Under the pieces are notes generated by a model. It was given only the letters and a program-made list of their open reading frames with translations. It did no database searches and had not been told where the DNA came from. The translations under genes were made by a program, and so were the position numbers. From positions 1 to 43,713 of the forward strand of contig CAIVNC010000005.1 in NCBI GenBank assembly GCA_903907165.1: a DNA stretch of 43,713 nucleotides. Reading direction: 5' to 3'. Below are positions 1 through 43,713 of this stretch, piece by piece. How positions within the stretch are numbered: the stretch's first letter is position 1; every line of letters begins with the position of its first letter. This stretch comes from Candidatus Buchananbacteria bacterium (GTDB lineage Bacteria; Patescibacteriota; Patescibacteriia; 2-01-FULL-39-33).

Positions 1-303
1 ACCATATGCCAGCAGGCAGATGGTTGCAATAGGAAAAGATTTCACCTGAGCCATTACCATACCTTAAAGAAAATAGATAAGGAATTGTAATGGTGAATTG
101 AAATCTAGTCTTCTTAGAGTGAAGTGTTTTGTCTGGGGTTTTCGCCTGCTCGCTAGATTTTTTGGTGCCGGCTTTTTTCTAAAAAAAGCGGCGAAAGATG
201 GAAGTTAATCTGGATCCCCTCGTCCGCGAGGATGACACGGATGCAAGGGATCCCTCCACTACGCTGGTGCTCCGGTCGGGATGACAACAGCAAAAGAAGG
301 AAT

Positions 304-330
304 AAAAAAATCCCCGGAATTAACCGAGGA
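304..330 (-). terminator. Rho-independent terminator downstream of hpf
   Basis: On the minus strand, UCCUCGG (330-324) pairs with CCGGGGA (317-311) with one G.U pair, followed by a U7 run (310-304). It lies 17 nt after the hpf stop. Confidence 0.6.
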
Positions 331-346
331 TTTTTGATTTGTTTTT

Positions 347-646
347 TTATTCGTGAGTTTCTTTATACTGCACCAATTCTCGCTTCAAGATATCAACCGC
401 TTCATTCATGGATTTGGAAATATCATCGCTTTCGGTCTCAGCCATCAAAACCTTCTTTGGCACCATAAGCTTCACTTTAGCTAGATAAATATTGCCCTTC
501 TGATGATGTCTGGTTGTCAGTCCAACCTCGACATCGGCCTCCATGATATTGCTATAATACTTGGATAATCCATCAATCTTTTCTCTGATAATATCGTGAG
601 CCTCTGGGGCTAATTCCGCGTTGGTTGCTTTGATGTTCACTTGCAT
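347..646 (-). CDS. hpf: Ribosome hibernation promoting factor / RaiA family (short form)
   Basis: 99-aa ORF with full-length resemblance to the S30AE/HPF family (MQVNIKATN..L.....I..K...L.KY...I....V.L). Size and charge pattern are typical, and a terminator follows. Confidence 0.88.
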   Translation of the reverse strand: MQVNIKATNAELAPEAHDIIREKIDGLSKYYSNIMEADVEVGLTTRHHQKGNIYLAKVKLMVPKKVLMAETESDDISKSMNEAVDILKRELVQYKETHE

Positions 647-670
647 ACGTTTACGTTAGTGAATTAAATT

Positions 671-1636
671 TTAAAATCCTAGATACTCAATCTCCTCTTG
701 GAGCTGAAGCCCGAAATTATCTCGGACTTTTTGCTTGATTATACTAATGAGCATAATCACATCCGAAGAAGTCGCTCCGCCCAAGTTAACAATAAATCCG
801 GCATGTTTTTCTGATATAGCAACGCCACCGATTTTTTGCCCTTTTAGGCCGAGCTGGTCGATTAAGTATCCTGCTGATATAATTTTAGCTTTTTTAAAGC
901 TTTCCGGCAAATCGGAAATTTCTTTTTGAAGCCTTGTCAAGTCATCGTCGTCAACCGCTATATTTTTGAAAACACTACCAGTATTAGGCTCAGTCGGGAT
1001 CTTATCTTTTCGTTGTTTTAAAATGTCTTTGACCTTTTGTCTAGACGTTTCAATTTCTCCAGTTGCTAGTTGCAAAGTTGCACTCAAAATTATCTGCTTC
1101 TTTTCCGCACCCTTAAAAATACTCTGACGATAACCAAATCTGCAATCTGATTTTTTTAGTTTCTTAATTTTATCGCCTTGCCAAACCAACAGTTCAACCA
1201 CTGAGTCGGCCATCTCACTGCCATAGGCGCCGGCATTATTACAGATTGCTCCGCCAAGAGTTCCGGGAATTCCCGCGGCCCACTCTAGACCAGTAAGCCA
1301 CGACGACATTGACTCACCCACCAGCTTGCCAAGCGACAAGCCAGCACCGCATTCTATTTTTGTACCTTTGATTTTTATTTTATCATCTTTGATTTTGATC
1401 ACGAGACCTGGATAACCAGTATCACTCACCAGCAGATTACTGCCACCACCCAGCACAAAAAATGGACAATCATTGCGCTTAGCCGTTTCCGCCAAAAGCA
1501 CTGCCTCGTCAGAATTAACCATGGCAAAATATCTGGCCGGACCGCCAATATTCCAAGTTGTCCACATGGCCAATGGCTCGTTTTCCTTGATTTCGCCCGT
1601 TTTTATAACTTTTTGAAATTTGTTCAATGATTCCAT
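671..1636 (-). CDS. murB: UDP-N-acetylenolpyruvoylglucosamine reductase
   Basis: MurB hallmarks: FAD-binding region (WNIGGPARYF, VLGGGSNLL) and C-terminal domain (GSVFKNI, AGYLIDQLGLKG..IGG..ISEKHAGFIVN). The track ORF extends to 1750, but similarity starts near M39, so I chose the ATG at 1636. It sits in a dcw context. Confidence 0.9.
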   Translation of the reverse strand: MESLNKFQKVIKTGEIKENEPLAMWTTWNIGGPARYFAMVNSDEAVLLAETAKRNDCPFFVLGGGSNLLVSDTGYPGLVIKIKDDKIKIKGTKIECGAGLSLGKLVGESMSSWLTGLEWAAGIPGTLGGAICNNAGAYGSEMADSVVELLVWQGDKIKKLKKSDCRFGYRQSIFKGAEKKQIILSATLQLATGEIETSRQKVKDILKQRKDKIPTEPNTGSVFKNIAVDDDDLTRLQKEISDLPESFKKAKIISAGYLIDQLGLKGQKIGGVAISEKHAGFIVNLGGATSSDVIMLISIIKQKVRDNFGLQLQEEIEYLGF

Positions 1637-1723
1637 GTTGACAACGCTCGTGAGCTTGTTATTATTTAAAGGATATACAACGCACTTTATTGTGTTCAAT
1701 TCACTAGCTAGGAGATAAATACG

Positions 1724-1966
1724 ATGAATGGAGAGACAACTTTGCCTCAATCTGGCACTGGCAACATTTGTTCCAACTCAAAATGTAAAAACAGCAGTCC
1801 AAACAGAATAACCATGTTCAACAACGAAGGAGGTTGTCCTATTTGCCACTCACCGATGATCACAGTTTGCGAGTGCCTCAGGTGTCACCAGTACTACCCG
1901 ATAAGCCTCCCTGCCTGCCCCTGCGGACAACTGAAAGATGAAAGCCTAACCGGAGACGAAAAGTAG
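1724..1966 (+). CDS. Hypothetical Cys-rich (zinc-ribbon-like) small protein
   Basis: 80-aa ORF with paired Cys motifs (CSNSKC, CPIC, CECLRC, CPC). AGGAG lies 9 nt upstream of the ATG. It sits in the murB-murC gap once murB is trimmed to 1636. No terminator is visible. Confidence 0.4.
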   Translation: MNGETTLPQSGTGNICSNSKCKNSSPNRITMFNNEGGCPICHSPMITVCECLRCHQYYPISLPACPCGQLKDESLTGDEK

Positions 1967-1998
1967 CTTCTCCAATCTCAGCAAAAATCTTCAAGCCA

Positions 1999-2226
1999 CT
2001 AGCTCCTCCCGCTATTGGCTTTTTTATTTAATCTTGTTTTATCCACGATCTCAATCTTTTTCTTGCCATTTGCAGAATAATAATCATTTGCTTCCATGGC
2101 TTTTTTCTGAGCAGAAAAGCCGGGGGTTTTTTTGATTTTCTTTTTTAACTTCCGGTTAAAAAAATCCTGAGCCATCTTTTCCCCCACTGACTCCAAATTA
2201 TTTTTCTCTCCTTTTATTGTAGTCAT
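1999..2226 (-). CDS. Hypothetical Lys-rich small protein
   Basis: 75-aa ORF starting 7 nt after the murC stop on the same strand. Highly basic and low complexity, with no recognisable family. Confidence 0.45.
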   Translation of the reverse strand: MTTIKGEKNNLESVGEKMAQDFFNRKLKKKIKKTPGFSAQKKAMEANDYYSANGKKKIEIVDKTRLNKKANSGRS

Positions 2227-2232
2227 TTTAGA

Positions 2233-3612
2233 TTAACTAAAGATTAACTTCTTGGCCGAGTTGTACATGTCCCCGGCACCCAAAATTAAAACTGCTTTAT
2301 ATTTTTCTAAATCTTCTTTATTTATTACTTCTGCCAAATCGCTGCCGCCATAAACGACATTACCACCAAGTTTAAATGAAGCGATTGCTAGCTTTTCCGC
2401 ATTGACGTCAAAATCTTCTGGGCGCTCACGGCCGGCAACATAAAAAATATCCATCACGATCGCTTTGTCGGCATCAGCGAGTGACTCGGCAAATTCATCA
2501 AAAAAATCCTTTGTCCTAGCATACTGATGAGGCTGGAAAATTGCCAGAATCTTGCCACCAAAAAATTCTTGACAAGCAGAAATAGTTTTTGCCACCGCGT
2601 CTGGAGTGTGAGCATAGTCAGCAATAACTGGCACGCCTTTTATTTTTCCTAATCTTTCAAATCTTCTCCAGCTACCCCTAAATTCAGCCACGGCACGTTT
2701 AATCACCTCAATTTCAATTCCACAACTAAGCGCTGGTCCAACAGCTGCCAAGACATTATAAATATTGTATTTGGCTGGCAAATTTAGAGTTAATTCAGCT
2801 AGAGTTTCATCGCGCCAAACAAGATCAAAAATCTGACTACCGTTTTCAAGGCGAATATTTCGAGCCATCAAATCGGCTTCGTGATCGATACCAAAAGTAA
2901 TTTTTCTAGCCTTAGCTTCACTGGAAACATCAAGAGAATTTTCATCATCGGCATTAACAAATATGGCGCCTTCTGCCGGCACGCGAATCAGATAATCATG
3001 AAAAGCTTGTTTGACGCCGTCAATATTTTGATAAAAATCCAAGTGATCAGCCGTGACATAAGTCACAACGGCCATCATCGGATTGTAATTATCAAAAGCT
3101 CGGCGATATTCATCGCTTTCAAAAATAAAATATTTGCCTTTGCCAAGAATCGAATTGCCACCGAGATAATCAGCTTTGCCACCAAGAACAACTGTCGGAT
3201 CAAGTCCAGCGGTTTTAAAAATCAAACCAAGCAAGGCCGTGGTGGTAGTTTTGCCATTCGTGCCACATACCCCCAGGGGGTATAGTCCTTCCATCATCAA
3301 ACCTAGTAATTGCGGATAGGTCAATTCTGGAATATTTAAATTCTTAGCTGCCTGACGTTCAGGATTATCTTCAGGGACAGCTACTGTATAAACCACCAAA
3401 CCAAAGTCGACAGTAATATTTTCCGCGACTTGGGGAATTAAAACTTTAATCCCCTCGTCCACCAATTGCTCGGTAATTTCACCAGACGACAAATCACTGC
3501 CCCAGACTTCTTTGCCTTGAAATTTAAGCAAGCGAGCAGCGGCAGAAATTCCAATTCCGCCAATACCGATAAAAAATATCTTTTTAATTTTGGACAAATC
3601 TATTTTATCCAT
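2233..3612 (-). CDS. murC: UDP-N-acetylmuramate--L-alanine ligase
   Basis: 459 aa. N-terminal Rossmann motif IGIGGIGISAAARLL, Mur ligase P-loop GTNGKTTTT, and a full-length Mur ligase central and C-terminal domain pattern. Confidence 0.95.
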   Translation of the reverse strand: MDKIDLSKIKKIFFIGIGGIGISAAARLLKFQGKEVWGSDLSSGEITEQLVDEGIKVLIPQVAENITVDFGLVVYTVAVPEDNPERQAAKNLNIPELTYPQLLGLMMEGLYPLGVCGTNGKTTTTALLGLIFKTAGLDPTVVLGGKADYLGGNSILGKGKYFIFESDEYRRAFDNYNPMMAVVTYVTADHLDFYQNIDGVKQAFHDYLIRVPAEGAIFVNADDENSLDVSSEAKARKITFGIDHEADLMARNIRLENGSQIFDLVWRDETLAELTLNLPAKYNIYNVLAAVGPALSCGIEIEVIKRAVAEFRGSWRRFERLGKIKGVPVIADYAHTPDAVAKTISACQEFFGGKILAIFQPHQYARTKDFFDEFAESLADADKAIVMDIFYVAGRERPEDFDVNAEKLAIASFKLGGNVVYGGSDLAEVINKEDLEKYKAVLILGAGDMYNSAKKLIFS

Positions 3613-3628
3613 TTGATTATATTTTAAA

Positions 3629-4687
3629 TTATTTGGCTATCTCAAGGAGAACTGCCGCCACTTGACCTGCGCCATCATGATTCATCATCTTGGCAATGTT
3701 TCTAGACAAATTCTGGCGTTCAGCCTCCTGGAACATCAACTCCTTAACCACATCGACAAACATATCTTTAGTTAAGCTAATTTCAGATAAAACCCTGACG
3801 GCATTATTTTTTTGGAAATATTGAGCGTTTAATTCTTGATGACCAGGCAATGGGATAAGAATCGTTGGCTTGGCCAGAATAATTAATTCTGACAAAGTCG
3901 AAAGACCTGATCTACTAACTACCAAATCAGCAGCACACAGTGCGTCCTGCATCTCATTGGTCAAAAATTCAAACTGTTGATAATTATTTGCCTCTACCTC
4001 AACACCCTTGCCAGCTCCGGTAACATGAATGGTCTGGCAAAACTGACTCAAATCTCCCGCACTATATGCAACAAGTCCATTAATGTTTTGAGAACCAGTG
4101 CCTCCGCCCAAAACCAACAAGATTGGCAAATCTTTTTTCAACTGTAAAATTTCTTTACTACTCTCCGGTTGGCAAGAATAAAATTCTTCTCTGACTGGAT
4201 TACCCGTAAAAACCGTTTTACCTTTATAAAAATCCTTAAGCGATGGCTCAAAGGAAACCGTAATTTTTATTGCCACATTGGCCATTAGTTTATTGGCCAT
4301 ACCAACAAGAATATCTTGCTGATGAATCAGAACTGGCACACGCAAAAGACTAGCAGCATAAGCCACCGGCACACCAATAAAACTGCCAGCGATCATAATC
4401 ACATTTGGCTTATACTTCAAAATAATAGAAACTGACTGAAAAAATCCACCAATGATTTTGAACGGATCGACAAAAATATTAGCCAAAGAAAAATAACGGC
4501 GCCATTTGCCAGAACTAATCGCCTTGAAATTTATTTTATAACTTTCGACGGCCTTTTGCTCTGGACCAACTTTGCCGCCCACAAACAAAAAATCCGTTTC
4601 CGGGTGTAATTTTTTTATTTTTTGATAAACCGCAATAAGCGGACTAACCGAGCCCATCGTTCCACCGCCAACAAGTAGGATTTTCAT
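3629..4687 (-). CDS. murG: UDP-N-acetylglucosamine--LPS-independent lipid I N-acetylglucosaminyltransferase (MurG)
   Basis: 352 aa. GT28 pattern (KILLVGGGTMGSVSPL, GGGTGSQNIN, SRSGLSTLSE) in a dcw context. Confidence 0.93.
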   Translation of the reverse strand: MKILLVGGGTMGSVSPLIAVYQKIKKLHPETDFLFVGGKVGPEQKAVESYKINFKAISSGKWRRYFSLANIFVDPFKIIGGFFQSVSIILKYKPNVIMIAGSFIGVPVAYAASLLRVPVLIHQQDILVGMANKLMANVAIKITVSFEPSLKDFYKGKTVFTGNPVREEFYSCQPESSKEILQLKKDLPILLVLGGGTGSQNINGLVAYSAGDLSQFCQTIHVTGAGKGVEVEANNYQQFEFLTNEMQDALCAADLVVSRSGLSTLSELIILAKPTILIPLPGHQELNAQYFQKNNAVRVLSEISLTKDMFVDVVKELMFQEAERQNLSRNIAKMMNHDGAGQVAAVLLEIAK

Positions 4688-4753
4688 AGCAAAATAACTA
4701 AGATTTAAACATTAAAAGATAAGGCTAGTATAGCAAAAAATGGCATAAAAATC

Positions 4754-4782
4754 AAATAAAAAATCCTCGACTGAAACGAGGA
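4754..4782 (-). terminator. Rho-independent terminator after ftsW
   Basis: On the minus strand, UCCUCG (4782-4777) pairs with CGAGGA (4769-4764), followed by a U-rich run (4763-4754). It starts 13 nt after the ftsW stop. Confidence 0.6.
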
Positions 4783-4794
4783 ATTTTTATTAGT

Positions 4795-5979
4795 CTAATC
4801 GTATTTACTCCACCTTGGATTGCCCCCAGTCTGCTTGGAAATATTTACCAAGACTCCCACGCCAGCCAAACAAGTCATCAGAGCTGTACCACCATAAGAA
4901 ATAAACGGTAATGGCACACCCGTTAGAGGCAAGATGCCAACAATAGCTCCAATATTTAAAAAAGCTTGAAAGATTAACCAAGTGACAATGCCAACAGCAA
5001 GCAACTGACCAAAGGAATCTGGGCATTCGCGAGCTACTTTAAATCCACGCCAAGCTAGATAGCCGAAGAGAGCTACGATACCAGCTGAAAATATAAATCC
5101 CATCTCTTCACAAATAACGGCAAAAACCGAATCACCAATCGGTTCCGGAAGATAAGAAAATTTTTGTCGCGAATGACCAAAGCCAAGACCAAACCAGCGA
5201 CCAGAACCAATTGCCAAAGCGGCCTGATTAATATGATAACCAATACCTTGAGGATCAAGCTCTGGATGCATAAAGGTTGTCAGGCGAGCAGCACGATAAG
5301 GAGATATTTTAACGATTAGCATTAAACCAGTCAAACCAAAAGCCGACAGCCAAGCTAAATGCGTCAATTTACCACCGGCAGCATAGTAGACGGACAAAGA
5401 CATAACTACGATAATGAGCATCGTACCAGTATCCGGCTCCATAACGAGTAAAATTACAATAACCATCAGAATGAAGATGAATGGCAAGAAACCATAATGC
5501 AAATCATGGAGATTCTTTTTGTCTTTAGTAGACAGCCAACCAGCCAAATAAAACAAAAATGTCAGCTTAACAATTTCCGACGGCTGAACAGAGTAACCAA
5601 AAAGATTGATCCAACTATGGGATGTGCCCCATTTAGCTCCAATACCTGGAATAAAAACCGACAGCAACAAAATCAAGGAAATAATTAGAAGTGGAAAAGC
5701 CAGCTTCTTGAATTTTTTATAGTTATAATTAGCCAAAAAGAAAAATAAAACCAAGCCAGGCAAAAGACCTAAAAGTATCTGGTGCTTAACGTACCAATAA
5801 GTATCATGAAACGATTTGAAGCCGACAGCCGCTCCAGCGGATGACAAAGCCATAAGCCCAAAGATCATTAAAAAACCAAAAACACTAAGCAAAACCCAAT
5901 CAGGGCTGCCAACATGGTCTTTTTGCATCAAATCAAAAAAGAAATCCTTGAGTCGGAAGTTCTTAATTTTAAATTTCAT
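4795..5979 (-). CDS. ftsW: SEDS-family peptidoglycan glycosyltransferase (FtsW/RodA)
   Basis: 394 aa, about 10 TM segments, SEDS motifs (QPSE..K, GIGYHINQA, LPEPIGDSVFA, PLPFISYGGT). Its position between murD and murG favours FtsW. The start overlaps the murD stop (TAATG). Confidence 0.9.
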   Translation of the reverse strand: MKFKIKNFRLKDFFFDLMQKDHVGSPDWVLLSVFGFLMIFGLMALSSAGAAVGFKSFHDTYWYVKHQILLGLLPGLVLFFFLANYNYKKFKKLAFPLLIISLILLLSVFIPGIGAKWGTSHSWINLFGYSVQPSEIVKLTFLFYLAGWLSTKDKKNLHDLHYGFLPFIFILMVIVILLVMEPDTGTMLIIVVMSLSVYYAAGGKLTHLAWLSAFGLTGLMLIVKISPYRAARLTTFMHPELDPQGIGYHINQAALAIGSGRWFGLGFGHSRQKFSYLPEPIGDSVFAVICEEMGFIFSAGIVALFGYLAWRGFKVARECPDSFGQLLAVGIVTWLIFQAFLNIGAIVGILPLTGVPLPFISYGGTALMTCLAGVGVLVNISKQTGGNPRWSKYD

Positions 5980-7370
5980 TATTTTATCGCCGTAATAATT
6001 TTTCTAAACTGATCGCCGCGATCAAATTCATTATTAAACATGCCGAACGAAGCGCAAGCCGGGCTGAGTATTATTATATCACCTTTTGTAGAAAATTTCA
6101 TCGCTTCATCAACTGCTTCCTTCATTGATCCAGCATGAGCCACTACTAATTTTGCCGGTAAAAGTTTTTTCAGTCTTTCCGTTCCGGTTCCATTAAGTAA
6201 AATTACCCCGCGACAAAACTTTTTCATCTCTTTACTTAGAACTGAAAAATCCAAGCCCTTATCTGAACCGCCTGCAATTAAAACTATTTTCTTATCTCTA
6301 TCACCAAGAGCCTTCAAAGCCGACATGGTCGCCTCTGGTGTTGTCGCTGTCGTATCATTATAGATTTTTCTCCCCTTCCATTCTCGAAGCAACTCCAAGC
6401 GATTAGCCACACCTTTGAAGCCACTTACAATTTTTTCTATTTTTTGGGGCGACAGGCCAACAATCATTCCTACACAAACAGCTCCCAAAATATTTTGCAA
6501 ATTATGAAGTCCAGGAATTTTAATTTTACTGATCGGTAAAACTTTTTCTTCTTTGCCACCGAGACGAAACCAAATATTACCAGCTCGAACAAAGCAGCCA
6601 TTTTCTTCTTTAAATTCCTTAACGCTAAACCAAAAACGTTGAGCCGCCACTCGCTCGCCCATTTTCTTGGTATAAATATTTTCGCGATTTAAAACGATAT
6701 AATCTTGAGGATTTTGCCACAAAAAAATATTGGCTTTGGCCTCAGCATAATCATCAATGTCATCATAAGTATTTAGATGATCTGGATAAATATTAGTAAA
6801 CACGCCGATATGAGGGCTTAACTTTCTTTCTCCGAGTTGCTCTAACATCCAAGACGATAATTCCAAAACTACTCGCCCGCCCTTTTTAACTTCGGCCATT
6901 TGAGATAGCGGCGACTGAGTTATGTTACCTCCCAAGACCGCATCCTTATCAACAGCCTTAATCAAATCATAAATTAAAGTTGTGGTTGTACTCTTGCCTC
7001 TTGTGCCGGTCACGGCAATCGTTCTTTTGCGATCAATGAGCTGAAAGAAAATAGAAATGTCATTTTCAACAGGAATATTATTTTTTCTGGCCAATTCTAA
7101 ATATTTTGATTTTCTTGGCACGCCAGGATTTCTAACAATCAAATCAGCATCAGTAAAATCTTTTTCCTCGTGTTTTCCCAAAACTAATTTGATCTGATCT
7201 TTCAATTTACCCAAACGCTTCACGGTCGGAGCTAACTGTTCTGCAGTTTTTAAATCGGTGACAGTCACTTTGGCTCCAGCCTTAACTAAAAAACGAGTAG
7301 CGGAAATACCGCTGCCGTTTTCGTACAGGCCAAGACCCATTATTGTGATTTTTTTGTTTTTGAAATCCAT
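5979..7370 (-). CDS. murD: UDP-N-acetylmuramoylalanine--D-glutamate ligase
   Basis: 463 aa. N-terminal Rossmann fold (ITIMGLGL), Mur ligase P-loop GTRGKSTTT, and the canonical position between mraY and ftsW. Confidence 0.93.
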   Translation of the reverse strand: MDFKNKKITIMGLGLYENGSGISATRFLVKAGAKVTVTDLKTAEQLAPTVKRLGKLKDQIKLVLGKHEEKDFTDADLIVRNPGVPRKSKYLELARKNNIPVENDISIFFQLIDRKRTIAVTGTRGKSTTTTLIYDLIKAVDKDAVLGGNITQSPLSQMAEVKKGGRVVLELSSWMLEQLGERKLSPHIGVFTNIYPDHLNTYDDIDDYAEAKANIFLWQNPQDYIVLNRENIYTKKMGERVAAQRFWFSVKEFKEENGCFVRAGNIWFRLGGKEEKVLPISKIKIPGLHNLQNILGAVCVGMIVGLSPQKIEKIVSGFKGVANRLELLREWKGRKIYNDTTATTPEATMSALKALGDRDKKIVLIAGGSDKGLDFSVLSKEMKKFCRGVILLNGTGTERLKKLLPAKLVVAHAGSMKEAVDEAMKFSTKGDIIILSPACASFGMFNNEFDRGDQFRKIITAIK

Positions 7371-7380
7371 GGAAAATTAT

Positions 7381-8430
7381 TTATTTCCAAGCCCCTCTAT
7401 CCATCATAAATAAAATCAAGCCAATAACAGTCGAAACTGAGGACACCACCCAAAATCGCATTACGACTTTTGACTCTGGCCAACCCAAAGCTTCAAAGTG
7501 ATGATGAATCGGGGCGGACAAGAAAACTTTTTTGCCTTTTCTTAATTTCTTGGAAGCTAATTGGATAAGAACTGATAAAGATTCTATCGCAAACATTAGA
7601 CCAATGATTGGCAAGAGCAAAGCGGTATTGGTCATAAGAGCCATAATTGCCAGAACAACGCCAAGAGACATCGCCCCAGTGTCGCCCATAAAAAATCTAG
7701 CTGGTGTAATGTTAAACCACAAGAAAGCCAGGAGTGATCCAATGATAACGCCACAAAAAGATGCTAAATCATATCGTCCCTGAACAAAAGCAATCACACC
7801 AAAAGCGGCGAAGGCAGCCAAGAGCGTTCCACCGGCCAAGCCATCAAGTCCATCAATTTCATTGACCGAAAAAGCTGTGGCCACCACCACAAAAATTGCG
7901 AAAGGAATATACCAGAGACCGACATTAAAAGTAGCTACAAAAGGAACGTGGATCACATCCCAATCCAATCTGAAATAAAACCAGCAAGCGATCAAGACGG
8001 CTACAACCGTATAAACAATCAATCTAGTTTTCATTGATAGTCCCCCGCCGTAATGCCCGATTTTTCTAACATTTAAATAATCGTCAACCATGCCGATCAA
8101 GGCGGTGATGACCAAGGCGCCAAGAGGCAACCAAGTTTGGCCACGGGACAAAAAATTAAGATGGCCAAAAAAACCATCAAACCATTGGCCAGTATAGAAG
8201 AAAAATATTGCTAAAAATAAAGTTGTCACCCAAATGAGCAATCCCCCCATAGTTGGCGTGCCAGATTTCTTTTGGTGCATCTGAGAAAAAATCGGCGCTG
8301 AGTCAGAACTGCGGATTTGTTTGCCTAATTTATATTTATATAAAAAATGAGTCAGAAGTGGCGTCCAAAGAACTGCCAGAATAAAGGAAATAAAAAACAA
8401 AAAAGAAATTTTAACTACGTAAAAATCCAT
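7381..8430 (-). CDS. mraY: Phospho-N-acetylmuramoyl-pentapeptide transferase
   Basis: 349 aa polytopic membrane protein with MraY motifs (GTPTMGG, DDYLNV, NEIDGLDGLA, FMGDTGAMSLG, PIHHHFE). Confidence 0.95.
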   Translation of the reverse strand: MDFYVVKISFLFFISFILAVLWTPLLTHFLYKYKLGKQIRSSDSAPIFSQMHQKKSGTPTMGGLLIWVTTLFLAIFFFYTGQWFDGFFGHLNFLSRGQTWLPLGALVITALIGMVDDYLNVRKIGHYGGGLSMKTRLIVYTVVAVLIACWFYFRLDWDVIHVPFVATFNVGLWYIPFAIFVVVATAFSVNEIDGLDGLAGGTLLAAFAAFGVIAFVQGRYDLASFCGVIIGSLLAFLWFNITPARFFMGDTGAMSLGVVLAIMALMTNTALLLPIIGLMFAIESLSVLIQLASKKLRKGKKVFLSAPIHHHFEALGWPESKVVMRFWVVSSVSTVIGLILFMMDRGAWK

Positions 8431-8433
8431 AAA

Positions 8434-8808
8434 TTAAAAATTACTATAAACCAAAAGCGATCCGGAAATTAATAAAATTAAATTGGCAACTAGAGCCATG
8501 GTGGCCAAAAAATAACTCAAATGACGATAATTCAAATGCAACAAAAGAGATGCTATTCCATTACCGATAATAAATAAAAAACCAACGAGCGGAGCGAACA
8601 AAAGCTCCTGCCATGGACCAAGTGAACCGATTCCGAAATAAATATCATAATGCAAAACCACAAAATCTGAGACCTTCCAAAAATTAAAAATAATCAAGGC
8701 CCAAAGAGCAATATTAAAAATCAACGCTAAAGCAAACAAAATTAAAACTAGTCGATCGCGTTTAGCCGGGCTTAATCTTAATTTTTCCAAGAGGTCTAAA
8801 AAAGACAT
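8434..8808 (-). CDS. Hypothetical 4-TM membrane protein
   Basis: 124-aa ORF ending 3 nt before the mraY start on the same strand, with four hydrophobic segments. No family recognised. Confidence 0.6.
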   Translation of the reverse strand: MSFLDLLEKLRLSPAKRDRLVLILFALALIFNIALWALIIFNFWKVSDFVVLHYDIYFGIGSLGPWQELLFAPLVGFLFIIGNGIASLLLHLNYRHLSYFLATMALVANLILLISGSLLVYSNF

Positions 8809-8874
8809 GGTTTTTTAAAAACTTGATTTAAGTGATCCTTATTATTGTAATATTTTTTTACAAATCTGTCATTA

Positions 8875-8903
8875 TTGACAAAAATATGGAAATATGCTAA
8901 TAT
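8875..8903 (+). promoter_or_regulatory. Putative sigma70-type promoter for the wzz-like operon
   Basis: TTGACA (8875-8880), a 17-nt spacer ending in TGc, then TAATAT (8898-8903). This is the same architecture as the island promoters. Confidence 0.45.
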
Positions 8904-8965
8904 AAATGATTAATTTGAAATAATTATTTAAAAAACATAAGAATTATCTAAATTTAAACAAAAAT

Positions 8966-9760
8966 ATGGAACAAAACAGTGTTTTCAATCTAAAGAATAT
9001 TAAGGTTGTCATCCTTATTACTCTAATTGCCGTTTTAATCACTCTGGGCATCAGTTTTTTGCAAACTCCCAAATATGAGTCATCTACAAAGCTGATTACC
9101 GTTTTTAATCAAGGTAATATTGACCCATACACGGCCGGAAAAACCTCTGATTACATATCTAATATCTTAAGTGAGGTTATTTATTCTAATTCCTTCATTG
9201 ATAGCGTCTTTAAAAGCCAATTTCATCTTAAAGACACTCTTGGCAATAACGCCGAAACTAGAGCAAAAAATTGGAAGGATATGGTTAAGGTTCAAACCAA
9301 GCAAAATACCGGCATCATTAATATTGATGTTTATAATACCGATCGCAACCAAGCTGATCAATTTTCTCAGGCTATCGCCTACACCATTATCAACAACGGT
9401 CAGCTTTATTATGGCACCAATGACAACGTTGTCATTAAAGTAATTGATGGTCCAGCCACCACTCAAAACTGGGCAGAACCAAAAATCGGCCGTAACGCTG
9501 GCCTTGGACTAATCGCTGGACTCATTGTCGGCTTAACTTTTATTTTTACTTTTCCAGAACAACAAATATTAAAAGCTTTCTCCATTAAGCCAAAACTTAG
9601 CCTGATTGGTGATGAAAATTTTGAATTGGCAAATAATAACATCAACCGCATATATCCAACTCAGAACAATCAAACTCAAAATAGGCCAACTGAATCGGCC
9701 CCTACGATTCCAACAGTGCCAACTGACAAAAAAAACGACGATCAATTTTACAATTGGTAA
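8966..9760 (+). CDS. Wzz-like polysaccharide chain-length determinant protein
   Basis: 264 aa. N-terminal TM followed by the Wzz signature (LQTPKYESSTKLI), a second TM near the C-terminus (LGLIAGLIVGLTFIF), and a low-complexity Q/N/P/T tail. Confidence 0.7.
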   Translation: MEQNSVFNLKNIKVVILITLIAVLITLGISFLQTPKYESSTKLITVFNQGNIDPYTAGKTSDYISNILSEVIYSNSFIDSVFKSQFHLKDTLGNNAETRAKNWKDMVKVQTKQNTGIINIDVYNTDRNQADQFSQAIAYTIINNGQLYYGTNDNVVIKVIDGPATTQNWAEPKIGRNAGLGLIAGLIVGLTFIFTFPEQQILKAFSIKPKLSLIGDENFELANNNINRIYPTQNNQTQNRPTESAPTIPTVPTDKKNDDQFYNW

Positions 9761-9782
9761 TCGCCTCTCGCTAATTTATTTT

Positions 9783-11249
9783 ATGAACAAAGCAACTGTC
9801 AGCACAATTCTAGGCTTTAACATACCGAAAACCATTATTTATGATTTTATGGTTTTCTTTTATTTGTCTGCGCTCATCATCCTCTCTATAGCTAATGGCT
9901 TTTCCCTGCTTACTTATTTAGCCTTCATAATCTTCGCTGCTTTGTTTTTTATGGTCAAGCCTCAAACCGGCTTTAGCTTGATTATTCTTTTGACCATGAT
10001 CTTTGAAAGATTTTTTACCCTTCAACCACTCATCATAGACCAACAGCAATACAAGCTTTATCCGCTAGACATTGTTATCATCTTTACCGCTATTGGTTGT
10101 TTGATTCAATTTTTTAGGAATAAAAAAAGCCAGCCGGCCATCAAAGGAAAACGATTCGATTGGCCGGAGGTTTTATTTTTTTATTTCAGTTTTTTAATGT
10201 TAACTTTTTTCATTAAATCTTTTTTTGATATTAATGCTTCTTTGGATTTATCTTTCAGTGCTCTTAAAAATTATTCTCTTTACGGAATTTTATATTTTAT
10301 CGCTTTTTATCTTAGTAACACCAAAGAGAAATTCAAAAAAAATGTCCATGTATTTTTACTTGGCGGTCTAGCCATTATTTTCTTTATCACCTACGGCCTT
10401 ATGACCGGCCAAGGACTTTGGACCGAGTTTACTCCTCTATCAACTGCTGGCGTCCGTTATTTAGCTGGTACTCATGCTTTTTATCTAGTGCTCGCTTCGA
10501 CTATCGCCGTCGCCTTTATCGCTGGCAAAAAATTTAACAACAATTATTTGCCAACTATAGTTTTGGCTATTTGGTCAATCGGCATCTTAGGTTCGCTCAT
10601 GAGACATCTTTGGCTAGCTTTAATCGTTGGCTTTATTGTTATTCTAGCCGCAATGACACTCAAAGAAAAAAAGAGATTATTGCCGTATCTTAACAAAATA
10701 AGTTTCACCGCCGCTTCAGTTTTTATTATTCTTTTTTTGGGTGCCAATCTTTTTCCTAACAACGCTCTAGCCGCAAAAATCCAGCCGTCTGTCGACTATT
10801 TAAAAGATCGCGCATCTTCCTTAACTCAACTTAACCAAGACTCTAGCGCTAACTGGCGTTTAGATTTTTGGCGTAGCGCTGCTGACTCTTGGAAAAAAAC
10901 TCCTATCGTCGGCATTGGCCTTGGCCATCAGATTTTATTTGAATCCAATGGCTGGCAAACACTAGAGGAAATCAGAAACATCCACAATTCCCTTTTGGCT
11001 ATTCTTATTCAAACTGGCGTTCTGGGCATAATCATTTTCTTAACTTTCATTGGTTCAGTAATTTCTTCAACTTGGAAAAAATTAAAAGACAATGATCTTC
11101 GTCCATATCTTGCCGGACTCATGGCCTGTTTATTTATCTTTTTATTCTGTAGCTTATTCCAACCATATCTAGAAACAAATCTAACCGGAATCTTTCTCTG
11201 GATAATTTTAGGTCTAATGCGTGCCGGAACAAAATTAGCTGAAGTTTAA
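9783..11249 (+). CDS. Wzy_C-domain membrane protein (O-antigen ligase/polymerase or O-oligosaccharyltransferase-like)
   Basis: Polytopic membrane protein with a large loop and the Wzy_C-type motif (IRNIHNSLLAILIQTGVLG). The track ORF starts at 9606 and overlaps wzz, so I chose the ATG at 9783 (MNKATV...). Confidence 0.75.
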   Translation: MNKATVSTILGFNIPKTIIYDFMVFFYLSALIILSIANGFSLLTYLAFIIFAALFFMVKPQTGFSLIILLTMIFERFFTLQPLIIDQQQYKLYPLDIVIIFTAIGCLIQFFRNKKSQPAIKGKRFDWPEVLFFYFSFLMLTFFIKSFFDINASLDLSFSALKNYSLYGILYFIAFYLSNTKEKFKKNVHVFLLGGLAIIFFITYGLMTGQGLWTEFTPLSTAGVRYLAGTHAFYLVLASTIAVAFIAGKKFNNNYLPTIVLAIWSIGILGSLMRHLWLALIVGFIVILAAMTLKEKKRLLPYLNKISFTAASVFIILFLGANLFPNNALAAKIQPSVDYLKDRASSLTQLNQDSSANWRLDFWRSAADSWKKTPIVGIGLGHQILFESNGWQTLEEIRNIHNSLLAILIQTGVLGIIIFLTFIGSVISSTWKKLKDNDLRPYLAGLMACLFIFLFCSLFQPYLETNLTGIFLWIILGLMRAGTKLAEV

Positions 11250-11256
11250 ATTTAAT

Positions 11257-12477
11257 ATGAAAATCCTTCAAGTCAATAAATTCTATTATCCCAAAGGCGG
11301 AGCGGAAACTTATTTCCTTTCCCTGATTGACGGCCTAAAAAATAACGGCCAGGAGGTTTTAATATTCTCCCAAAAAAACCCAAACAACTTGCCAAGCAAT
11401 CAAGAAAAATATTTTATCTCTGATTTGAATTTGGAAAAATTCAATTGGCCAATGGTCGGAAGTCTTGGCAGAATTTTCTGGTCGTTCAGTGCAGCTAGAA
11501 AAATTAAAAAACTTATCGCCCAAGAAAAACCAGACTTAGTTCATATTCATAATATCTATCATCAGATTTCGCCTTCTATTTTGCCAGCAATCAAAAAGAT
11601 GGGATTGCCGATAATTATGACTGTTCATGATTTTAAATTAATCAAACACGATTATACTCTACGCGCTGATGGCAAAAAAATAAAAAATAAAAATTCTAAT
11701 CTTGTCGATCTGCTTCTTCAGATTGAATTTAATTTTCACAAAAAAATAAACATCTACAAAAACAATGTCGATCTGTTTTTGGTTGCTTCTCAGTTTGTTA
11801 AAGATCAATTAGTCGCCAACGGTTTTAATTCTGAAAAAATTATCATCCAACCGCTATTCACTGATCTAGAAATTAATCAGAGTAATCAGGCAACAGAAAA
11901 ATATTTCATTGCTTTTGGCCGACTTGATGAATCCAAAGGTCTTGATACTTTAATTAGAGCTGCAGCGATTGCCAAGAGCCAACCAAAAATAAAAATTGTC
12001 GGCAATGGTCCAGCCAAAAAAGATCTTATTGATTTAACTTGGGATCTTGGCATTGCTAGTCGCGTAGAATTTACTGGCCAAAAAAATCGCCAAGACTTAC
12101 ACAAATTAGTTTCCAATTCCTTGGCCACAATTTTCCCGACTAGAGTCCATGAAACCTTTGGCTTGGGCGCATTAGAATCAATGGCTCTAGGCAAGCCAGT
12201 TATCGCTACAAAAGCTGGCGCTTTGCCAGAGCTAGTCAAAGATCAAGAAAATGGCATCTTAATTAATGTTAATAATGAAGAAGAATTAGCAAAAGCCATG
12301 GATTATTTAATGGATAATTCTGAAAAAGCCATAGTCATGGGTAAATTAGGACAAGATTTAGCTCAAAAATACAGTTCTAAGGATCACCTTAATCAGATCT
12401 TAGGAATTTATGATAAGATTAAAAATAAATTAGCCACAGACGATTCAAATATTAGTAATTTAGCTAAATTTAGCTAA
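11257..12477 (+). CDS. Glycosyltransferase family 4 (GT-B)
   Basis: 406 aa. The N-terminus (MKILQVNKFYYPKGGAE) and the C-terminal GT1/GT4 EX7E region (ETFGLGALESMALGKPVIATKAGALPELV) are typical. Confidence 0.85.
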   Translation: MKILQVNKFYYPKGGAETYFLSLIDGLKNNGQEVLIFSQKNPNNLPSNQEKYFISDLNLEKFNWPMVGSLGRIFWSFSAARKIKKLIAQEKPDLVHIHNIYHQISPSILPAIKKMGLPIIMTVHDFKLIKHDYTLRADGKKIKNKNSNLVDLLLQIEFNFHKKINIYKNNVDLFLVASQFVKDQLVANGFNSEKIIIQPLFTDLEINQSNQATEKYFIAFGRLDESKGLDTLIRAAAIAKSQPKIKIVGNGPAKKDLIDLTWDLGIASRVEFTGQKNRQDLHKLVSNSLATIFPTRVHETFGLGALESMALGKPVIATKAGALPELVKDQENGILINVNNEEELAKAMDYLMDNSEKAIVMGKLGQDLAQKYSSKDHLNQILGIYDKIKNKLATDDSNISNLAKFS

Positions 12478-12714
12478 AATAACCAGAAAACGGCCAAATA
12501 AGATCAAGAGGCCTTGACAAAAAAGCAATTTTTTGCTAAGATGTGGTATTAAGTAAAAAGCTGGATTCTAGCAATTTACTTAATTTTCTAAGTAGAACTT
12601 TGAAAATTGACTGAAAAAAACTAAACCTAGTTCAGGTTTAATTGTATATAGATAAGTGGCAAGCTTTACCGGCACTCCCTGAGTGATCGGAACTTAACGA
12701 AAGGAGAGATGATC
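12462..12714 (+). promoter_or_regulatory. Regulatory cassette copy 1 (palindrome, promoter, conserved leader)
   Basis: Perfect palindrome AGCTAAATTTAGCT (12462-12475). TTGACA (12514-12519), 17 nt ending TGc, TAAGAT (12537-12542). GAACTTTGAAAATTGA (12595-12610). ATAGATAAGT (12648-12657). Hairpin CACTC-CCT-GAGTG (12673-12685). AAAGGAG (12700-12706). Collinear with copies 2 and 3. Confidence 0.6.
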
Positions 12715-14823
12715 ATGAAAATGACGTCCCTCAACTCCAAGTCCGGCACCCTTTCGGAGTGCCAAAGCAGTAAAAAATCCACGATGGCCAACAAAGGCCA
12801 AGGAGAAAACACCATGAAGTCGTTCAAGATGTTCCTCATCCTCATCATGGCCGTCATGGCCATCGGTTTCACCGGCTCGGCCGCTTTGGCCCAAGCCACG
12901 CTCAACTTGTCCGTGCCCGACGGAAGTGGAAACGTGACTCTCACATTCACTCCCAACGGCACCGCCCTCAACGACGTCCTGGCCCAACCGCAAAGCGGAA
13001 AGACCTGGACCAATGTTGACGGCGGACTCGGCGTCCTTTGGATGATGCCCAGCATCAGTCCATACGGCGTGTATGAGACCAAGACCGGAGCCATCAGTGG
13101 CAGTGGAACTTACACCGCCAACATGACCGGAGTTGGTCAGAATTACGCCGGCGCCAATGTCTCGTTCACGCTTTCAGCCTCCCTCGCGGGAAGTTTGAAA
13201 CTGGTCCCCTACGTTGTTATCAGTGGTACGAAATACTACCTCAACACAACAAAGGTTATCGGCAACTACAATGGTGCGCCGATGACCAAGACCATGGACG
13301 GTGACTCTTGGGACTTTGCCTTGACTGGCACTGCTCCGCCCGCAACCGGAACGCCTCAGGTGACTTTTACCAAATCGTCGTCTGGCAGCGTTACAGCCTA
13401 CATTAATTTGAACGGCTCGACGCAGGTCACCTTGTTCGGTACCGCTGGAACTCCCACCTATGTCTACTTCCTTCATTACTATTCTGATGGAACGACGGCC
13501 AAGGAAAATCAGAGTTTCACCGGTTGGCCCCAGACCATGGGCGTGAACGGCTTCAAGAACGACACGATCTCCGGCATGTTCGGGATCACCGTCGGCGGAG
13601 TCGATTACCCCATGATTGCCACGGCCGCCGATTTTTCCTACAATGGAAAATTGACGCTCGTAAATGGCAAGCTGAGTTTTTCCGTCAATGGAGTCACTCC
13701 GCCCCCGCCGAACACCACCAAGGGCAAAATCACCGCGACAGTTAGCAATGGACAAGTCACGCTGACCCTGGATCCAAACGGAGCCAGTTACAGCAACTTG
13801 TTCTCTAGCAACGGCGGCTTCCCGACAGCCGGCACCAACCCGACCTCCATTCGGGTGACCAACTTCCTCTTGACCAACCCGGTCAACGGTAATTGGGCAC
13901 CGACTTACGACACCAGTGTCGTGGGTCTGAATGGAACGGTTTCGTTCCCGTCTCCGAGCGAAGCAACGGCGCGCTTCAACTTGCAGGCCACCATCAACGG
14001 AACCAATTATTGGTTCAATGTCGATTGGTGGACCATGAGCTTTAACGGCTCAACCGTTACGCCGACCGGTGGCGCTTGGGAAGTGGCAACGGGTTATATC
14101 ACTCCCCCGCCTCCTCCACTAACCACTGGAACGGCCAAGACAGCTCCCGGTGCTTGGCTCTGGAAGATCAACGCTGATGGAAATTTTGTCGCCATGATTG
14201 ACGCTTCCGACAAGGGCAGATTCAAGACCAGAAATCAGGTTGGCTACAAGGCATTCAATGCTCTAGTCTTCCTGGTTGAAGGTCCCGACGGAAACACGTT
14301 CGATCAACAAATCGTCCGCGCCTTTTCCGCTCAGCCCTTCTGGTATACCTTCCGCCCGGTCAGCGTCAAGTTAAAACTGACGGACAATGCTGTTGTTCGC
14401 ATTTTCGTGACGAAGATTGATAACAATGGCGTTGAAAAGCAAGGTTGGCGAACCGAACTTGACCTCGACACCTATATCAACGGCGTCAAAGGCAAGAAAG
14501 CCAACCTGGCCTCCATGAGCATTATGATCGCTCCGCCAGTCATTGGCATGAACGGCGTCATGCTCAAGAACGGAAAACTCTTCACTTACGCCACCATCGG
14601 CCAGCCCCTCGTCATTGACTTGGGAATTGCCGGAAATGCGGATGTCCATGCCGCTATCGTCTACACAGATAGTAGCATCCATCCGCTCGACGTTAGCAAT
14701 GGCAAAGTGATGTACGACCGAGTATCTAACTCGGACTATTACGGCTACGTTGTCATTATGGCCGAGAATAGTCTGGGTAAAGACGCTGTCGTCATCCGCC
14801 TTCTCCGCCCGCCCTGTAAATAG
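12715..14823 (+). CDS. Secreted modular protein A (N1 module, Pro-linked beta-rich domains, unknown C-terminal domain)
   Basis: GC3-rich ORF. The ATG at 12715 lies 8 nt after AAAGGAG, the position homologous to the starts of genes B and E. An alternative ATG at 12814 (RBS AGGAG) lies directly before the signal peptide MKSFKMFLILIMAVMAIGFTGSAALA|QA. The N1 module is paralogous to the N-terminus of gene E. PPPP linkers are present. A strong terminator follows. Confidence 0.85.
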   Translation: MKMTSLNSKSGTLSECQSSKKSTMANKGQGENTMKSFKMFLILIMAVMAIGFTGSAALAQATLNLSVPDGSGNVTLTFTPNGTALNDVLAQPQSGKTWTNVDGGLGVLWMMPSISPYGVYETKTGAISGSGTYTANMTGVGQNYAGANVSFTLSASLAGSLKLVPYVVISGTKYYLNTTKVIGNYNGAPMTKTMDGDSWDFALTGTAPPATGTPQVTFTKSSSGSVTAYINLNGSTQVTLFGTAGTPTYVYFLHYYSDGTTAKENQSFTGWPQTMGVNGFKNDTISGMFGITVGGVDYPMIATAADFSYNGKLTLVNGKLSFSVNGVTPPPPNTTKGKITATVSNGQVTLTLDPNGASYSNLFSSNGGFPTAGTNPTSIRVTNFLLTNPVNGNWAPTYDTSVVGLNGTVSFPSPSEATARFNLQATINGTNYWFNVDWWTMSFNGSTVTPTGGAWEVATGYITPPPPPLTTGTAKTAPGAWLWKINADGNFVAMIDASDKGRFKTRNQVGYKAFNALVFLVEGPDGNTFDQQIVRAFSAQPFWYTFRPVSVKLKLTDNAVVRIFVTKIDNNGVEKQGWRTELDLDTYINGVKGKKANLASMSIMIAPPVIGMNGVMLKNGKLFTYATIGQPLVIDLGIAGNADVHAAIVYTDSSIHPLDVSNGKVMYDRVSNSDYYGYVVIMAENSLGKDAVVIRLLRPPCK

Positions 14824-14856
14824 GGCAAGCAGTAAGTTGTACATTTTCACCCCGTC

Positions 14857-14904
14857 GGGTAACGCTACCTCAGATAAGTCTTCTGAGTAGCGTTACCCTT
14901 TTTT
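14857..14904 (+). terminator. Rho-independent terminator of gene A
   Basis: GGGTAACGCTACcTCAGA (14857-14874) pairs with TCTGAGTAGCGTTACCC (14881-14897), giving 17 bp with one bulge, followed by T7 (14898-14904). Confidence 0.85.
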
Positions 14905-15141
14905 TATTTAAATTTAGATAAAATATCTACTTTTTAGCCAAATTTAAATAAAAAATCCCACGCTTGACAATTATTTGATTTTATTATAATATAAGCCATT
15001 AAACAAATATTATTTTTTGTTTAATAACCAAGGAACTTTGACAATTAAAAGGCTATAAAAAGCTTTCAACATAGATAAGTTAAAAACACCAATCTCCCCT
15101 GAGGGAGACATAGCAGAAAATCCATTCAAAGGAGAAAGCTG
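14905..15141 (+). promoter_or_regulatory. Regulatory cassette copy 2
   Basis: Near-palindrome ATTTAAATTTAGAT (14905-14918). TTGACA (14964-14969) with TATAAT/TAATAT at 14985-14992. GGAACTTTGACAATTAA (15032-15048). ATAGATAAGT (15071-15080). Hairpin TCTCCC-CTGA-GGGAGA (15093-15108). AAAGGAG (15128-15134) 7 nt before the ATG at 15142. Confidence 0.6.
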
Positions 15142-16194
15142 ATGAGCACCAAACAACTCATCATCTTGCCATTACTATTTCTGACGTTTACCGTCGGAAT
15201 GGTTTTTGGACAAGGCAGTCAGGCGAGCACAATAACTTTTGCCCTGCCTGATATCAACGGCAAAATGGCCGTTACAGTTTCAACTCAGCCCGGAGTCCAA
15301 CTGAAAAGTCTTTTGGTTGATCCCAACCTTTTCAGTTCCAATGCGGAGATCACTCAGATCGCCGTCTTTGGTCCAACGGGCTGGGTACTGGCAACAGTCA
15401 CGGACAAAATTACTTCTTTCAGTTTGCCAATAACTTTGGCATCCGGACTAGAAGCCAGTTTTGAAACCGGAGGCACTGCTCCGTTCCGTCATTTTCGTGG
15501 GACACTCGTGGCGGCCAATGGCAGTGGCAGTAAAATCGGCTATTTCCAACTCGACAATTTTACGGGAAAGTATAACAACAATCCCAGCATCATCGTCGAT
15601 GATGGAAACGGTGGAAAAATCATCGATTTCTTCGAACAAGATTTTTTCAGTGGCGCTGATACTACTACGGCAACATTTGGCCTACCAGATGGTACCGGCA
15701 AAATGCCAATTACCATAACGGCTACCTCTGGCGTTCAATTGCGATCGTCACTGGCCAATCCCAGCTTTGTTGATGCGGACAGCTCTATTACCAATATCGC
15801 TGTTTGCGGACCAACCGGCTGGGGACTAACAGCTACCGACCGCGCGCCATTCTCTGGACTGCCGTTTTCGGGACTCAAAGCCAGCTTTGAGCCAGCCAAT
15901 TGGAATTCTCCCAATGTTCTACAAGGGCACTTTCGAGGAAACCTCTTGGCGCTCAATCTCTCGAGCAACATGAACAACACAAGTTACTTCAATCTAACAA
16001 GATTGAAAATTGTTCATGTCAACAAAAAGATTGATCCTGTTGACGACGGCTCAGGCGGCAAAGTGATTGACTTCTGGCAAAACGATTATCTTTTCCGTCT
16101 GAATTTCCTGGATCCAGCACCTCCAGCAAATCAACATTTTTTTAAAGGAGGACTGGCCAAATTCACCAGACGCGCCGTACTAGGGCCGCAGTAA
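15142..16194 (+). CDS. Secreted protein B (two tandem copies of a ~140-aa module)
   Basis: Signal peptide MSTKQLIILPLLFLTFTVGMVFG|QG. Residues ~30-168 and ~176-318 align to each other (F.LPD..GKM..T.....GVQL.S.L..P......I..IAV.GPTGW.L...D........GL.ASFE......HFRG.L..........YF.L..........VDDG.GGK.IDF...D..F). GC3-rich. Confidence 0.85.
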   Translation: MSTKQLIILPLLFLTFTVGMVFGQGSQASTITFALPDINGKMAVTVSTQPGVQLKSLLVDPNLFSSNAEITQIAVFGPTGWVLATVTDKITSFSLPITLASGLEASFETGGTAPFRHFRGTLVAANGSGSKIGYFQLDNFTGKYNNNPSIIVDDGNGGKIIDFFEQDFFSGADTTTATFGLPDGTGKMPITITATSGVQLRSSLANPSFVDADSSITNIAVCGPTGWGLTATDRAPFSGLPFSGLKASFEPANWNSPNVLQGHFRGNLLALNLSSNMNNTSYFNLTRLKIVHVNKKIDPVDDGSGGKVIDFWQNDYLFRLNFLDPAPPANQHFFKGGLAKFTRRAVLGPQ

Positions 16195-16242
16195 AAAGAT
16201 GGATCATCTAAAACCACAAAAAACTAAAAGGAGAATCGAATC

Positions 16243-17166
16243 ATGAAACAGAAGATGATGGCCACTTTCGTAGTCCTGGCGATGATGATCATCGCCAATT
16301 CGGTTTTTGCGCAGCAAATCACCAGTGTCACCTACGGCTGGAAACACTCCACCGACGGGACAAATTTCACCACGATCACTGGAGAAACCTCCGAGACCAT
16401 CAGCGCCCCGACCACCACTTCCGGCAATAATTGGTTGCGTCAAGACGTGACCGGCTGGGCCGAAACCAGTACCGGGTCAATGGTCATTGTGGCGACAACG
16501 TCTACAATCATTACCTATACGGTAAATGACGTGGTCGTTTTCACCCAACAGCCCAGCGATACCAGAGTTAACAGCGGCACTCTTGCCACCTTCTCTGTCG
16601 CGGTGACCGGTACCACTCCGATCAGCTACCAGTGGTATGACATGGCCACAACTATTACCGGCGCCACCTCCAGTACCTATAGTTTCATCGCTACTGGCGC
16701 GGACAATGGCACATCGATCAGTTGTATTGCCACCAACATCACCGGTTCAACCAGTTCCAACCCGGCTCATCTGATTGTGGACACCAAGCCAGTATTCAGT
16801 GTCGGCTTGTCTGATCTGGCCACTACAACTGGCTTAACCGTCAACCTCAGCGTGACCGCAAGTAACATCAACAATCTTACCCAGACCTACGTCTGGACTA
16901 AGAATGGAATTGTCGTCGGTGGCAATTCTCTGAATTACAGCTTCATCGCCACGGACGCGGACAACGGCGCGATCATTATCTGCACCGTGACCGATTCCGT
17001 CGGCAGTGTCAGCACTCAGATGACTCTCACGGTTCAAGGTTGGACTCTGCAAAATACCATCACCGACATTCAGGTCGACGGCGTTCCGCAGACAATGCCC
17101 ATCAATGTGACCAAGGGACATTCCCTTATGATTCGTAAGGTCTGGGTCACAGTACCTAAACCGTAA
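16243..17166 (+). CDS. Secreted protein C (N2 module + two Ig I-set-like domains)
   Basis: RBS AAAGGAG upstream. Signal peptide MKQKMMATFVVLAMMIIANSVFA|QQ. The N2 module is shared with gene D. Ig-like repeats carry FTQQPSD..V..G..ATFSV.VTG..PISYQWY and ...YVWTKNG...C.V.D..G. There is no promoter cassette upstream, so it is probably co-transcribed with B. Confidence 0.85.
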   Translation: MKQKMMATFVVLAMMIIANSVFAQQITSVTYGWKHSTDGTNFTTITGETSETISAPTTTSGNNWLRQDVTGWAETSTGSMVIVATTSTIITYTVNDVVVFTQQPSDTRVNSGTLATFSVAVTGTTPISYQWYDMATTITGATSSTYSFIATGADNGTSISCIATNITGSTSSNPAHLIVDTKPVFSVGLSDLATTTGLTVNLSVTASNINNLTQTYVWTKNGIVVGGNSLNYSFIATDADNGAIIICTVTDSVGSVSTQMTLTVQGWTLQNTITDIQVDGVPQTMPINVTKGHSLMIRKVWVTVPKP

Positions 17167-17178
17167 AAGGAGGCAGCT

Positions 17179-17979
17179 ATGAAACTGCTCATTGCCGTTC
17201 TGATGATTGTCATAGCCATCTCGGTCTCTCCGAGCTTGGCTGGCAATCTTCAACAGCAGTACGCTTGGGACATCGAAACCTCAAGCGGTTGGCAGTCAAC
17301 TGGCATCACCTCCGACACTCTGAGAGCCCCCACCGACAAAGTGGGGGCAATCAGAGTCAGGCAAACAGTCATTGCAATGATCGATGGCAATGTCGTGGCT
17401 TCAACCTCAACCATCTTGAATTATCAAGTGCTTGATGTTAATGTCACTCGGCCATTCTTCATCGTCCAACCAGAAAGCCAAGTCAGCGGTCAGAATCAAA
17501 CCGTGATGCTTGTCTCTCTGGCCACCGGAACCCTGCCAATAAGTTACCAATGGCAGAAAAACGGTCTGGACGTAGCCGGAGCCAATCAAAACACTCTGAC
17601 TATTGCAAGCGTCCAAGAAACAGACACCGGAAACTACCGATGTATGGCCAGTAACTCCGGTGGCTCGATCTTGTCGGACTGGGCCAGTCTGACCCTACTT
17701 ATCAACACCACTATCACCGCCCCGACTTTGAACTTTGTCTCGGACTCCCAAGCTATCTGGCTTGGTTCGCCGGCACTGCTTCATTGTCAGGCTAGTGGTG
17801 GCAATCTGCACTTTATTTGGCTCCGAAATGGCATCCCCATTCCCGGAGCTATCGCCCCAGACTACCTGATTCCAAGTGTCGCCCTCCAAAACGGCGCTCA
17901 GTATCAGTGCTTTTTCTGGAATGACGTCGGAACCAACATCTCCGGCATCATTTATCTGACGATTTTGACGCCAAATTAA
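17179..17979 (+). CDS. Secreted protein D (N2 module + Ig I-set-like domain + C-terminal variant Ig module)
   Basis: RBS AAGGAGG 6 nt upstream. Signal peptide MKLLIAVLMIVIAISVSPSLAG|N. Ig repeat motifs: QPESQVSGQNQTVMLVSLATGTLPISYQWQKNG...DTGNYRCMASNSGG. The C-terminal module ASGGNLHFIWLRNGIPIPG...GAQYQCFFWN is paralogous to the C-terminus of gene E. Confidence 0.85.
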   Translation: MKLLIAVLMIVIAISVSPSLAGNLQQQYAWDIETSSGWQSTGITSDTLRAPTDKVGAIRVRQTVIAMIDGNVVASTSTILNYQVLDVNVTRPFFIVQPESQVSGQNQTVMLVSLATGTLPISYQWQKNGLDVAGANQNTLTIASVQETDTGNYRCMASNSGGSILSDWASLTLLINTTITAPTLNFVSDSQAIWLGSPALLHCQASGGNLHFIWLRNGIPIPGAIAPDYLIPSVALQNGAQYQCFFWNDVGTNISGIIYLTILTPN

Positions 17980-18003
17980 ACAAAAAAACGTCAATAATCA
18001 TTC

Positions 18004-18046
18004 GCGACCAACAAACCCCTAAAAAGGTTTCTTGGTCGCTTTTTTT
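18004..18046 (+). terminator. Rho-independent terminator of the B-C-D unit
   Basis: GCGACCAAcAAACC (18004-18017) pairs with GGTTTcTTGGTCGC (18026-18039), followed by T7. The stem ends (GCGACCA...TGGTCGC) resemble the terminator of gene E. Confidence 0.8.
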
Positions 18047-18264
18047 ATCTAAATTTAGATAAAATAACCAATTACTATTGACAAAAATCAAAATGTGTGC
18101 TATTCTTATCAATTAAATCAGAAAAGCCTTTGATTTAAGGAACTTTGAAAATTGAAAGTAATATGGCCCAAAAGCCTTAAAATATAAAGAAAAGATAAGT
18201 TAACCTGGACTCCCCTAGGGAGACCTTACCTTAGCTCAGGGCAAAAGCCCAAAGGAGTAGTATC
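18047..18264 (+). promoter_or_regulatory. Regulatory cassette copy 3
   Basis: Perfect palindrome ATCTAAATTTAGAT (18047-18060). TTGACA (18078-18083), 17 nt ending TGc, TATTCT (18101-18106). GGAACTTTGAAAATTGA (18139-18155). AGATAAGTTAA (18193-18203). Hairpin CTCCC-CTA-GGGAG (18210-18222). AAAGGAG (18251-18257) 7 nt before the ATG at 18265. Confidence 0.6.
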
Positions 18265-20115
18265 ATGAAAAAGTTGATCCTCGCAGTATCAGTTTTCTGT
18301 TTGTTGTTGACATCGGTCTTCGCCGAACCCCTCATTTTCTTTACCGTCCCCCAAGACGGTGTCACATCGTTCAGTTTCAATGCCAACGGCGCCACCATGG
18401 CCAATACTCTGGTTAATCCGCCCGTCGGCAAAAACTGGGCTGACGTACATGAAATGGGAATTCTCTGGATGTTTCCGAATAACGCCCCCTGGGGAGTATT
18501 CGAAACCACTCCTATTTCCTTGACTTACGGAAACGTCTCCAACTTTACAGTCAACATGATTGGAAGCGGAGTCAATTACAATGGGACTTCCGTGTCGTTC
18601 ACAATTTCTCCTTCTCTCGCGGGAAGTCTGAAGTTGAACGCGTACGCTGTCATCGACAATGTCAAGTATTATTTTGACACCACAAAAGTTATTGGCAACT
18701 ATGACGGCGCGCCCATGACCAAGCTCATGGATCTCCAAAACTGGGACTGGGCGACGCAATCACCGATTGCACCACAAATCGTTCAGCAGCCGACGAGCCA
18801 GACCCTCTATCCGGGAGAAATAGCCACCTTTACAGTCGTGGCAACCGGATCTGGCAGCCTGTCTTATGAGTGGGCAAAAAATGGAGAGAAACTGGATGGC
18901 GCAAGTTCATCTTCGCTAAATGTTTTTTACAGCTCCGCCGTTAATGGTGATAAGTATCGTTGTATCGTCACTAATTCTGCCGGAACTATTACATCTAATG
19001 AGGTTGAGCTGACGGTGGTGGCAATACCCGGGAAACCGACGATTACTCAGCAACCAACCACCAATACTGTCGTTCTTGGAAATCAGGCAGTATTCATGGT
19101 TTCAGCAACTGGCAATGGAACTCTGAGTTATCAATGGTTCAAAAACGGTGCCGAAATAATTGGAAGAACAACTTCAACTCTGGTCATTACTAACTCTCAA
19201 CTTAGTGATGCCGGCTTGTACTATTGTTCTATCACCAATAAAACTGGCGCCGGAGTAATGTGGGAAAACTCAATTGAAGTTTCCCTGATCGTCAATGAGG
19301 CTGCAAACGCGCCTCAGATAACAACTCAACCGAGCGACATACTCGCCATCGCCGGAGAGTCCAAAGTAATATTTACCGTTGTGGCCACGGGCAATGGCGT
19401 CCTGACCTACCAATGGGCAAAGGGCGAAAACAATATCGCCGGAGCAACCAGCTCCACCTTGGCTTTTCCCAATGTCCACCTGGATGATGCCGGGCAATAC
19501 AGTTGTGCCGTCACCAACACAGTTGGAACATCGGAACTCTCCGTAATGTCCAATAAGGCAAATCTGACTGTGGTTTCTCCAATCATAATCACACAGCAGC
19601 CGGTAAACCAAACGGTGACCATCGAGCAAGACGCGGTTTTTACCATTGCCGCCACCGGTCCCGGAACACTGAGTTATCAATGGTATTGGGATAGCGTACA
19701 GATCCCTGGCGCTACAAGCTCAACGTTGACAATCAATCACGTTGAGTATAAAGCGGCGCCGAGCACAGTTTACTGCGTCGTTTCAAATCAGTATCAGGGT
19801 GTCGGTTCTAATTCGGCAACTCTGACAACGACACCGCCGGCCGAAACCACCCCAACCATCGAGTTGGTCTCGCCGTCCCGAGCCATCAATCTCGGCGACA
19901 CAATCACCCTGTCGGTGATTGCGAGCGGTGGAAATCTTCAGTACCTGTGGCTCCGTAATGGCATTCCCATTGCCGGAACTGCGAACCCTGACCTCACCAT
20001 CACCAACGCGGTGCTGAGAGACGGAGCACAATATCAATGTTTTGTCTGGAACAGTTCCCACCCGCTGGGAACCATGACCCAGATCATTTATGTAACCGTT
20101 CTGACACCCCAATAA
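18265..20115 (+). CDS. Secreted protein E (N1 module + four Ig I-set-like repeats + C-terminal variant Ig module)
   Basis: Signal peptide MKKLILAVSVFCLLLTSVFA|EP. Residues ~21-165 are paralogous to the gene A N1 module. Four ~85-aa repeats (about residues 170-252, 257-343, 349-436, 439-522) carry QP.sq....G..a.F.V.ATG.G.LsYQW.KNG..i.GATSStL........DAG.Y.C.vtN..G. The C-terminal module (530-616) is paralogous to the C-terminus of D. Confidence 0.9.
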   Translation: MKKLILAVSVFCLLLTSVFAEPLIFFTVPQDGVTSFSFNANGATMANTLVNPPVGKNWADVHEMGILWMFPNNAPWGVFETTPISLTYGNVSNFTVNMIGSGVNYNGTSVSFTISPSLAGSLKLNAYAVIDNVKYYFDTTKVIGNYDGAPMTKLMDLQNWDWATQSPIAPQIVQQPTSQTLYPGEIATFTVVATGSGSLSYEWAKNGEKLDGASSSSLNVFYSSAVNGDKYRCIVTNSAGTITSNEVELTVVAIPGKPTITQQPTTNTVVLGNQAVFMVSATGNGTLSYQWFKNGAEIIGRTTSTLVITNSQLSDAGLYYCSITNKTGAGVMWENSIEVSLIVNEAANAPQITTQPSDILAIAGESKVIFTVVATGNGVLTYQWAKGENNIAGATSSTLAFPNVHLDDAGQYSCAVTNTVGTSELSVMSNKANLTVVSPIIITQQPVNQTVTIEQDAVFTIAATGPGTLSYQWYWDSVQIPGATSSTLTINHVEYKAAPSTVYCVVSNQYQGVGSNSATLTTTPPAETTPTIELVSPSRAINLGDTITLSVIASGGNLQYLWLRNGIPIAGTANPDLTITNAVLRDGAQYQCFVWNSSHPLGTMTQIIYVTVLTPQ

Positions 20116-20134
20116 GCGCAGAACGGCCAACCCT

Positions 20135-20180
20135 GGCGACCACAGGATCTTCTCACGAAGATTCTCTGGTCGCCTTTTTT
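20135..20180 (+). terminator. Rho-independent terminator of gene E
   Basis: GGCGACCAcAGGATCTTC (20135-20152) pairs with GAAGATTCTcTGGTCGCC (20157-20174), followed by T6. Confidence 0.8.
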
Positions 20181-20193
20181 CTTTACCAAAAAA

Positions 20194-20218
20194 CCGGCAA
20201 ATTATGCCGGTCTTTTTT
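20194..20218. terminator. Bidirectional hairpin terminator between gene E and gpmI
   Basis: CCGGCA (20194-20199) pairs with TGCCGG (20205-20210), flanked by an A-run upstream and a T-run downstream. It can serve the convergent gene E and gpmI transcripts. Confidence 0.6.
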
Positions 20219-20233
20219 ATTTCAATTTTATTT

Positions 20234-21820
20234 TTATAACAAGCTTCTACCTGTCATTTCTTCTGGCTGTGGCAAACCCATGACTTTTAAAATCGTCGGC
20301 GCCACATCAGATAAAATTCCAGCCGGTTGAACCAAACTAAGATCAGAACCAATACTATCTGAAACACCGGCATTTTTACCTTCCCATTGCTTACCAATAG
20401 CGATGAACGGCACGGGATAAGTACTGTGTTCTTTGTCCACCTTTCCTGATTGTAAATTTAATAATTCTTCAGCATTACCATGATCCGCGGTAATAAAAAC
20501 TACTCCACCCTTGGCAAGCGTTGTTTCCGTTAGTTGCTTAACGCAATCATCAATCACCTCACAAGCTTTGACTGTAGCTTTTAAATTTCCCGTATGAGCA
20601 ACCATATCACCACCAGCATAATTAACTACCACAAAATCATATTTATCAGCCATTATCGTTTCCAAAATTTTCTTGGTTACTTCCTTGGCTGACATTTCTG
20701 GTTTTTCATCATAAGACTTAACTCTAGGTGACGCCACCAAAATACGATCCTCACCAGTAAACTGCTCTTCACGGCCACCATTAAAAAAGAAAGTGACGTG
20801 AGCGTATTTTTCTGTTTCGGCAGCGTGAAGCTGAGTCAGTCCGGCTTCAGAAATTACCCGAGCCAAAGGATACTGAATATTTTCTGTTGGGTATGCAGTT
20901 TCAACCGGTAAATCTTTTTCATATTCCGTCATTCCCACAAAATATAAATCTTTCAAATACTCTCTAGGAAATTTATCAAAACCAGGAAGTACCATGGCTT
21001 TGGTAATTTCTCTAGCGCGATCAGAACGGAAGTTGAAAAAAATCATGGAGTCGCCATCACTGACCTTTCCAACCGGTTGACCATTTTCAGTTATCACGGT
21101 CGGGACAACTTCCTCGTCGTAAATTTTTTGATCATAAGAAGCCTTGACTGCTTCGGCCGGATTATCAAAAGTTTTCTCGGCTTCGCCCTTTACAATGGCA
21201 TTGTATGACAAAGCAATACGTTCCCAGTGATTATCACGATCCATACCGTAAAATCTTCCAGCCAATGAAGCGATTTTTATTTCAGGAACTTTTTCTAATT
21301 TTTGTTGTAATTTTTCGACCAAATCAATGCCAGAATTAAATGGCATATCGCGGCCATCGAGGAAACCATGAATAAAAACTTTTTTTAGTTTTTGCTTTTG
21401 ACAAAATTCCACCAAAGCGTAAAGATGTTCCATCGATGAATGAACGCTGCCAGAAGAAAATAAACCCATGATATGCAAAGCTGATTTATTTTTCTTAGCG
21501 TGATCAGCGGCAGCTAGAAATTTTTCATTGGTAAAAAATGATCCGTCAGAAATGCACTTATTAATCTTTGGCAAATTCTGATAAATTAATTTTCCGGAGC
21601 CAAGATTTAAGTGACCAACTTCACTGTTGCCAATTTCACCCCAGGACAAACCAACCGCTTCACCAGAAGCTTGCAGAGTCATGGCAGGATAAGTTTTAAT
21701 CAGATTACTAATAAACGGCGTCTTAGCTAAAGACACGGCGTTACTGCGACTAGGTGGAGCAATACCCCAACCATCAGCAATAATCAGAACTACCGGTTTT
21801 GGTCTTGGATTTTCAGACAT
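20234..21820 (-). CDS. gpmI: 2,3-bisphosphoglycerate-independent phosphoglycerate mutase (copy 1)
   Basis: 528 aa. iPGM motifs: ADGWG, catalytic-Ser motif GNSEVGHLNLG, YAHVTFFFNGG, GGDMVAHTG, ITADHGN. Confidence 0.9.
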   Translation of the reverse strand: MSENPRPKPVVLIIADGWGIAPPSRSNAVSLAKTPFISNLIKTYPAMTLQASGEAVGLSWGEIGNSEVGHLNLGSGKLIYQNLPKINKCISDGSFFTNEKFLAAADHAKKNKSALHIMGLFSSGSVHSSMEHLYALVEFCQKQKLKKVFIHGFLDGRDMPFNSGIDLVEKLQQKLEKVPEIKIASLAGRFYGMDRDNHWERIALSYNAIVKGEAEKTFDNPAEAVKASYDQKIYDEEVVPTVITENGQPVGKVSDGDSMIFFNFRSDRAREITKAMVLPGFDKFPREYLKDLYFVGMTEYEKDLPVETAYPTENIQYPLARVISEAGLTQLHAAETEKYAHVTFFFNGGREEQFTGEDRILVASPRVKSYDEKPEMSAKEVTKKILETIMADKYDFVVVNYAGGDMVAHTGNLKATVKACEVIDDCVKQLTETTLAKGGVVFITADHGNAEELLNLQSGKVDKEHSTYPVPFIAIGKQWEGKNAGVSDSIGSDLSLVQPAGILSDVAPTILKVMGLPQPEEMTGRSLL

Positions 21821-21846
21821 ATTTATAATTAATCCTTGATTACTAA

Positions 21847-23403
21847 TTATTTAATCAGACTTTTCCCTGTCATTAGTTTGCTTTTTTTGATGCCAAACAA
21901 TTCTAGAATTGTCGGGGCAATATCCGCTAATTTTCCACCGCTTTTCCTTAAAACCTGATGACCAGCGAACTCTTTGCCTATCAACATGAACGGCACTAAA
22001 TTATCAGTATGCTCAGTAATAACCTCACCCGTTTTAGGATTTAGCATGTAGTCTATATTACCATGATCGGCGGTAATTATCAAGATCCCCTTTTTCTTCA
22101 AAACATCTTTAGTAATTTTTTTAACATAACTATCGAGAATCTTAATTGTCTTCATGGCTGCTTGCATATTGCCCGTGTGGCCGATCATATCCGGACAGGC
22201 AACATTAACACAAATGAAATCAAACTTAGACAATGATGATTTTATCTTGGCATAAATTTTGGCTGTGGACATAGCTGGAGTTTTGGCATAATTATCAACA
22301 TGGGGCGAAGAAACCAAAATTCTTTTTTCACCATCAACGCAATCAGAGTAACCACCGTTAAAAAAGAAGGTCACGTGAGCATACTTTTCAGATTCTGCAA
22401 TGTAAACTTGGCGCCGACCAGAAAGTAAAAACGGCAAGGTCTCCTTGATGTCTTCAGACGGATAAGCGCTAAGAATACTATCAAGGTCAGGACCAAAATC
22501 AGTCATGGCAACATATACAATATTCTGCAAAACTTCTCGTCGCCTCTTGGCACCGGGATTTTTCTTTTCGAATTGAGACTGAACGAAAGGCTTAGTCAGT
22601 TGCCTGGCACGATCAGATCGTAAATTAAAAAATATAATAGCGTCGTTGTCGCTTATTCTCTCAATCATCTTGCCATTTTCATAGAGAACAATCGGTTCAA
22701 TAAATTCATCGGTGATATTGGCATTGTACGCGCGAGTAATTCCGGCTTGAGGACTGTCAGATTTGTGACCCGTGCCTATTGTCATGGCATCGTAAGCCTG
22801 CAAAGTTCGTCCCCAATCTTTTTTTCTGTCCATAGCATAAAAACGACCAATGACGGTGGCAATTTTTTCATTAGGCAATAAAAATCTTTCTAGAGCCTCA
22901 ATAGATTTGAGCGCCGAACGCGGAGCACTGTCGCGACCATCAGTAAAAAGATGGAGAAAAACTTTTTTGAATTTTTTATCACGAAAAAAAGTCAGCAGTG
23001 CCAATAAATGATCAGGGTCACTATGAGGACTCTGACCATCGGATAACATGCCCATCAAATGAACACTTGATTTATTTTTCTTAGCATGATTTAAGGCAGA
23101 AACAAAAGCTGAATTTTTAAAAAACTCTCCAGTATTAATTTGCTTGGAAATTTTAACCACATCCTGATCCACAACTCGGCCAGCACCAATATTAAGATGT
23201 CCAGCTTCCGAGTTTCCCGGCTGATCTGGCGGCAAGCCAACACATTTACCAGAAGCGCAAAGCTTAGTCCAAGGATAATGATGTTTAAGTGAATCAATAA
23301 AGGGCGTTTTAACGAGATGCATCGGATTGCCTGCATCTTCCTTGCCTATCCCCCAGCCATCGAGAATCAGTAAAACAACTTTTTTATTTTCAGTTTTTGC
23401 CAT
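21847..23403 (-). CDS. gpmI: 2,3-bisphosphoglycerate-independent phosphoglycerate mutase (copy 2, divergent paralog)
   Basis: 518 aa with the same motif set (LDGWG, GNSEAGHLNIG, YAHVTFFFNGG, CPDMIGHTG, ITADHGN). By eye it is only moderately similar to copy 1. Confidence 0.9.
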   Translation of the reverse strand: MAKTENKKVVLLILDGWGIGKEDAGNPMHLVKTPFIDSLKHHYPWTKLCASGKCVGLPPDQPGNSEAGHLNIGAGRVVDQDVVKISKQINTGEFFKNSAFVSALNHAKKNKSSVHLMGMLSDGQSPHSDPDHLLALLTFFRDKKFKKVFLHLFTDGRDSAPRSALKSIEALERFLLPNEKIATVIGRFYAMDRKKDWGRTLQAYDAMTIGTGHKSDSPQAGITRAYNANITDEFIEPIVLYENGKMIERISDNDAIIFFNLRSDRARQLTKPFVQSQFEKKNPGAKRRREVLQNIVYVAMTDFGPDLDSILSAYPSEDIKETLPFLLSGRRQVYIAESEKYAHVTFFFNGGYSDCVDGEKRILVSSPHVDNYAKTPAMSTAKIYAKIKSSLSKFDFICVNVACPDMIGHTGNMQAAMKTIKILDSYVKKITKDVLKKKGILIITADHGNIDYMLNPKTGEVITEHTDNLVPFMLIGKEFAGHQVLRKSGGKLADIAPTILELFGIKKSKLMTGKSLIK

Positions 23404-23451
23404 GAGAAAAATATAAAATTAATGTTTATATTATATCATTTCTAGGACAAC

Positions 23452-23481
23452 AAAAAAAGACGCTCAAATGAGCGTCTTTTT
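23452..23481 (-). terminator. Hairpin terminator after eno
   Basis: GACGCTC (23459-23465) pairs with GAGCGTC (23470-23476), flanked by A7 on the plus strand (U7 on the minus-strand transcript) and T5. It starts 9 nt downstream of the eno stop. Confidence 0.7.
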
Positions 23482-23489
23482 ATATAACA

Positions 23490-24746
23490 CTATTTAGCTT
23501 TCACTTCATCCCAAATTTCCATCAAACGATTATACTTGGCTACGCGTTCACTTCTGCAAAGTGAGCCAGTCTTGATATATTCTGACGAAGAGGCCACGGC
23601 CAAATCGGAGATAAAATCATCAACTGTTTCACCGCTACGATGAGACACGGCAACTTTGTATTTGTGAGCTTGAGCCATCTTGATACAGTCAATCGTTTCG
23701 GTCAAACTGCCAATTTGATTCAATTTGATTAAAATCGCATTGCCGACTTTTTCTTCAATTCCTCTCTCAAGTCTTTTGACATTGGTCACAAACAAATCAT
23801 CGCCGACCAAAGCCATCTTACTACCAAGTTTGGTGGTCAATTTTGCCCAACCTTCCCAGTCGTCTTCAGCTAGACCATCCTCAAGAGACTCAATTGGATA
23901 TTTTTCTGCCCATTTACTATACATGTCCACCATCTGACTAGCATTCAAACTGGTGCGATCAGATTTCATATTATAAAGTCCGCCCTTGTGGAATTCAGAA
24001 GCAGCTGAGTCGATAGCCATCTTCACGTCTTTGCCCAGATTATAGCCGGCATCTTTGACAGCTTGAGCAATTACTTCCATAGCCTGACCATTTCCTCCTA
24101 ATTTTGGAGCATAACCACCCTCATCGCCAACAGTAATTGGGTAACCCTTTTCTTTTAAAATTCCCTTAAGCTCATGAAAAATCTCAGCACCACAACGCAC
24201 AGCTTCTTTAATATTTTTTTGCTGAGGTGTAACCATGAATTCTTGAATATCAATTGACCAACCGGCATGTGAACCGCCATTCATAATGTTCATCATTGGA
24301 ACTGGAAAATGCCACTTCTTATCCTTAGCCCAATATTTTTCTTTCAAATAAGCATACAAAGGCTTCTTCGATGAAATAGCAGCAGCGCGAGCCACGGCAA
24401 GAGAAACTCCCAAGATGGCATTAGCGCCAAGATTGGATTTATTTTCAGTGCCATCAAGCTTAATCATCAAGCCATCGATTTCTTTTTGCTTTTTTGGATC
24501 TAGACCAACAAGCTTTGGAGCAATCTTTTTATTAACATTGGCCACGGCCTTCAACACGCCCTTTCCGCCATAACGCGACTTATCGCCATCTCGTAGTTCG
24601 AGGGCCTCATGAGAGCCTGTAGAGGCTCCGGAAGGCACAGCAGCCCAAGCTTTGTGTCCGTCAGACAGTAAAACCTCAACTTCAACTGTAGGATTTCCGC
24701 GGGAATCCAAGATTTCTCTCGCGGTTACTTTCTTAATTTTTGCCAT
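23490..24746 (-). CDS. eno: Enolase (phosphopyruvate hydratase)
   Basis: 418 aa. Unmistakable enolase sequence (ILDSRGNPTVEV, SGASTG..EA.ELRD, DVAASEF, GDDLFVTN, IKLNQIGSLTET, SHRSGETVD). Confidence 0.97.
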   Translation of the reverse strand: MAKIKKVTAREILDSRGNPTVEVEVLLSDGHKAWAAVPSGASTGSHEALELRDGDKSRYGGKGVLKAVANVNKKIAPKLVGLDPKKQKEIDGLMIKLDGTENKSNLGANAILGVSLAVARAAAISSKKPLYAYLKEKYWAKDKKWHFPVPMMNIMNGGSHAGWSIDIQEFMVTPQQKNIKEAVRCGAEIFHELKGILKEKGYPITVGDEGGYAPKLGGNGQAMEVIAQAVKDAGYNLGKDVKMAIDSAASEFHKGGLYNMKSDRTSLNASQMVDMYSKWAEKYPIESLEDGLAEDDWEGWAKLTTKLGSKMALVGDDLFVTNVKRLERGIEEKVGNAILIKLNQIGSLTETIDCIKMAQAHKYKVAVSHRSGETVDDFISDLAVASSSEYIKTGSLCRSERVAKYNRLMEIWDEVKAK

Positions 24747-24767
24747 GATCTTATTATTTATTTTTAA

Positions 24768-25586
24768 CTATTTAATTTCGTAAGAAATACTGACACTAAC
24801 ATCAATTTCCTGACTACCAGCCTCAATTACTGGAGATGGAGCAACAGCTTTAGCCGAGCCAACGCTCAAAGCCATCATGTCATTAGCATAATAATTAGCT
24901 ACTGGACTACTTCCCTCAGAAAAATTAACAATGCGTCCGAGCTTGATACCAACTTGATCAGCCATAACCTTAGCTTTGTCCTTAGCTTCCTTAATGGCCT
25001 TCTCTCTAGCTTGAGCACGCAAAGCGGTTGGATCGTCAATAGTAAATTGAGGTCCATTGACGCTATTAGCACCAAGAGCAGTGACACGACCAAGAACATC
25101 GCCGGCTTTATCTAGATTTCTAACCTTGATCGTCAAAGATTGATTGACAGTGTAGCCAATAATTTTTTGAGTGCCACTAGTCCAATCATATTTCGGACTG
25201 ACGGAATAATTAGCAGTTTGAATATCTTTATCATCAACTTTAAATTCATCTTTGACTGCTTTAGTAATTGCATTCATTTTATCGGTGCTATCTTTTTGAG
25301 CCTGAGCCACGGTAGCGCCATCTGAAATAATACCAACATCAATAATTGCTACATCTGGCTTAGCAATAACTTTTCCTGAGCCATCAACGGTGACTAAATT
25401 TTTGGAATCAGGAGTTTGACCAATATAATAATTGGCCTTCCAGGCATTCATTGCTAAGATCAATAAATAAATACCCAAAATAACTAAAACAATAGCCGCC
25501 ACGATGCCGATGATTTTGTGGTTTGTTCCGCCACAGCAGCAACCGCCGTCTTGGCAATCGCAGTTTTTTCCTTGTTCTCCGCTCAT
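24768..25586 (-). CDS. SIMPL-domain (DUF541) membrane-anchored protein with Cys-rich N-terminal tail
   Basis: 272 aa. N-terminal NCDCQDGGCCCGG, one TM (IIGIVAAIVLVILGIYLLILAM), then a SIMPL-type pattern (V.G.G....PD.A...........A.A.....M..I.....F.V...DI.T...S..P.Y.......I.GY.....L...V..LD.AG..L.....GAN...GP.F..DD......A...A...AK.KA..MA...G.KLG.I.N..E). Confidence 0.75.
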   Translation of the reverse strand: MSGEQGKNCDCQDGGCCCGGTNHKIIGIVAAIVLVILGIYLLILAMNAWKANYYIGQTPDSKNLVTVDGSGKVIAKPDVAIIDVGIISDGATVAQAQKDSTDKMNAITKAVKDEFKVDDKDIQTANYSVSPKYDWTSGTQKIIGYTVNQSLTIKVRNLDKAGDVLGRVTALGANSVNGPQFTIDDPTALRAQAREKAIKEAKDKAKVMADQVGIKLGRIVNFSEGSSPVANYYANDMMALSVGSAKAVAPSPVIEAGSQEIDVSVSISYEIK

Positions 25587-25621
25587 AAATTTTTACTTAT
25601 TTATTTCCGCCAGCTGGCGGA

Positions 25622-26797
25622 TTATTTAATTAGCTTAATAATGCCTGGTAATTTCTTTCCTTCCAAAAACTCCAACATCGCGCCGCCACCAGTTGAGATA
25701 AAATCAAACTTCTTTTCTAGATTCATTTTGCGAATCATCTGCACTGTCTCTCCCCCGCCAACGATTGTCTCGCCCTTGCCCTTGGCCAGGAATTTTATCA
25801 TAGCCATAGTGCCTTTGGCAAAGGCCGGAGTTTCAATCAGTCCCATTGGCCCATTCCAGACGACCATCTTTGATTTAGCAATAATATTTTCATAAAGCTT
25901 AATCGTGTCTGGACCGATATCAAGAATTACCTCACTGTCTTTAATTTTTCCTAGAGCTCCAAGCCGACCAGTTTTGCTTTCGTAATTTGCAGCCATCACG
26001 CCGTCAACCGGCACAATCATTTGATTGTCGGTCAATTTAATTTTTTTGACCTCGGCAAACATCTTCGGCTCAACTAACGATTTACCAACGGATACTCCCA
26101 TAACTTCCAGAACCGTATTAGCTAAAGCGCCTCCAAGCAAAATATGTTTGGCTACCGGCAAGAAATTACGAATCACTTTCATTTTCGTAGAAATTTTAGC
26201 ACCGCCGATGATTACCGTCAATGGTTTTTTTGGTTTTCTTAGGACTTTATCCAAATTAAAAATTTCTTGTTCTAAAAGCAAGCCAGCATAACTTGGCAAA
26301 TAATTTTGCACTGTAGAAACCGAGGCCTGATCGCGATGAGAAACAGCAAAACCATCATTAACAAAAATATCCGCGAGTCCCGCTAGTTGCTTAGCAAAGG
26401 ATTTATCAGCCTTTTCTTCTCGCGCATCAAAACGAACATTTTCCAACAATAAAACATCTCCGTTTTTCATGCCGGCAATAAGCTTGTCAGTTTCCGCTCC
26501 CAAAATTTCCCTGCTCTTCAAAACTTTTTTCTTTAATAATTGAGATAACCTTCTAGCGACTGGCCCTAGACGCAAATCTTCTATAATTTTGCCATCTGGC
26601 CTTCCAAGATGTGCCATCAAAATTACCTTGGCGCCTTTTTTGACTAAAAATTCAATAGTTGGAATGGTTTTGACAATTCGATAGTCCTCGCTTTTACCGA
26701 CCTTGCGATCTTTAGTTAACGGCACATTAAAATCAACGCGGACCAAAACTTTTTGACCCTTGAGATTTTTGAGCTGTTTGATTGATTTAATTTTCAT
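25622..26797 (-). CDS. pgk: Phosphoglycerate kinase
   Basis: 391 aa with canonical PGK motifs (RVDFNVP, AHLGRP, NVRF...E, GGAKISTK, STGGGA.LEFLEGK.LPG). Confidence 0.97.
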   Translation of the reverse strand: MKIKSIKQLKNLKGQKVLVRVDFNVPLTKDRKVGKSEDYRIVKTIPTIEFLVKKGAKVILMAHLGRPDGKIIEDLRLGPVARRLSQLLKKKVLKSREILGAETDKLIAGMKNGDVLLLENVRFDAREEKADKSFAKQLAGLADIFVNDGFAVSHRDQASVSTVQNYLPSYAGLLLEQEIFNLDKVLRKPKKPLTVIIGGAKISTKMKVIRNFLPVAKHILLGGALANTVLEVMGVSVGKSLVEPKMFAEVKKIKLTDNQMIVPVDGVMAANYESKTGRLGALGKIKDSEVILDIGPDTIKLYENIIAKSKMVVWNGPMGLIETPAFAKGTMAMIKFLAKGKGETIVGGGETVQMIRKMNLEKKFDFISTGGGAMLEFLEGKKLPGIIKLIK

Positions 26798-26815
26798 AAT
26801 TATTTAATTTATTTT

Positions 26816-27070
26816 TTATTCAGCATCAACTTCTTTCAGAATCCAATCGCCGCCGGAAATTTTTAATATTTTAACTTCCAATCCTTCAGCAATCCCCCCC
26901 TCAGCTAACAACTTCAAATTAAAAGCTAAATTAGCCGGCAAAATTTCTTCGCCGTGCTCAACAATAGATCCAAGTTCAATCGTCACTGATTTTACTTTTT
27001 GCCAACTATTCTTCTGGGCGTAATCCATGATCGCTCGATAAATCATGTCCGCCAAATGGAAATCATGCAT
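26816..27070 (-). CDS. HypA-like nickel-insertion protein lacking the zinc-ribbon domain
   Basis: 84 aa. N-terminal MHD (compare the HypA MHE Ni-binding motif) and a HypA-like N-domain pattern (A..I.....A......V..V.IE.G........L.F...L...G.IAEG....I). There is not a single Cys, so the CxxC...CxxC Zn site is absent. It lies next to hydrogenase genes. Confidence 0.6.
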   Translation of the reverse strand: MHDFHLADMIYRAIMDYAQKNSWQKVKSVTIELGSIVEHGEEILPANLAFNLKLLAEGGIAEGLEVKILKISGGDWILKEVDAE

Positions 27071-27133
27071 ATGAATAGCTTATAGTTAATGGCTTATAAC
27101 CAATAGTAAATAACACATGAATGATAGTAATTG

Positions 27134-27484
27134 TTATTTTAGACTATTTCTGAAGGCCGTAATTCTCCTTATTAAAATTTCCAATCTATTATATAAATCT
27201 TCAAATTCCTTTTCTTCAATATAATTTCTGTTTTTGGCAATATATAATTCTGAAACAACTTCGGCAGCAGACCTAATGGAATAATTTAGGAATGCTTTAA
27301 ACTCTTTTACTGACTCGCTGGCAGAGCCTTCTGCAATATTTGCCGAAATAGAAACAGCTGCTCTTTTTATTTGACTGCCCAGTCCAAATAATTCCACCTG
27401 TGGAAATTTGTTAGTAGTGTCATAAACTAGATTTGCTGATTTTATTGATTCCTGCCAAATTTCTAAATTTTCAAATCTAAACAT
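27134..27484 (-). CDS. Four-helix-bundle protein (23S rRNA intervening-sequence protein / Avd-like family)
   Basis: 116 aa. Family-typical sequence (F.FE.L.IWQ.S......VY..T..FP..E.FGL.SQI.RAAVSI.ANIAEG........EF..FL..S..S..E..........Y). No obvious SD. The start codon abuts an inverted repeat. Confidence 0.8.
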   Translation of the reverse strand: MFRFENLEIWQESIKSANLVYDTTNKFPQVELFGLGSQIKRAAVSISANIAEGSASESVKEFKAFLNYSIRSAAEVVSELYIAKNRNYIEEKEFEDLYNRLEILIRRITAFRNSLK

Positions 27485-27613
27485 GCGAATGGCTAATAGC
27501 TAATAGCATATGGTACATGATTAATTCTTTGTTATATCTCATAATCTTAAAATAAATTAAATCCATCCTCTAAAAAGCTACTAGCCATAAGCCATATGCT
27601 ATTAGCCATTCGC
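27485..27613. repeat. Long inverted repeat between the hydrogenase large-subunit stop and the four-helix-bundle gene start
   Basis: GCGAATGGCTAATAGC[TAATAGC]ATATGG (27485-27513) is the reverse complement of CCATATGCTATTAGCCATTCGC (27592-27613), apart from a 7-nt tandem duplication in the left arm. The arms are 22 nt and the spacer is ~78 nt. Confidence 0.8.
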
Positions 27614-27616
27614 CAC

Positions 27617-28933
27617 CTAGTGTGTAGCGCAAGAGATACAGGGATCATAAGCGCGAATAAGAGACCTGATTTTTATTGATCTTTTCTTTGGATCCATCTT
27701 CATCAACCCAGGCAAGTACTCCATAATATCCGCTTCCAGATTTTTCAAGAAAGAAACGGTTGGGGTAATGATTGTGCAAGATTTTATAAAACCATTCTTA
27801 TCTATAACATATTCATGATAAAGCGTGCCACGAGGAGCTTCCGTCGCATCAGCGCCCTTGGTTTCTTTGCCAAGAGGATTGGCTCCGCCAATAATTCGGT
27901 TTTTACTTTCCCAACTTTCTTCCGGCTTCAGGGTCTTAGCCGTCTCTTCGAGCAACTGACAAATTTCTTCGAGACAATGGACGAGCTCAATAGACTGAGC
28001 GGGAATATTTAAGAAAGAATTGTACTGCGGTAACTTCCAATGCAAACCGCGTAGTAGTCCCTTGGCTAATTTATTCAACTTGTCAGAATTATTATTGATA
28101 CGAGCGAGAGCTCCAACCATAAACGGCTCGCCATCAAGCTCGGCCGACTTGGCAGCACGGAATGGCTCCTCGACTTCTTTGATATTTTTGGTAAAATCCT
28201 TGGCTGAAATAATCCGATATTCCGGTTTAGCCTTTTTCTTTAAAATCGGTTCTAAGATTTTCAAATCTCCAGAGTAAAATGGATATTCCTTGTCGCTGGT
28301 CATGGAGATAAAAGTTGTCGGCCGGCTGAATTTAGGATATTTTATTTTCATGACCAAATTTGCCAAACCAAGAGCCTGCTTCAATAAAACTTCTCGCTGT
28401 TTGGCTAGATCCTTTAACTCTTCTTCCTTTGGTAAAACTTTAAAACCGCCAATCTCGCAAGCGATAGGATGAATGGCGCGACCACCAATGACTTCAATTA
28501 CCTTGAGCGCCCACTCGCGAAGCTTGATAGCGCTCTCCGCTTCCTTGGGCTGGCGAGAAATAAAATCAAAATCATTTTCTAGATTATAAAAATCGGGCAA
28601 GGACAAGAAAAATAAATGCAAAGCATGACTATGGATCATCTGAGCCAAAAGCATAATTCTCCTGAGTTTTATTGTCTGCTCACTAGGCTTTATTTTGAAA
28701 GCGTTTTCAATAGCCTTGATCGAAGAAATTTTGTGAACCACGGGACAAATACCACAGATGCGAGAAGTAATAACAGGCGCTTCACTGAAATGTCTACCAA
28801 CCAAAATACCCTCAATCAAGCGAGAACCTTCGGTCGTCATTAACTTGGCCGATGTAACATCGCCTTTCAAAATCTCCGCCACAAAATCCGCATGGCCTTC
28901 CATTTTTCCTATATGATTGATTTGTATTTTCAT
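27617..28933 (-). CDS. [NiFe]-hydrogenase large (alpha) subunit, cytoplasmic sulfhydrogenase/group-3b-like
   Basis: 438 aa. N-terminal Ni-Fe ligand motif RICGICPVVH and C-terminal DPCISCATH. The ORF stops directly after the His. Grouping is inferred from the partner subunits (delta, beta, gamma). Confidence 0.9.
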   Translation of the reverse strand: MKIQINHIGKMEGHADFVAEILKGDVTSAKLMTTEGSRLIEGILVGRHFSEAPVITSRICGICPVVHKISSIKAIENAFKIKPSEQTIKLRRIMLLAQMIHSHALHLFFLSLPDFYNLENDFDFISRQPKEAESAIKLREWALKVIEVIGGRAIHPIACEIGGFKVLPKEEELKDLAKQREVLLKQALGLANLVMKIKYPKFSRPTTFISMTSDKEYPFYSGDLKILEPILKKKAKPEYRIISAKDFTKNIKEVEEPFRAAKSAELDGEPFMVGALARINNNSDKLNKLAKGLLRGLHWKLPQYNSFLNIPAQSIELVHCLEEICQLLEETAKTLKPEESWESKNRIIGGANPLGKETKGADATEAPRGTLYHEYVIDKNGFIKSCTIITPTVSFLKNLEADIMEYLPGLMKMDPKKRSIKIRSLIRAYDPCISCATH

Positions 28934-28943
28934 AATTTATTTT

Positions 28944-29273
28944 TTACGCAGCATTATCGTGAACGTGATCCAACTCAATAATATTAGCTCTTTTACTTTT
29001 TTCTTCCTGAAGTAAATTAAAAATGAAACCAACAGCTTTTTCTTCAAACTCATCACCAATCATCATCTCTTCTATCTCCTTGGCATTTCCATTTATAATT
29101 TTTCTAAGGGTATCTGAATTTTCCTTAATCCAAACATGAAATTTTTCTGGGTCTTTCGCATCATCACCCAAATCTTTTAACATTGCCTTGCTCTCTACCA
29201 GCGCAATTGCTTTCACCTCCTCAGGCTTAAATCTCTCTCCGGTCTCCTTAAGTACCTCAGTTGATAGATTCAT
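28944..29273 (-). CDS. Hypothetical acidic protein between the hydrogenase small and large subunit genes
   Basis: 109-aa ORF, tightly packed (4 nt after the delta stop, 10 nt before the alpha start), rich in E/D/K and predicted helical. No family recognised. Confidence 0.55.
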   Translation of the reverse strand: MNLSTEVLKETGERFKPEEVKAIALVESKAMLKDLGDDAKDPEKFHVWIKENSDTLRKIINGNAKEIEEMMIGDEFEEKAVGFIFNLLQEEKSKRANIIELDHVHDNAA

Positions 29274-29277
29274 ATAT

Positions 29278-30078
29278 TTATTTCTTATTTTTCTTTTCCT
29301 CTATTTCTAATTCTTTCATAATTGAATCTCTAGCGCCAAAAACTTCCATCACCCGATAAATCTGATCCTTGGTAAACTTCTTAGTCAAATGTTTCATTAA
29401 ATTTTGGACTTGACCACCTTGCAATAATCCGCGACAACCCCAACAGGCCTGCTTGCTCTTAAGGCAAACTGCGTTGCAACCAGCCAAAGTAATCGGTCCG
29501 AGACAGATCTCCCCTTTTTGCAATAAACATTCATAACCGCGCTTTTGACATTCCAAGCAAACTGGCGTCTGAGGAATTTTTGGCGTTCTGCCTTTTAATA
29601 ATTGATTCGCAATTTCCATAAACTCATCGCCGTCAATTGGACAACCAGGGATCGTCAAATCAACTTTAACAAAATTATCAACTTCTTTAATATCAGGATT
29701 AGCGACTTTCATTTTTTTGTAAACCTCCTTGATCGTCTTTTGCTTATTGCCATAATTCTTGAGTTCCCAAACTCCGCCGAGCGCTGCGCAATTACCAATA
29801 ACAACTAGAGTTTTGCATCTGGCTCTCATGTCCATCAATAACTTGATATTTTCGGCCGTGACAGGATTGCCTTCCACAAAACAAAAATCATACTGCTCTT
29901 TTTCTTTCATGGGCAAATCTTCAACAAGCCTAAATTCTCCAACATCGCATTTGGCTAACCAGTCCAAAAACCTTTTGCCCTTATCGAGCATGGCGAACTG
30001 ACAGCCCTCACAAGAAGTGAGGCCGATAATAGCAATCTTGGGTTTACGGCGACTGGCGCCTATTTTTTTAACTACCAT
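29278..30078 (-). CDS. [NiFe]-hydrogenase small (delta) subunit, NuoB-like with C-terminal Fe-S extension
   Basis: 266 aa. Proximal-cluster motifs (GLTSCEGCQ, GNCAALGG, IPGCP) plus a C-terminal Cys-rich region (CLECQKRGYECLLQKGEICLGPITLAGCNAVCLKSKQACWGCRG). No Tat signal, so it is cytoplasmic. Confidence 0.9.
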   Translation of the reverse strand: MVVKKIGASRRKPKIAIIGLTSCEGCQFAMLDKGKRFLDWLAKCDVGEFRLVEDLPMKEKEQYDFCFVEGNPVTAENIKLLMDMRARCKTLVVIGNCAALGGVWELKNYGNKQKTIKEVYKKMKVANPDIKEVDNFVKVDLTIPGCPIDGDEFMEIANQLLKGRTPKIPQTPVCLECQKRGYECLLQKGEICLGPITLAGCNAVCLKSKQACWGCRGLLQGGQVQNLMKHLTKKFTKDQIYRVMEVFGARDSIMKELEIEEKKNKK

Positions 30079-30220
30079 ATCCTATATTTTAACAAATTTT
30101 TAACTAATGGCCAAATTATTACTAAATTAATTGACCAAAACAAAAAAATCGGCTAAAATGAGGGTGTTCACAGACGTGAGCGGTCGTTCATTCTATTTAA
30201 ACTCCAAGGAGGTAGGCATC

Positions 30221-30928
30221 ATGATTAAATATGTGCCCAATATTCTCACTATTGTCAGAATCATTTTTGCCTTCTTTGTCTTTTTCCTCCTCCTGGCTAT
30301 GTGCTACTACAAGCAACTGGGAATTCAGGAAAATTCGCTGGCGAGCATTCATCTGCTCATTATTTTCCTGGTCTCCACGGCTTCAATCAGCGACGCAGTC
30401 GATGGCAATATCGCCAGAAAGTATAACTGCATCTCCAAATTTGGACAAATCTGGGATCCTCGAGCCGACAAAGCTCTGACCTTTGCCTATTTCCCGCTGA
30501 TTCTCTTGGGCATGGTCAACTTCATTCCGGTGGCTTTGCTTTTTGTTAGAGACTCTCATGTCACCTGGCTTCGAAGCCAAATCAACCGGCCATTTCCCGC
30601 AAGATTATCTGGCAAGTGGAAGACGATCATCAGCTTTCCGCTGATGTGCGTCCTCATCGCCATCATTCCGGTCGAAGGTAATATTTTTCTCTGGTTATTC
30701 AGATTTATTGGCCTGGATTTCATTGCCAAATTTTTCCTGAACTTCCAAAAAGAAATTTCTCTCTTCGGCGGAGCGCTACTTGGCGGATTCTGCGTCTGGT
30801 CTTGGGTGGATTATTACCTCGCCCTCAAGAAAGCCATTCGCGAAGAGACTGGCAAAGTCAAAACCAAAAAGTTAATTCCCGAAGGACTGCGCTTCCGATC
30901 AAAAGTTCAATCAAGCCAGACCTTCTAG
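30221..30928 (+). CDS. CDP-alcohol phosphatidyltransferase family protein (PgsA-like)
   Basis: Motif DAVDGNIARKYNCISKFGQIWDPRADK matches D-x2-D-G-x2-A-R...G-x3-D-x3-D. Multi-TM. AAGGAGG lies 8 nt before the ATG at 30221; the track ORF begins earlier at a TTG. Confidence 0.8.
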   Translation: MIKYVPNILTIVRIIFAFFVFFLLLAMCYYKQLGIQENSLASIHLLIIFLVSTASISDAVDGNIARKYNCISKFGQIWDPRADKALTFAYFPLILLGMVNFIPVALLFVRDSHVTWLRSQINRPFPARLSGKWKTIISFPLMCVLIAIIPVEGNIFLWLFRFIGLDFIAKFFLNFQKEISLFGGALLGGFCVWSWVDYYLALKKAIREETGKVKTKKLIPEGLRFRSKVQSSQTF

Positions 30929-30950
30929 AGCCGACAGCAAAAGATTAGTA

Positions 30951-30985
30951 AAAAAACAAAGCGACCCCACAAAGGCCGCTTTTTT
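30951..30985. terminator. Bidirectional hairpin between the convergent pgsA-like and hypC::hydE-like genes
   Basis: An A-rich run (30951-30960), GCGACC (30961-30966) pairing with GGCCGC (30974-30979) with one mismatch, then T5. This is a weak stem. Confidence 0.45.
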
Positions 30986-30988
30986 AAT

Positions 30989-32251
30989 TTATATTTCAAT
31001 ATTCAATTCCTTTTCCATCATCTGATAACTCAACTCGCCCTTAAACAGCGCCCATTTTTCATATTTTTCACCAGCGTCAAAGAATTTGTTTTCATAAATA
31101 TAATAATCATCTCGATATTTGGCGGGAGTGAGATTAAACATTACCGAATTAGCGCCAGCCATAAAGGCTGATTGCCGGCCATCAGTTGAGCGCATGGTTT
31201 CCATAGCTGTTGTGACAGAAATCCGGCTCTTGGGCATAACTAGCCTTGAAATAGCAATCATTTTTAAAACCATAGAAAAATCAACTTTTGACTCGCCTGC
31301 CAGTGGCGTGTTTTTTGACGGAATAAGCGGACCGAATGATGGCATAAAAGTATCGAGCTCCTTCATTAACAAAACATCATTAGCCAAATCACTAGCCGTT
31401 TGGCCAGGTAAACCGATAATCGAGCCAGTTGCCAGAACGTAGCCCATTTCTTTCAACTTCTTTAAAATATTAATTCGTTCGCTTAAAATATGACCTGGCC
31501 GCATTTCAGCATATAATTTTTCATTGGAACTTTCAAAGCGATACAAAACTCCACCGGCTCCAGCCTGACGAAATTTTTCATATTCCGCAAACGACCTGTC
31601 ACCAATACTTAAGTAAATAAAAACTCGACATTTGCTTTTAATGTCTTTAATTATCTGACAAATTTTTTCTTCGTCAAACCACAAGTCTTCACCGGATTGT
31701 AAAACTAATATCTTGTATCCCCGATCAACCGCCTGGACGGCTGTAGCCACAATTTCCTCAGGCGACATACGATATCTTTTTACCTCATGATTATCGGCGC
31801 GAAGTCCGCAATAAGCGCAGTTATTCCGGCAATAATTAGAAAATTCAATGATACCATGAATGCAAATATGATCTTTTATATTTGATTTGCGAGTAATGTT
31901 AGCTTCCGAATAAAGCGCTTGAAGCAACGCTGAATCTTCTAACTGAAATAAATATTCTAAATCAGATTTAGTCAGAGTTTGTCGTGAAGCCGATTCCAAA
32001 ACTTTTTTAAACTTATCTTCAAGGTTGTCGTAATCTGGTTTTGGGTAAGAAGCGAGCAAATCAAAAATCTCCCGAGCATCTTGCTCATCTATTTTTTTAA
32101 CCAAGAATTCATTGGTATACAAAACCCAATCGCCAGCTTCAATATCATTTACTGGACCCAAGCTTATTTCCAAGTCTTTTGTGCCAGAAGAAATTATAGC
32201 TTTGCCATTTTTACCAACAGATACAACTTTAGCGGGTAACGTTAAACACAT
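30989..32251 (-). CDS. Fusion protein: HypC/HupF-family N-terminal domain + HydE-like radical SAM domain
   Basis: Residues 1-~70 (MCLTLPAKVVSV......A.....G......L..V.....GDWVL.....LV..ID..DA.EIFDLL) match HypC, including the essential Cys2. Residues ~90-420 match HydE-type radical SAM maturases (IIEFSNYCRNNCAYCGLRADN..VKRYRMSPEEIV, LQSGED, GSIIGLPGQT, FGPLIPSKNTPLA, TTAMET). The CX3CX2C motif is at C141/C145/C148. Confidence 0.85.
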   Translation of the reverse strand: MCLTLPAKVVSVGKNGKAIISSGTKDLEISLGPVNDIEAGDWVLYTNEFLVKKIDEQDAREIFDLLASYPKPDYDNLEDKFKKVLESASRQTLTKSDLEYLFQLEDSALLQALYSEANITRKSNIKDHICIHGIIEFSNYCRNNCAYCGLRADNHEVKRYRMSPEEIVATAVQAVDRGYKILVLQSGEDLWFDEEKICQIIKDIKSKCRVFIYLSIGDRSFAEYEKFRQAGAGGVLYRFESSNEKLYAEMRPGHILSERINILKKLKEMGYVLATGSIIGLPGQTASDLANDVLLMKELDTFMPSFGPLIPSKNTPLAGESKVDFSMVLKMIAISRLVMPKSRISVTTAMETMRSTDGRQSAFMAGANSVMFNLTPAKYRDDYYIYENKFFDAGEKYEKWALFKGELSYQMMEKELNIEI

Positions 32252-32315
32252 AAAATAAAAAATTTACCGTTTTGAAGCGGTACTAATAAAATTAAACTGA
32301 AAAGAAATCTCAAAA

Positions 32316-32459
32316 TTAGCTTCTTTTTTTAAACAATAAAGAGATACCTAGAACAATCAGAACAATCGGCCAAACAATTTCCCACTGAATACCAGGCATA
32401 ATGCCAAGGTTTTTCAAAAGAAAAACGGCGCCAAGCACAATTAAAACAACAGCAAACAT
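32316..32459 (-). CDS. Small 2-TM membrane protein (LiaF-TM/DUF5668-like), below the ORF-track cutoff
   Basis: My own translation gives MFAVVLIVLGAVFLLKNLGIMPGIQWEIVWPIVLIVLGISLLFKKRS (47 aa). It lies between the gamma subunit and the hypC::hydE-like gene on the same strand. The repeat-like LG..FLLKNLG / W.WP..LI.LG pattern is typical of that small TM family. Confidence 0.45.
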   Translation of the reverse strand: MFAVVLIVLGAVFLLKNLGIMPGIQWEIVWPIVLIVLGISLLFKKRS

Positions 32460-32475
32460 GTTTTTATATTAATAA

Positions 32476-33300
32476 TTAAATAACCTCAGGAATATCCTTG
32501 ATCTGATCCCAAGAAAATACCGGACCGTCCTTGCAGACATAATATGGCCCGATAGCGCAATGCTGACAAACACCAGCACCGCAATACATCTTGCGCTCCA
32601 AAGACAAGTAAATATTTTCGTCTTTAATTTTCTTTTTCTTCAATTCTTCAATTACAAATTTATACATCTTCGGCGGACCAACGAGCACGGCCACGGAATT
32701 TGGCGTAATTTTCTTATTTTCTTTAATCAAATTCGTCACCAAACCCTTAGCGCCTTTCCAGCTTGCCGATGGTTTTTCTAGAGCAATGTCAAAATCAGCA
32801 TGACGATTCCAGACAGCATGTTCGTCTTTAAACAATAAAGTCTTTTCATTGAGACAACCATAGAAAAGCTGTAAAATTGTATTTTCTAGTCTACCTGCTA
32901 GATAATCAATAATCAAGGGTCGAAGTGGAATGAAACCACAACCGCCACCAATTAAAATTAATGGCTTGTCTTTAAATTTATCAACATCAAAGCCATTACC
33001 AAATGGTCCGCGAAGCTGAACGAGATCTCCGGCTTTCAATTTGTGCAAATGTTCCGTCAAAACGCCAACATTACGAATAGCCAGTTCCAAATATTCTTTA
33101 GAATTTTTGGGCGATGAACAAATACTAATCGGACATTCACCCCAACCAGCCAAACCGATTTGCATAAACTGACCGGGCAAGAAAGCAAACTGATTTTGCA
33201 ACTTACGATCAACAAAATAAAACCGAAAAATCATCGTGTCATCAGACACCATTTTAGCTGACAGGATTTTCGCTTCTTGAGTTTGATAAAGATTATTCAT
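32476..33300 (-). CDS. Hydrogenase gamma subunit (FAD/NAD(P)-binding, 2Fe-2S; PyrK/FNR-like)
   Basis: FNR-like fold with a nucleotide-binding GGGCGFIPL motif and a C-terminal 2Fe-2S motif CGAGVCQHC...C. The ATG at 33300 (MNNLYQ...) was chosen; the track ORF runs to 33372, overlapping the upstream gene. Confidence 0.85.
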   Translation of the reverse strand: MNNLYQTQEAKILSAKMVSDDTMIFRFYFVDRKLQNQFAFLPGQFMQIGLAGWGECPISICSSPKNSKEYLELAIRNVGVLTEHLHKLKAGDLVQLRGPFGNGFDVDKFKDKPLILIGGGCGFIPLRPLIIDYLAGRLENTILQLFYGCLNEKTLLFKDEHAVWNRHADFDIALEKPSASWKGAKGLVTNLIKENKKITPNSVAVLVGPPKMYKFVIEELKKKKIKDENIYLSLERKMYCGAGVCQHCAIGPYYVCKDGPVFSWDQIKDIPEVI

Positions 33301-33307
33301 AGTTTTT

Positions 33308-33691
33308 TTACTTACAATCCTCAGCACAATTACATTTATTTTCTCCGGTACTAGCATTACAAATATGATCACCGCAATTCGAACAAACTAAACCTGATCC
33401 CATTTTTGAAACACAACCATTTTTGTCGCCAATCGGATCTGGTCCAGGTTCTTGATATGACAGTCCAGCGTTTATCTCTTTTAAACCAGCACAACATGTT
33501 CCAAAATTACCTTTTGGTCCCATTGATGCATTTTTTGAAATCTTACCCGCCACAATACAACCAGGAACAGAGGAATTATTTCCGACCTGAGCAGAATCAG
33601 CCGCAAATCTCTGTCTAACATAAACAAATCCGTAAATACCGAGAATTAAAATTAAGATAATTACCACAAACCAAAGTAAATTTTTGTTCAT
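33308..33691 (-). CDS. Membrane-anchored Cys-rich hypothetical protein
   Basis: 127 aa. N-terminal TM/signal anchor (LLWFVVIILILILGIYGFVYV) followed by a region with 10 Cys ending CSNCGDHICNASTGENKCNCAEDCK. It lies 3 nt after the beta stop and 7 nt before the gamma start. Confidence 0.6.
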   Translation of the reverse strand: MNKNLLWFVVIILILILGIYGFVYVRQRFAADSAQVGNNSSVPGCIVAGKISKNASMGPKGNFGTCCAGLKEINAGLSYQEPGPDPIGDKNGCVSKMGSGLVCSNCGDHICNASTGENKCNCAEDCK

Positions 33692-33694
33692 AAA

Positions 33695-34711
33695 TTATGT
33701 TTTTAATTTTATCGGTTTTACTATAACCTTCTTTTCCTTGGTCTTACCCACTTCCGCCAAAACATCATTTAGCTTAATGCCAACCGGACAAACTCTCGTA
33801 CAACGACCACAACCAACGCAACCTGGCAAATTATATTCAAAAGGAATGCGGATAAATTTGTGAGCGTACCAAAAATAAATTTTCTGTTTAACTTTGTCGA
33901 GTTCTTTGTGTCCGCCGGCGACTAGCGAAAAGTCGTTATAAAAACAAGTGGTGGCGTTACGACAACGACTGCAATCTTTGGGGTCGGATTTATCTACCAC
34001 GTCAAAACAAAAACAGGTCGGACAATTAATCGCGCACTTACCGCAAGCAATACAAATCTTATCTAAATCTTTCCAGATTTTAGTACCATAAGATTTTTCC
34101 ATTTTGTCCATCAGGCTTAGCATTCTCTTGTCGGTGCCCTTTTCTGGTACTGGTCCAGCAAATTCAATATTTTCATAATCCTTAGCGCCGGATTTATCCA
34201 AAGTTTCTTGACCACGACGTGAACCGGAATAAAGCTTGACTTGGCCGTTTTTTAATTTAACAATAAAAATATCAAAAGCCAAATGTTCCAAAACATTCTC
34301 TTCAAGATTATGACTGAGCACTTTGTACTTTTTGTAGTCGCTTTCCAGTCCGCCAGAATAGCCAATGAGAAGTGAGTTGGATCGACGCTTTTGATAATAA
34401 GGATCCTTGCCAAAAACCTGATCGATCAAGGTTATAGCCTTCAAATCTAAAACATTAACACCCCAAAGAGCGTTTTTTTGGATCTCCGGCAAAGTTTCGA
34501 TAGACTTCTGACTGTCAAAAACAAAAAGCCGTTCTTCCGACGGAATTAAAAACTTTTTCCAGGTTTCCAAGGGAATCTCGCCAGACCAATCGATCTCAGC
34601 AAAATTCTCAACGGCTGAAATGGCTAAATTATCACCTTCCAACTGCGGCGCAAAAATCTGCCACTGTCTGCCCAGAAATTTAAATATTTTTTCTAGTTCT
34701 TTTTGATTCAT
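33695..34711 (-). CDS. Hydrogenase beta subunit (4Fe-4S dicluster; AsrA/HydB-like)
   Basis: 338 aa with two ferredoxin-type motifs (CIACGKCAINCPTCFC and CVGCGRCTRVCPV). The architecture is that of sulfhydrogenase beta / anaerobic sulfite reductase subunit A. Confidence 0.85.
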   Translation of the reverse strand: MNQKELEKIFKFLGRQWQIFAPQLEGDNLAISAVENFAEIDWSGEIPLETWKKFLIPSEERLFVFDSQKSIETLPEIQKNALWGVNVLDLKAITLIDQVFGKDPYYQKRRSNSLLIGYSGGLESDYKKYKVLSHNLEENVLEHLAFDIFIVKLKNGQVKLYSGSRRGQETLDKSGAKDYENIEFAGPVPEKGTDKRMLSLMDKMEKSYGTKIWKDLDKICIACGKCAINCPTCFCFDVVDKSDPKDCSRCRNATTCFYNDFSLVAGGHKELDKVKQKIYFWYAHKFIRIPFEYNLPGCVGCGRCTRVCPVGIKLNDVLAEVGKTKEKKVIVKPIKLKT

Positions 34712-34756
34712 GTGACTATTATAACATGAAAGCTTAAATGACTCAAAACAGCAGAA

Positions 34757-35638
34757 TTAATTTATTTTTGTTTTTAGAAAATTGTGTAAGTCTTGGCTCA
34801 TCTCTGGATCATCAAGTCCAAATTCAATATTAGCCTTAAGCCAAGTAAATTTGGAACCAACGTCATGATATTTGCCCTTAATCATTTTGGCATAGACTGG
34901 ACGCTTCAACATCAAAGCGGAAATAGCATCAGTCAAACAAAATTCTTGTGCTTCATCAACTTGCATCTTTTCCAACTCTTCAAAAATATCTGGTGTCAAA
35001 ATATACCCTGAGATCGAAGCCATGCGACTAGCGGTTTTGTCTGGTCCTGGCTTTTCCATTAATTTCTTAACTTGAAAAATTCCCTCCTCAACCTCCAAGC
35101 CCTCAATCATGCCATATTTTTTGGTGCCTTCATCATCTGTCTGGTAAGCCGTGATCACTGGATTGCCATATTTTTCATAAGTCTCGATCAACTGAGTCAG
35201 ATGAGATTTTTCCGGGCATTGCCAAATGTCATCGCCATAAACCACAGCAAATGGTTCATTACCAACCAAGTCTTTAACATTCAAAACTGGAGTGCCTGTG
35301 ACGTAGCGTCCTTTTTGACGAATATAAATAAAATTAGCCATTTCCGCGGCCACCCGAACGGCCTCGTAGGCCTTATTTTTGCCCCTAGAGAGGCAATATT
35401 CCTCAAGGTGGATATTTCTATCAAAATGGTCCTCAATGGCCCTTTTGGTCGCCCCAGTGACAAGGATAACATCGGTAATGCCGGCCCTGACCGCCCCCTC
35501 AACAATGTACTGAATCGTGGGTTTATCCAGGATAGGCATCATCTCCTTAGGCTGAGCTTTGGTCGCCGGTAAAAACCGAGTTCCAATACCCGCCACCGGA
35601 ATAATAACTTTTCTAACTTTCTTTTTTTCGTCTGTCAT
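34757..35638 (-). CDS. galU: UTP--glucose-1-phosphate uridylyltransferase
   Basis: 293 aa. N-terminal KVIIPVAGIGTRFLPATKAQPKEMMPILDKPTIQYIVEGA is the GalU signature. Confidence 0.9.
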   Translation of the reverse strand: MTDEKKKVRKVIIPVAGIGTRFLPATKAQPKEMMPILDKPTIQYIVEGAVRAGITDVILVTGATKRAIEDHFDRNIHLEEYCLSRGKNKAYEAVRVAAEMANFIYIRQKGRYVTGTPVLNVKDLVGNEPFAVVYGDDIWQCPEKSHLTQLIETYEKYGNPVITAYQTDDEGTKKYGMIEGLEVEEGIFQVKKLMEKPGPDKTASRMASISGYILTPDIFEELEKMQVDEAQEFCLTDAISALMLKRPVYAKMIKGKYHDVGSKFTWLKANIEFGLDDPEMSQDLHNFLKTKIN

Positions 35639-35699
35639 ATTTTTTTTAATTTAAATTATTTTCCCACCGGAAGCTCCGGTCGCAATACGTTAGATATCT

Positions 35700-35728
35700 T
35701 GACAAAATGATAAATAGATGATAGTATG
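35700..35728 (+). promoter_or_regulatory. Putative extended -10 promoter of the orphan gene at 35798
   Basis: TTGACA (35700-35705), a 17-nt spacer ending TGa, then TAGTAT (35723-35728). Confidence 0.5.
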
Positions 35729-35797
35729 GCGGTATAAGTTATTATTTTACCAAAATTTAATAAACTTCGCACCTTAAACCAAGGAAGGGGTCATCTA

Positions 35798-36223
35798 ATG
35801 GTTAAGCGTTCTGAGCATCTTAAAAAACAAAAGAAGCCCAGCAAAATTTCCATTCTCTTAAAAAAGATGGGACTGAAGAAAACCAGTACCAAGAAAGAGG
35901 CAGTTAAAATTCCTGTGCCAACGGCTAGAAGACAGATCAAGGTTAACCGCGCTGAAGCCATTATCAGAAACATTCCGGCCATCAAACAAACTGCCATCGA
36001 CGGAAATAACAACTTCGCCGATGTCGTCATAGTGAGATTTGATGACTTCATTCGCCGTCCGCGTTCCACTCACCTCAAGGATGATGGCAAACCTGCCAAC
36101 CTCAGAGACGGCATGCGAATGATCTGGGATCACTGCAAAGAAAACGACCTTCATCCCAAACTGATCTACTTTGAAGACGAACAAACCAAGGCTCGAGGAT
36201 TTTATCTCCGCATCAACTGGTAG
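35798..36223 (+). CDS. Hypothetical basic protein (Lys-rich disordered N-terminus + unknown C-terminal domain)
   Basis: 141-aa ORF with a GGAAGGGG RBS 7 nt upstream, its own promoter and a downstream hairpin terminator. Two antisense ORFs overlap it but lack such signals. Confidence 0.55.
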   Translation: MVKRSEHLKKQKKPSKISILLKKMGLKKTSTKKEAVKIPVPTARRQIKVNRAEAIIRNIPAIKQTAIDGNNNFADVVIVRFDDFIRRPRSTHLKDDGKPANLRDGMRMIWDHCKENDLHPKLIYFEDEQTKARGFYLRINW

Positions 36224-36248
36224 TTTTCTTAACTCGTCACAATCCACA

Positions 36249-36283
36249 ACCACCAATTTACTTTTTAACTTTGGTGGTTTTTT
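36249..36283. terminator. Hairpin terminator between the convergent genes
   Basis: ACCACCAA (36249-36256) pairs with TTGGTGGT (36271-36278), followed by a T-run to 36283. Confidence 0.6.
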
Positions 36284-36290
36284 AAAACTA

Positions 36291-37550
36291 TTATTTCCAA
36301 AGAACTCTCCAATCCAAATTATTTTCTAACGGCACCACCCCTCTACCAACATTTACGAGTAACGACAAATTGGCAAAGATCAAAATCGCAAAAACAAGAT
36401 AAGAAATAATTTTTAATGCTTTTCTTTTGTGCGTTGCAATATAATCAAAAAGATAAGCCCAGCCGATAGCGATAAGCGGCAAACTCTCGATCATGCGGCG
36501 AGCGCCAAATGAGCTACCACCAAACCAATCAACCAGTCCGGCATTAAGCCAAATTTCTAAAATTAAAATTATCACCATAGCCAAAATTAATTTGGCTTGT
36601 TTTTTTACCGCCAAAATCAAACCGATAACTCCCAGTAAAATCGCTGGGTGCCAAAAAAATAAACCATGATAACTAGAAAATAAAAAATCCCTAACGTGTG
36701 GCTGAAAGATTTGAAAAAAAGAGGAGCCTTGAGGCACGACAAACGGCACGCCGTAAAGATTTTGCCAGACAAGCATCTGTGGCCAAAAAATAATTAAGGC
36801 ACCAAGAATTAAAACCAGTAAAGATTTAATTTTCAAACTCCAATTTTCCTTGTTCCAAAAAATAAAAACCAGGGGCAACAAAATAAAATACAAATTCTGC
36901 CAACGACACAACATCGAAAGACCTAGCCACAAACCACAAATAAAAATATTTTTAAACGAAAGATTTTCTTTTAACTTCAAAGAAAAATATAGAAGTCCAG
37001 TGATGCCAAAAAAGGCGAAAGCGTGTGACATTGACGGCTCATAGACGACATAAAAAATCAGGGGCGAAGCGAGCCAAGAAAACATCACCGCCCAAAGTGC
37101 CGAACGAGATGGGACAAGTTTGCGCAAAGTTAAATAGAGAAAAGAAAGTCCGAGTAGAAAATAAAATAAAGCTGACAAAAAAACCGCCAGCTGATAAGAC
37201 GTACCATAACCACTTAAATTATATTGACTGATATCCGAAAAAAATCCACCGACAAAAAAGTTTGTCACCAGTAGAAACGGAGCTGACAAAATTGCGGGGC
37301 CAACAGAAAACTGATTGGCGGTTTTTCCTAAGCGAGTTATTACGCCTGACTGATGAGTATTATAAACGCGATCAAACTCTTGATACTCGTTGCTAAAATT
37401 TAAATCACGATCAACTGCAACCGATCTAAAATAAGAATAATAGCCAAAGCCATCACCTCCGATTTGCCAATTTGGACGAAGCCAAAAAACCAAAAACAAA
37501 ACTAAAATTAAATTTAAGATGATTAGAAAAATCAATGGCCTTGTTCGCAT
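36291..37550 (-). CDS. Polytopic membrane protein, possible GT-C-fold glycosyltransferase (ArnT/PMT-like)
   Basis: 419 aa with ~11 TM segments. The first extracytoplasmic loop carries an acidic motif (GGDGFGYYSYFRSVAVDRDLNFSNEY), as in GT-C enzymes. The function is tentative. Confidence 0.55.
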   Translation of the reverse strand: MRTRPLIFLIILNLILVLFLVFWLRPNWQIGGDGFGYYSYFRSVAVDRDLNFSNEYQEFDRVYNTHQSGVITRLGKTANQFSVGPAILSAPFLLVTNFFVGGFFSDISQYNLSGYGTSYQLAVFLSALFYFLLGLSFLYLTLRKLVPSRSALWAVMFSWLASPLIFYVVYEPSMSHAFAFFGITGLLYFSLKLKENLSFKNIFICGLWLGLSMLCRWQNLYFILLPLVFIFWNKENWSLKIKSLLVLILGALIIFWPQMLVWQNLYGVPFVVPQGSSFFQIFQPHVRDFLFSSYHGLFFWHPAILLGVIGLILAVKKQAKLILAMVIILILEIWLNAGLVDWFGGSSFGARRMIESLPLIAIGWAYLFDYIATHKRKALKIISYLVFAILIFANLSLLVNVGRGVVPLENNLDWRVLWK

Positions 37551-37568
37551 AAGATTATTCGACTAGAA

Positions 37569-39020
37569 TTAATCAGATTCGGTATTGGCCTCAGTTGTCT
37601 TGGCCGCACTGTGATTGATAAGTTTCTGATTCAAAAATCTCTTGACGGTCTTAGGCCAATCCTCAAGAGACTTATCAGTAAGCAGAGCAATTGCTTCCTG
37701 ATTAGTGAGTTCTGATAACTTACTAAATCGACTGAATTGACCACGATTTACCAGTGAAGTAAATGCTCGGAGTGCGTTTTCTATAATTTTTCTGTATTCA
37801 ATACGGATAATATTCCTAAAACACTTCTGCCACAACGAGTCGCCATCCCTTGATTTATCCTCTAATTCAGTAATAAAATCATAATCCCCATAGGAAGAAA
37901 ATTTTTCTCTCAAGCCGGATATTTCTCCCTCCTTAAATTTTTCTGTTTGCAATCGAGCTATAATCTCATCCCTAACGCGGAAGAGAAGTCTTTGCTGTAT
38001 ACGATTGAAATACTCGGACAATAAAACTTCTTTGGTCTCCTGATCAGGCTCGGCGTCATAATCCTCAAGTAATTTCTCCTCTTCCTCTTCGGTCATTTCT
38101 TTCTCAAAAAAATCACGGAACAATCGATTTTTCTGATGCTCCCATTCGTGCCGGCGAGTCTTATCTGTACTGCCCCAAGATTCCAAATGAGACAGCGGAT
38201 TATTACTGATAACCGTATAATAAACAGAACTATCACATTCCGCCACAGCGGCAAATCCAGCCAAGTTTGGAGCGTTCCACCATTTAAAGTGTTCTGATCC
38301 TCGCATTTTCACCGTATCGAGCGATCCGGCTTCGATATCTATGGACATCGGGCCCATTTCCACTACTAAACCATCAGAATTTTCAAGGGCTTCACCACAC
38401 AAAGCCTGGACTAGGTCAGCCCGATTAGAATATTTTTCTAATAAATCCTTAACTTTCTGACGCTGTTCGTAGTAGCCATCAATCATGTCCTCGGCAGATT
38501 TATTTTGATCCTCAGTGAAGCCATATTCAGAGGCGAAGCGTGCGATCTCGGCCATCAGGCTATCCTTTTGCACATCATGGTTCTGCTCTATCCGTCGCTC
38601 AATGAAAACCCGGCACATGGCCCAAGCCTGCCTTTGTCTTTCGGTTTTATTCTTAAACTCTTTTAGAGCCTTCCTCTTTTCCCCATGAGGCAAACCAGAA
38701 ATCCTCTTAAGGTCATTCTCGGGAGAAAATAAACCGTCAATGGGCGCATTGTCCTCAAGCTCGTTTTTAAAATCAATAGCAAGCAACTGGTCAAACTCTT
38801 CTTCGCCAATATTACCCAAATTTTCCTTGAGCTTCATTAGCTTATAATTCAAAAAATCAAAAGCCACGCCACCGACTTCCGCTGCTGACTTTAACAATCT
38901 TTTACTTTTAGATATTAGACTCTCCGGACTGGATTTTTTTTCTCCCGACAAAGTTTCTATCGGCGATTCATCCCCCTCCGCGCTTTCTATTCTAGACACA
39001 AAAGATTCAAAACTTTTCAT
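37569..39020 (-). CDS. Hypothetical acidic cytoplasmic protein with an HExxH motif
   Basis: 483-aa ORF with no TM or signal peptide. It has a single HEWEH motif (..TRRHEWEHQKN..) and a poly-E stretch. No family recognised. Confidence 0.65.
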   Translation of the reverse strand: MKSFESFVSRIESAEGDESPIETLSGEKKSSPESLISKSKRLLKSAAEVGGVAFDFLNYKLMKLKENLGNIGEEEFDQLLAIDFKNELEDNAPIDGLFSPENDLKRISGLPHGEKRKALKEFKNKTERQRQAWAMCRVFIERRIEQNHDVQKDSLMAEIARFASEYGFTEDQNKSAEDMIDGYYEQRQKVKDLLEKYSNRADLVQALCGEALENSDGLVVEMGPMSIDIEAGSLDTVKMRGSEHFKWWNAPNLAGFAAVAECDSSVYYTVISNNPLSHLESWGSTDKTRRHEWEHQKNRLFRDFFEKEMTEEEEEKLLEDYDAEPDQETKEVLLSEYFNRIQQRLLFRVRDEIIARLQTEKFKEGEISGLREKFSSYGDYDFITELEDKSRDGDSLWQKCFRNIIRIEYRKIIENALRAFTSLVNRGQFSRFSKLSELTNQEAIALLTDKSLEDWPKTVKRFLNQKLINHSAAKTTEANTESD

Positions 39021-39034
39021 TTTACTTATAATTA

Positions 39035-40114
39035 TTAATTCAATTGAGGCTTATCGATTTCAATCGCTTCTATCTCTGTTTCCACGCCAGTAATCTTGAC
39101 CACGTCCTTATCAATCTTTTTAAATTCTTTAGAGGCGGCAACGTAAGAATTAACCGTGGTGCTCAAATTATTTCCAAGCTTTTTCAAGTAATCATCATAA
39201 ACAATAATATGGCGCTGCAACATTTCTACGCGTTTGATAATTTCCTTGGTTTGTTCTTCGATCTTCAAAGCGCGAAGACCCTGAAGTACGGTTTGTAAAT
39301 AAGCAGCAAAAGTTGTTGGCGAAACAATAATAACCTTCTTTTGCTTGAAAGCGTAATCAATGAGTCCTGCAGTATCAACTTTGACCGCGCCAACTTCGTT
39401 GACGAGCAAATCATAATAAATACCTTCAGCTGGAATAAACATAAAAGCAAAATCGAGCGTGCCCTTTGACGGCTTGATATATTTGCTGGTTTCATCAATG
39501 CGCTTTTTCAAATCATTCTTAAATTCTTTTTCGAGAACTACTCTTTTTTCTTTATCGCTCTCGGCCAAGATGCGATTATAATTTTCTAGAGAAAATTTAG
39601 CATCAACCGGAATGATTCCATCTTTAGTAAAAATTGCGGCATCGACAGTATCGCCGTCATCAAAAGAATATTGAAGCTTGAAAGCCGTTGGCGGTAAAAT
39701 ATTTTCGAGTACTAATTGGAGTCCCGCTTCGCCAAGGTTACCGCGTTGCTTCTGACTCGTCAAAACTCTTTCTAAATTTTTTAGCTGTTCAGAAAAACCA
39801 AGAACTTGCTTGTTAGTTTCTTGAACCTTGATTAGTCCTTCGGTCACACCCTTAATCATATTAACACTCTGGCCAAATTGATTTTGCATCTGACGAGTTG
39901 ACTCGGACAGCTTGCCATCAAGCGCCTTGGTTGATTCTGACAAACGCAAATCCATGGTTTGATTAAGCTCCTTGATTCTTTCTTGCAACATCAAAAATGA
40001 CTGATCATCCTTTTTGCCAGCCGAAATCTCAGTTAACTTTTTATTAAAAACCATAGCTGTGGCGATGACCGCCGCAACGAGGACTAAAACTAAAACAATT
40101 AAAACTATTTCCAT
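39035..40114 (-). CDS. rmuC: DNA recombination protein RmuC
   Basis: 359 aa. N-terminal TM, a long coiled-coil region, then a conserved RmuC core (QRGNLGEAGLQLVLENILP...D....DG.IPVDAKF....Y). Confidence 0.85.
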   Translation of the reverse strand: MEIVLIVLVLVLVAAVIATAMVFNKKLTEISAGKKDDQSFLMLQERIKELNQTMDLRLSESTKALDGKLSESTRQMQNQFGQSVNMIKGVTEGLIKVQETNKQVLGFSEQLKNLERVLTSQKQRGNLGEAGLQLVLENILPPTAFKLQYSFDDGDTVDAAIFTKDGIIPVDAKFSLENYNRILAESDKEKRVVLEKEFKNDLKKRIDETSKYIKPSKGTLDFAFMFIPAEGIYYDLLVNEVGAVKVDTAGLIDYAFKQKKVIIVSPTTFAAYLQTVLQGLRALKIEEQTKEIIKRVEMLQRHIIVYDDYLKKLGNNLSTTVNSYVAASKEFKKIDKDVVKITGVETEIEAIEIDKPQLN

Positions 40115-41290
40115 TTATTTTTTATTTAGAATTTTATTTAAATAATTATCCAAACTGTATTTCTTCGCCTCTTGCTCGCAAAGCAACTTCCAACTTCCGA
40201 GACCACAAGCATTATCCACAAAAAACTGAATTTTATTTTTTAAACTTTCAGCATCACCGGCCTCAAAAAGCATTCCAGTTTGACCTTCTTTGACTAGCTC
40301 CGACAAGGCGCCAATGTTTGAAGCGATCACTGGCACGCCATGTGCATACGCCTCAAGCACCACCATACCAAAACTTTCTGGCGTTTCACTGGGGTTTATT
40401 AGCAAATCAATTTGCGGCCAAATTTTTTCTTCTTTTTCTTCACTTGATACTCTACCGTAAAATTTTATTTGGGGCAAATCTTTAGCTAATTCCTTCGCTA
40501 AATCTAGAGCCTTGCCACTACCGACGACGTGCAAAATATAATTGTCGGAAATATTTTTTATCGCCTTTATTAAAGTCAAAATTCCTTTATACTCCTCTAC
40601 TTGACCAAGAAATAAAATATTTAAAGTTTTATTTTTATCACAGACAGAATCAGATTTTATTTCAACTGAAGAATTAAGATTGATTGGATTTCCTAAAACT
40701 GTTTTTTGGGACTGCGGAAAAAATTTGAAATGATCATAAATATTTTTGATGTACTCTGACGGAAAAATCACTTCTTCCGGCGAACCAAAAAGCCGGCGAC
40801 AGAAAATACGATAGATAGCAGCTAGTCCCGAAAAGCTAGTTTTCTTTTTTAGATCATAAAGTCCGGTTGGATGAAGCAACTGAGCATCGTGAACCGTGTG
40901 AGTATTTTTTAAATTTAATTTTCTAATTCTCTTGCAAGTCAAATAGCCAAGCCCCTTGAGATTGTGGGTCAAAACTAAATCAGGCTTTTCATCGGCTAAG
41001 ATTCTTTCAATTCTTCCAACTTGAGAAAAATTAAACATATCAATCAAATGCCATGGCAAGCGCAACCAAGCCGGCTGCGAATTAATATCGATAAAATTAA
41101 ATAGATTGGCATGCTCAACACGATAAATTTTAACGCCATCAATTTCTTCCACCTTATTTTCATAACCAAGAGTGACGACAAAAACCTCCTCGCCCTTTTG
41201 CTTCAGGCCAGTGACAACATTTTCTACCACCACTTCGGCACCACCGCGGGTGTATGGCCTATAGATTGAATGAATGATAGCAATTTTCAT
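40115..41290 (-). CDS. Glycosyltransferase family 4
   Basis: 391 aa. GT-B fold with N-terminus MKIAIIHSIYRPYTRGGAE and C-terminal E..FGMVVLEAYAHGVPVIASNIGALSELV. Confidence 0.85.
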   Translation of the reverse strand: MKIAIIHSIYRPYTRGGAEVVVENVVTGLKQKGEEVFVVTLGYENKVEEIDGVKIYRVEHANLFNFIDINSQPAWLRLPWHLIDMFNFSQVGRIERILADEKPDLVLTHNLKGLGYLTCKRIRKLNLKNTHTVHDAQLLHPTGLYDLKKKTSFSGLAAIYRIFCRRLFGSPEEVIFPSEYIKNIYDHFKFFPQSQKTVLGNPINLNSSVEIKSDSVCDKNKTLNILFLGQVEEYKGILTLIKAIKNISDNYILHVVGSGKALDLAKELAKDLPQIKFYGRVSSEEKEEKIWPQIDLLINPSETPESFGMVVLEAYAHGVPVIASNIGALSELVKEGQTGMLFEAGDAESLKNKIQFFVDNACGLGSWKLLCEQEAKKYSLDNYLNKILNKK

Positions 41291-41294
41291 TTTA

Positions 41295-42446
41295 CTAATT
41301 TAAATCTTTATAAATATTTTCTATTTTTTTGACCACTTGACCCCAAGAATATTTTTCCAAAGAATTCTGACTAGCTTTTTTACTCATACTCTTTCGCGCA
41401 TTATCATCAGTCAAAATAGTTTTTAATTTTTCAGCTAGGTCATCAATGTTTTGCGGTTCAACAATGAGTCCCGTCTCCCCTGCTACGATTGTTTTTCTGC
41501 TCCCCGGCCAATTAGAAACTACCGCCGGCACACCACAAGCCTGAGCCTCGGCGATCACAATACCAAAACTTTCTGTGCCAACCGTTGATGGTAAAACAAA
41601 AACATCGGCAAGAGAATAATAATTTGGCAAATCTTTGCTATCAATCCAACCAACAAAAATTACTTTTTCTTTCAGGCCCAAATCTTCAGTCATCTGCTGG
41701 TAATATTTTTTCAGATCGCCATCACCAACAACAATCAATTTCAAATCAACACTTTCAGAAATTTTCTGACAAGCTGGAAGCAATACTTCGACGCCCTTAA
41801 AAAAATGTTGCTGATCGAGACCGCCGACAAAAATAATTGTTTTCTCGTTTGATTTAATTTCTAATTTTTCAGCCAAGGCCAAGTTTTTTTCGCGAGGATA
41901 AAAAATCTTCTCATCAATAGCATTGGGCACCACTTCAAATTTATCTTTATGCAACCTTAAATAATTTTTCAAATAACTATTTTCAGAATGATCGAGTGAC
42001 AAAACAAAAATCTTATCCGTGAGTGATAAAATTAAATTCAAAAACAGACCAAGATAAATTTTGAAAAAATATTTTTGATAGCCAAAACCAATGGCGTCCA
42101 TTTGGTAATGAATCACTAATTTTTTCTTAGGATGAAAAAGTTTAAACAGAGCGACAATCAGATCTGTACCAAAAAACGGATAATATAGATGGATAATATC
42201 AAAACTTTTTAAGCTCTTCCACAAACCTTTCATAAAACCAGCATGGCCGAAGCGGAATCTGGCAGGCAAATATTCTAGACTGAAATTTTCCGCCTCAATC
42301 TTACCACTAAGATTTTCCAAAGTAAAAATAGAGACGGCATAACCGTCCTCCCCCAGTTTTTTCGCTTGATAAAAGGCGTTGCCACCCATGCCTCCACCCT
42401 GAGGAGGAAAAGCACAAACAACAATGGCAACTTTGGGATTAATCAT
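41295..42446 (-). CDS. Glycosyltransferase family 4
   Basis: 383 aa. C-terminal GT1/GT4 motif ESFGIVIAEAQACGVPAVVSNWPGSRKTIV. Confidence 0.85.
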   Translation of the reverse strand: MINPKVAIVVCAFPPQGGGMGGNAFYQAKKLGEDGYAVSIFTLENLSGKIEAENFSLEYLPARFRFGHAGFMKGLWKSLKSFDIIHLYYPFFGTDLIVALFKLFHPKKKLVIHYQMDAIGFGYQKYFFKIYLGLFLNLILSLTDKIFVLSLDHSENSYLKNYLRLHKDKFEVVPNAIDEKIFYPREKNLALAEKLEIKSNEKTIIFVGGLDQQHFFKGVEVLLPACQKISESVDLKLIVVGDGDLKKYYQQMTEDLGLKEKVIFVGWIDSKDLPNYYSLADVFVLPSTVGTESFGIVIAEAQACGVPAVVSNWPGSRKTIVAGETGLIVEPQNIDDLAEKLKTILTDDNARKSMSKKASQNSLEKYSWGQVVKKIENIYKDLN

Positions 42447-42449
42447 AAA

Positions 42450-43496
42450 CTACCAAAAAATTATTTTACTCGCCACCCAAAAATAGGCTTGGGTTATCGG
42501 ATTGACCACAAATTTTAAAATTGGATTGTCTAGTTCTTGAAACTTAATCGCCCCGACAAACTGAGACAAAATTTTACGATCAGAAACTTTTCTAATTTCT
42601 GAAGAATTTAATTTTCTTTCCACGACTTTTTTCATATTAGCCCAGAGCCAGCCGTAGCCTTTGATTTTTTCTTTAAACCAACCATTTTTGATGGAAAAAA
42701 GGAAAATTCCTAGTTCCATCACCACAAGCACCGGCAAAAAAACAATAACTGTCGCCAAACGATAATTAGCAAACATGACAATAAAGCGATTACGATCCAT
42801 GTAATAAAATTTATACTTGGCCTTACTGTAATTATATTTGTGCCAAACAACAGCCAAAGGATCAAGCATGACTTTGTATCCTGCGAGTCTAGCGCGCCAA
42901 CCAAGATCAACATCCTCGTGGTACATAAACAAGTCGGAATTAAACAAGCCAATTTTTTCTAAAGCGGACATTCTTATTAGACAGGCAGCACCTGAAGCAT
43001 ACGGTAATTCAAAAGGTGTAGTGATTGACTGGTTATTTTTTTCGCGATACTTATTGCAAAAAGCAAAACCGAGAAAATGAATGCTATTGCCAAAACTATT
43101 GATCAAATCTTTTTCTGGATACAATAATAATTTTGGCTGAACAATAGCGACTTTTTCATCATGCTCTAAAATCTTAGACATTCTAAGTAGCCAATTTGGT
43201 TCCACGATCGTATCTTGATTAAGGAGAGCTAAACAATCTGAACCATTTTTTTCTGCCAAAAACCAACCTTGATTATTAGCTTTAGCAAAACCGGCATTGT
43301 GACGATTGGCAATAACTTTTATTTCCGGATAATTACTCTTAAGATATTCAATAGTGTTATCCGAGGAATCATTATCAATCACCACAATCTTAACCAAATT
43401 CTTGGGATAGTTCTGATGATAAACGCTGGAAAGACACTCTGGCAAATACTGCCGAGCGTTATAGGTAACAATAACGATGGTGATTTTTTTATTCAT
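42450..43496 (-). CDS. Glycosyltransferase family 2
   Basis: GT-A motifs: ITIVIVTYNARQYLPECLSS, VIDNDSSDNT, a DXD-like HEDVDLGWR, and C-terminal TM helices. The start at 43496 (MNKKITIV) is preferred; an alternative ATG at 43529 overlaps the upstream gene. Confidence 0.85.
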   Translation of the reverse strand: MNKKITIVIVTYNARQYLPECLSSVYHQNYPKNLVKIVVIDNDSSDNTIEYLKSNYPEIKVIANRHNAGFAKANNQGWFLAEKNGSDCLALLNQDTIVEPNWLLRMSKILEHDEKVAIVQPKLLLYPEKDLINSFGNSIHFLGFAFCNKYREKNNQSITTPFELPYASGAACLIRMSALEKIGLFNSDLFMYHEDVDLGWRARLAGYKVMLDPLAVVWHKYNYSKAKYKFYYMDRNRFIVMFANYRLATVIVFLPVLVVMELGIFLFSIKNGWFKEKIKGYGWLWANMKKVVERKLNSSEIRKVSDRKILSQFVGAIKFQELDNPILKFVVNPITQAYFWVASKIIFW

Positions 43497-43506
43497 CTTT
43501 ATTTTT

Positions 43507-43713
43507 TTATTCCGTTTTCTTCTCTTCATTATTCAAGGCGATTTGACTAACTAAATTAGTGATTTGTTTTTCCATTTTTTCAAGACGCATTAACATTCTG
43601 AATAACAAATAGAAAATGAAAATAATCGAAGTATAAATCGCAAGATCAGCTCCACGGCCAACGCCGAATTTATTAGCCAAATAACTAGCAATACCTGGCT
43701 GCCAAACAACTGC
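43507..43713 (-). CDS. DUF2304-like small membrane protein (3' part; runs off the window)
   Basis: My own translation of the open frame gives ...AVVWQPGIASYLANKFGVGRGADLAIYTSIIFIFYLLFRMLMRLEKMEKQITNLVSQIALNNEEKKTE*. The GxGRGADL motif plus a C-terminal amphipathic helix, directly upstream of a GT2, is typical of that family. Confidence 0.55.
   Translation of the reverse strand, partial: AVVWQPGIASYLANKFGVGRGADLAIYTSIIFIFYLLFRMLMRLEKMEKQITNLVSQIALNNEEKKTE

Follow-up and report, generated by a model that had tools for sequence, protein, structure and literature searches.

A candidate horizontally acquired island encoding five secreted modular proteins in a Buchananbacteria-like genome

The tiny AT-rich genome of a Buchananbacteria-like host (Patescibacteria/CPR) carries an accessory island of ~7.6 kb which is GC-richer than the surrounding host DNA and encodes five proteins, A to E, in five open reading frames on the forward strand (12709-20115; coordinates refer to the window, the whole analysed stretch of 43,713 nucleotides). 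We lean towards the view that it is a lineage-specific accessory island, horizontally derived and locally reshuffled, whose products are secreted adhesin-like proteins. The island adds a well-documented case to a known type of element and does not represent a novel type of system; what is new here is its three-unit layout with paralogous cassettes of terminator, palindrome, promoter and leader. The genes are:
12709-14823, + strand: gene A, secreted protein, mature form 68 kDa
15142-16194, + strand: gene B, secreted 35-kDa orphan consisting of a ~145-aa module present twice
16243-17166, + strand: gene C, signal peptide and N2 followed by two Ig_3 domains and a tail of 41 aa
17179-17979, + strand: gene D, signal peptide, N2, one Ig_3 domain and a C-terminal Ig variant (IgC)
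18265-20115, + strand: gene E, secreted 63-kDa protein with N1, four Ig_3 domains and IgC

The start codon of A is ambiguous (12715, 12784 or 12814); its product comprises a signal peptide (MKSFKMF...ALA/QA), N1, two beta-rich modules with PPPP/PPPPP linkers between them and an orphan C-terminal part of ~230 aa. The sharing of modules, proposed in an earlier reading of the sequence only, was significant in phmmer comparisons in every case: N1 of A and E (3e-41), the two repeats of B (2e-29), IgC of D and E (9e-28) and N2 of C and D (3e-7). The Ig I-set-like repeats described in C, D and E were recognized by Pfam Ig_3/I-set above the gathering cut-off in five stretches of E, two of C and two of D, and IgC of D retains the canonical Cys...Trp...Cys triad, whereas A and B had no Pfam match.

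All five products start with a classical Sec signal peptide (basic n-region, hydrophobic core, small residues at -3/-1), with predicted cleavage at ALA/QA in A, VFG/QG in B, VFA/QQ in C, SLA/GN in D and VFA/EP in E. Neither LPXTG, lipobox, C-terminal TM segment nor SLH domain was found in A-E by inspection and Pfam, the mature proteins lack TM segments and anchor motifs, and Pfam, NCBIfam and PHROGs detected no catalytic family; on export, anchors and catalysis alike the sequence-only reading was borne out. C, D and E have an acidic pI of about 4.5, and all five proteins are S/T-rich (17-31%), Cys-poor and low in charged residues. From their sequences A-E appear to be Sec-exported, all-beta, modular and non-enzymatic-looking proteins.

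The island is predicted to be organized in three transcription units, A, BCD and E, each bracketed by intrinsic terminators. The units have in common a cassette of an AT-rich 14-bp palindrome, a perfect TTGACA -35 box followed by a 17-nt spacer, a leader of 150-170 nt and a strong AAAGGAG Shine-Dalgarno sequence:
12462-12475, no strand assigned: palindrome AGCTAAATTTAGCT, upstream of promoter A, overlapping the stop codon of the GT4 gene
12514-12542, + strand: promoter A, TTGACA-17-TAAGAT with TG upstream of -10, aligned with the other two promoters
12543-12714, + strand: leader A, ~170 nt, with AAAGGAG Shine-Dalgarno and conserved blocks GAACTTTGAAAATTGA (12595-12610), AGATAAGT (12651-12658) and CTCCCTGAG
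14857-14906, + strand: intrinsic terminator after A, GGGTAACGCTAC...GTAGCGTTACCC then T-run, read from the sequence
14906-14949, no strand assigned: palindromes upstream of promoter B, ATTTAAATTTAGAT (14906-14919) and AGCCAAATTTAAAT (14936-14949)
14964-14992, + strand: promoter BCD, TTGACA-17-TAATAT
14993-15141, + strand: leader BCD with CTCCCCTGAGGGAGAC hairpin, AAAGGAG and conserved blocks GAACTTTGACAATTAA (15033-15048) and AGATAAGT (15073-15080)
18004-18046, + strand: intrinsic terminator after D, GCGACCAA...TTGGTCGC then T-run, likewise read from the sequence
18047-18060, no strand assigned: palindrome ATCTAAATTTAGAT, upstream of promoter E
18078-18106, + strand: promoter E, TTGACA-17-TATTCT with TG upstream of -10
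18107-18264, + strand: leader E with CTCCCCTAGGGAGAC hairpin, AAAGGAG and conserved blocks GAACTTTGAAAATTGA (18140-18155) and AGATAAGT (18193-18200)
20135-20219, no strand assigned: terminator of E, GGCGACCA...TGGTCGCC and T-run, followed by a second hairpin

The profile of the island leaders reached 1e-59 in nhmmer, the stem of the terminator after D is paralogous to that after E, and within the window the cassette motifs are confined to the island. No significant RNA structure was found in the three leaders. The second hairpin after E (20193-20211) could serve the convergent iPGM gene. Local diversification would have proceeded by duplicating entire units along with their promoter, leader and terminator and by exchanging modules between A and E (N1), C and D (N2) and D and E (IgC). 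The point of insertion would lie between envelope-glycan genes (Wzz, Wzy_C and GT4) and a glycolytic cluster. The neighbouring features are:
8875-8903, + strand: promoter of the Wzz gene itself, TTGACA-17-TAATAT (sequence and promoter scan)
8946-8957: palindrome-like ATCTAAATTTAA between the Wzz -10 box and ATG, with a one-mismatch palindrome core
8966-9760, + strand: Wzz (chain-length determinant) gene, with which the + strand block opens (Pfam Wzz, 31 bits vs a cut-off of 25.5)
9606-11249, + strand: Wzy_C membrane protein (O-antigen-ligase/polymerase family; Pfam Wzy_C, 60.8 bits), true start likely ATG 9786
11257-12477, + strand: GT4 glycosyltransferase (Pfam Glycos_transf_1/Glyco_transf_4), host-like in GC, the final host gene upstream of the island
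12478-12497, + strand: imperfect direct repeat, left copy, AATAACCAGAAAACGGCCAA, coinciding exactly with the left edge of the island
20111-20130, + strand: right copy, AATAAGCGCAGAACGGCCAA, overlapping the stop codon of E
30131-30928, + strand: CDP-alcohol phosphatidyltransferase gene, a second accessory gene

The sequence-only reading described the island as GC-rich and GC3-biased on the basis of five 60-nt hand counts (36, 30, 16, 25 and 12), all exact on recount, and the excess over the rest of the window stands when computed per gene. GC is 0.475-0.538, GC2 0.45-0.50 and GC3 0.47-0.67 in A-E, vs GC of about 0.34-0.43 (~0.38) and GC3 of 0.31-0.43 in the other protein-coding genes of the window (Wzy_C: 0.365 and 0.37), CDP-alcohol phosphatidyltransferase aside. 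The shift at the island is abrupt. Island GC3 was 0.588 against 0.373 expected from its amino acids and host codon preferences, and four-fold degenerate sites lie 1.3-4.3 sd over the host mean, B being the weakest. That third positions are mostly C/G holds for the island in general but not for B (GC3 0.47), and the further claim that this sets it apart from every other gene in the window fails on the CDP-alcohol phosphatidyltransferase gene, which has a GC3 of 0.57 and the same third-position profile and is absent from the relatives L009, L010 and L018. The three long spacers of the island have a GC of 0.31-0.34, resembling host intergenic DNA.

Such values might be expected of a surface coat (S-layer-like/glycoprotein) that is native and expressed at extremely high levels, in which translational selection maintains C/G-ending codons and the products of the same-strand Wzz, Wzy_C and GT4 genes directly upstream glycosylate the S/T-rich A-E. 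The consensus -35 boxes, strong Shine-Dalgarno sequences and clean terminators of all three units fit this proposal, as do the acidity of C, D and E, the low charge and Cys content of all five proteins and the weakly similar promoter layout in relatives. In cultured Paceibacteria secreted Ig-like/PKD proteins are reported to rank among the most expressed genes and have been proposed as host-adhesion factors (bioRxiv 10.1101/2023.08.25.554742). Moreover, synonymous sites are not host-like though the spacers are, and since neutral evolution after a transfer should shift both towards host composition, some room is left for codon selection. However, the GC3 excess is absent from the enolase, pgk and iPGM genes, and C3 and G3 are each ~1.7-fold higher than in same-strand host genes, so that GC3 is raised in general and not through an NNC-specific preference; the bias is also common to a phospholipid-synthesis gene for which high expression is improbable. 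Wall-binding domains, SLH included, were not found, and five dissimilar proteins, B among them with its low GC3, contrast with a single lattice former. We therefore consider a native coat unlikely. Foreign origin is favoured over codon selection because the GC3 excess goes beyond amino-acid content, is absent from glycolytic genes and recurs in the second accessory gene.

Database searches also point outwards. For seven of the nine Ig domains the best match lies in other bacteria (46-52% identity) and not within the island (33-47%), and all top matches with an organism name are non-CPR; by sequence, most island Ig domains are nearer to those of other phyla than to one another, the best external match being only about 50% identical per domain. 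The best match with genomic context lies on a contig of 62.5% GC with C3 > G3. A and B had no homologue among 5.8 billion clusters, nor A outside N1 among 1.84 billion representatives, and both are orphans in all databases searched; the earlier reading had recognized no family in the non-Ig modules. N1 has only four remote relatives in 1.84 billion proteins, all extracellular and multidomain, which also bear Ig_3, InlB-B-repeat-like, dockerin or CARDB domains; in one of them (P0126) N1 immediately precedes Ig_3 repeats, the same arrangement as in E. The predicted model of N1 is all-beta (pLDDT 75-89), whereas models of B and most of A were unusable (Foldseek matches of TM about 0.1).

Homologues of A-E were found in none of 80 related loci by tblastn (45 loci listed; the available relatives are distant, with iPGM at most 76% identical). 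The order pgk-eno-iPGM2-iPGM1 is conserved across the related loci examined, and the 13 closest relatives listed have other genes than A-E after iPGM1; the island therefore lies at a synteny breakpoint. Of the two origins first suggested, acquired coding DNA driven by host-type AT-rich promoters is favoured by this absence together with GC3, its recurrence in the second accessory gene, the Ig matches and the weakly similar promoter layout in relatives. The coding DNA as a whole, or failing that its Ig_3 arrays and N1, would have been transferred horizontally from a GC-richer bacterium; because Buchananbacteria genomes span 33-56% GC, the donor may itself have belonged to the CPR. The boundary direct repeat matches at 16/20 positions, as do 0.5% of random window pairs (p about 0.005), and is a possible insertion footprint.

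An assembly chimera or binning contaminant, in which a CPR contig has been fused to a GC-richer fragment from a different organism, would account for the abrupt GC shift, and the AT-rich spacers are indeed break points in other assemblies. Yet the GT4-A junction recurs with an identical 306-nt gap in two other samples (contigs from ERZ1426562 and ERZ1426681), and B-C-D-E-iPGM contigs 99.6-100% identical to the window come from three other assemblies. Only the A to B join (about 14968-15088) lacks an independent copy, and each half beside it is anchored separately to host genes; the spacers are host-like and the promoter cassettes resemble those of relatives. A chimera is thus not borne out, and we regard it as hardly credible.

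The closest solved relatives of the Ig parts are an Ig-like protein of a phage (9ncf) and the Hoc-like Sf14 gp20 (9c2d), in which three Ig domains accompany an N-terminal binding domain; animal adhesion molecules come next. The best PHROG matches are phage proteins too, including tail proteins. With the atypical composition and possible flanking repeat, this would suit a prophage or mobile-element remnant, with Hoc-like decoration or tail Ig proteins stranded in the chromosome, as would a cassette with a reverse-transcriptase-like ORF, seen in translated sequence only, at the same intergenic site of the relative L015. The phage matches are, however, restricted to the Ig repeats and leave capsid- and tail-binding domains uncovered, phage or viral collections yielded no relatives of A or B, and searches found no intact phage genome and no virion proteome carrying this gene set. 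Neither integrase, transposase nor tRNA occurs at the borders and no phage genes lie nearby. Virion proteins assembled in the cytoplasm need no Sec signal peptide, while all five proteins have one. A prophage remnant is accordingly very improbable.

As to function, A-E are most likely adhesion proteins by analogy, the Ig domains of C-E belonging to a family that serves adhesion in bacteria, phages and animals; the Ig-like proteins reported from cultured Paceibacteria are in line with this. The earlier suggestion of an S-layer/adhesin system is retained as adhesin-like, given secreted modular Ig proteins, and S-layer identity is not supported: there is no SLH or anchoring domain, five different proteins occur instead of one lattice protein, and relatives lack homologues. 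Secretion for a non-adhesive role, such as polysaccharide or nutrient capture or toxin/effector delivery with Ig domains as spacers, would place the activity in the orphan modules of A (M2, M3 and the C-terminal 230 aa) and B, for which any activity is possible because they fit no recognizable family. Enzymes or lectin-like domains often stand beside external Ig_3 arrays (pectate-lyase-like, DUF1566, CARDB, dockerin), and the N1 segment G.KYYFNT..V.G.LNG marginally matches one cell-wall-binding/CROP repeat of C. difficile toxin A (E about 0.01). That match is a single repeat of ~19 bits with no match to Pfam CW_binding_1, no catalytic family was detected, and C, D and E are nearly all Ig plus a short N-terminal module, so that we hold such a role to be doubtful.

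As adhesins, the exported A-E may be held non-covalently on the envelope or on each other via their N-terminal non-Ig modules; because no anchoring mechanism was found, surface association is a conjecture and simple release is possible. The Ig strings would point outward, arranged as in the Hoc-like decoration proteins of phages, and bind a partner cell or surface weakly and multivalently. The island contains no regulator gene; through the shared palindrome, one regulator would switch the three units jointly.

The GC-richer segment of about 7.6 kb between the GT4 gene and iPGM1 carries five open reading frames, named A to E, organized in three transcription units (A, BCD and E). Each of them, as proposed in the sequence-only reading, starts with a Sec signal peptide, recognizable by its basic n-region, the hydrophobic core that follows and the small residues found at -3/-1.

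12709-14823, + strand, gene A, ORF with signal peptide
15142-16194, + strand, gene B, ORF with signal peptide
16243-17166, + strand, gene C, ORF with signal peptide
17179-17979, + strand, gene D, ORF with signal peptide
18265-20115, + strand, gene E, ORF with signal peptide

The start of A is ambiguous (12709-12816), with starts possible at ATG 12715, 12784 or ATG 12814. The first is located 3' of an AAAGGAG that aligns with the Shine-Dalgarno sequences of B and E and would put an additional stretch of about 33 aa, hydrophilic in character, ahead of the signal peptide; the second is the choice of gene callers and the third (MKSFKMF) has its own AAGGAG upstream. The C3-rich codon pattern of the island is also present in the N-terminal extension of A.

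The five 60-nt G+C counts made previously by hand were all exact on recount, and sliding-window GC forms a plateau of 0.48-0.55 over the island vs a background of about 0.38. Per gene, the island shows GC of 0.475-0.538 (about 0.34-0.43 in the other protein genes of the window), GC2 of 0.45-0.50 (lower in the others) and GC3 of 0.47-0.67 (0.31-0.43 in the others). The amino acid composition (T 12%, few K, E and R) raises GC2 but does not account for the GC3 excess: the island amino acids combined with host codon preferences predict GC3 of 0.373, the observed value being 0.588, and at four-fold sites the island genes lie between 1.3 (B) and 4.3 (C) standard deviations over the host mean. The assertion that third positions are mostly C or G, unlike in all other genes of the window, needs two corrections: it does not apply to B (GC3 0.47), and the same profile is found in one gene outside the island.

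30131-30928, + strand, CDP-alcohol phosphatidyltransferase gene, GC3 0.57, GC4 0.66, island-like third-position profile

This gene seems to be a further accessory gene with high GC3. It is inserted in antisense orientation, flanked by the small-subunit gene of the NiFe hydrogenase on one side and hypC/radical-SAM on the other, and is missing at that site in three related loci (L009, L010 and L018), and a 39%-identical copy is present in L012. The lineage is thought to be limited in lipid synthesis, hence a phosphatidyltransferase gene is notable.

Two explanations of the island's composition had been put forward, i.e. DNA acquired from elsewhere and placed under host-type AT-rich promoters, or a codon set selected for very high expression. 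Translational selection acting specifically on C3 was rejected, as the pure T3-to-C3 shift that would have pointed to it is seen vs minus-strand genes only. In the + strand host genes C3 (0.20-0.25) already exceeds G3 (0.11-0.12), and in this strand-matched comparison C3 and G3 of the island are each raised about 1.7-fold, which amounts to an overall rise of GC3. No such rise is seen in the enolase, pgk and iPGM genes. A direct repeat was also found at the island borders.

12478-12497 and 20111-20130, border direct repeat, unit AGAACGGCCAA, imperfect (16/20 match), each copy just past or overlapping a stop codon

This single repeat, whose score is reached by 0.5% of random window pairs (p ~0.005), may be the trace of an insertion; neither integrase nor transposase nor tRNA was found at the island. 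Taken together, the GC3 elevation, the glycolytic genes devoid of it, the phosphatidyltransferase gene and the border repeat favour horizontal origin over codon selection. The latter keeps some weight, with the host-like GC of the spacers (0.31-0.34) as a caveat to acquisition: the spacers may have been recruited or exchanged, the alternative being that the genes maintain their synonymous GC. The GC content of Buchananbacteria spans 33-56%, so the donor of horizontally acquired genes could itself have been a CPR bacterium.

Accessory status of the island points in the same direction as its GC3 pattern. The gene order pgk-(SIMPL)-eno-iPGM2-iPGM1 is kept in the related loci examined, yet tblastn detected A-E homologues in none of 80 such loci (45 printed), the nearest relative being 76% identical in iPGM. 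In the 13 closest relatives, those with ORFs listed, the place after iPGM1 is occupied by different genes, either GT2s and MreB or an ABC transporter. One related locus, L015, has a different insertion at the same intergenic site, which indicates that the site is variable. Directly after iPGM1 (11878-14329) L015 carries three ORFs, read from translations only: one GC-rich of 194 aa, one 23S-rRNA-IVP/Avd-like and one reverse-transcriptase-like. If the insertion is a diversity-generating retroelement, as it may be, the site would be a hot spot of variation. The A-E segment shares with acquired genomic islands the atypical GC and GC3, its absence at the corresponding site of the relatives studied, the variable site and possibly a short flanking direct repeat. 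It differs from typical ones in the lack of integrase, transposase or tRNA and in its regulatory spacers, whose host-like composition and paralogy imply that the segment has long been resident and was duplicated locally.

The flanking iPGM gene has its best relatives (up to 76% identity) in MAGs of Candidatus Buchananbacteria and other Patescibacteria, and the rest of the window is consistent with the Patescibacteria host assignment. A chimeric assembly, named earlier as a possible refutation, was checked with independent contigs of other samples, and both borders and most internal junctions were recovered. GT4 and A, separated by an identical 306-nt gap, occur on independently assembled contigs, the join of E to iPGM on an independent contig assembly, and B-C-D-E as well as B-C-D-E-iPGM on contigs of other samples (99.6-100% identical to the window). 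The A-to-B junction is the sole one seen in the window assembly alone; chimerism is very unlikely because each half (the A side and the B-E side) is tied to a host gene.

The island proteins had been described as assemblies of a small set of shared modules, and the module pairs proved significant by phmmer: the N-terminal module N1 of A vs that of E (E 3e-41), repeat 1 vs repeat 2 of B (2e-29), the N-terminal module N2 of C vs that of D (3e-7), and the variant C-terminal Ig domain, IgC, of D vs that of E (9e-28). The Ig repeats of the island are each related to the others. Their I-set-like character in C, D and E is borne out by Pfam Ig_3 (PF13927)/I-set (PF07679) matches of 36.6, 66.4 and 165.5 bits, respectively (gathering cut-off 30); A and B have no such match and are therefore placed outside this family. 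A strict regular expression for the strand-C Trp and the D-x-G-x-Y-x-C of strand F matches two domains of D and three of E, the remaining Ig domains having the core motif with substitutions (YEW...GDKYRC, YQWY...STVYC, DNGTSISC).

A word-indexed search of 5.8 billion clusters with A and B returned self matches only. Exhaustive HMMER search of 1.84 billion representatives with A yielded, besides E, four proteins, each matching N1 only and joining it to InlB-B-repeat-like, dockerin, CARDB or Ig_3 domains; in one of them, P0126, N1 immediately precedes Ig_3 repeats in the same order as in E. Its occurrence in four multidomain proteins of this kind indicates that N1 is a rare extracellular module travelling with Ig_3, now defined by six sequences. 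At the gene for P0126 (about position 8000 of contig L083) GC changes from 0.30-0.40 in the genes to the left to 0.48-0.56 in those to the right, marking either an island border or a chimeric contig. An apparent strain variant of E, a 622-aa gene on contig L107, was discarded as E broken by a run of scaffold Ns.

N1 is predicted to be an all-beta domain (pLDDT 75-89), the only usable part of the predicted structure of A; the model of B has pLDDT of 35. Foldseek (PDB, BFVD) gave generic multi-Ig/FN3 chains with TM of about 0.1, and no fold was assigned. The conserved KYYFNT segment of N1 has a marginal match (E about 0.01, about 19 bits) to a single CROP repeat of TcdA (toxin A) in PDB, with one repeat-like segment per N1. 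The assignment of N1 as a CROP/choline-binding (CW_binding_1) repeat was rejected, since this match is marginal and PF01473, which describes tandem 20-aa G-W-x-x-x-x-G-x-W-Y-Y-F repeats, was silent in all six N1 members.

The Ig domains have numerous relatives. Searches with E gave more than 1200 significant matches of 33-43% identity, confined to the Ig part (about 72% of the query), and all those bearing an organism name are non-CPR (Terriglobales, Methylomirabilota, Opitutaceae, Fibrobacteres, Planctomycetes, Burkholderiales). For seven of the nine island Ig domains the external best match (46-52% identity) beats any island domain (33-47%), the only mutual best match within the island being that of the IgC domains of D and E (54%). 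Being nearer to external domains than to each other, the arrays are not a recent local expansion. Judging by these identities, they appear to have been imported from among the widespread bacterial Ig_3 proteins, N1, N2 and IgC having been swapped locally later. The best external homologue with genomic context is encoded on a contig of 62.5% GC, where C3 exceeds G3.

Tandem Ig_3/I-set proteins are widespread in Acidobacteriota, Verrucomicrobiota, Planctomycetota, Fibrobacterota and Proteobacteria. Proteins C, D and E share with them the domain itself (core Y-x-W...D-x-G-x-Y-x-C, 46-52% identity per domain), secretion and tandem arrays. In contrast to them, the island proteins are short (245-596 aa when mature), belong to a CPR bacterium whose genome is small and AT-rich, carry fused N-terminal modules that are rare (N1) or unique (N2) and are accompanied by two orphan proteins; enzyme, lectin and sorting domains, common in the external Ig_3 matches, are absent.

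Among solved structures the closest sequences to the Ig part of E are phage proteins, 9ncf and Sf14 gp20 (2e-32 to 6e-37), followed by animal adhesion molecules; its Ig repeats are homologous to Hoc/Sf14 gp20 (PDB 9c2d_S, 2e-32), and Hoc-like families of PHROGs match E at 2e-39 and 8e-33. In Sf14 gp20 (PDB 9C2D/9C3A), the Hoc-like decoration protein of a Shigella phage, an N-terminal domain binds the capsid and three Ig domains project outward. The layout, a terminal binding domain followed by an outward string of Ig domains thought to be weakly adhesive, is the same in Hoc-like proteins (T4 Hoc, Sf14 gp20), Ig-bearing tail proteins and the island proteins, but the likeness is confined to the Ig repeats (residues 125-361 of the 9c2d chain), N1 and N2 being unrelated to capsid-binding domains, and the island has Sec signal peptides and no phage context. 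Phage origin was rejected, as A and B have no relatives in IMG/VR, INPHARED or PHROGs; no phage genes were found in the window.

Cultured Paceibacteria (Ca. Yanofskybacteria, 32-520) produce highly expressed secreted Ig-like/PKD/PGBD proteins, proposed to be host-adhesion factors (bioRxiv 10.1101/2023.08.25.554742). CPR origin, signal peptides and Ig-like folds are common to these proteins, for which host-cell attachment was proposed, and those of the island, a likeness taken from the description of those proteins; a GC-atypical island or a shared promoter cassette is not described in that study (bioRxiv 10.1101/2023.08.25.554742).

The proteins of the island are far less conserved than its expression cassettes. 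A, B and E are each preceded by a long spacer; the three spacers can be aligned and contain in fixed order the T-run that ends the upstream intrinsic terminator; an AT-rich palindrome of 14 bp, A[GT]CTAAATTTAG[CA]T (also written ATCTAAATTTAGAT; two copies before B); a promoter in which a perfect TTGACA and the -10 box are 17 nt apart; and a leader of 150-170 nt with the blocks GGAACTTTGAMAATTGA and AGATAAGT and an AAAGGAG Shine-Dalgarno sequence. These promoters are the three best + strand predictions of the region. The leaders of B and E contain a CTCCCCTGAGGGAGAC hairpin, and stems are shared by the terminators that follow D and E. The palindrome together with the leader motif, allowing 0-1 mismatch, occurs at these three places only within 43.7 kb. 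Paralogy of spacers and terminators indicates that the island grew by duplication of whole transcription units.

The leaders are read as carrying protein-binding or sequence-level signals. A structured RNA or riboswitch was rejected: no Rfam 15 family came near its gathering score, folding was no better than that of shuffles (z -0.7 to -1.7), and the few compensatory pairs in alifold, drawn from three sequences, are anecdotal. In public collections the leader motif GAACTTTGAMAATT...AGATAAGT had 21 metagenome matches, all devoid of palindrome, promoter and hairpin context and therefore taken as chance, and no viral ones. The palindrome was likewise dismissed as a general Buchananbacteria operator, none of its five exact cores in 1.32 Mb of relatives being in promoter context. 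An nhmmer profile search revealed only weak similarity to promoter regions in three related loci (L015, L011 and L013). By eye, a terminator, a TAAATTTAG-like element and TTGACA-17-TATAAT were recognized in several relatives before a conserved ORF-free region, and this similar layout supports the proposed host-type promoters.

It had been noted that the island proteins lack LPXTG, lipobox, SLH domain and C-terminal TM anchor, and the scans agree. No TM-like segment or hydrophobic C-terminus (last 40 residues) is present in the mature proteins; the only LPXTG-like matches are loose internal ones (B240 LPFSG, E567 IPIAG) with no TM segment or tail following; and SLH and wall-binding families are absent from Pfam and NCBIfam scans at E <= 1. 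The S-layer label is unsupported in view of the missing anchoring domain, the dissimilarity of the five proteins and the lack of conservation in relatives. C, D and E have an acidic pI, all five proteins are S/T-rich, and the promoters are strong, which gives only indirect hints of a dominant, lattice-forming cell protein. The proteins are exported by Sec and have an all-beta modular build. We infer their surface location and adhesion from the known roles of the family, the Hoc-like layout and the Paceibacteria precedent, and A-E is likely a secreted adhesin-like cluster.

The envelope theme is consistent with the genes directly upstream on the same strand (order Wzz-Wzy_C-GT4-A-BCD-E).

8966-9760, + strand, Wzz chain-length-determinant gene, promoter 8875-8903

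A copy of the palindrome core with one mismatch, ATCTAAATTTAA, lies at 8946-8957 between the Wzz -10 box and ATG. From adjacency comes the idea that the island proteins might be glycosylated by, or docked onto, the glycopolymer of Wzz/Wzy_C/GT4. A more far-reaching proposal, which we consider improbable, is that the island encodes a self-contained, co-regulated host-attachment coat of this CPR lineage, with N1, N2, the B repeat and three orphan modules of A as undescribed recognition or anchoring domains. The orphan domains would dock the Ig stalks onto this envelope glycopolymer, as Hoc is docked on the capsid, the KYYFNT hairpin of N1 might be a binding site for glycan or cell wall, and the palindrome and leader would form a dedicated switch turning on the whole coat at host-cell contact.

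To our knowledge, little is known beyond type IV pili of how ultrasmall CPR bacteria recognize and hold their hosts. Secreted Ig-like proteins are candidate CPR adhesins, and the locus offers a compact set of them, verified across assemblies, as well as an example of such proteins probably gained by horizontal transfer and rebuilt through module swapping. Its three paralogous promoter/leader cassettes could provide a handle for finding a regulator. Bacteria commonly have secreted Ig_3 proteins, orphan surface proteins and accessory islands of atypical GC. The locus is of known kinds, bacterial Ig_3 proteins and a compositionally atypical accessory island, with some originality in its orphan modules, in the family of N1 and in the triplicated cassette with its palindrome. 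The island is at present a good example rather than a discovery.

The minus strand of the window further encodes NiFe hydrogenase and its maturation proteins, pgk, enolase, two iPGMs in tandem and a block for cell-wall synthesis, in which an mraY-like gene and those next to it were identified from N-terminal sequences only. Further features were noted:

27134-27484, - strand, 23S-rRNA-intervening-sequence (four-helix-bundle, Avd-like) gene
35798-36223, + strand, 141-aa ORF (GC3 0.53), a putative gene only
20234-21820 and 21847-23403, - strand, tandem iPGM paralogues

The Avd-like gene, located between pgk and the hydrogenase genes, is found at the same site in three related loci (L003, L007 and L008); no reverse-transcriptase gene was seen near it. 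The 141-aa ORF, for which Pfam gave no match, is situated in a gap of 652 nt that separates minus-strand genes. The ORF-free region of L011 (15300-17050; equivalents in L008, L010, L013 and L022) is driven by a strong TTGACA-17-TATAAT behind the TAAATTTAG-like AT element. It has no Rfam or ARAGORN match and contains TGTGGATAA (DnaA-box-like) motifs and a UUCG-loop hairpin whose stem varies between loci yet stays paired. The iPGM paralogues share about 43% identity, and the pair is kept across the Patescibacteria relatives examined.

Follow-up and report, generated by a model that had tools for sequence, protein, structure and literature searches.

Probable use of the ribosomal-RNA transcription machinery by three surface-protein units of a Candidatus Buchananbacteria genome

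A Candidatus Buchananbacteria contig bears, one after another on its + strand, three transcription units for secreted proteins, which carry in their predicted 5' leaders the same box that is found ahead of the rRNA genes of this genome and its family. Judged from sequence, these surface-protein units probably borrow the machinery that transcribes ribosomal RNA. The stretch of DNA analysed here (the window) is contig C5, 43,713 nt in length; it belongs to a genome of 755 kb in 57 contigs, with a G+C content of 39.7% and a rated completeness of 86%. It is matched by four DNA runs of one lake-water study and by no RNA run.

The genes and the elements of their leaders are listed in Table 1. Immunoglobulin-like repeats build the last three of the encoded proteins (307, 266, and 616 aa), and the 704-aa and 616-aa proteins have a common N-terminal domain, with 45% identity over 162 aa. 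The Ig genes are paralogues, and the proteins of the units are 25 to 45% identical. With a G+C content of 47.5 to 53.8%, the surface-protein genes stand well apart from the window, at 40.5%. The N-terminal domain of the 616-aa protein is present in 4 of 33 relatives of the same family and was found in no other family in a class sample of 401 genomes; the 350-aa protein gave no usable match in the protein atlas. All three units end in a G+C-rich hairpin followed by a run of T, with the terminators at 14905, 18046, and 20221. In the 704-aa ORF the signal peptide begins only after 35 codons (12709-12813), at 12814, and has a GGAG of its own in front of it; the ORF thus either is extended by a long stretch at its N terminus or has a second start site. 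The Shine-Dalgarno conserved among the leaders serves, in this unit, the upstream ATG at 12715.

Table 1. Positions of the transcription units and of their leader elements in the window
Feature	Positions	Strand	Basis or remark
Unit 1: 704-aa protein	12709-14823	+	
Unit 1, predicted sigma-70 promoter (TTGACA, 17-nt spacer, TAAGAT)	12514-12542	+	promoter scan, 10/12 hexamer positions
Unit 1, 5'-terminal hairpin (9-bp outer stem and inner 5-bp stem)	12549-12583	+	minimum-energy fold
Unit 1, boxA-like box (copy 1)	12594-12610	+	matrix 17.2 bits, rank 6 of 1.5 million positions
Unit 1, variable hairpin after box (7 bp)	12622-12640	+	
Unit 1, ATAGATAAGT box	12648-12657	+	
Unit 1, hairpin 3	12669-12690	+	arms earlier given as 12673-12677 / 12681-12685
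Unit 1, Shine-Dalgarno GGAG and likely start ATG at 12715	12703-12717	+	start in ORF list, 12709
Unit 1, intrinsic terminator (long G+C-rich hairpin, then T run)	14858-14905	+	read by eye
Unit 2: three genes (350, 307, and 266 aa)	15142-17979	+	
Unit 2, predicted sigma-70 promoter	14964-14992	+	promoter scan, 10/12 hexamer positions
Unit 2, 5'-terminal hairpin (9 bp, loop of 8)	14999-15024	+	minimum-energy fold
Unit 2, boxA-like box (copy 2)	15032-15048	+	matrix 21.4 bits, rank 3
Unit 2, variable hairpin after box (6 bp, one G-U)	15049-15066	+	
Unit 2, ATAGATAAGT box	15071-15080	+	
Unit 2, hairpin 3 (6 bp)	15093-15108	+	
Unit 2, Shine-Dalgarno AAAGGAG and start codon of 350-aa gene (first of three)	15128-15144	+	
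Unit 2, intrinsic terminator	18004-18046	+	read by eye
Unit 3: 616-aa Ig-repeat protein	18265-20115	+	
Unit 3, predicted sigma-70 promoter	18078-18106	+	promoter scan, 10/12 hexamer positions
Unit 3, 5'-terminal hairpin (9 bp, one G-U)	18113-18138	+	pairing comparison
Unit 3, boxA-like box (copy 3)	18139-18155	+	matrix 20.0 bits, rank 4
Unit 3, AGATAAGT box	18193-18200	+	
Unit 3, hairpin 3	18207-18225	+	arms earlier given as 18210-18214 / 18218-18222
Unit 3, Shine-Dalgarno AGGAG and start codon of 616-aa Ig-repeat gene	18253-18267	+	

A palindrome, YTAAATTTAR, occurs in the window at 12464-12473, 14908-14917, and 18049-18058. The 755-kb genome contains 81 copies, against about 13 expected from base frequencies and 3 to 14.5 for composition-matched control words. 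It usually sits within a longer T-rich/A-rich palindrome, has TTGACA 15 to 19 nt downstream in 15 cases, and also stands ahead of the 16S promoters of relatives. It has the look of an upstream promoter element used throughout the genome, or of a binding site for a global regulator.

A boxA-like box in each of the three leaders had been proposed in an initial annotation of the window. The box, described by the pattern GGAACTTTGAMAATTRA, is indeed present in three copies. GAACTTTGAMAATTRA has three exact matches, at 12595, 15033, and 18140, all on the + strand, and these are the only exact copies in the whole genome; with up to two mismatches, four matches were found in the window against 0.48 expected, a count reached in none of 100 shuffles, and the recurrence is thus not random. 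Copy 1 starts with A rather than G and therefore matches 16 of the 17 positions of the longer form. Each box lies about 45 to 55 nt downstream of the predicted promoter and ends 93 to 109 nt before the start codon; it is in sense orientation within the predicted 5' leader and mostly unpaired in the predicted folds. In the initial annotation, copy 2 had been put at 10 of 11 positions of the E. coli rrn boxA core, and copies 1 and 3 had been likened to a variant in Firmicute rrn leaders. Against the published gamma-proteobacterial consensus, GYTCTTTAANA, our own count gives agreement at 8 of 11 positions and disagreement at 3; the boxA consensus may differ in other bacterial groups, as stated in the passages of Baniulyte 2017 cited here (PMC5725501).

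A clearly different boxA in the rRNA leaders of the organism had been named as evidence against the assignment; instead, the same box was found in all 27 usable rRNA leaders of the family. These comprise upstream stretches of 16 23S and 11 16S genes. Of 19 distinct 23S stretches, two cut by contig ends and a foreign-looking one on a tRNA contig were dropped; the 13 16S stretches lost one duplicate and one in which the motif search took the promoter over a visible box. The core TTGACAAYT is present in 16/16 and 11/11 of the respective regions, without mismatch in 23 of the 27, at 102 to 308 nt before the 23S 5' motif and 123 to 293 nt before the 16S start. The flanks of the box are also conserved, though they lie outside the search motif. 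The genome's own rRNA leader boxes are at C44:13670 (16S) and C18:24218 (23S). Allowing one mismatch, the 17-mer has matches in 11 of the 33 other family genomes, and the reversed control pattern has 5 in the relatives; six of the 11 sites lie 100 to 300 nt upstream of 23S genes, four in 5' leaders of protein genes, and one in a long open frame. Degenerate forms of the box were unspecific: one gave 28 matches, against about 48 for its reversed control, and a further degenerate pattern was outnumbered by its controls. Only the 28-match set was used, for its contexts, and the other was discarded.

A position matrix was built from 25 rRNA sites of the relatives only, and both strands were scanned (1,508,688 positions). 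The best site, at 25.6 bits, lies in a leader on contig C13, the second (23.6 bits) in the genome's own 16S leader, and the fifth (19.2 bits) on C43; the remaining places among the first six are taken by the window boxes. These are the only six hits at or above 17 bits, compared with one when the matrix is reversed; 30 column-shuffled matrices averaged 1.27 such hits (0 to 5). At least five of the six lie upstream of a gene or rRNA and in its sense direction. The matrix is a blunt classifier, for it gives the 23S box of this same genome no more than 12.2 bits. Because the organism's own rRNA leaders and those of its family carry the same box, the identity of the window element as the lineage's rRNA-type boxA is strongly supported by the sequence comparison.

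The rRNA loci of the family show further features. Relatives' genomes measure 0.6 to 1.4 Mb, their 16S and 23S genes are unlinked, and their 23S genes span as much as 3.9 kb, traits reminiscent of the candidate phyla radiation. In three of them (G010, G011, and G030) the 16S and 23S genes lie on the same contig, 21 to 60 kb apart, and therefore each has its own leader and box; their 23S spans of 3.7 to 3.9 kb against a 2.9-kb model imply insertions. In most family genomes, a conserved nested pair of inverted repeats ending in a run of T is found about 100 to 150 nt upstream of the 23S box (L005, about 1250-1330; also L006, L011, L014, L016, L017, L022-L026, L030, and L032). It could be the terminator of the upstream gene or the 3' end of a small RNA; an Rfam search of four rRNA loci returned the rRNAs only, with no match for the nested repeats. 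Upstream of the 16S box, a long block with a T-rich end keeps nearly every base from genus to genus (L001, about 1200-1320; L049-L061); we read it as a structured leader element.

A perfect or near-perfect -35 hexamer (TTGACA or TTGAAA) lies inside the box, and in the genome's 23S leader TATAAG follows 18 nt after it. Both observations would suit a box that acts in DNA, as the -35 element of an internal promoter or as an operator. A -10-like hexamer 16 to 18 nt downstream was found at only 3 of the 27 rRNA boxes, however, and at none of the three window boxes, and the internal promoter was rejected on this ground. The promoter scan finds no promoter at the box, the box is not palindromic, and the sense orientation of the top matrix hits also argues for a role in RNA rather than DNA; we give action in DNA the least credence of the readings considered, and hardly any at all.

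Between promoter and box, each leader carries a 5'-terminal hairpin. It starts in a conserved ATTAA, 5 to 7 nt after the -10 hexamer of the predicted promoter, at the predicted transcript start. Over the three copies, 27 of 27 cells of the stems are standard pairs, and double changes, each in one copy, occur at stem positions 5 (G-C, A-U, and A-U in copies 1, 2, and 3), 6 (U-A, C-G, and U-A), and 7 (A-U, A-U, and C-G). The region 12550-12612 of leader 1 has a folding z of -3.38. The hairpin of leader 3 is not the minimum-energy structure once the box is included; 18110-18157 folds differently. The gap from hairpin to box is 11, 8, and 1 nt in copies 1 to 3. A stable hairpin directly before the box (z below -1.5 relative to shuffles) was also found in 7 of 11 16S, 3 of 14 23S, and 6 of 14 mRNA leaders. 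The 5'-terminal hairpin may be an mRNA stabiliser; an mRNA stabiliser had been offered as an alternative in the initial annotation, and that suggestion may be right, but for this hairpin, which was absent from it.

Conservation elsewhere in the leaders takes the form of islands between spacers that differ in length and sequence. Every leader has AGATAAGT (12650, 15073, and 18193), which ends 57, 61, and 64 nt ahead of the start codon; by itself this 8-mer is not rare, since it matches 5 times where 1.17 would be expected and 2 of 100 shuffles got to that count. The hairpin arms lie where they had been placed, except that those of the first variable hairpin were one base off (12623-12628 and 12634-12639). 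Hairpin 3 had been credited with compensatory changes. Pairing is preserved in every copy, but copies 2 and 3 have an identical CUCCC/GGGAG stem, and the stem of copy 1 is another one, for which a shift of register is an equally good reading; as a case of covariation this is weak evidence, with only three paralogous copies and no usable covariation among them. Folded whole, the leaders show no unusual energy (z = -0.11, -2.46, and -1.12). The predicted folds do not support masking of the Shine-Dalgarno by the CUCCC arm; the Shine-Dalgarno is strong and predicted unpaired in all three leaders. The three leaders, being paralogous, are not independent observations, and a MAFFT alignment left their hairpin arms out of register.

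Rfam gave no match at the gathering threshold over the whole window, and at E values up to 5 over 12400-18300 it gave only a chance match to a CRISPR repeat. A composite pattern (box, 15 to 45 nt, AGATAAGT) was found in this genome only among 35 genomes of the order. Elsewhere it retrieved 20 metagenome and 4 genome stretches, which we attribute to chance because the layout of hairpin, Shine-Dalgarno, or promoter is missing from all of them. Two of the loci (L093 and L094) share a near-identical stretch followed by short tandem repeats in MAGs of an archaeal and a bacterial phylum; either a mobile element common to both or faulty binning accounts for this, and the leader box is not involved.

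The additional conserved pieces, namely, the AGATAAGT box at its near-constant distance from the start and the CUCCC hairpin, could be accommodated if the box were read by a factor other than the Nus proteins, such as an RNA-binding protein, a ribonuclease, or the ribosome, for processing, stability, or translation common to rRNA precursors and a few mRNAs; the likeness to rRNA leaders is, moreover, one of sequence alone. What makes such a reader distinctly unlikely is that the box stands ahead of both 16S and 23S genes, the usual place of boxA in other bacteria, that it fits a published boxA consensus, gamma-proteobacterial though that is, at most positions, and that NusB is kept in a reduced genome, boxA binding being the only function of NusB reported in the passages of PMC13753749 used here.

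Boxes directly after promoters precede further protein genes in this genome and in relatives. The best box in the genome (C13, about 7812, - strand; L152) lies 41 nt before the start codon of a gene for a 944-aa PAS/GAF hybrid sensor kinase, in a leader without a 5' hairpin. In the relatives, box-led genes code for PhoH+PIN, PRPP-synthetase-like, U32-family, and ChaN-like proteins and several proteins without a Pfam match; together with the C13 gene, 10 of 11 such genes have the box 9 to 67 nt before the start codon. A boxA-type element on protein-coding surface genes had been called unusual in the initial annotation; for boxA ahead of protein genes and other units, published precedents exist in suhB (PMC5725501) and CRISPR arrays (PMC13753749), to judge from the portions of those papers that describe them. 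Homologous genes are box-led across genera as well. L097 and L104, two homologues from different genera that have no Pfam match (27% identity, 397 aa aligned; E = 3e-26), are both box-led. The case of the 616-aa gene is weaker: its Ig-protein homologue L125, from another genus, is 32% identical from residue 1 over 285 aa and has the layout of promoter, 11-bp hairpin, degenerate box (6.9 bits), and Shine-Dalgarno, and a second homologue (L124) has a hairpin and no box.

The leaders might be alike only through duplication of the units, with the box as a passenger that has no present function. The N-terminal domain common to the 704-aa and 616-aa proteins and the paralogy of the Ig genes would be expected from such a history. 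Simple duplication fits poorly, however, with conservation confined to islands between variable spacers ahead of proteins so far diverged, with the pairing of the 5' hairpin kept through double changes, and with the presence of the box on unrelated genes in this and other genomes; we consider a passenger box very unlikely.

The rrn antitermination complex consists of NusA, NusB, NusE/S10, and NusG, plus SuhB and S4 in E. coli. The genome encodes one NusB, one NusG, S10, and NusA, as the NusB/NusE-type processive antitermination initially proposed for the leaders would require. That proposal keeps its boxA-type element and loses its usual anti-Rho sense, which cannot apply because the RNA-binding domain of Rho was found in none of the 34 family genomes searched. 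Completeness is 90% or more in 29 of these, and among control genomes the domain search gave matches in 9 of 14. SuhB (Inositol_P family) had no match in this 86%-complete genome. A single NusG N-terminal domain match was obtained, with no second NusG paralogue in the genome, and a specialised paralogue of the LoaP/RfaH type was rejected on this ground.

Given the identity of the box with that of the rRNA leaders, its sense orientation, its position in the predicted leader, and the retained Nus genes, we take loading of NusB and S10 to be the best reading of the element. The RNA of each unit would begin with a short 5'-end hairpin followed by the lineage's rRNA-type boxA; as the leader emerges from RNA polymerase, NusB and S10 would bind the single-stranded box and stay on the polymerase via NusG and NusA, giving an rRNA-type elongation complex. 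The gain would be fast elongation that resists pauses and weak terminators over 2 to 2.8 kb of unusually G+C-rich genes, with the 5' hairpin protecting the mRNA end. In a family without Rho, the benefit of the box could not be protection from that factor. Binding by NusB/S10, the site where transcription starts, whether the effect is positive or negative, and stabilisation by the hairpin are all inferred. A positive effect of such a complex across the surface-protein genes, with a protective hairpin, is the account that we favour, tentatively and with slightly less than even confidence.

Favouring it are the 17-mer matches before 23S genes of relatives, the presence of the core in every usable rRNA leader, the matrix ranks of the window boxes, the encoded Nus proteins, the consistently paired 5' hairpin and its counterparts before 16S boxes, the homologous box-led genes of other genera, and the boxA elements that the cited parts of PMC5725501 and PMC13753749 place before protein genes and CRISPR arrays. 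Several observations weigh against it. The classical rationale for antitermination is missing in the absence of Rho from the family and of SuhB from this genome. A strong intrinsic terminator closes each unit directly ahead of the next promoter, so it is not evident that a polymerase resistant to such terminators would be required or desirable. The low score of the genome's own 23S box, the absent and degenerate boxes of the two homologues of the 616-aa gene, and the paralogy of the leaders also count on this side. Finally, in suhB, the one well-studied mRNA case, the Nus complex represses, as described in the relevant passages of PMC5725501.

The last point supplies the strongest competitor to NusB/S10 loading with a positive effect. 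Binding of NusB/S10 to the box could loop the leader to the polymerase, hinder 30S access, and so throttle translation of the surface proteins according to the amount of free NusB/S10, a pool that would reflect the state of ribosome synthesis. The sections of PMC5725501 on which we rely describe boxA-dependent repression of translation that persists with 2 to 100 bp inserted between boxA and Shine-Dalgarno. The box-to-start gaps in the window can be compared with that range, and the shorter distances of the relatives and the C13 gene are close to the suhB geometry; the translational half of the known mechanism could still work without Rho. On the other hand, the effect in E. coli runs largely via Rho and SuhB, the former absent from the family and the latter without a match in this genome; why surface proteins should be tied to Nus factor levels is not obvious; and the strong Shine-Dalgarno is predicted unpaired in every leader. 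We therefore regard repression of this kind as unlikely, though a real contender, and favour the positive effect on elongation over it.

A wider proposal, that NusB/S10 on boxA is a regular regulator of mRNAs in a Rho-less lineage, beyond its help in rRNA synthesis, and acts on one to four leaders per genome that include those of the main Ig-repeat proteins and a hybrid sensor kinase, is conceivable from these sequences, though we hold it with less confidence than the positive effect on the window units. If it is true, the Nus complex would have a Rho-independent job on mRNA, either in polymerase speed and pause resistance or in coupling surface-protein output to ribosome production. The passages of PMC5725501 and PMC13753749 cited here explain the Nus/boxA system almost entirely through Rho; a Rho-less lineage that keeps NusB and has boxA on its rRNA and a few mRNAs would be a natural experiment on the other roles of the complex. 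The box would also provide a concrete, testable regulatory signal in uncultivated bacteria with small genomes and would mark the Ig-repeat surface proteins as specially expressed. A literature search found no published work linking boxA with names of the candidate phyla radiation. That boxA can precede protein genes is already known, as the cited part of PMC5725501 attests; what sets the present case apart is a setting that lacks the usual Rho rationale.

Among known systems, the boxA of rrn leaders and spacers is the nearest relative of the window element. The leaders carry the box of the family's own 16S and 23S genes, in sense, in a genome that encodes the Nus proteins, and in both settings the box is often preceded by a hairpin; they differ in that the window box lies on protein-coding mRNAs in a family devoid of Rho, in a genome where SuhB was not found, and in that the family box departs from the gamma-proteobacterial consensus at three positions. 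In the NusG-paralogue systems (RfaH with ops, LoaP with a leader hairpin) and with the eps-associated RNA, long operons for surface structures have a leader element that ensures their expression, a purpose akin to that considered here; in this genome, by contrast, there is one NusG-family gene, no Rfam match was obtained, and the box is of the rRNA type and not ops-like. The 5'-terminal stem-loops of the E. coli ompA and B. subtilis aprE leaders stabilise their mRNAs. The window hairpin resembles them in beginning a few nucleotides from the transcript start, here a predicted one, and in keeping pairing over sequence. In suhB, the passages cited from PMC5725501 describe translational repression followed by Rho termination, with boxA within 50 nt of the start codon. 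Likenesses to that case, as far as those passages go, are a site in an mRNA leader, few targets per genome, and varied target functions; here, however, there is no Rho, the box lies 93 to 109 nt from the start codon, and three adjacent units carry it. Upstream of CRISPR arrays, boxA protects untranslated RNA from Rho in the account given in the part of PMC13753749 cited; like the window element, it would be a boxA borrowed for full-length transcription of a long unit, whereas the window RNA is translated and its host has no Rho.

What the first reader, a model, noticed from the sequence alone, without database searches (positions are those of the whole stretch)
30989..32251. HypC fused to a HydE-like radical SAM maturase inside a [NiFe]-hydrogenase locus
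Seen in sequence: one 420-aa ORF begins with a HypC/HupF-type domain (MCLTLPAKVV..., Cys2, GDWVL, ~70 aa). It continues into a full HydE-type radical SAM domain: IIEFSNYCRNNCAYCGLRADNHEVKRYRMSPEEIV, LQSGED, IIGLPGQT, GPLIPSKNTPLA, TTAMET. From memory this resembles Thermotoga HydE (EFSN.CR.NC.YCGLR.DN...KRYRM.PEEIV...LQSGED).

Established knowledge: HypC, together with HypD, carries the Fe(CN)2CO unit during [NiFe] maturation. HydE acts on an organometallic Fe(CO)2(CN)-cysteine synthon during [FeFe] H-cluster assembly, and a HydE homolog (HmdB) serves [Fe]-hydrogenase.

The window has a [NiFe] enzyme but no [FeFe] catalytic subunit, and no hypB, hypD, hypE or hypF.

Inference: the fusion physically couples the [NiFe] iron chaperone to radical-SAM Fe-carbonyl/cyanide chemistry. 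That would suggest a hybrid or alternative route for building the NiFe(CN)2CO site. I know of no characterised HypC::HydE fusion.
Basis: partly seen in the sequence, partly recalled or inferred. Interest (0 to 1): 0.8.

Follow-up and report, generated by a model that had tools for sequence, protein, structure and literature searches.

The report
HypC–HydE fusion maturase for [NiFe] hydrogenase
A real, widely conserved gene fuses the iron chaperone of [NiFe] hydrogenases (HypC) to a special branch of the radical-SAM enzyme HydE; in most relatives it sits beside HydG and [NiFe] hydrogenase genes with no HypD/E/F nearby, which points to an uncharacterised, tyrosine-based way of building the hydrogenase iron centre.

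Summary
Window 30989-32251 (-) is one 420-aa ORF with a HypC/HupF domain (aa 1-66) and a complete HydE-type radical SAM domain. Both pass curated thresholds.

It is not an assembly artefact. More than 120 distinct 90%-identity clusters and 80 or more species-level genomes carry the same architecture. These include many Patescibacteria, anammox Brocadiaceae, Methylomirabilis and Syntrophales/Deltaproteobacteria.

In 86 loci (1.34 Mb):
- A bona fide HydG lies immediately downstream in 56, and is fused in frame in L060.
- [NiFe] large and small subunits are within 10 kb in 53.
- HypA is present in 32 and HypB in 12.
- HypD, HypE, HypF, HydF and HydA are found in none.

The fused HydEs form one clade. 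They keep the catalytic pocket of T. maritima HydE. They replace the three residues of its product site (R54/T134/R155 become H/[FY]/G) and gain an invariant Cys (C130).

Best reading: a HydG → HydE → HypC line delivers an Fe-CO/CN unit to the [NiFe] large subunit, in place of HypDEF.

Caveats: the window itself has no HydG; genome-wide absence of HypDEF could not be tested; there are no experiments. One 2026 preprint mentions the fusion only in passing.

The parts
30989..32251 (-). hypC::hydE fusion gene, 420 aa plus stop codon
   Evidence: ORF. Pfam and NCBIfam assignments. AF2 model with pLDDT 92.3 and pTM 0.91. Best structural match is T. maritima HydE.
32054..32251 (-). HypC/HupF domain (aa 1-66): beta-barrel plus helix, with the invariant N-terminal Met-Cys2
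   Evidence: PF01455, 47.9 bits. PDB HypC 2z1c/3vyr match. C2 is invariant in 96 homologues, while the position equivalent to E. coli His51 is variable. The model has strands at aa 2-54 and a helix at aa 56-65.
31058..32011 (-). HydE-type radical SAM (beta-alpha)8 domain, aa 81-398
   Evidence: TIGR03956, 275.6 bits over aa 89-398. TmHydE 266 bits over aa 81-390. Foldseek E 1.5e-33.
31808..31831 (-). CX3CX2C radical SAM cluster motif (C141, C145, C148)
   Evidence: Aligns with TmHydE C63/C67/C70. Invariant in 96 of 96 aligned homologues (A2) and in 86 of 86 loci.
31856..31864 (-). Clade-specific C130-x-H132 motif at the position of TmHydE H52-x-R54, the product (S3) site
   Evidence: C/H in all 19 regex-defined fusions, versus R54 in 102 of 115 canonical-length HydEs. 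Invariant in 96 homologues and in all 86 loci.
30992..31057 (-). Conserved C-terminal helical tail (aa 399-420). It has no cysteines and replaces the auxiliary-cluster region of TmHydE. In triple fusions it continues into HydG.
   Evidence: Conserved positions E398, L402, S408, M411. Helices at aa 396-401 and 406-416. L060 reads through into HydG.
30958..30982 (-). Terminator-like hairpin (11-bp stem followed by a T-run) directly after the stop codon
   Evidence: the sequence is visible.
33695..34711 (-). Hydrogenase beta-like subunit (Fer4_22)
   Evidence: Pfam. A conserved neighbour in 34 of 86 loci.
32476..33372 (-). Hydrogenase gamma-like subunit (FAD/NAD-binding domains plus DHODB Fe-S). 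The true start is probably Met25, at nt 33300.
   Evidence: Pfam. The N-terminus matches the L001 orthologue. A conserved neighbour in 36 of 86 loci.
29278..30078 (-). [NiFe] hydrogenase small (delta) subunit
   Evidence: PF01058. Best NCBIfam match is sulfhydrogenase ShyD/HydD.
27617..28933 (-). [NiFe] hydrogenase large (alpha) subunit, 438 aa. It has all four Ni-Fe cysteine ligands and ends at DPCISCATH, with no C-terminal extension.
   Evidence: Translation. PF00374. Best NCBIfam match is sulfhydrogenase alpha. Comparison of C-termini across loci.
26816..27070 (-). HypA-like gene, 84 aa. It has the MHD N-terminus but no Zn-finger cysteines.
   Evidence: tblastn, 111 bits to the L001 HypA-like protein. 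ORF. The L001 orthologue hits PF01155 at 30.1 bits. This 85-aa type forms a 16-locus ORF cluster; HypA-like matches of either type occur in 32 of 86 loci.

Best explanation
The gene encodes a genuine bifunctional maturase that belongs to the [NiFe] hydrogenase cluster around it.

It is a member of a distinct, essentially monophyletic HydE clade. Members of this clade are almost always fused at the N-terminus to HypC. Across phyla they work in a module with HydG, HypA and sometimes HypB.

Proposed mechanism (inferred, not shown):
1. HydG cleaves tyrosine and builds an Fe(CO)2(CN)-cysteinate synthon on its auxiliary cluster.
2. The HydE domain binds that synthon in a pocket that is conserved with T. 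maritima HydE. It uses the 5'-deoxyadenosyl radical to cut away the cysteine backbone.
3. Canonical HydE pairs two Fe units and passes them to HydF. Here the product stays mononuclear at a remodelled exit site (C130/H132, Y/F213, G234) and is handed to Cys2 of the tethered HypC domain.
4. HypC delivers the Fe-CO/CN unit to the apo large subunit.
5. The HypA-like protein then supplies Ni.
6. No endopeptidase step is needed, because the large subunit has no C-terminal extension.

In this scheme the module replaces HypD, HypE and HypF.

In the window's own sub-lineage HydG is not adjacent. It must either be encoded elsewhere in the genome, or the synthon has another source.
For: Shown by tool results:
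- The fusion is real and conserved.
- Neighbourhood tally over 86 loci (1.34 Mb): HydG immediately downstream in 56; large and small subunits in 53; HypA in 32; HypB in 12. HypD/E/F are found in none by tblastn with E. coli queries. No GPGCPVC motif or HypF zinc-finger occurs. No H-cluster or HydF signature occurs.
- Unsupervised ORF clustering finds no other conserved partner.
- The linked HydGs pass the HydG equivalog model (534-564 bits against a cut-off of 312). All of them keep both CX3CX2C and the C-terminal CX2CX22C. They are about 60% identical to the solved T. italicus HydG.
- Operon order in L004/L005 is hypA-hypB-[hypC::hydE]-hydG with overlapping gene ends. This mirrors E. coli hypA-B-C-D-E.
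- L060 (P0121) is a single 881-aa HypC-HydE-HydG ORF, and a 906-aa representative (P0124) also exists.
- HydE catalytic residues are conserved: V105, L157, R159, E161, M224, T268/T269, M291, K309. Their roles come from PMC10114646 and PMC11826987.
- The residues that contact the CN ligands at the product site are replaced clade-wide: R54 to H, T134 to F/Y, R155 to G. A new invariant Cys appears.
- Signature-bearing sequences form one clade, 34 of 35 tips.
- 37 of 46 complete linked large subunits lack a C-terminal extension.
- All catalytic and signature residues are intact in the HydG-less loci, including the window.
- An independent report places a HydE-HypC fusion with HybD, HypA and HypB in a [NiFe] operon of a reduced symbiont genome. 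That paper names no HypD/E/F anywhere in its main text.
Against: - The window has no HydG. None of the 120 closest HydG relatives lies on the large HydG-less contigs. For this genome the source of the synthon is therefore unknown.
- Absence of HypD/E/F was tested only within about 10 kb of each fusion, not genome-wide.
- The chemistry does not match trivially. The HydG product carries 2 CO + 1 CN, whereas the [NiFe] site needs 1 CO + 2 CN. A ligand exchange has to be postulated.
- The hand-off geometry (Cys2 close to C130/H132) could not be measured, because model coordinates are not exposed.
- There are no expression or biochemical data.
Confidence: 0.6

Rival explanations
1. Supplementary rather than replacement role. 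Canonical HypC/D/E/F exist elsewhere in these genomes. The HydG plus HypC::HydE pair supplies only part of the centre, for example the CO ligand or a pre-carbonylated Fe, or it serves only one particular hydrogenase isoenzyme.
For: Genome-wide content could not be examined. Larger-genome hosts such as Kuenenia, Syntrophales and Deltaproteobacteria often have several hydrogenases. Six loci carry an extra stand-alone HypC just upstream. The CO/CN stoichiometry of the HydG product differs from that of the [NiFe] site (PMC10114646).
Against: No HypD/E/F occurs in any of 86 neighbourhoods, even where hypA and hypB are in the same operon. Most hosts are Patescibacteria with very small genomes. The reduced Legionellales symbiont paper names only HybD, HypA, HypB and the fusion as its maturation set.
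Confidence: 0.2
2. The HydE and HydG genes are ordinary [FeFe]-hydrogenase maturases serving a HydA encoded elsewhere. Their position next to [NiFe] genes and the HypC fusion are incidental.
For: The protein passes the HydE equivalog threshold and NCBI annotates it as the H-cluster maturase. The linked HydG is very close to canonical HydG. Some CPR and DPANN lineages are known to encode [FeFe] hydrogenases (PMC11216029).
Against: No H-cluster motif or HydF signature occurs in 1.34 Mb around 86 fusions. Linkage to [NiFe] subunits and HypA/B recurs across unrelated phyla. The fusion partner is the [NiFe]-specific chaperone. The residues of canonical HydE that hold the di-iron product for HydF are specifically lost in this clade. 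The HydE score is only just above the cut-off (275.6 against 254.6).
Confidence: 0.08
3. In the window's HydG-less sub-lineage the radical SAM half acts on a different substrate, or is a relic, and only the HypC half still serves the hydrogenase.
For: HydG is missing next to the fusion in the window and in about 12 close relatives (L001, L007, L009, L013, L016-L021, L023). It was not found on their large contigs.
Against: Every catalytic and clade-signature residue is intact in all HydG-less loci, despite only 51-64% identity among those of the window's own sub-lineage. That argues for continued selection on the same chemistry. Sister genomes at 57-71% identity have HydG directly downstream (L006, L008, L010-L012, L014, L015), so relocation is as likely as loss.
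Confidence: 0.1
4. Assembly or frameshift artefact that joins two separate genes.
For: None found.
Against: The same architecture occurs in more than 120 independent clusters from several assemblers and sources, with conserved length (about 420 aa) and linker. GC content is uniform. The AF2 model is confident across the linker.
Confidence: 0.01

Closest known systems
HydE, the [FeFe]-hydrogenase H-cluster radical SAM maturase (T. maritima HydE; TIGR03956)
   Same: Same fold and about 40-45% identity over 310 residues. It shares the CX3CX2C motif, the SAM and complex-B pocket residues, the two relay methionines (M224/M291 = M303/M371) and K309 (= K389). It also shares the partnership with HydG.
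   Different: It carries an N-terminal HypC domain. The product-site residues R54/T134/R155 are replaced by H/[YF]/G, and there is a new invariant Cys. It has no auxiliary-cluster cysteines and a different conserved C-terminal tail. It is linked to [NiFe] genes rather than [FeFe] genes, and there is no HydF nearby.
HypC/HybG/HupF, the [NiFe] iron chaperone (PF01455)
   Same: The N-terminal Met-Cys2, the small beta-barrel followed by a helix, and a location inside a [NiFe] hydrogenase cluster together with HypA.
   Different: It is covalently fused to a radical SAM enzyme. No HypD partner is found in any neighbourhood. The His51-equivalent position is not conserved. It scores below the TIGR00074 cut-off (36.6 against 48 bits).
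Canonical HypCDEF pathway for Fe(CN)2CO assembly
   Same: The same presumed end product and the same acceptor (the apo large subunit). The position in the operon after hypA-hypB is also the same.
   Different: In the canonical pathway cyanide comes from carbamoyl phosphate through HypF and HypE, and the centre is assembled on HypC-HypD. Here those three proteins are not seen, and tyrosine-cleaving HydG plus HydE stand in their place.
HmdB/HcgA-type radical SAM proteins of [Fe]-hydrogenase cofactor synthesis
   Same: A precedent for HydE/BioB-like radical SAM enzymes serving a hydrogenase that is not of the [FeFe] type.
   Different: Only a weak match (HmdB 73 bits against a cut-off of 321). 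The cofactor and the gene context are different.
'Unusual HydE-HypC fusion protein' noted in Ca. Centrionella anaeramoebae (bioRxiv 10.64898/2026.04.11.717937)
   Same: The same domain pair, in a [NiFe] hydrogenase operon together with HypA, HypB and HybD.
   Different: It is mentioned in a single sentence. The paper gives no analysis of HydG linkage, clade signature, distribution or mechanism.

Membership tests
HydE (TIGR03956 equivalog) | Whole-protein score above the curated equivalog cut-off | tested here: met
   275.6 bits against a cut-off of 254.6. The margin is small. P0074 and P0080 score 276 bits.
HydE (TIGR03956 equivalog) | Radical SAM CX3CX2C motif and a (beta-alpha)8 fold closest to HydE | tested here: met
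   C141/C145/C148 align with TmHydE C63/C67/C70. Foldseek top hits are all TmHydE, with TM-target 0.86-0.92.
HydE (TIGR03956 equivalog) | Substrate-pocket and relay residues (V105, L157, R/K159, E161, M224, T268, T269, M291, K309) | tested here: met
   All are conserved in the window protein and in 86 of 86 loci, with minor T/V/S variation at position 268.
HydE (TIGR03956 equivalog) | Conserved product (S3) site: two Arg and one Thr (R54, T134, R155) that contact the CN ligands of the di-iron product | tested here: not met
   The window has H132, Y213 and G234. The 19 regex-defined fusions have H 19/19, F/Y 17/19 and G 18/19. Canonical-length HydEs have R 102/115, T 97/115 and R 98/115.
HydE (TIGR03956 equivalog) | Genomic partnership with hydG, hydF and hydA | tested here: not met
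   hydG is adjacent in 56 of 86 relatives but not in the window. No HydF or HydA signature occurs in any neighbourhood. Genome-wide content could not be tested.
HypC/HupF (PF01455) | Pfam gathering score, N-terminal Met-Cys, and an OB-like barrel followed by a helix | tested here: met
   47.9 bits against 28.5. C2 is invariant. The model has strands at aa 2-54 and a helix at aa 56-65. PDB HypC match.
HypC/HupF (PF01455) | NCBIfam TIGR00074 subfamily cut-off | tested here: not met
   36.6 bits against a cut-off of 48.
HypC/HupF (PF01455) | Works in a complex with HypD | tested here: inconclusive
   No HypD was found by tblastn or by the GPGCPVC motif in 86 neighbourhoods.
Group 3b [NiFe] hydrogenase (the client enzyme) | L1 RxCGxCxxxH and L2 DPCxxCxxH motifs, a four-subunit alpha/beta/gamma/delta set, and a best match to sulfhydrogenase subunits | tested here: met
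   RICGICPVVH and DPCISCATH. Beta, gamma and delta subunits by Pfam. Best NCBIfam hits are ShyA/HydA and ShyD/HydD, although below their equivalog cut-offs.
Group 3b [NiFe] hydrogenase (the client enzyme) | A C-terminal extension of the large subunit that is removed by a maturation endopeptidase | tested here: not met
   The protein ends at the His of DPCISCATH. The same is true of 37 of 46 complete linked large subunits.

The most novel reading that the evidence does not exclude
A complete [NiFe]-hydrogenase maturation route that is independent of HypD/E/F. In it, both CO and CN- of the Fe(CN)2CO centre derive from tyrosine through HydG. A specialised HydE strips the cysteine carrier, and its fused HypC inserts the mononuclear iron unit into the large subunit. 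This route would be the main or only one in Patescibacteria and would also be present in anammox and other anaerobes. It would be an evolutionary bridge between the [FeFe] and [NiFe] maturation machineries. For these organisms it would also answer where the CO ligand comes from under anoxic conditions.
Probability: 0.5. Interest if true: 0.92.

Novelty: new variant of a known kind. Interest (0 to 1): 0.82.

Why it matters
[NiFe] hydrogenase maturation is regarded as universally dependent on HypC, HypD, HypE and HypF. The anaerobic origin of its CO ligand is a long-standing open question.

This family offers a compact, conserved gene set: HydG, HypC::HydE and HypA, with or without HypB. That set makes a concrete alternative directly testable by heterologous co-expression and by tyrosine isotope labelling.

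If the alternative is confirmed, several things follow:
- [FeFe]-type radical SAM organometallic chemistry would be shown to have been recruited for [NiFe] enzymes.
- It would explain how ultra-small CPR genomes make active hydrogenases.
- The routine annotation of these genes as '[FeFe] H-cluster maturase HydE/HydG' or 'biotin synthase' would need correcting. That annotation can lead metabolic reconstructions to infer [FeFe] hydrogenase capacity where there is none.
- It would give a minimal maturation kit for hydrogenase engineering.

The remodelled HydE exit site (C-x-H) also provides a natural experiment on how HydE controls whether its product has one iron or two.

Tried and rejected
1. 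Assembly or frameshift artefact. Rejected by the breadth of independent homologues.

2. A BioB/PylB/HmdB-type identity for the radical SAM half. Rejected by HMM, PDB and fold scores.

3. The partner radical SAM gene as ThiH. Rejected: the HydG model scores 534-564 bits while ThiH scores 287 bits, below its cut-off of 380. The HydG-specific C-terminal CX2CX22C motif is present in all of them.

4. Apparent 1.8-kb 'matches' of the fusion in some loci. They looked like insertions or inteins. They are tblastn run-on into the adjacent HydG radical SAM core.

5. 'Split' HypC plus HydE genes in six loci. L070 instead has an additional stand-alone HypC upstream of a fusion whose N-terminus is masked.

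6. Finding HydG elsewhere in the HydG-less genomes by matching contig lengths among HydG homologues. No match among the best 120, so this is inconclusive.

7. Measuring Cys2-C130/H132 distances in the AF2 model. Coordinates are not exposed to the script environment.

8. Literature searches. Eight searches were run; one more attempt failed on a term-format error. They yielded only one passing mention. The primary structure paper PMC8300475 is not held.

9. Genome-wide presence or absence of hypD/E/F, hydF and hydA. This is not possible with a single genome-contig scan and 10-kb flanks.
Full report
**1. Observation**

Window 30989-32251 (minus strand) is a single 420-aa ORF with an ATG start. 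A terminator-like hairpin follows the stop codon directly.

Pfam assigns three domains:
- HupF_HypC to aa 1-66 (47.9 bits, gathering score 28.5).
- Radical_SAM to aa 135-292.
- BATS to aa 309-372.

NCBIfam's HydE equivalog model TIGR03956 scores 275.6 bits over aa 89-398, just above its 254.6 cut-off. PylB (146.6), BioB (112) and HmdB (73.1) fall far below theirs.

Against solved structures, T. maritima HydE gives 266 bits over aa 81-390, PylB 107 and BioB 62. Archaeal HypC matches aa 1-70.

An AlphaFold2 model built on 96 homologues is confident throughout (pLDDT 92.3, pTM 0.91, linker 80-90). Its best structural matches are all TmHydE entries (E 1.5e-33, TM-target 0.86-0.92).

**2. Local context**

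The gene sits inside a group-3b-like [NiFe] hydrogenase set:
- Beta-like subunit, Fer4_22: 33695-34711.
- Gamma-like subunit, FAD/NAD plus Fe-S: 32476-33372.
- Small subunit: 29278-30078.
- Large subunit: 27617-28933, with RICGICPVVH and a terminal DPCISCATH.

The cluster is interrupted by unrelated small genes:
- A CDP-alcohol phosphatidyltransferase on the opposite strand.
- A 109-aa orphan.
- A 23S-rRNA-IVP protein.
- A small Cys-rich ORF.

The rest of the window holds cell-wall, glycosyltransferase, glycolysis and Ig-domain genes. There is no HypB/D/E/F, HydG, HydF or HydA in it. Synteny and the closest relatives place the window in Patescibacteria (Buchananbacteria-like).

**3. The fusion is real and widespread**

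A search of 5.8 billion proteins returned 1477 hits at E<=1e-10. Of the best 120, 119 (at 44-100% identity) carry both PF01455 and PF04055 in one chain of about 420 aa; the one exception, P0040, is a 395-aa N-terminally short call. They come from NCBI, JGI, ENA and Logan assemblies.

A scan of species-representative genomes found 103 relatives, of which 80 loci were fetched. They cover:
- Many Patescibacteria lineages. Some TPA records carry obviously unreliable 'Gammaproteobacteria' or 'Saccharibacteria' labels.
- Brocadiaceae: Kuenenia and Wunengus.
- Other Planctomycetota.
- Methylomirabilis.
- Syntrophales, Deltaproteobacteria and Thermodesulfobacteriota.

In the library clustered at 50% identity, roughly 13-20 representatives have the full architecture. 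Two of them, of 881 and 906 aa, continue into HydG. GC content is uniform across the junction. An artefact is excluded.

**4. Neighbourhoods**

I compared 86 loci (1.34 Mb) by tblastn. The queries were E. coli HypA-F and HycI (L086) plus cluster proteins taken from the window, L001, L002 and L004.

| Feature | Loci out of 86 |
|---|---|
| HydG immediately downstream of the fusion | 56 |
| [NiFe] large and small subunits within 10 kb | 53 |
| Gamma / beta subunits | 36 / 34 |
| HypA | 32 |
| HypB | 12 |
| Protease-like gene (HycI-type tblastn match) | 3 |
| HypD, HypE, HypF | 0 |

Three controls agree with them:
- Motif searches that do hit the E. coli proteins (GPGCPVC of HypD, the double zinc finger of HypF) find nothing.
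- H-cluster motifs and HydF signatures find nothing real.
- Unsupervised clustering of all ORFs reveals no further conserved partner. It finds only an extra stand-alone HypC in six loci and a small protease-like gene in five.

The partner radical SAM protein is a true HydG:
- It scores 534-564 bits on TIGR03955 (cut-off 312), while ThiH stays below its own cut-off.
- All 56 copies keep CX3CX2C and the HydG-specific C-terminal CX2CX22C motif.
- It is about 60% identical to the crystallised T. italicus HydG.

In L004/L005 the operon reads hypA-hypB-[hypC::hydE]-hydG with overlapping gene ends. This is the order of E. coli hypA-hypB-hypC-hypD-hypE, with HydE and HydG in the place of HypD and HypE.

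In L060 the three functions form one uninterrupted 881-aa HypC-HydE-HydG polypeptide.

Thirty-seven of 46 complete linked large subunits, including the window's, end exactly at DPCxxCxxH. The few with a 7-32-aa extension include the loci where a protease-like gene was seen, such as L026, L034 and L039.

**5. A distinct HydE clade with a remodelled product site**

Residue roles in TmHydE were taken from PMC10114646 and PMC11826987. I mapped them through the alignment. C63/C67/C70 line up with C141/C145/C148, which confirms the register.

The pocket that binds the HydG product, together with the residues of the radical relay, is conserved:

| TmHydE | Window protein |
|---|---|
| V105 | V183 |
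| L157 | L236 |
| R159 | R238 |
| E161 | E240 |
| M224 | M303 |
| T268 / T269 | T347 / T348 |
| M291 | M371 |
| K309 | K389 |

The three polar residues that contact the cyanides of the di-iron product at the exit (S3) site are replaced:

| TmHydE | Window protein |
|---|---|
| R54 | H132 |
| T134 | Y213 |
| R155 | G234 |

In addition, TmHydE H52 becomes an invariant cysteine (C130).

I compared the 19 sequences with a strict MC..P HypC N-terminus against 115 canonical-length HydEs, all taken from the aligned set of representative-search hits plus selected fusions:
- Fusions: C 19/19, H 19/19, F/Y 17/19, G 18/19.
- Canonical HydEs: R54 102/115, T134 97/115, R155 98/115.

In a neighbour-joining tree of the HydE core, the 34 signature-bearing sequences fall in one clade of 35 tips. 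That clade contains two HypC subtypes (MCLTIP...GDWVL, as in the window, and MCYAIPG...GDYVYAQGG), the triple fusions, and a few stand-alone members.

C2, C130, H132, the cluster cysteines, M303 and M371 are invariant in 96 homologues. They are intact in all 86 loci, whether or not HydG is adjacent.

The auxiliary-cluster cysteines of TmHydE are absent. A conserved cysteine-free helical tail takes their place, and in triple fusions that tail leads into HydG.

**6. Mechanism**

What is shown:
- The domain identities.
- The conserved module HydG + HypC::HydE + HypA(/B) + [NiFe] subunits.
- No HypDEF, HydF or HydA nearby.
- Clade-specific remodelling of the HydE exit site.
- Client large subunits without a C-terminal extension.

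What is inferred:
1. HydG makes the Fe(CO)2(CN)-cysteinate synthon.
2. The HydE domain removes the cysteine backbone by the known radical chemistry.
3. Canonical HydE is proposed to pair two Fe units on M224/M291 for HydF. Here the unit instead stays mononuclear at the C130/H132 site and passes to Cys2 of the tethered HypC.
4. HypC inserts it into the apo large subunit.
5. The HypA-like protein adds Ni.

An unexplained step is the ligand count. The HydG product has 2 CO + 1 CN, while the [NiFe] site has 1 CO + 2 CN. HydG does release a second cyanide per cycle, so an exchange is conceivable, but this is speculation.

**7. The window's special case**

The window and about 12 close relatives (L001, L007, L009, L013, L016-L021, L023) have no HydG next to the fusion. 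Sister genomes at 57-71% identity do have one (L006, L008, L010-L012, L014, L015).

None of the 120 closest HydG homologues lies on the large HydG-less contigs. Yet all functional residues of the HydE half are retained. HydG is therefore probably encoded elsewhere in these genomes, but that is not shown.

**8. Rivals**

- A supplementary role alongside HypDEF encoded elsewhere cannot be excluded (confidence 0.2).
- Service to a distant [FeFe] hydrogenase is unlikely (0.08). The arguments against it are the HypC fusion, the recurrent [NiFe]/HypA/HypB linkage, the absence of HydF, and the loss of the di-iron product site.
- A relic or altered function in the HydG-less lineages is disfavoured by residue conservation (0.1).
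- An artefact is refuted.

**9. What is known**

Eight full-text searches found no study of this architecture.

[quoted passage not shown] It does not discuss the fusion further and names no HypD/E/F.

A detailed study of CPR group-3b hydrogenases does not discuss maturation at all.

Databases label these proteins '[FeFe] hydrogenase H-cluster radical SAM maturase HydE' or 'biotin synthase'. Subscription-only literature could not be searched.

**10. Verdict**

The protein works like a HydE and like a HypC. It fails one defining feature of canonical HydE (the product site and the HydF/HydA partnership). It also lacks HypC's canonical partner, HypD, in every neighbourhood examined.

I classify it as a new variant of known kinds, with high interest (0.82). 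About 0.5 probability attaches to the strongest reading: a HypDEF-independent, HydG-dependent route to the [NiFe] iron centre.

Noticed in passing
window 26816-27070 (-): An 84-aa HypA-like ORF. It has the Ni-binding MHD N-terminus but none of the Zn-finger cysteines of canonical HypA. This truncated type is conserved downstream of the large subunit in many CPR loci.
   Followed up: partly
window 27617-28933 (-); 37 of 46 complete linked loci: The [NiFe] large subunit ends exactly at the His of DPCxxCxxH. With no C-terminal extension, the usual endopeptidase maturation step would be unnecessary.
   Followed up: yes
L060 10001-12646 (+); P0121 (881 aa); P0124 (906 aa): HypC-HydE-HydG triple fusions encoded as a single ORF. 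P0124 has the second HypC subtype (MCYAIPG...).
   Followed up: partly
L070 9671-9904 (+) and five other loci: An additional stand-alone 76-77-aa HypC paralogue immediately upstream of the fusion gene; the L070 copy ends in a His-rich tail (SGHTHAHSHT).
   Followed up: partly
window 28944-29273 (-), 27134-27484 (-), 30131-30928 (+): The hydrogenase cluster is interrupted by unrelated genes. A 109-aa orphan lies between the small and large subunits and was found in no other locus. A 23S-rRNA-intervening-sequence protein is also present. A CDP-alcohol phosphatidyltransferase sits on the opposite strand and is shared with a few relatives. IVP and GIY-YIG genes pepper the homologous clusters in other CPR genomes.
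   Followed up: partly
window 33308-33691 (-): A 127-aa ORF between the beta and gamma subunit genes. It has an N-terminal hydrophobic segment and many cysteines, and it has no Pfam match. It overlaps only the implausible upstream extension of the gamma ORF, whose real start is probably nt 33300.
   Followed up: no
window 16243-20115 (+): Three consecutive genes encode proteins with eukaryote-type immunoglobulin domains (Ig_3, I-set). The third protein has five repeats. They may be surface adhesins of an episymbiotic CPR bacterium.
   Followed up: no
window 20234-21820 and 21847-23403 (-): Two tandem paralogues of cofactor-independent phosphoglycerate mutase. The same duplication is present in the syntenic locus L001.
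   Followed up: no
P0152, P0168, P0180, P0202 (signature 'DRTN') and P0144, P0160, P0187 (signature 'HRTR'): Other HydE representatives carry N-terminal extensions of about 100-130 aa that are unrelated to HypC. They keep a canonical-type product site (R54 and T134 retained; N or R at position 155). These are further, uncharacterised HydE fusion architectures.
   Followed up: no
P0346, P0385: Close relatives of the CPR-type HydG are annotated in Candidatus Micrarchaeota (DPANN archaea) MAGs. The module, or at least HydG, may have moved between ultra-small bacteria and archaea.
   Followed up: no
P0103, P0114 (alignment A1, columns 270-326): A lineage-specific insertion of about 50 aa inside the HydE barrel of some fusion members.
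   Followed up: no
L002 15750-18190 and 18326-21296; L043; L054: In Planctomycetota and Brocadiaceae the module is linked to a different [NiFe] enzyme. That enzyme has a small subunit with the NiFe_hyd_SSU_C domain and a 484-aa large subunit without an extension. In L002 it sits next to a histidine kinase and response regulators, so it may be an H2 sensor.
   Followed up: no
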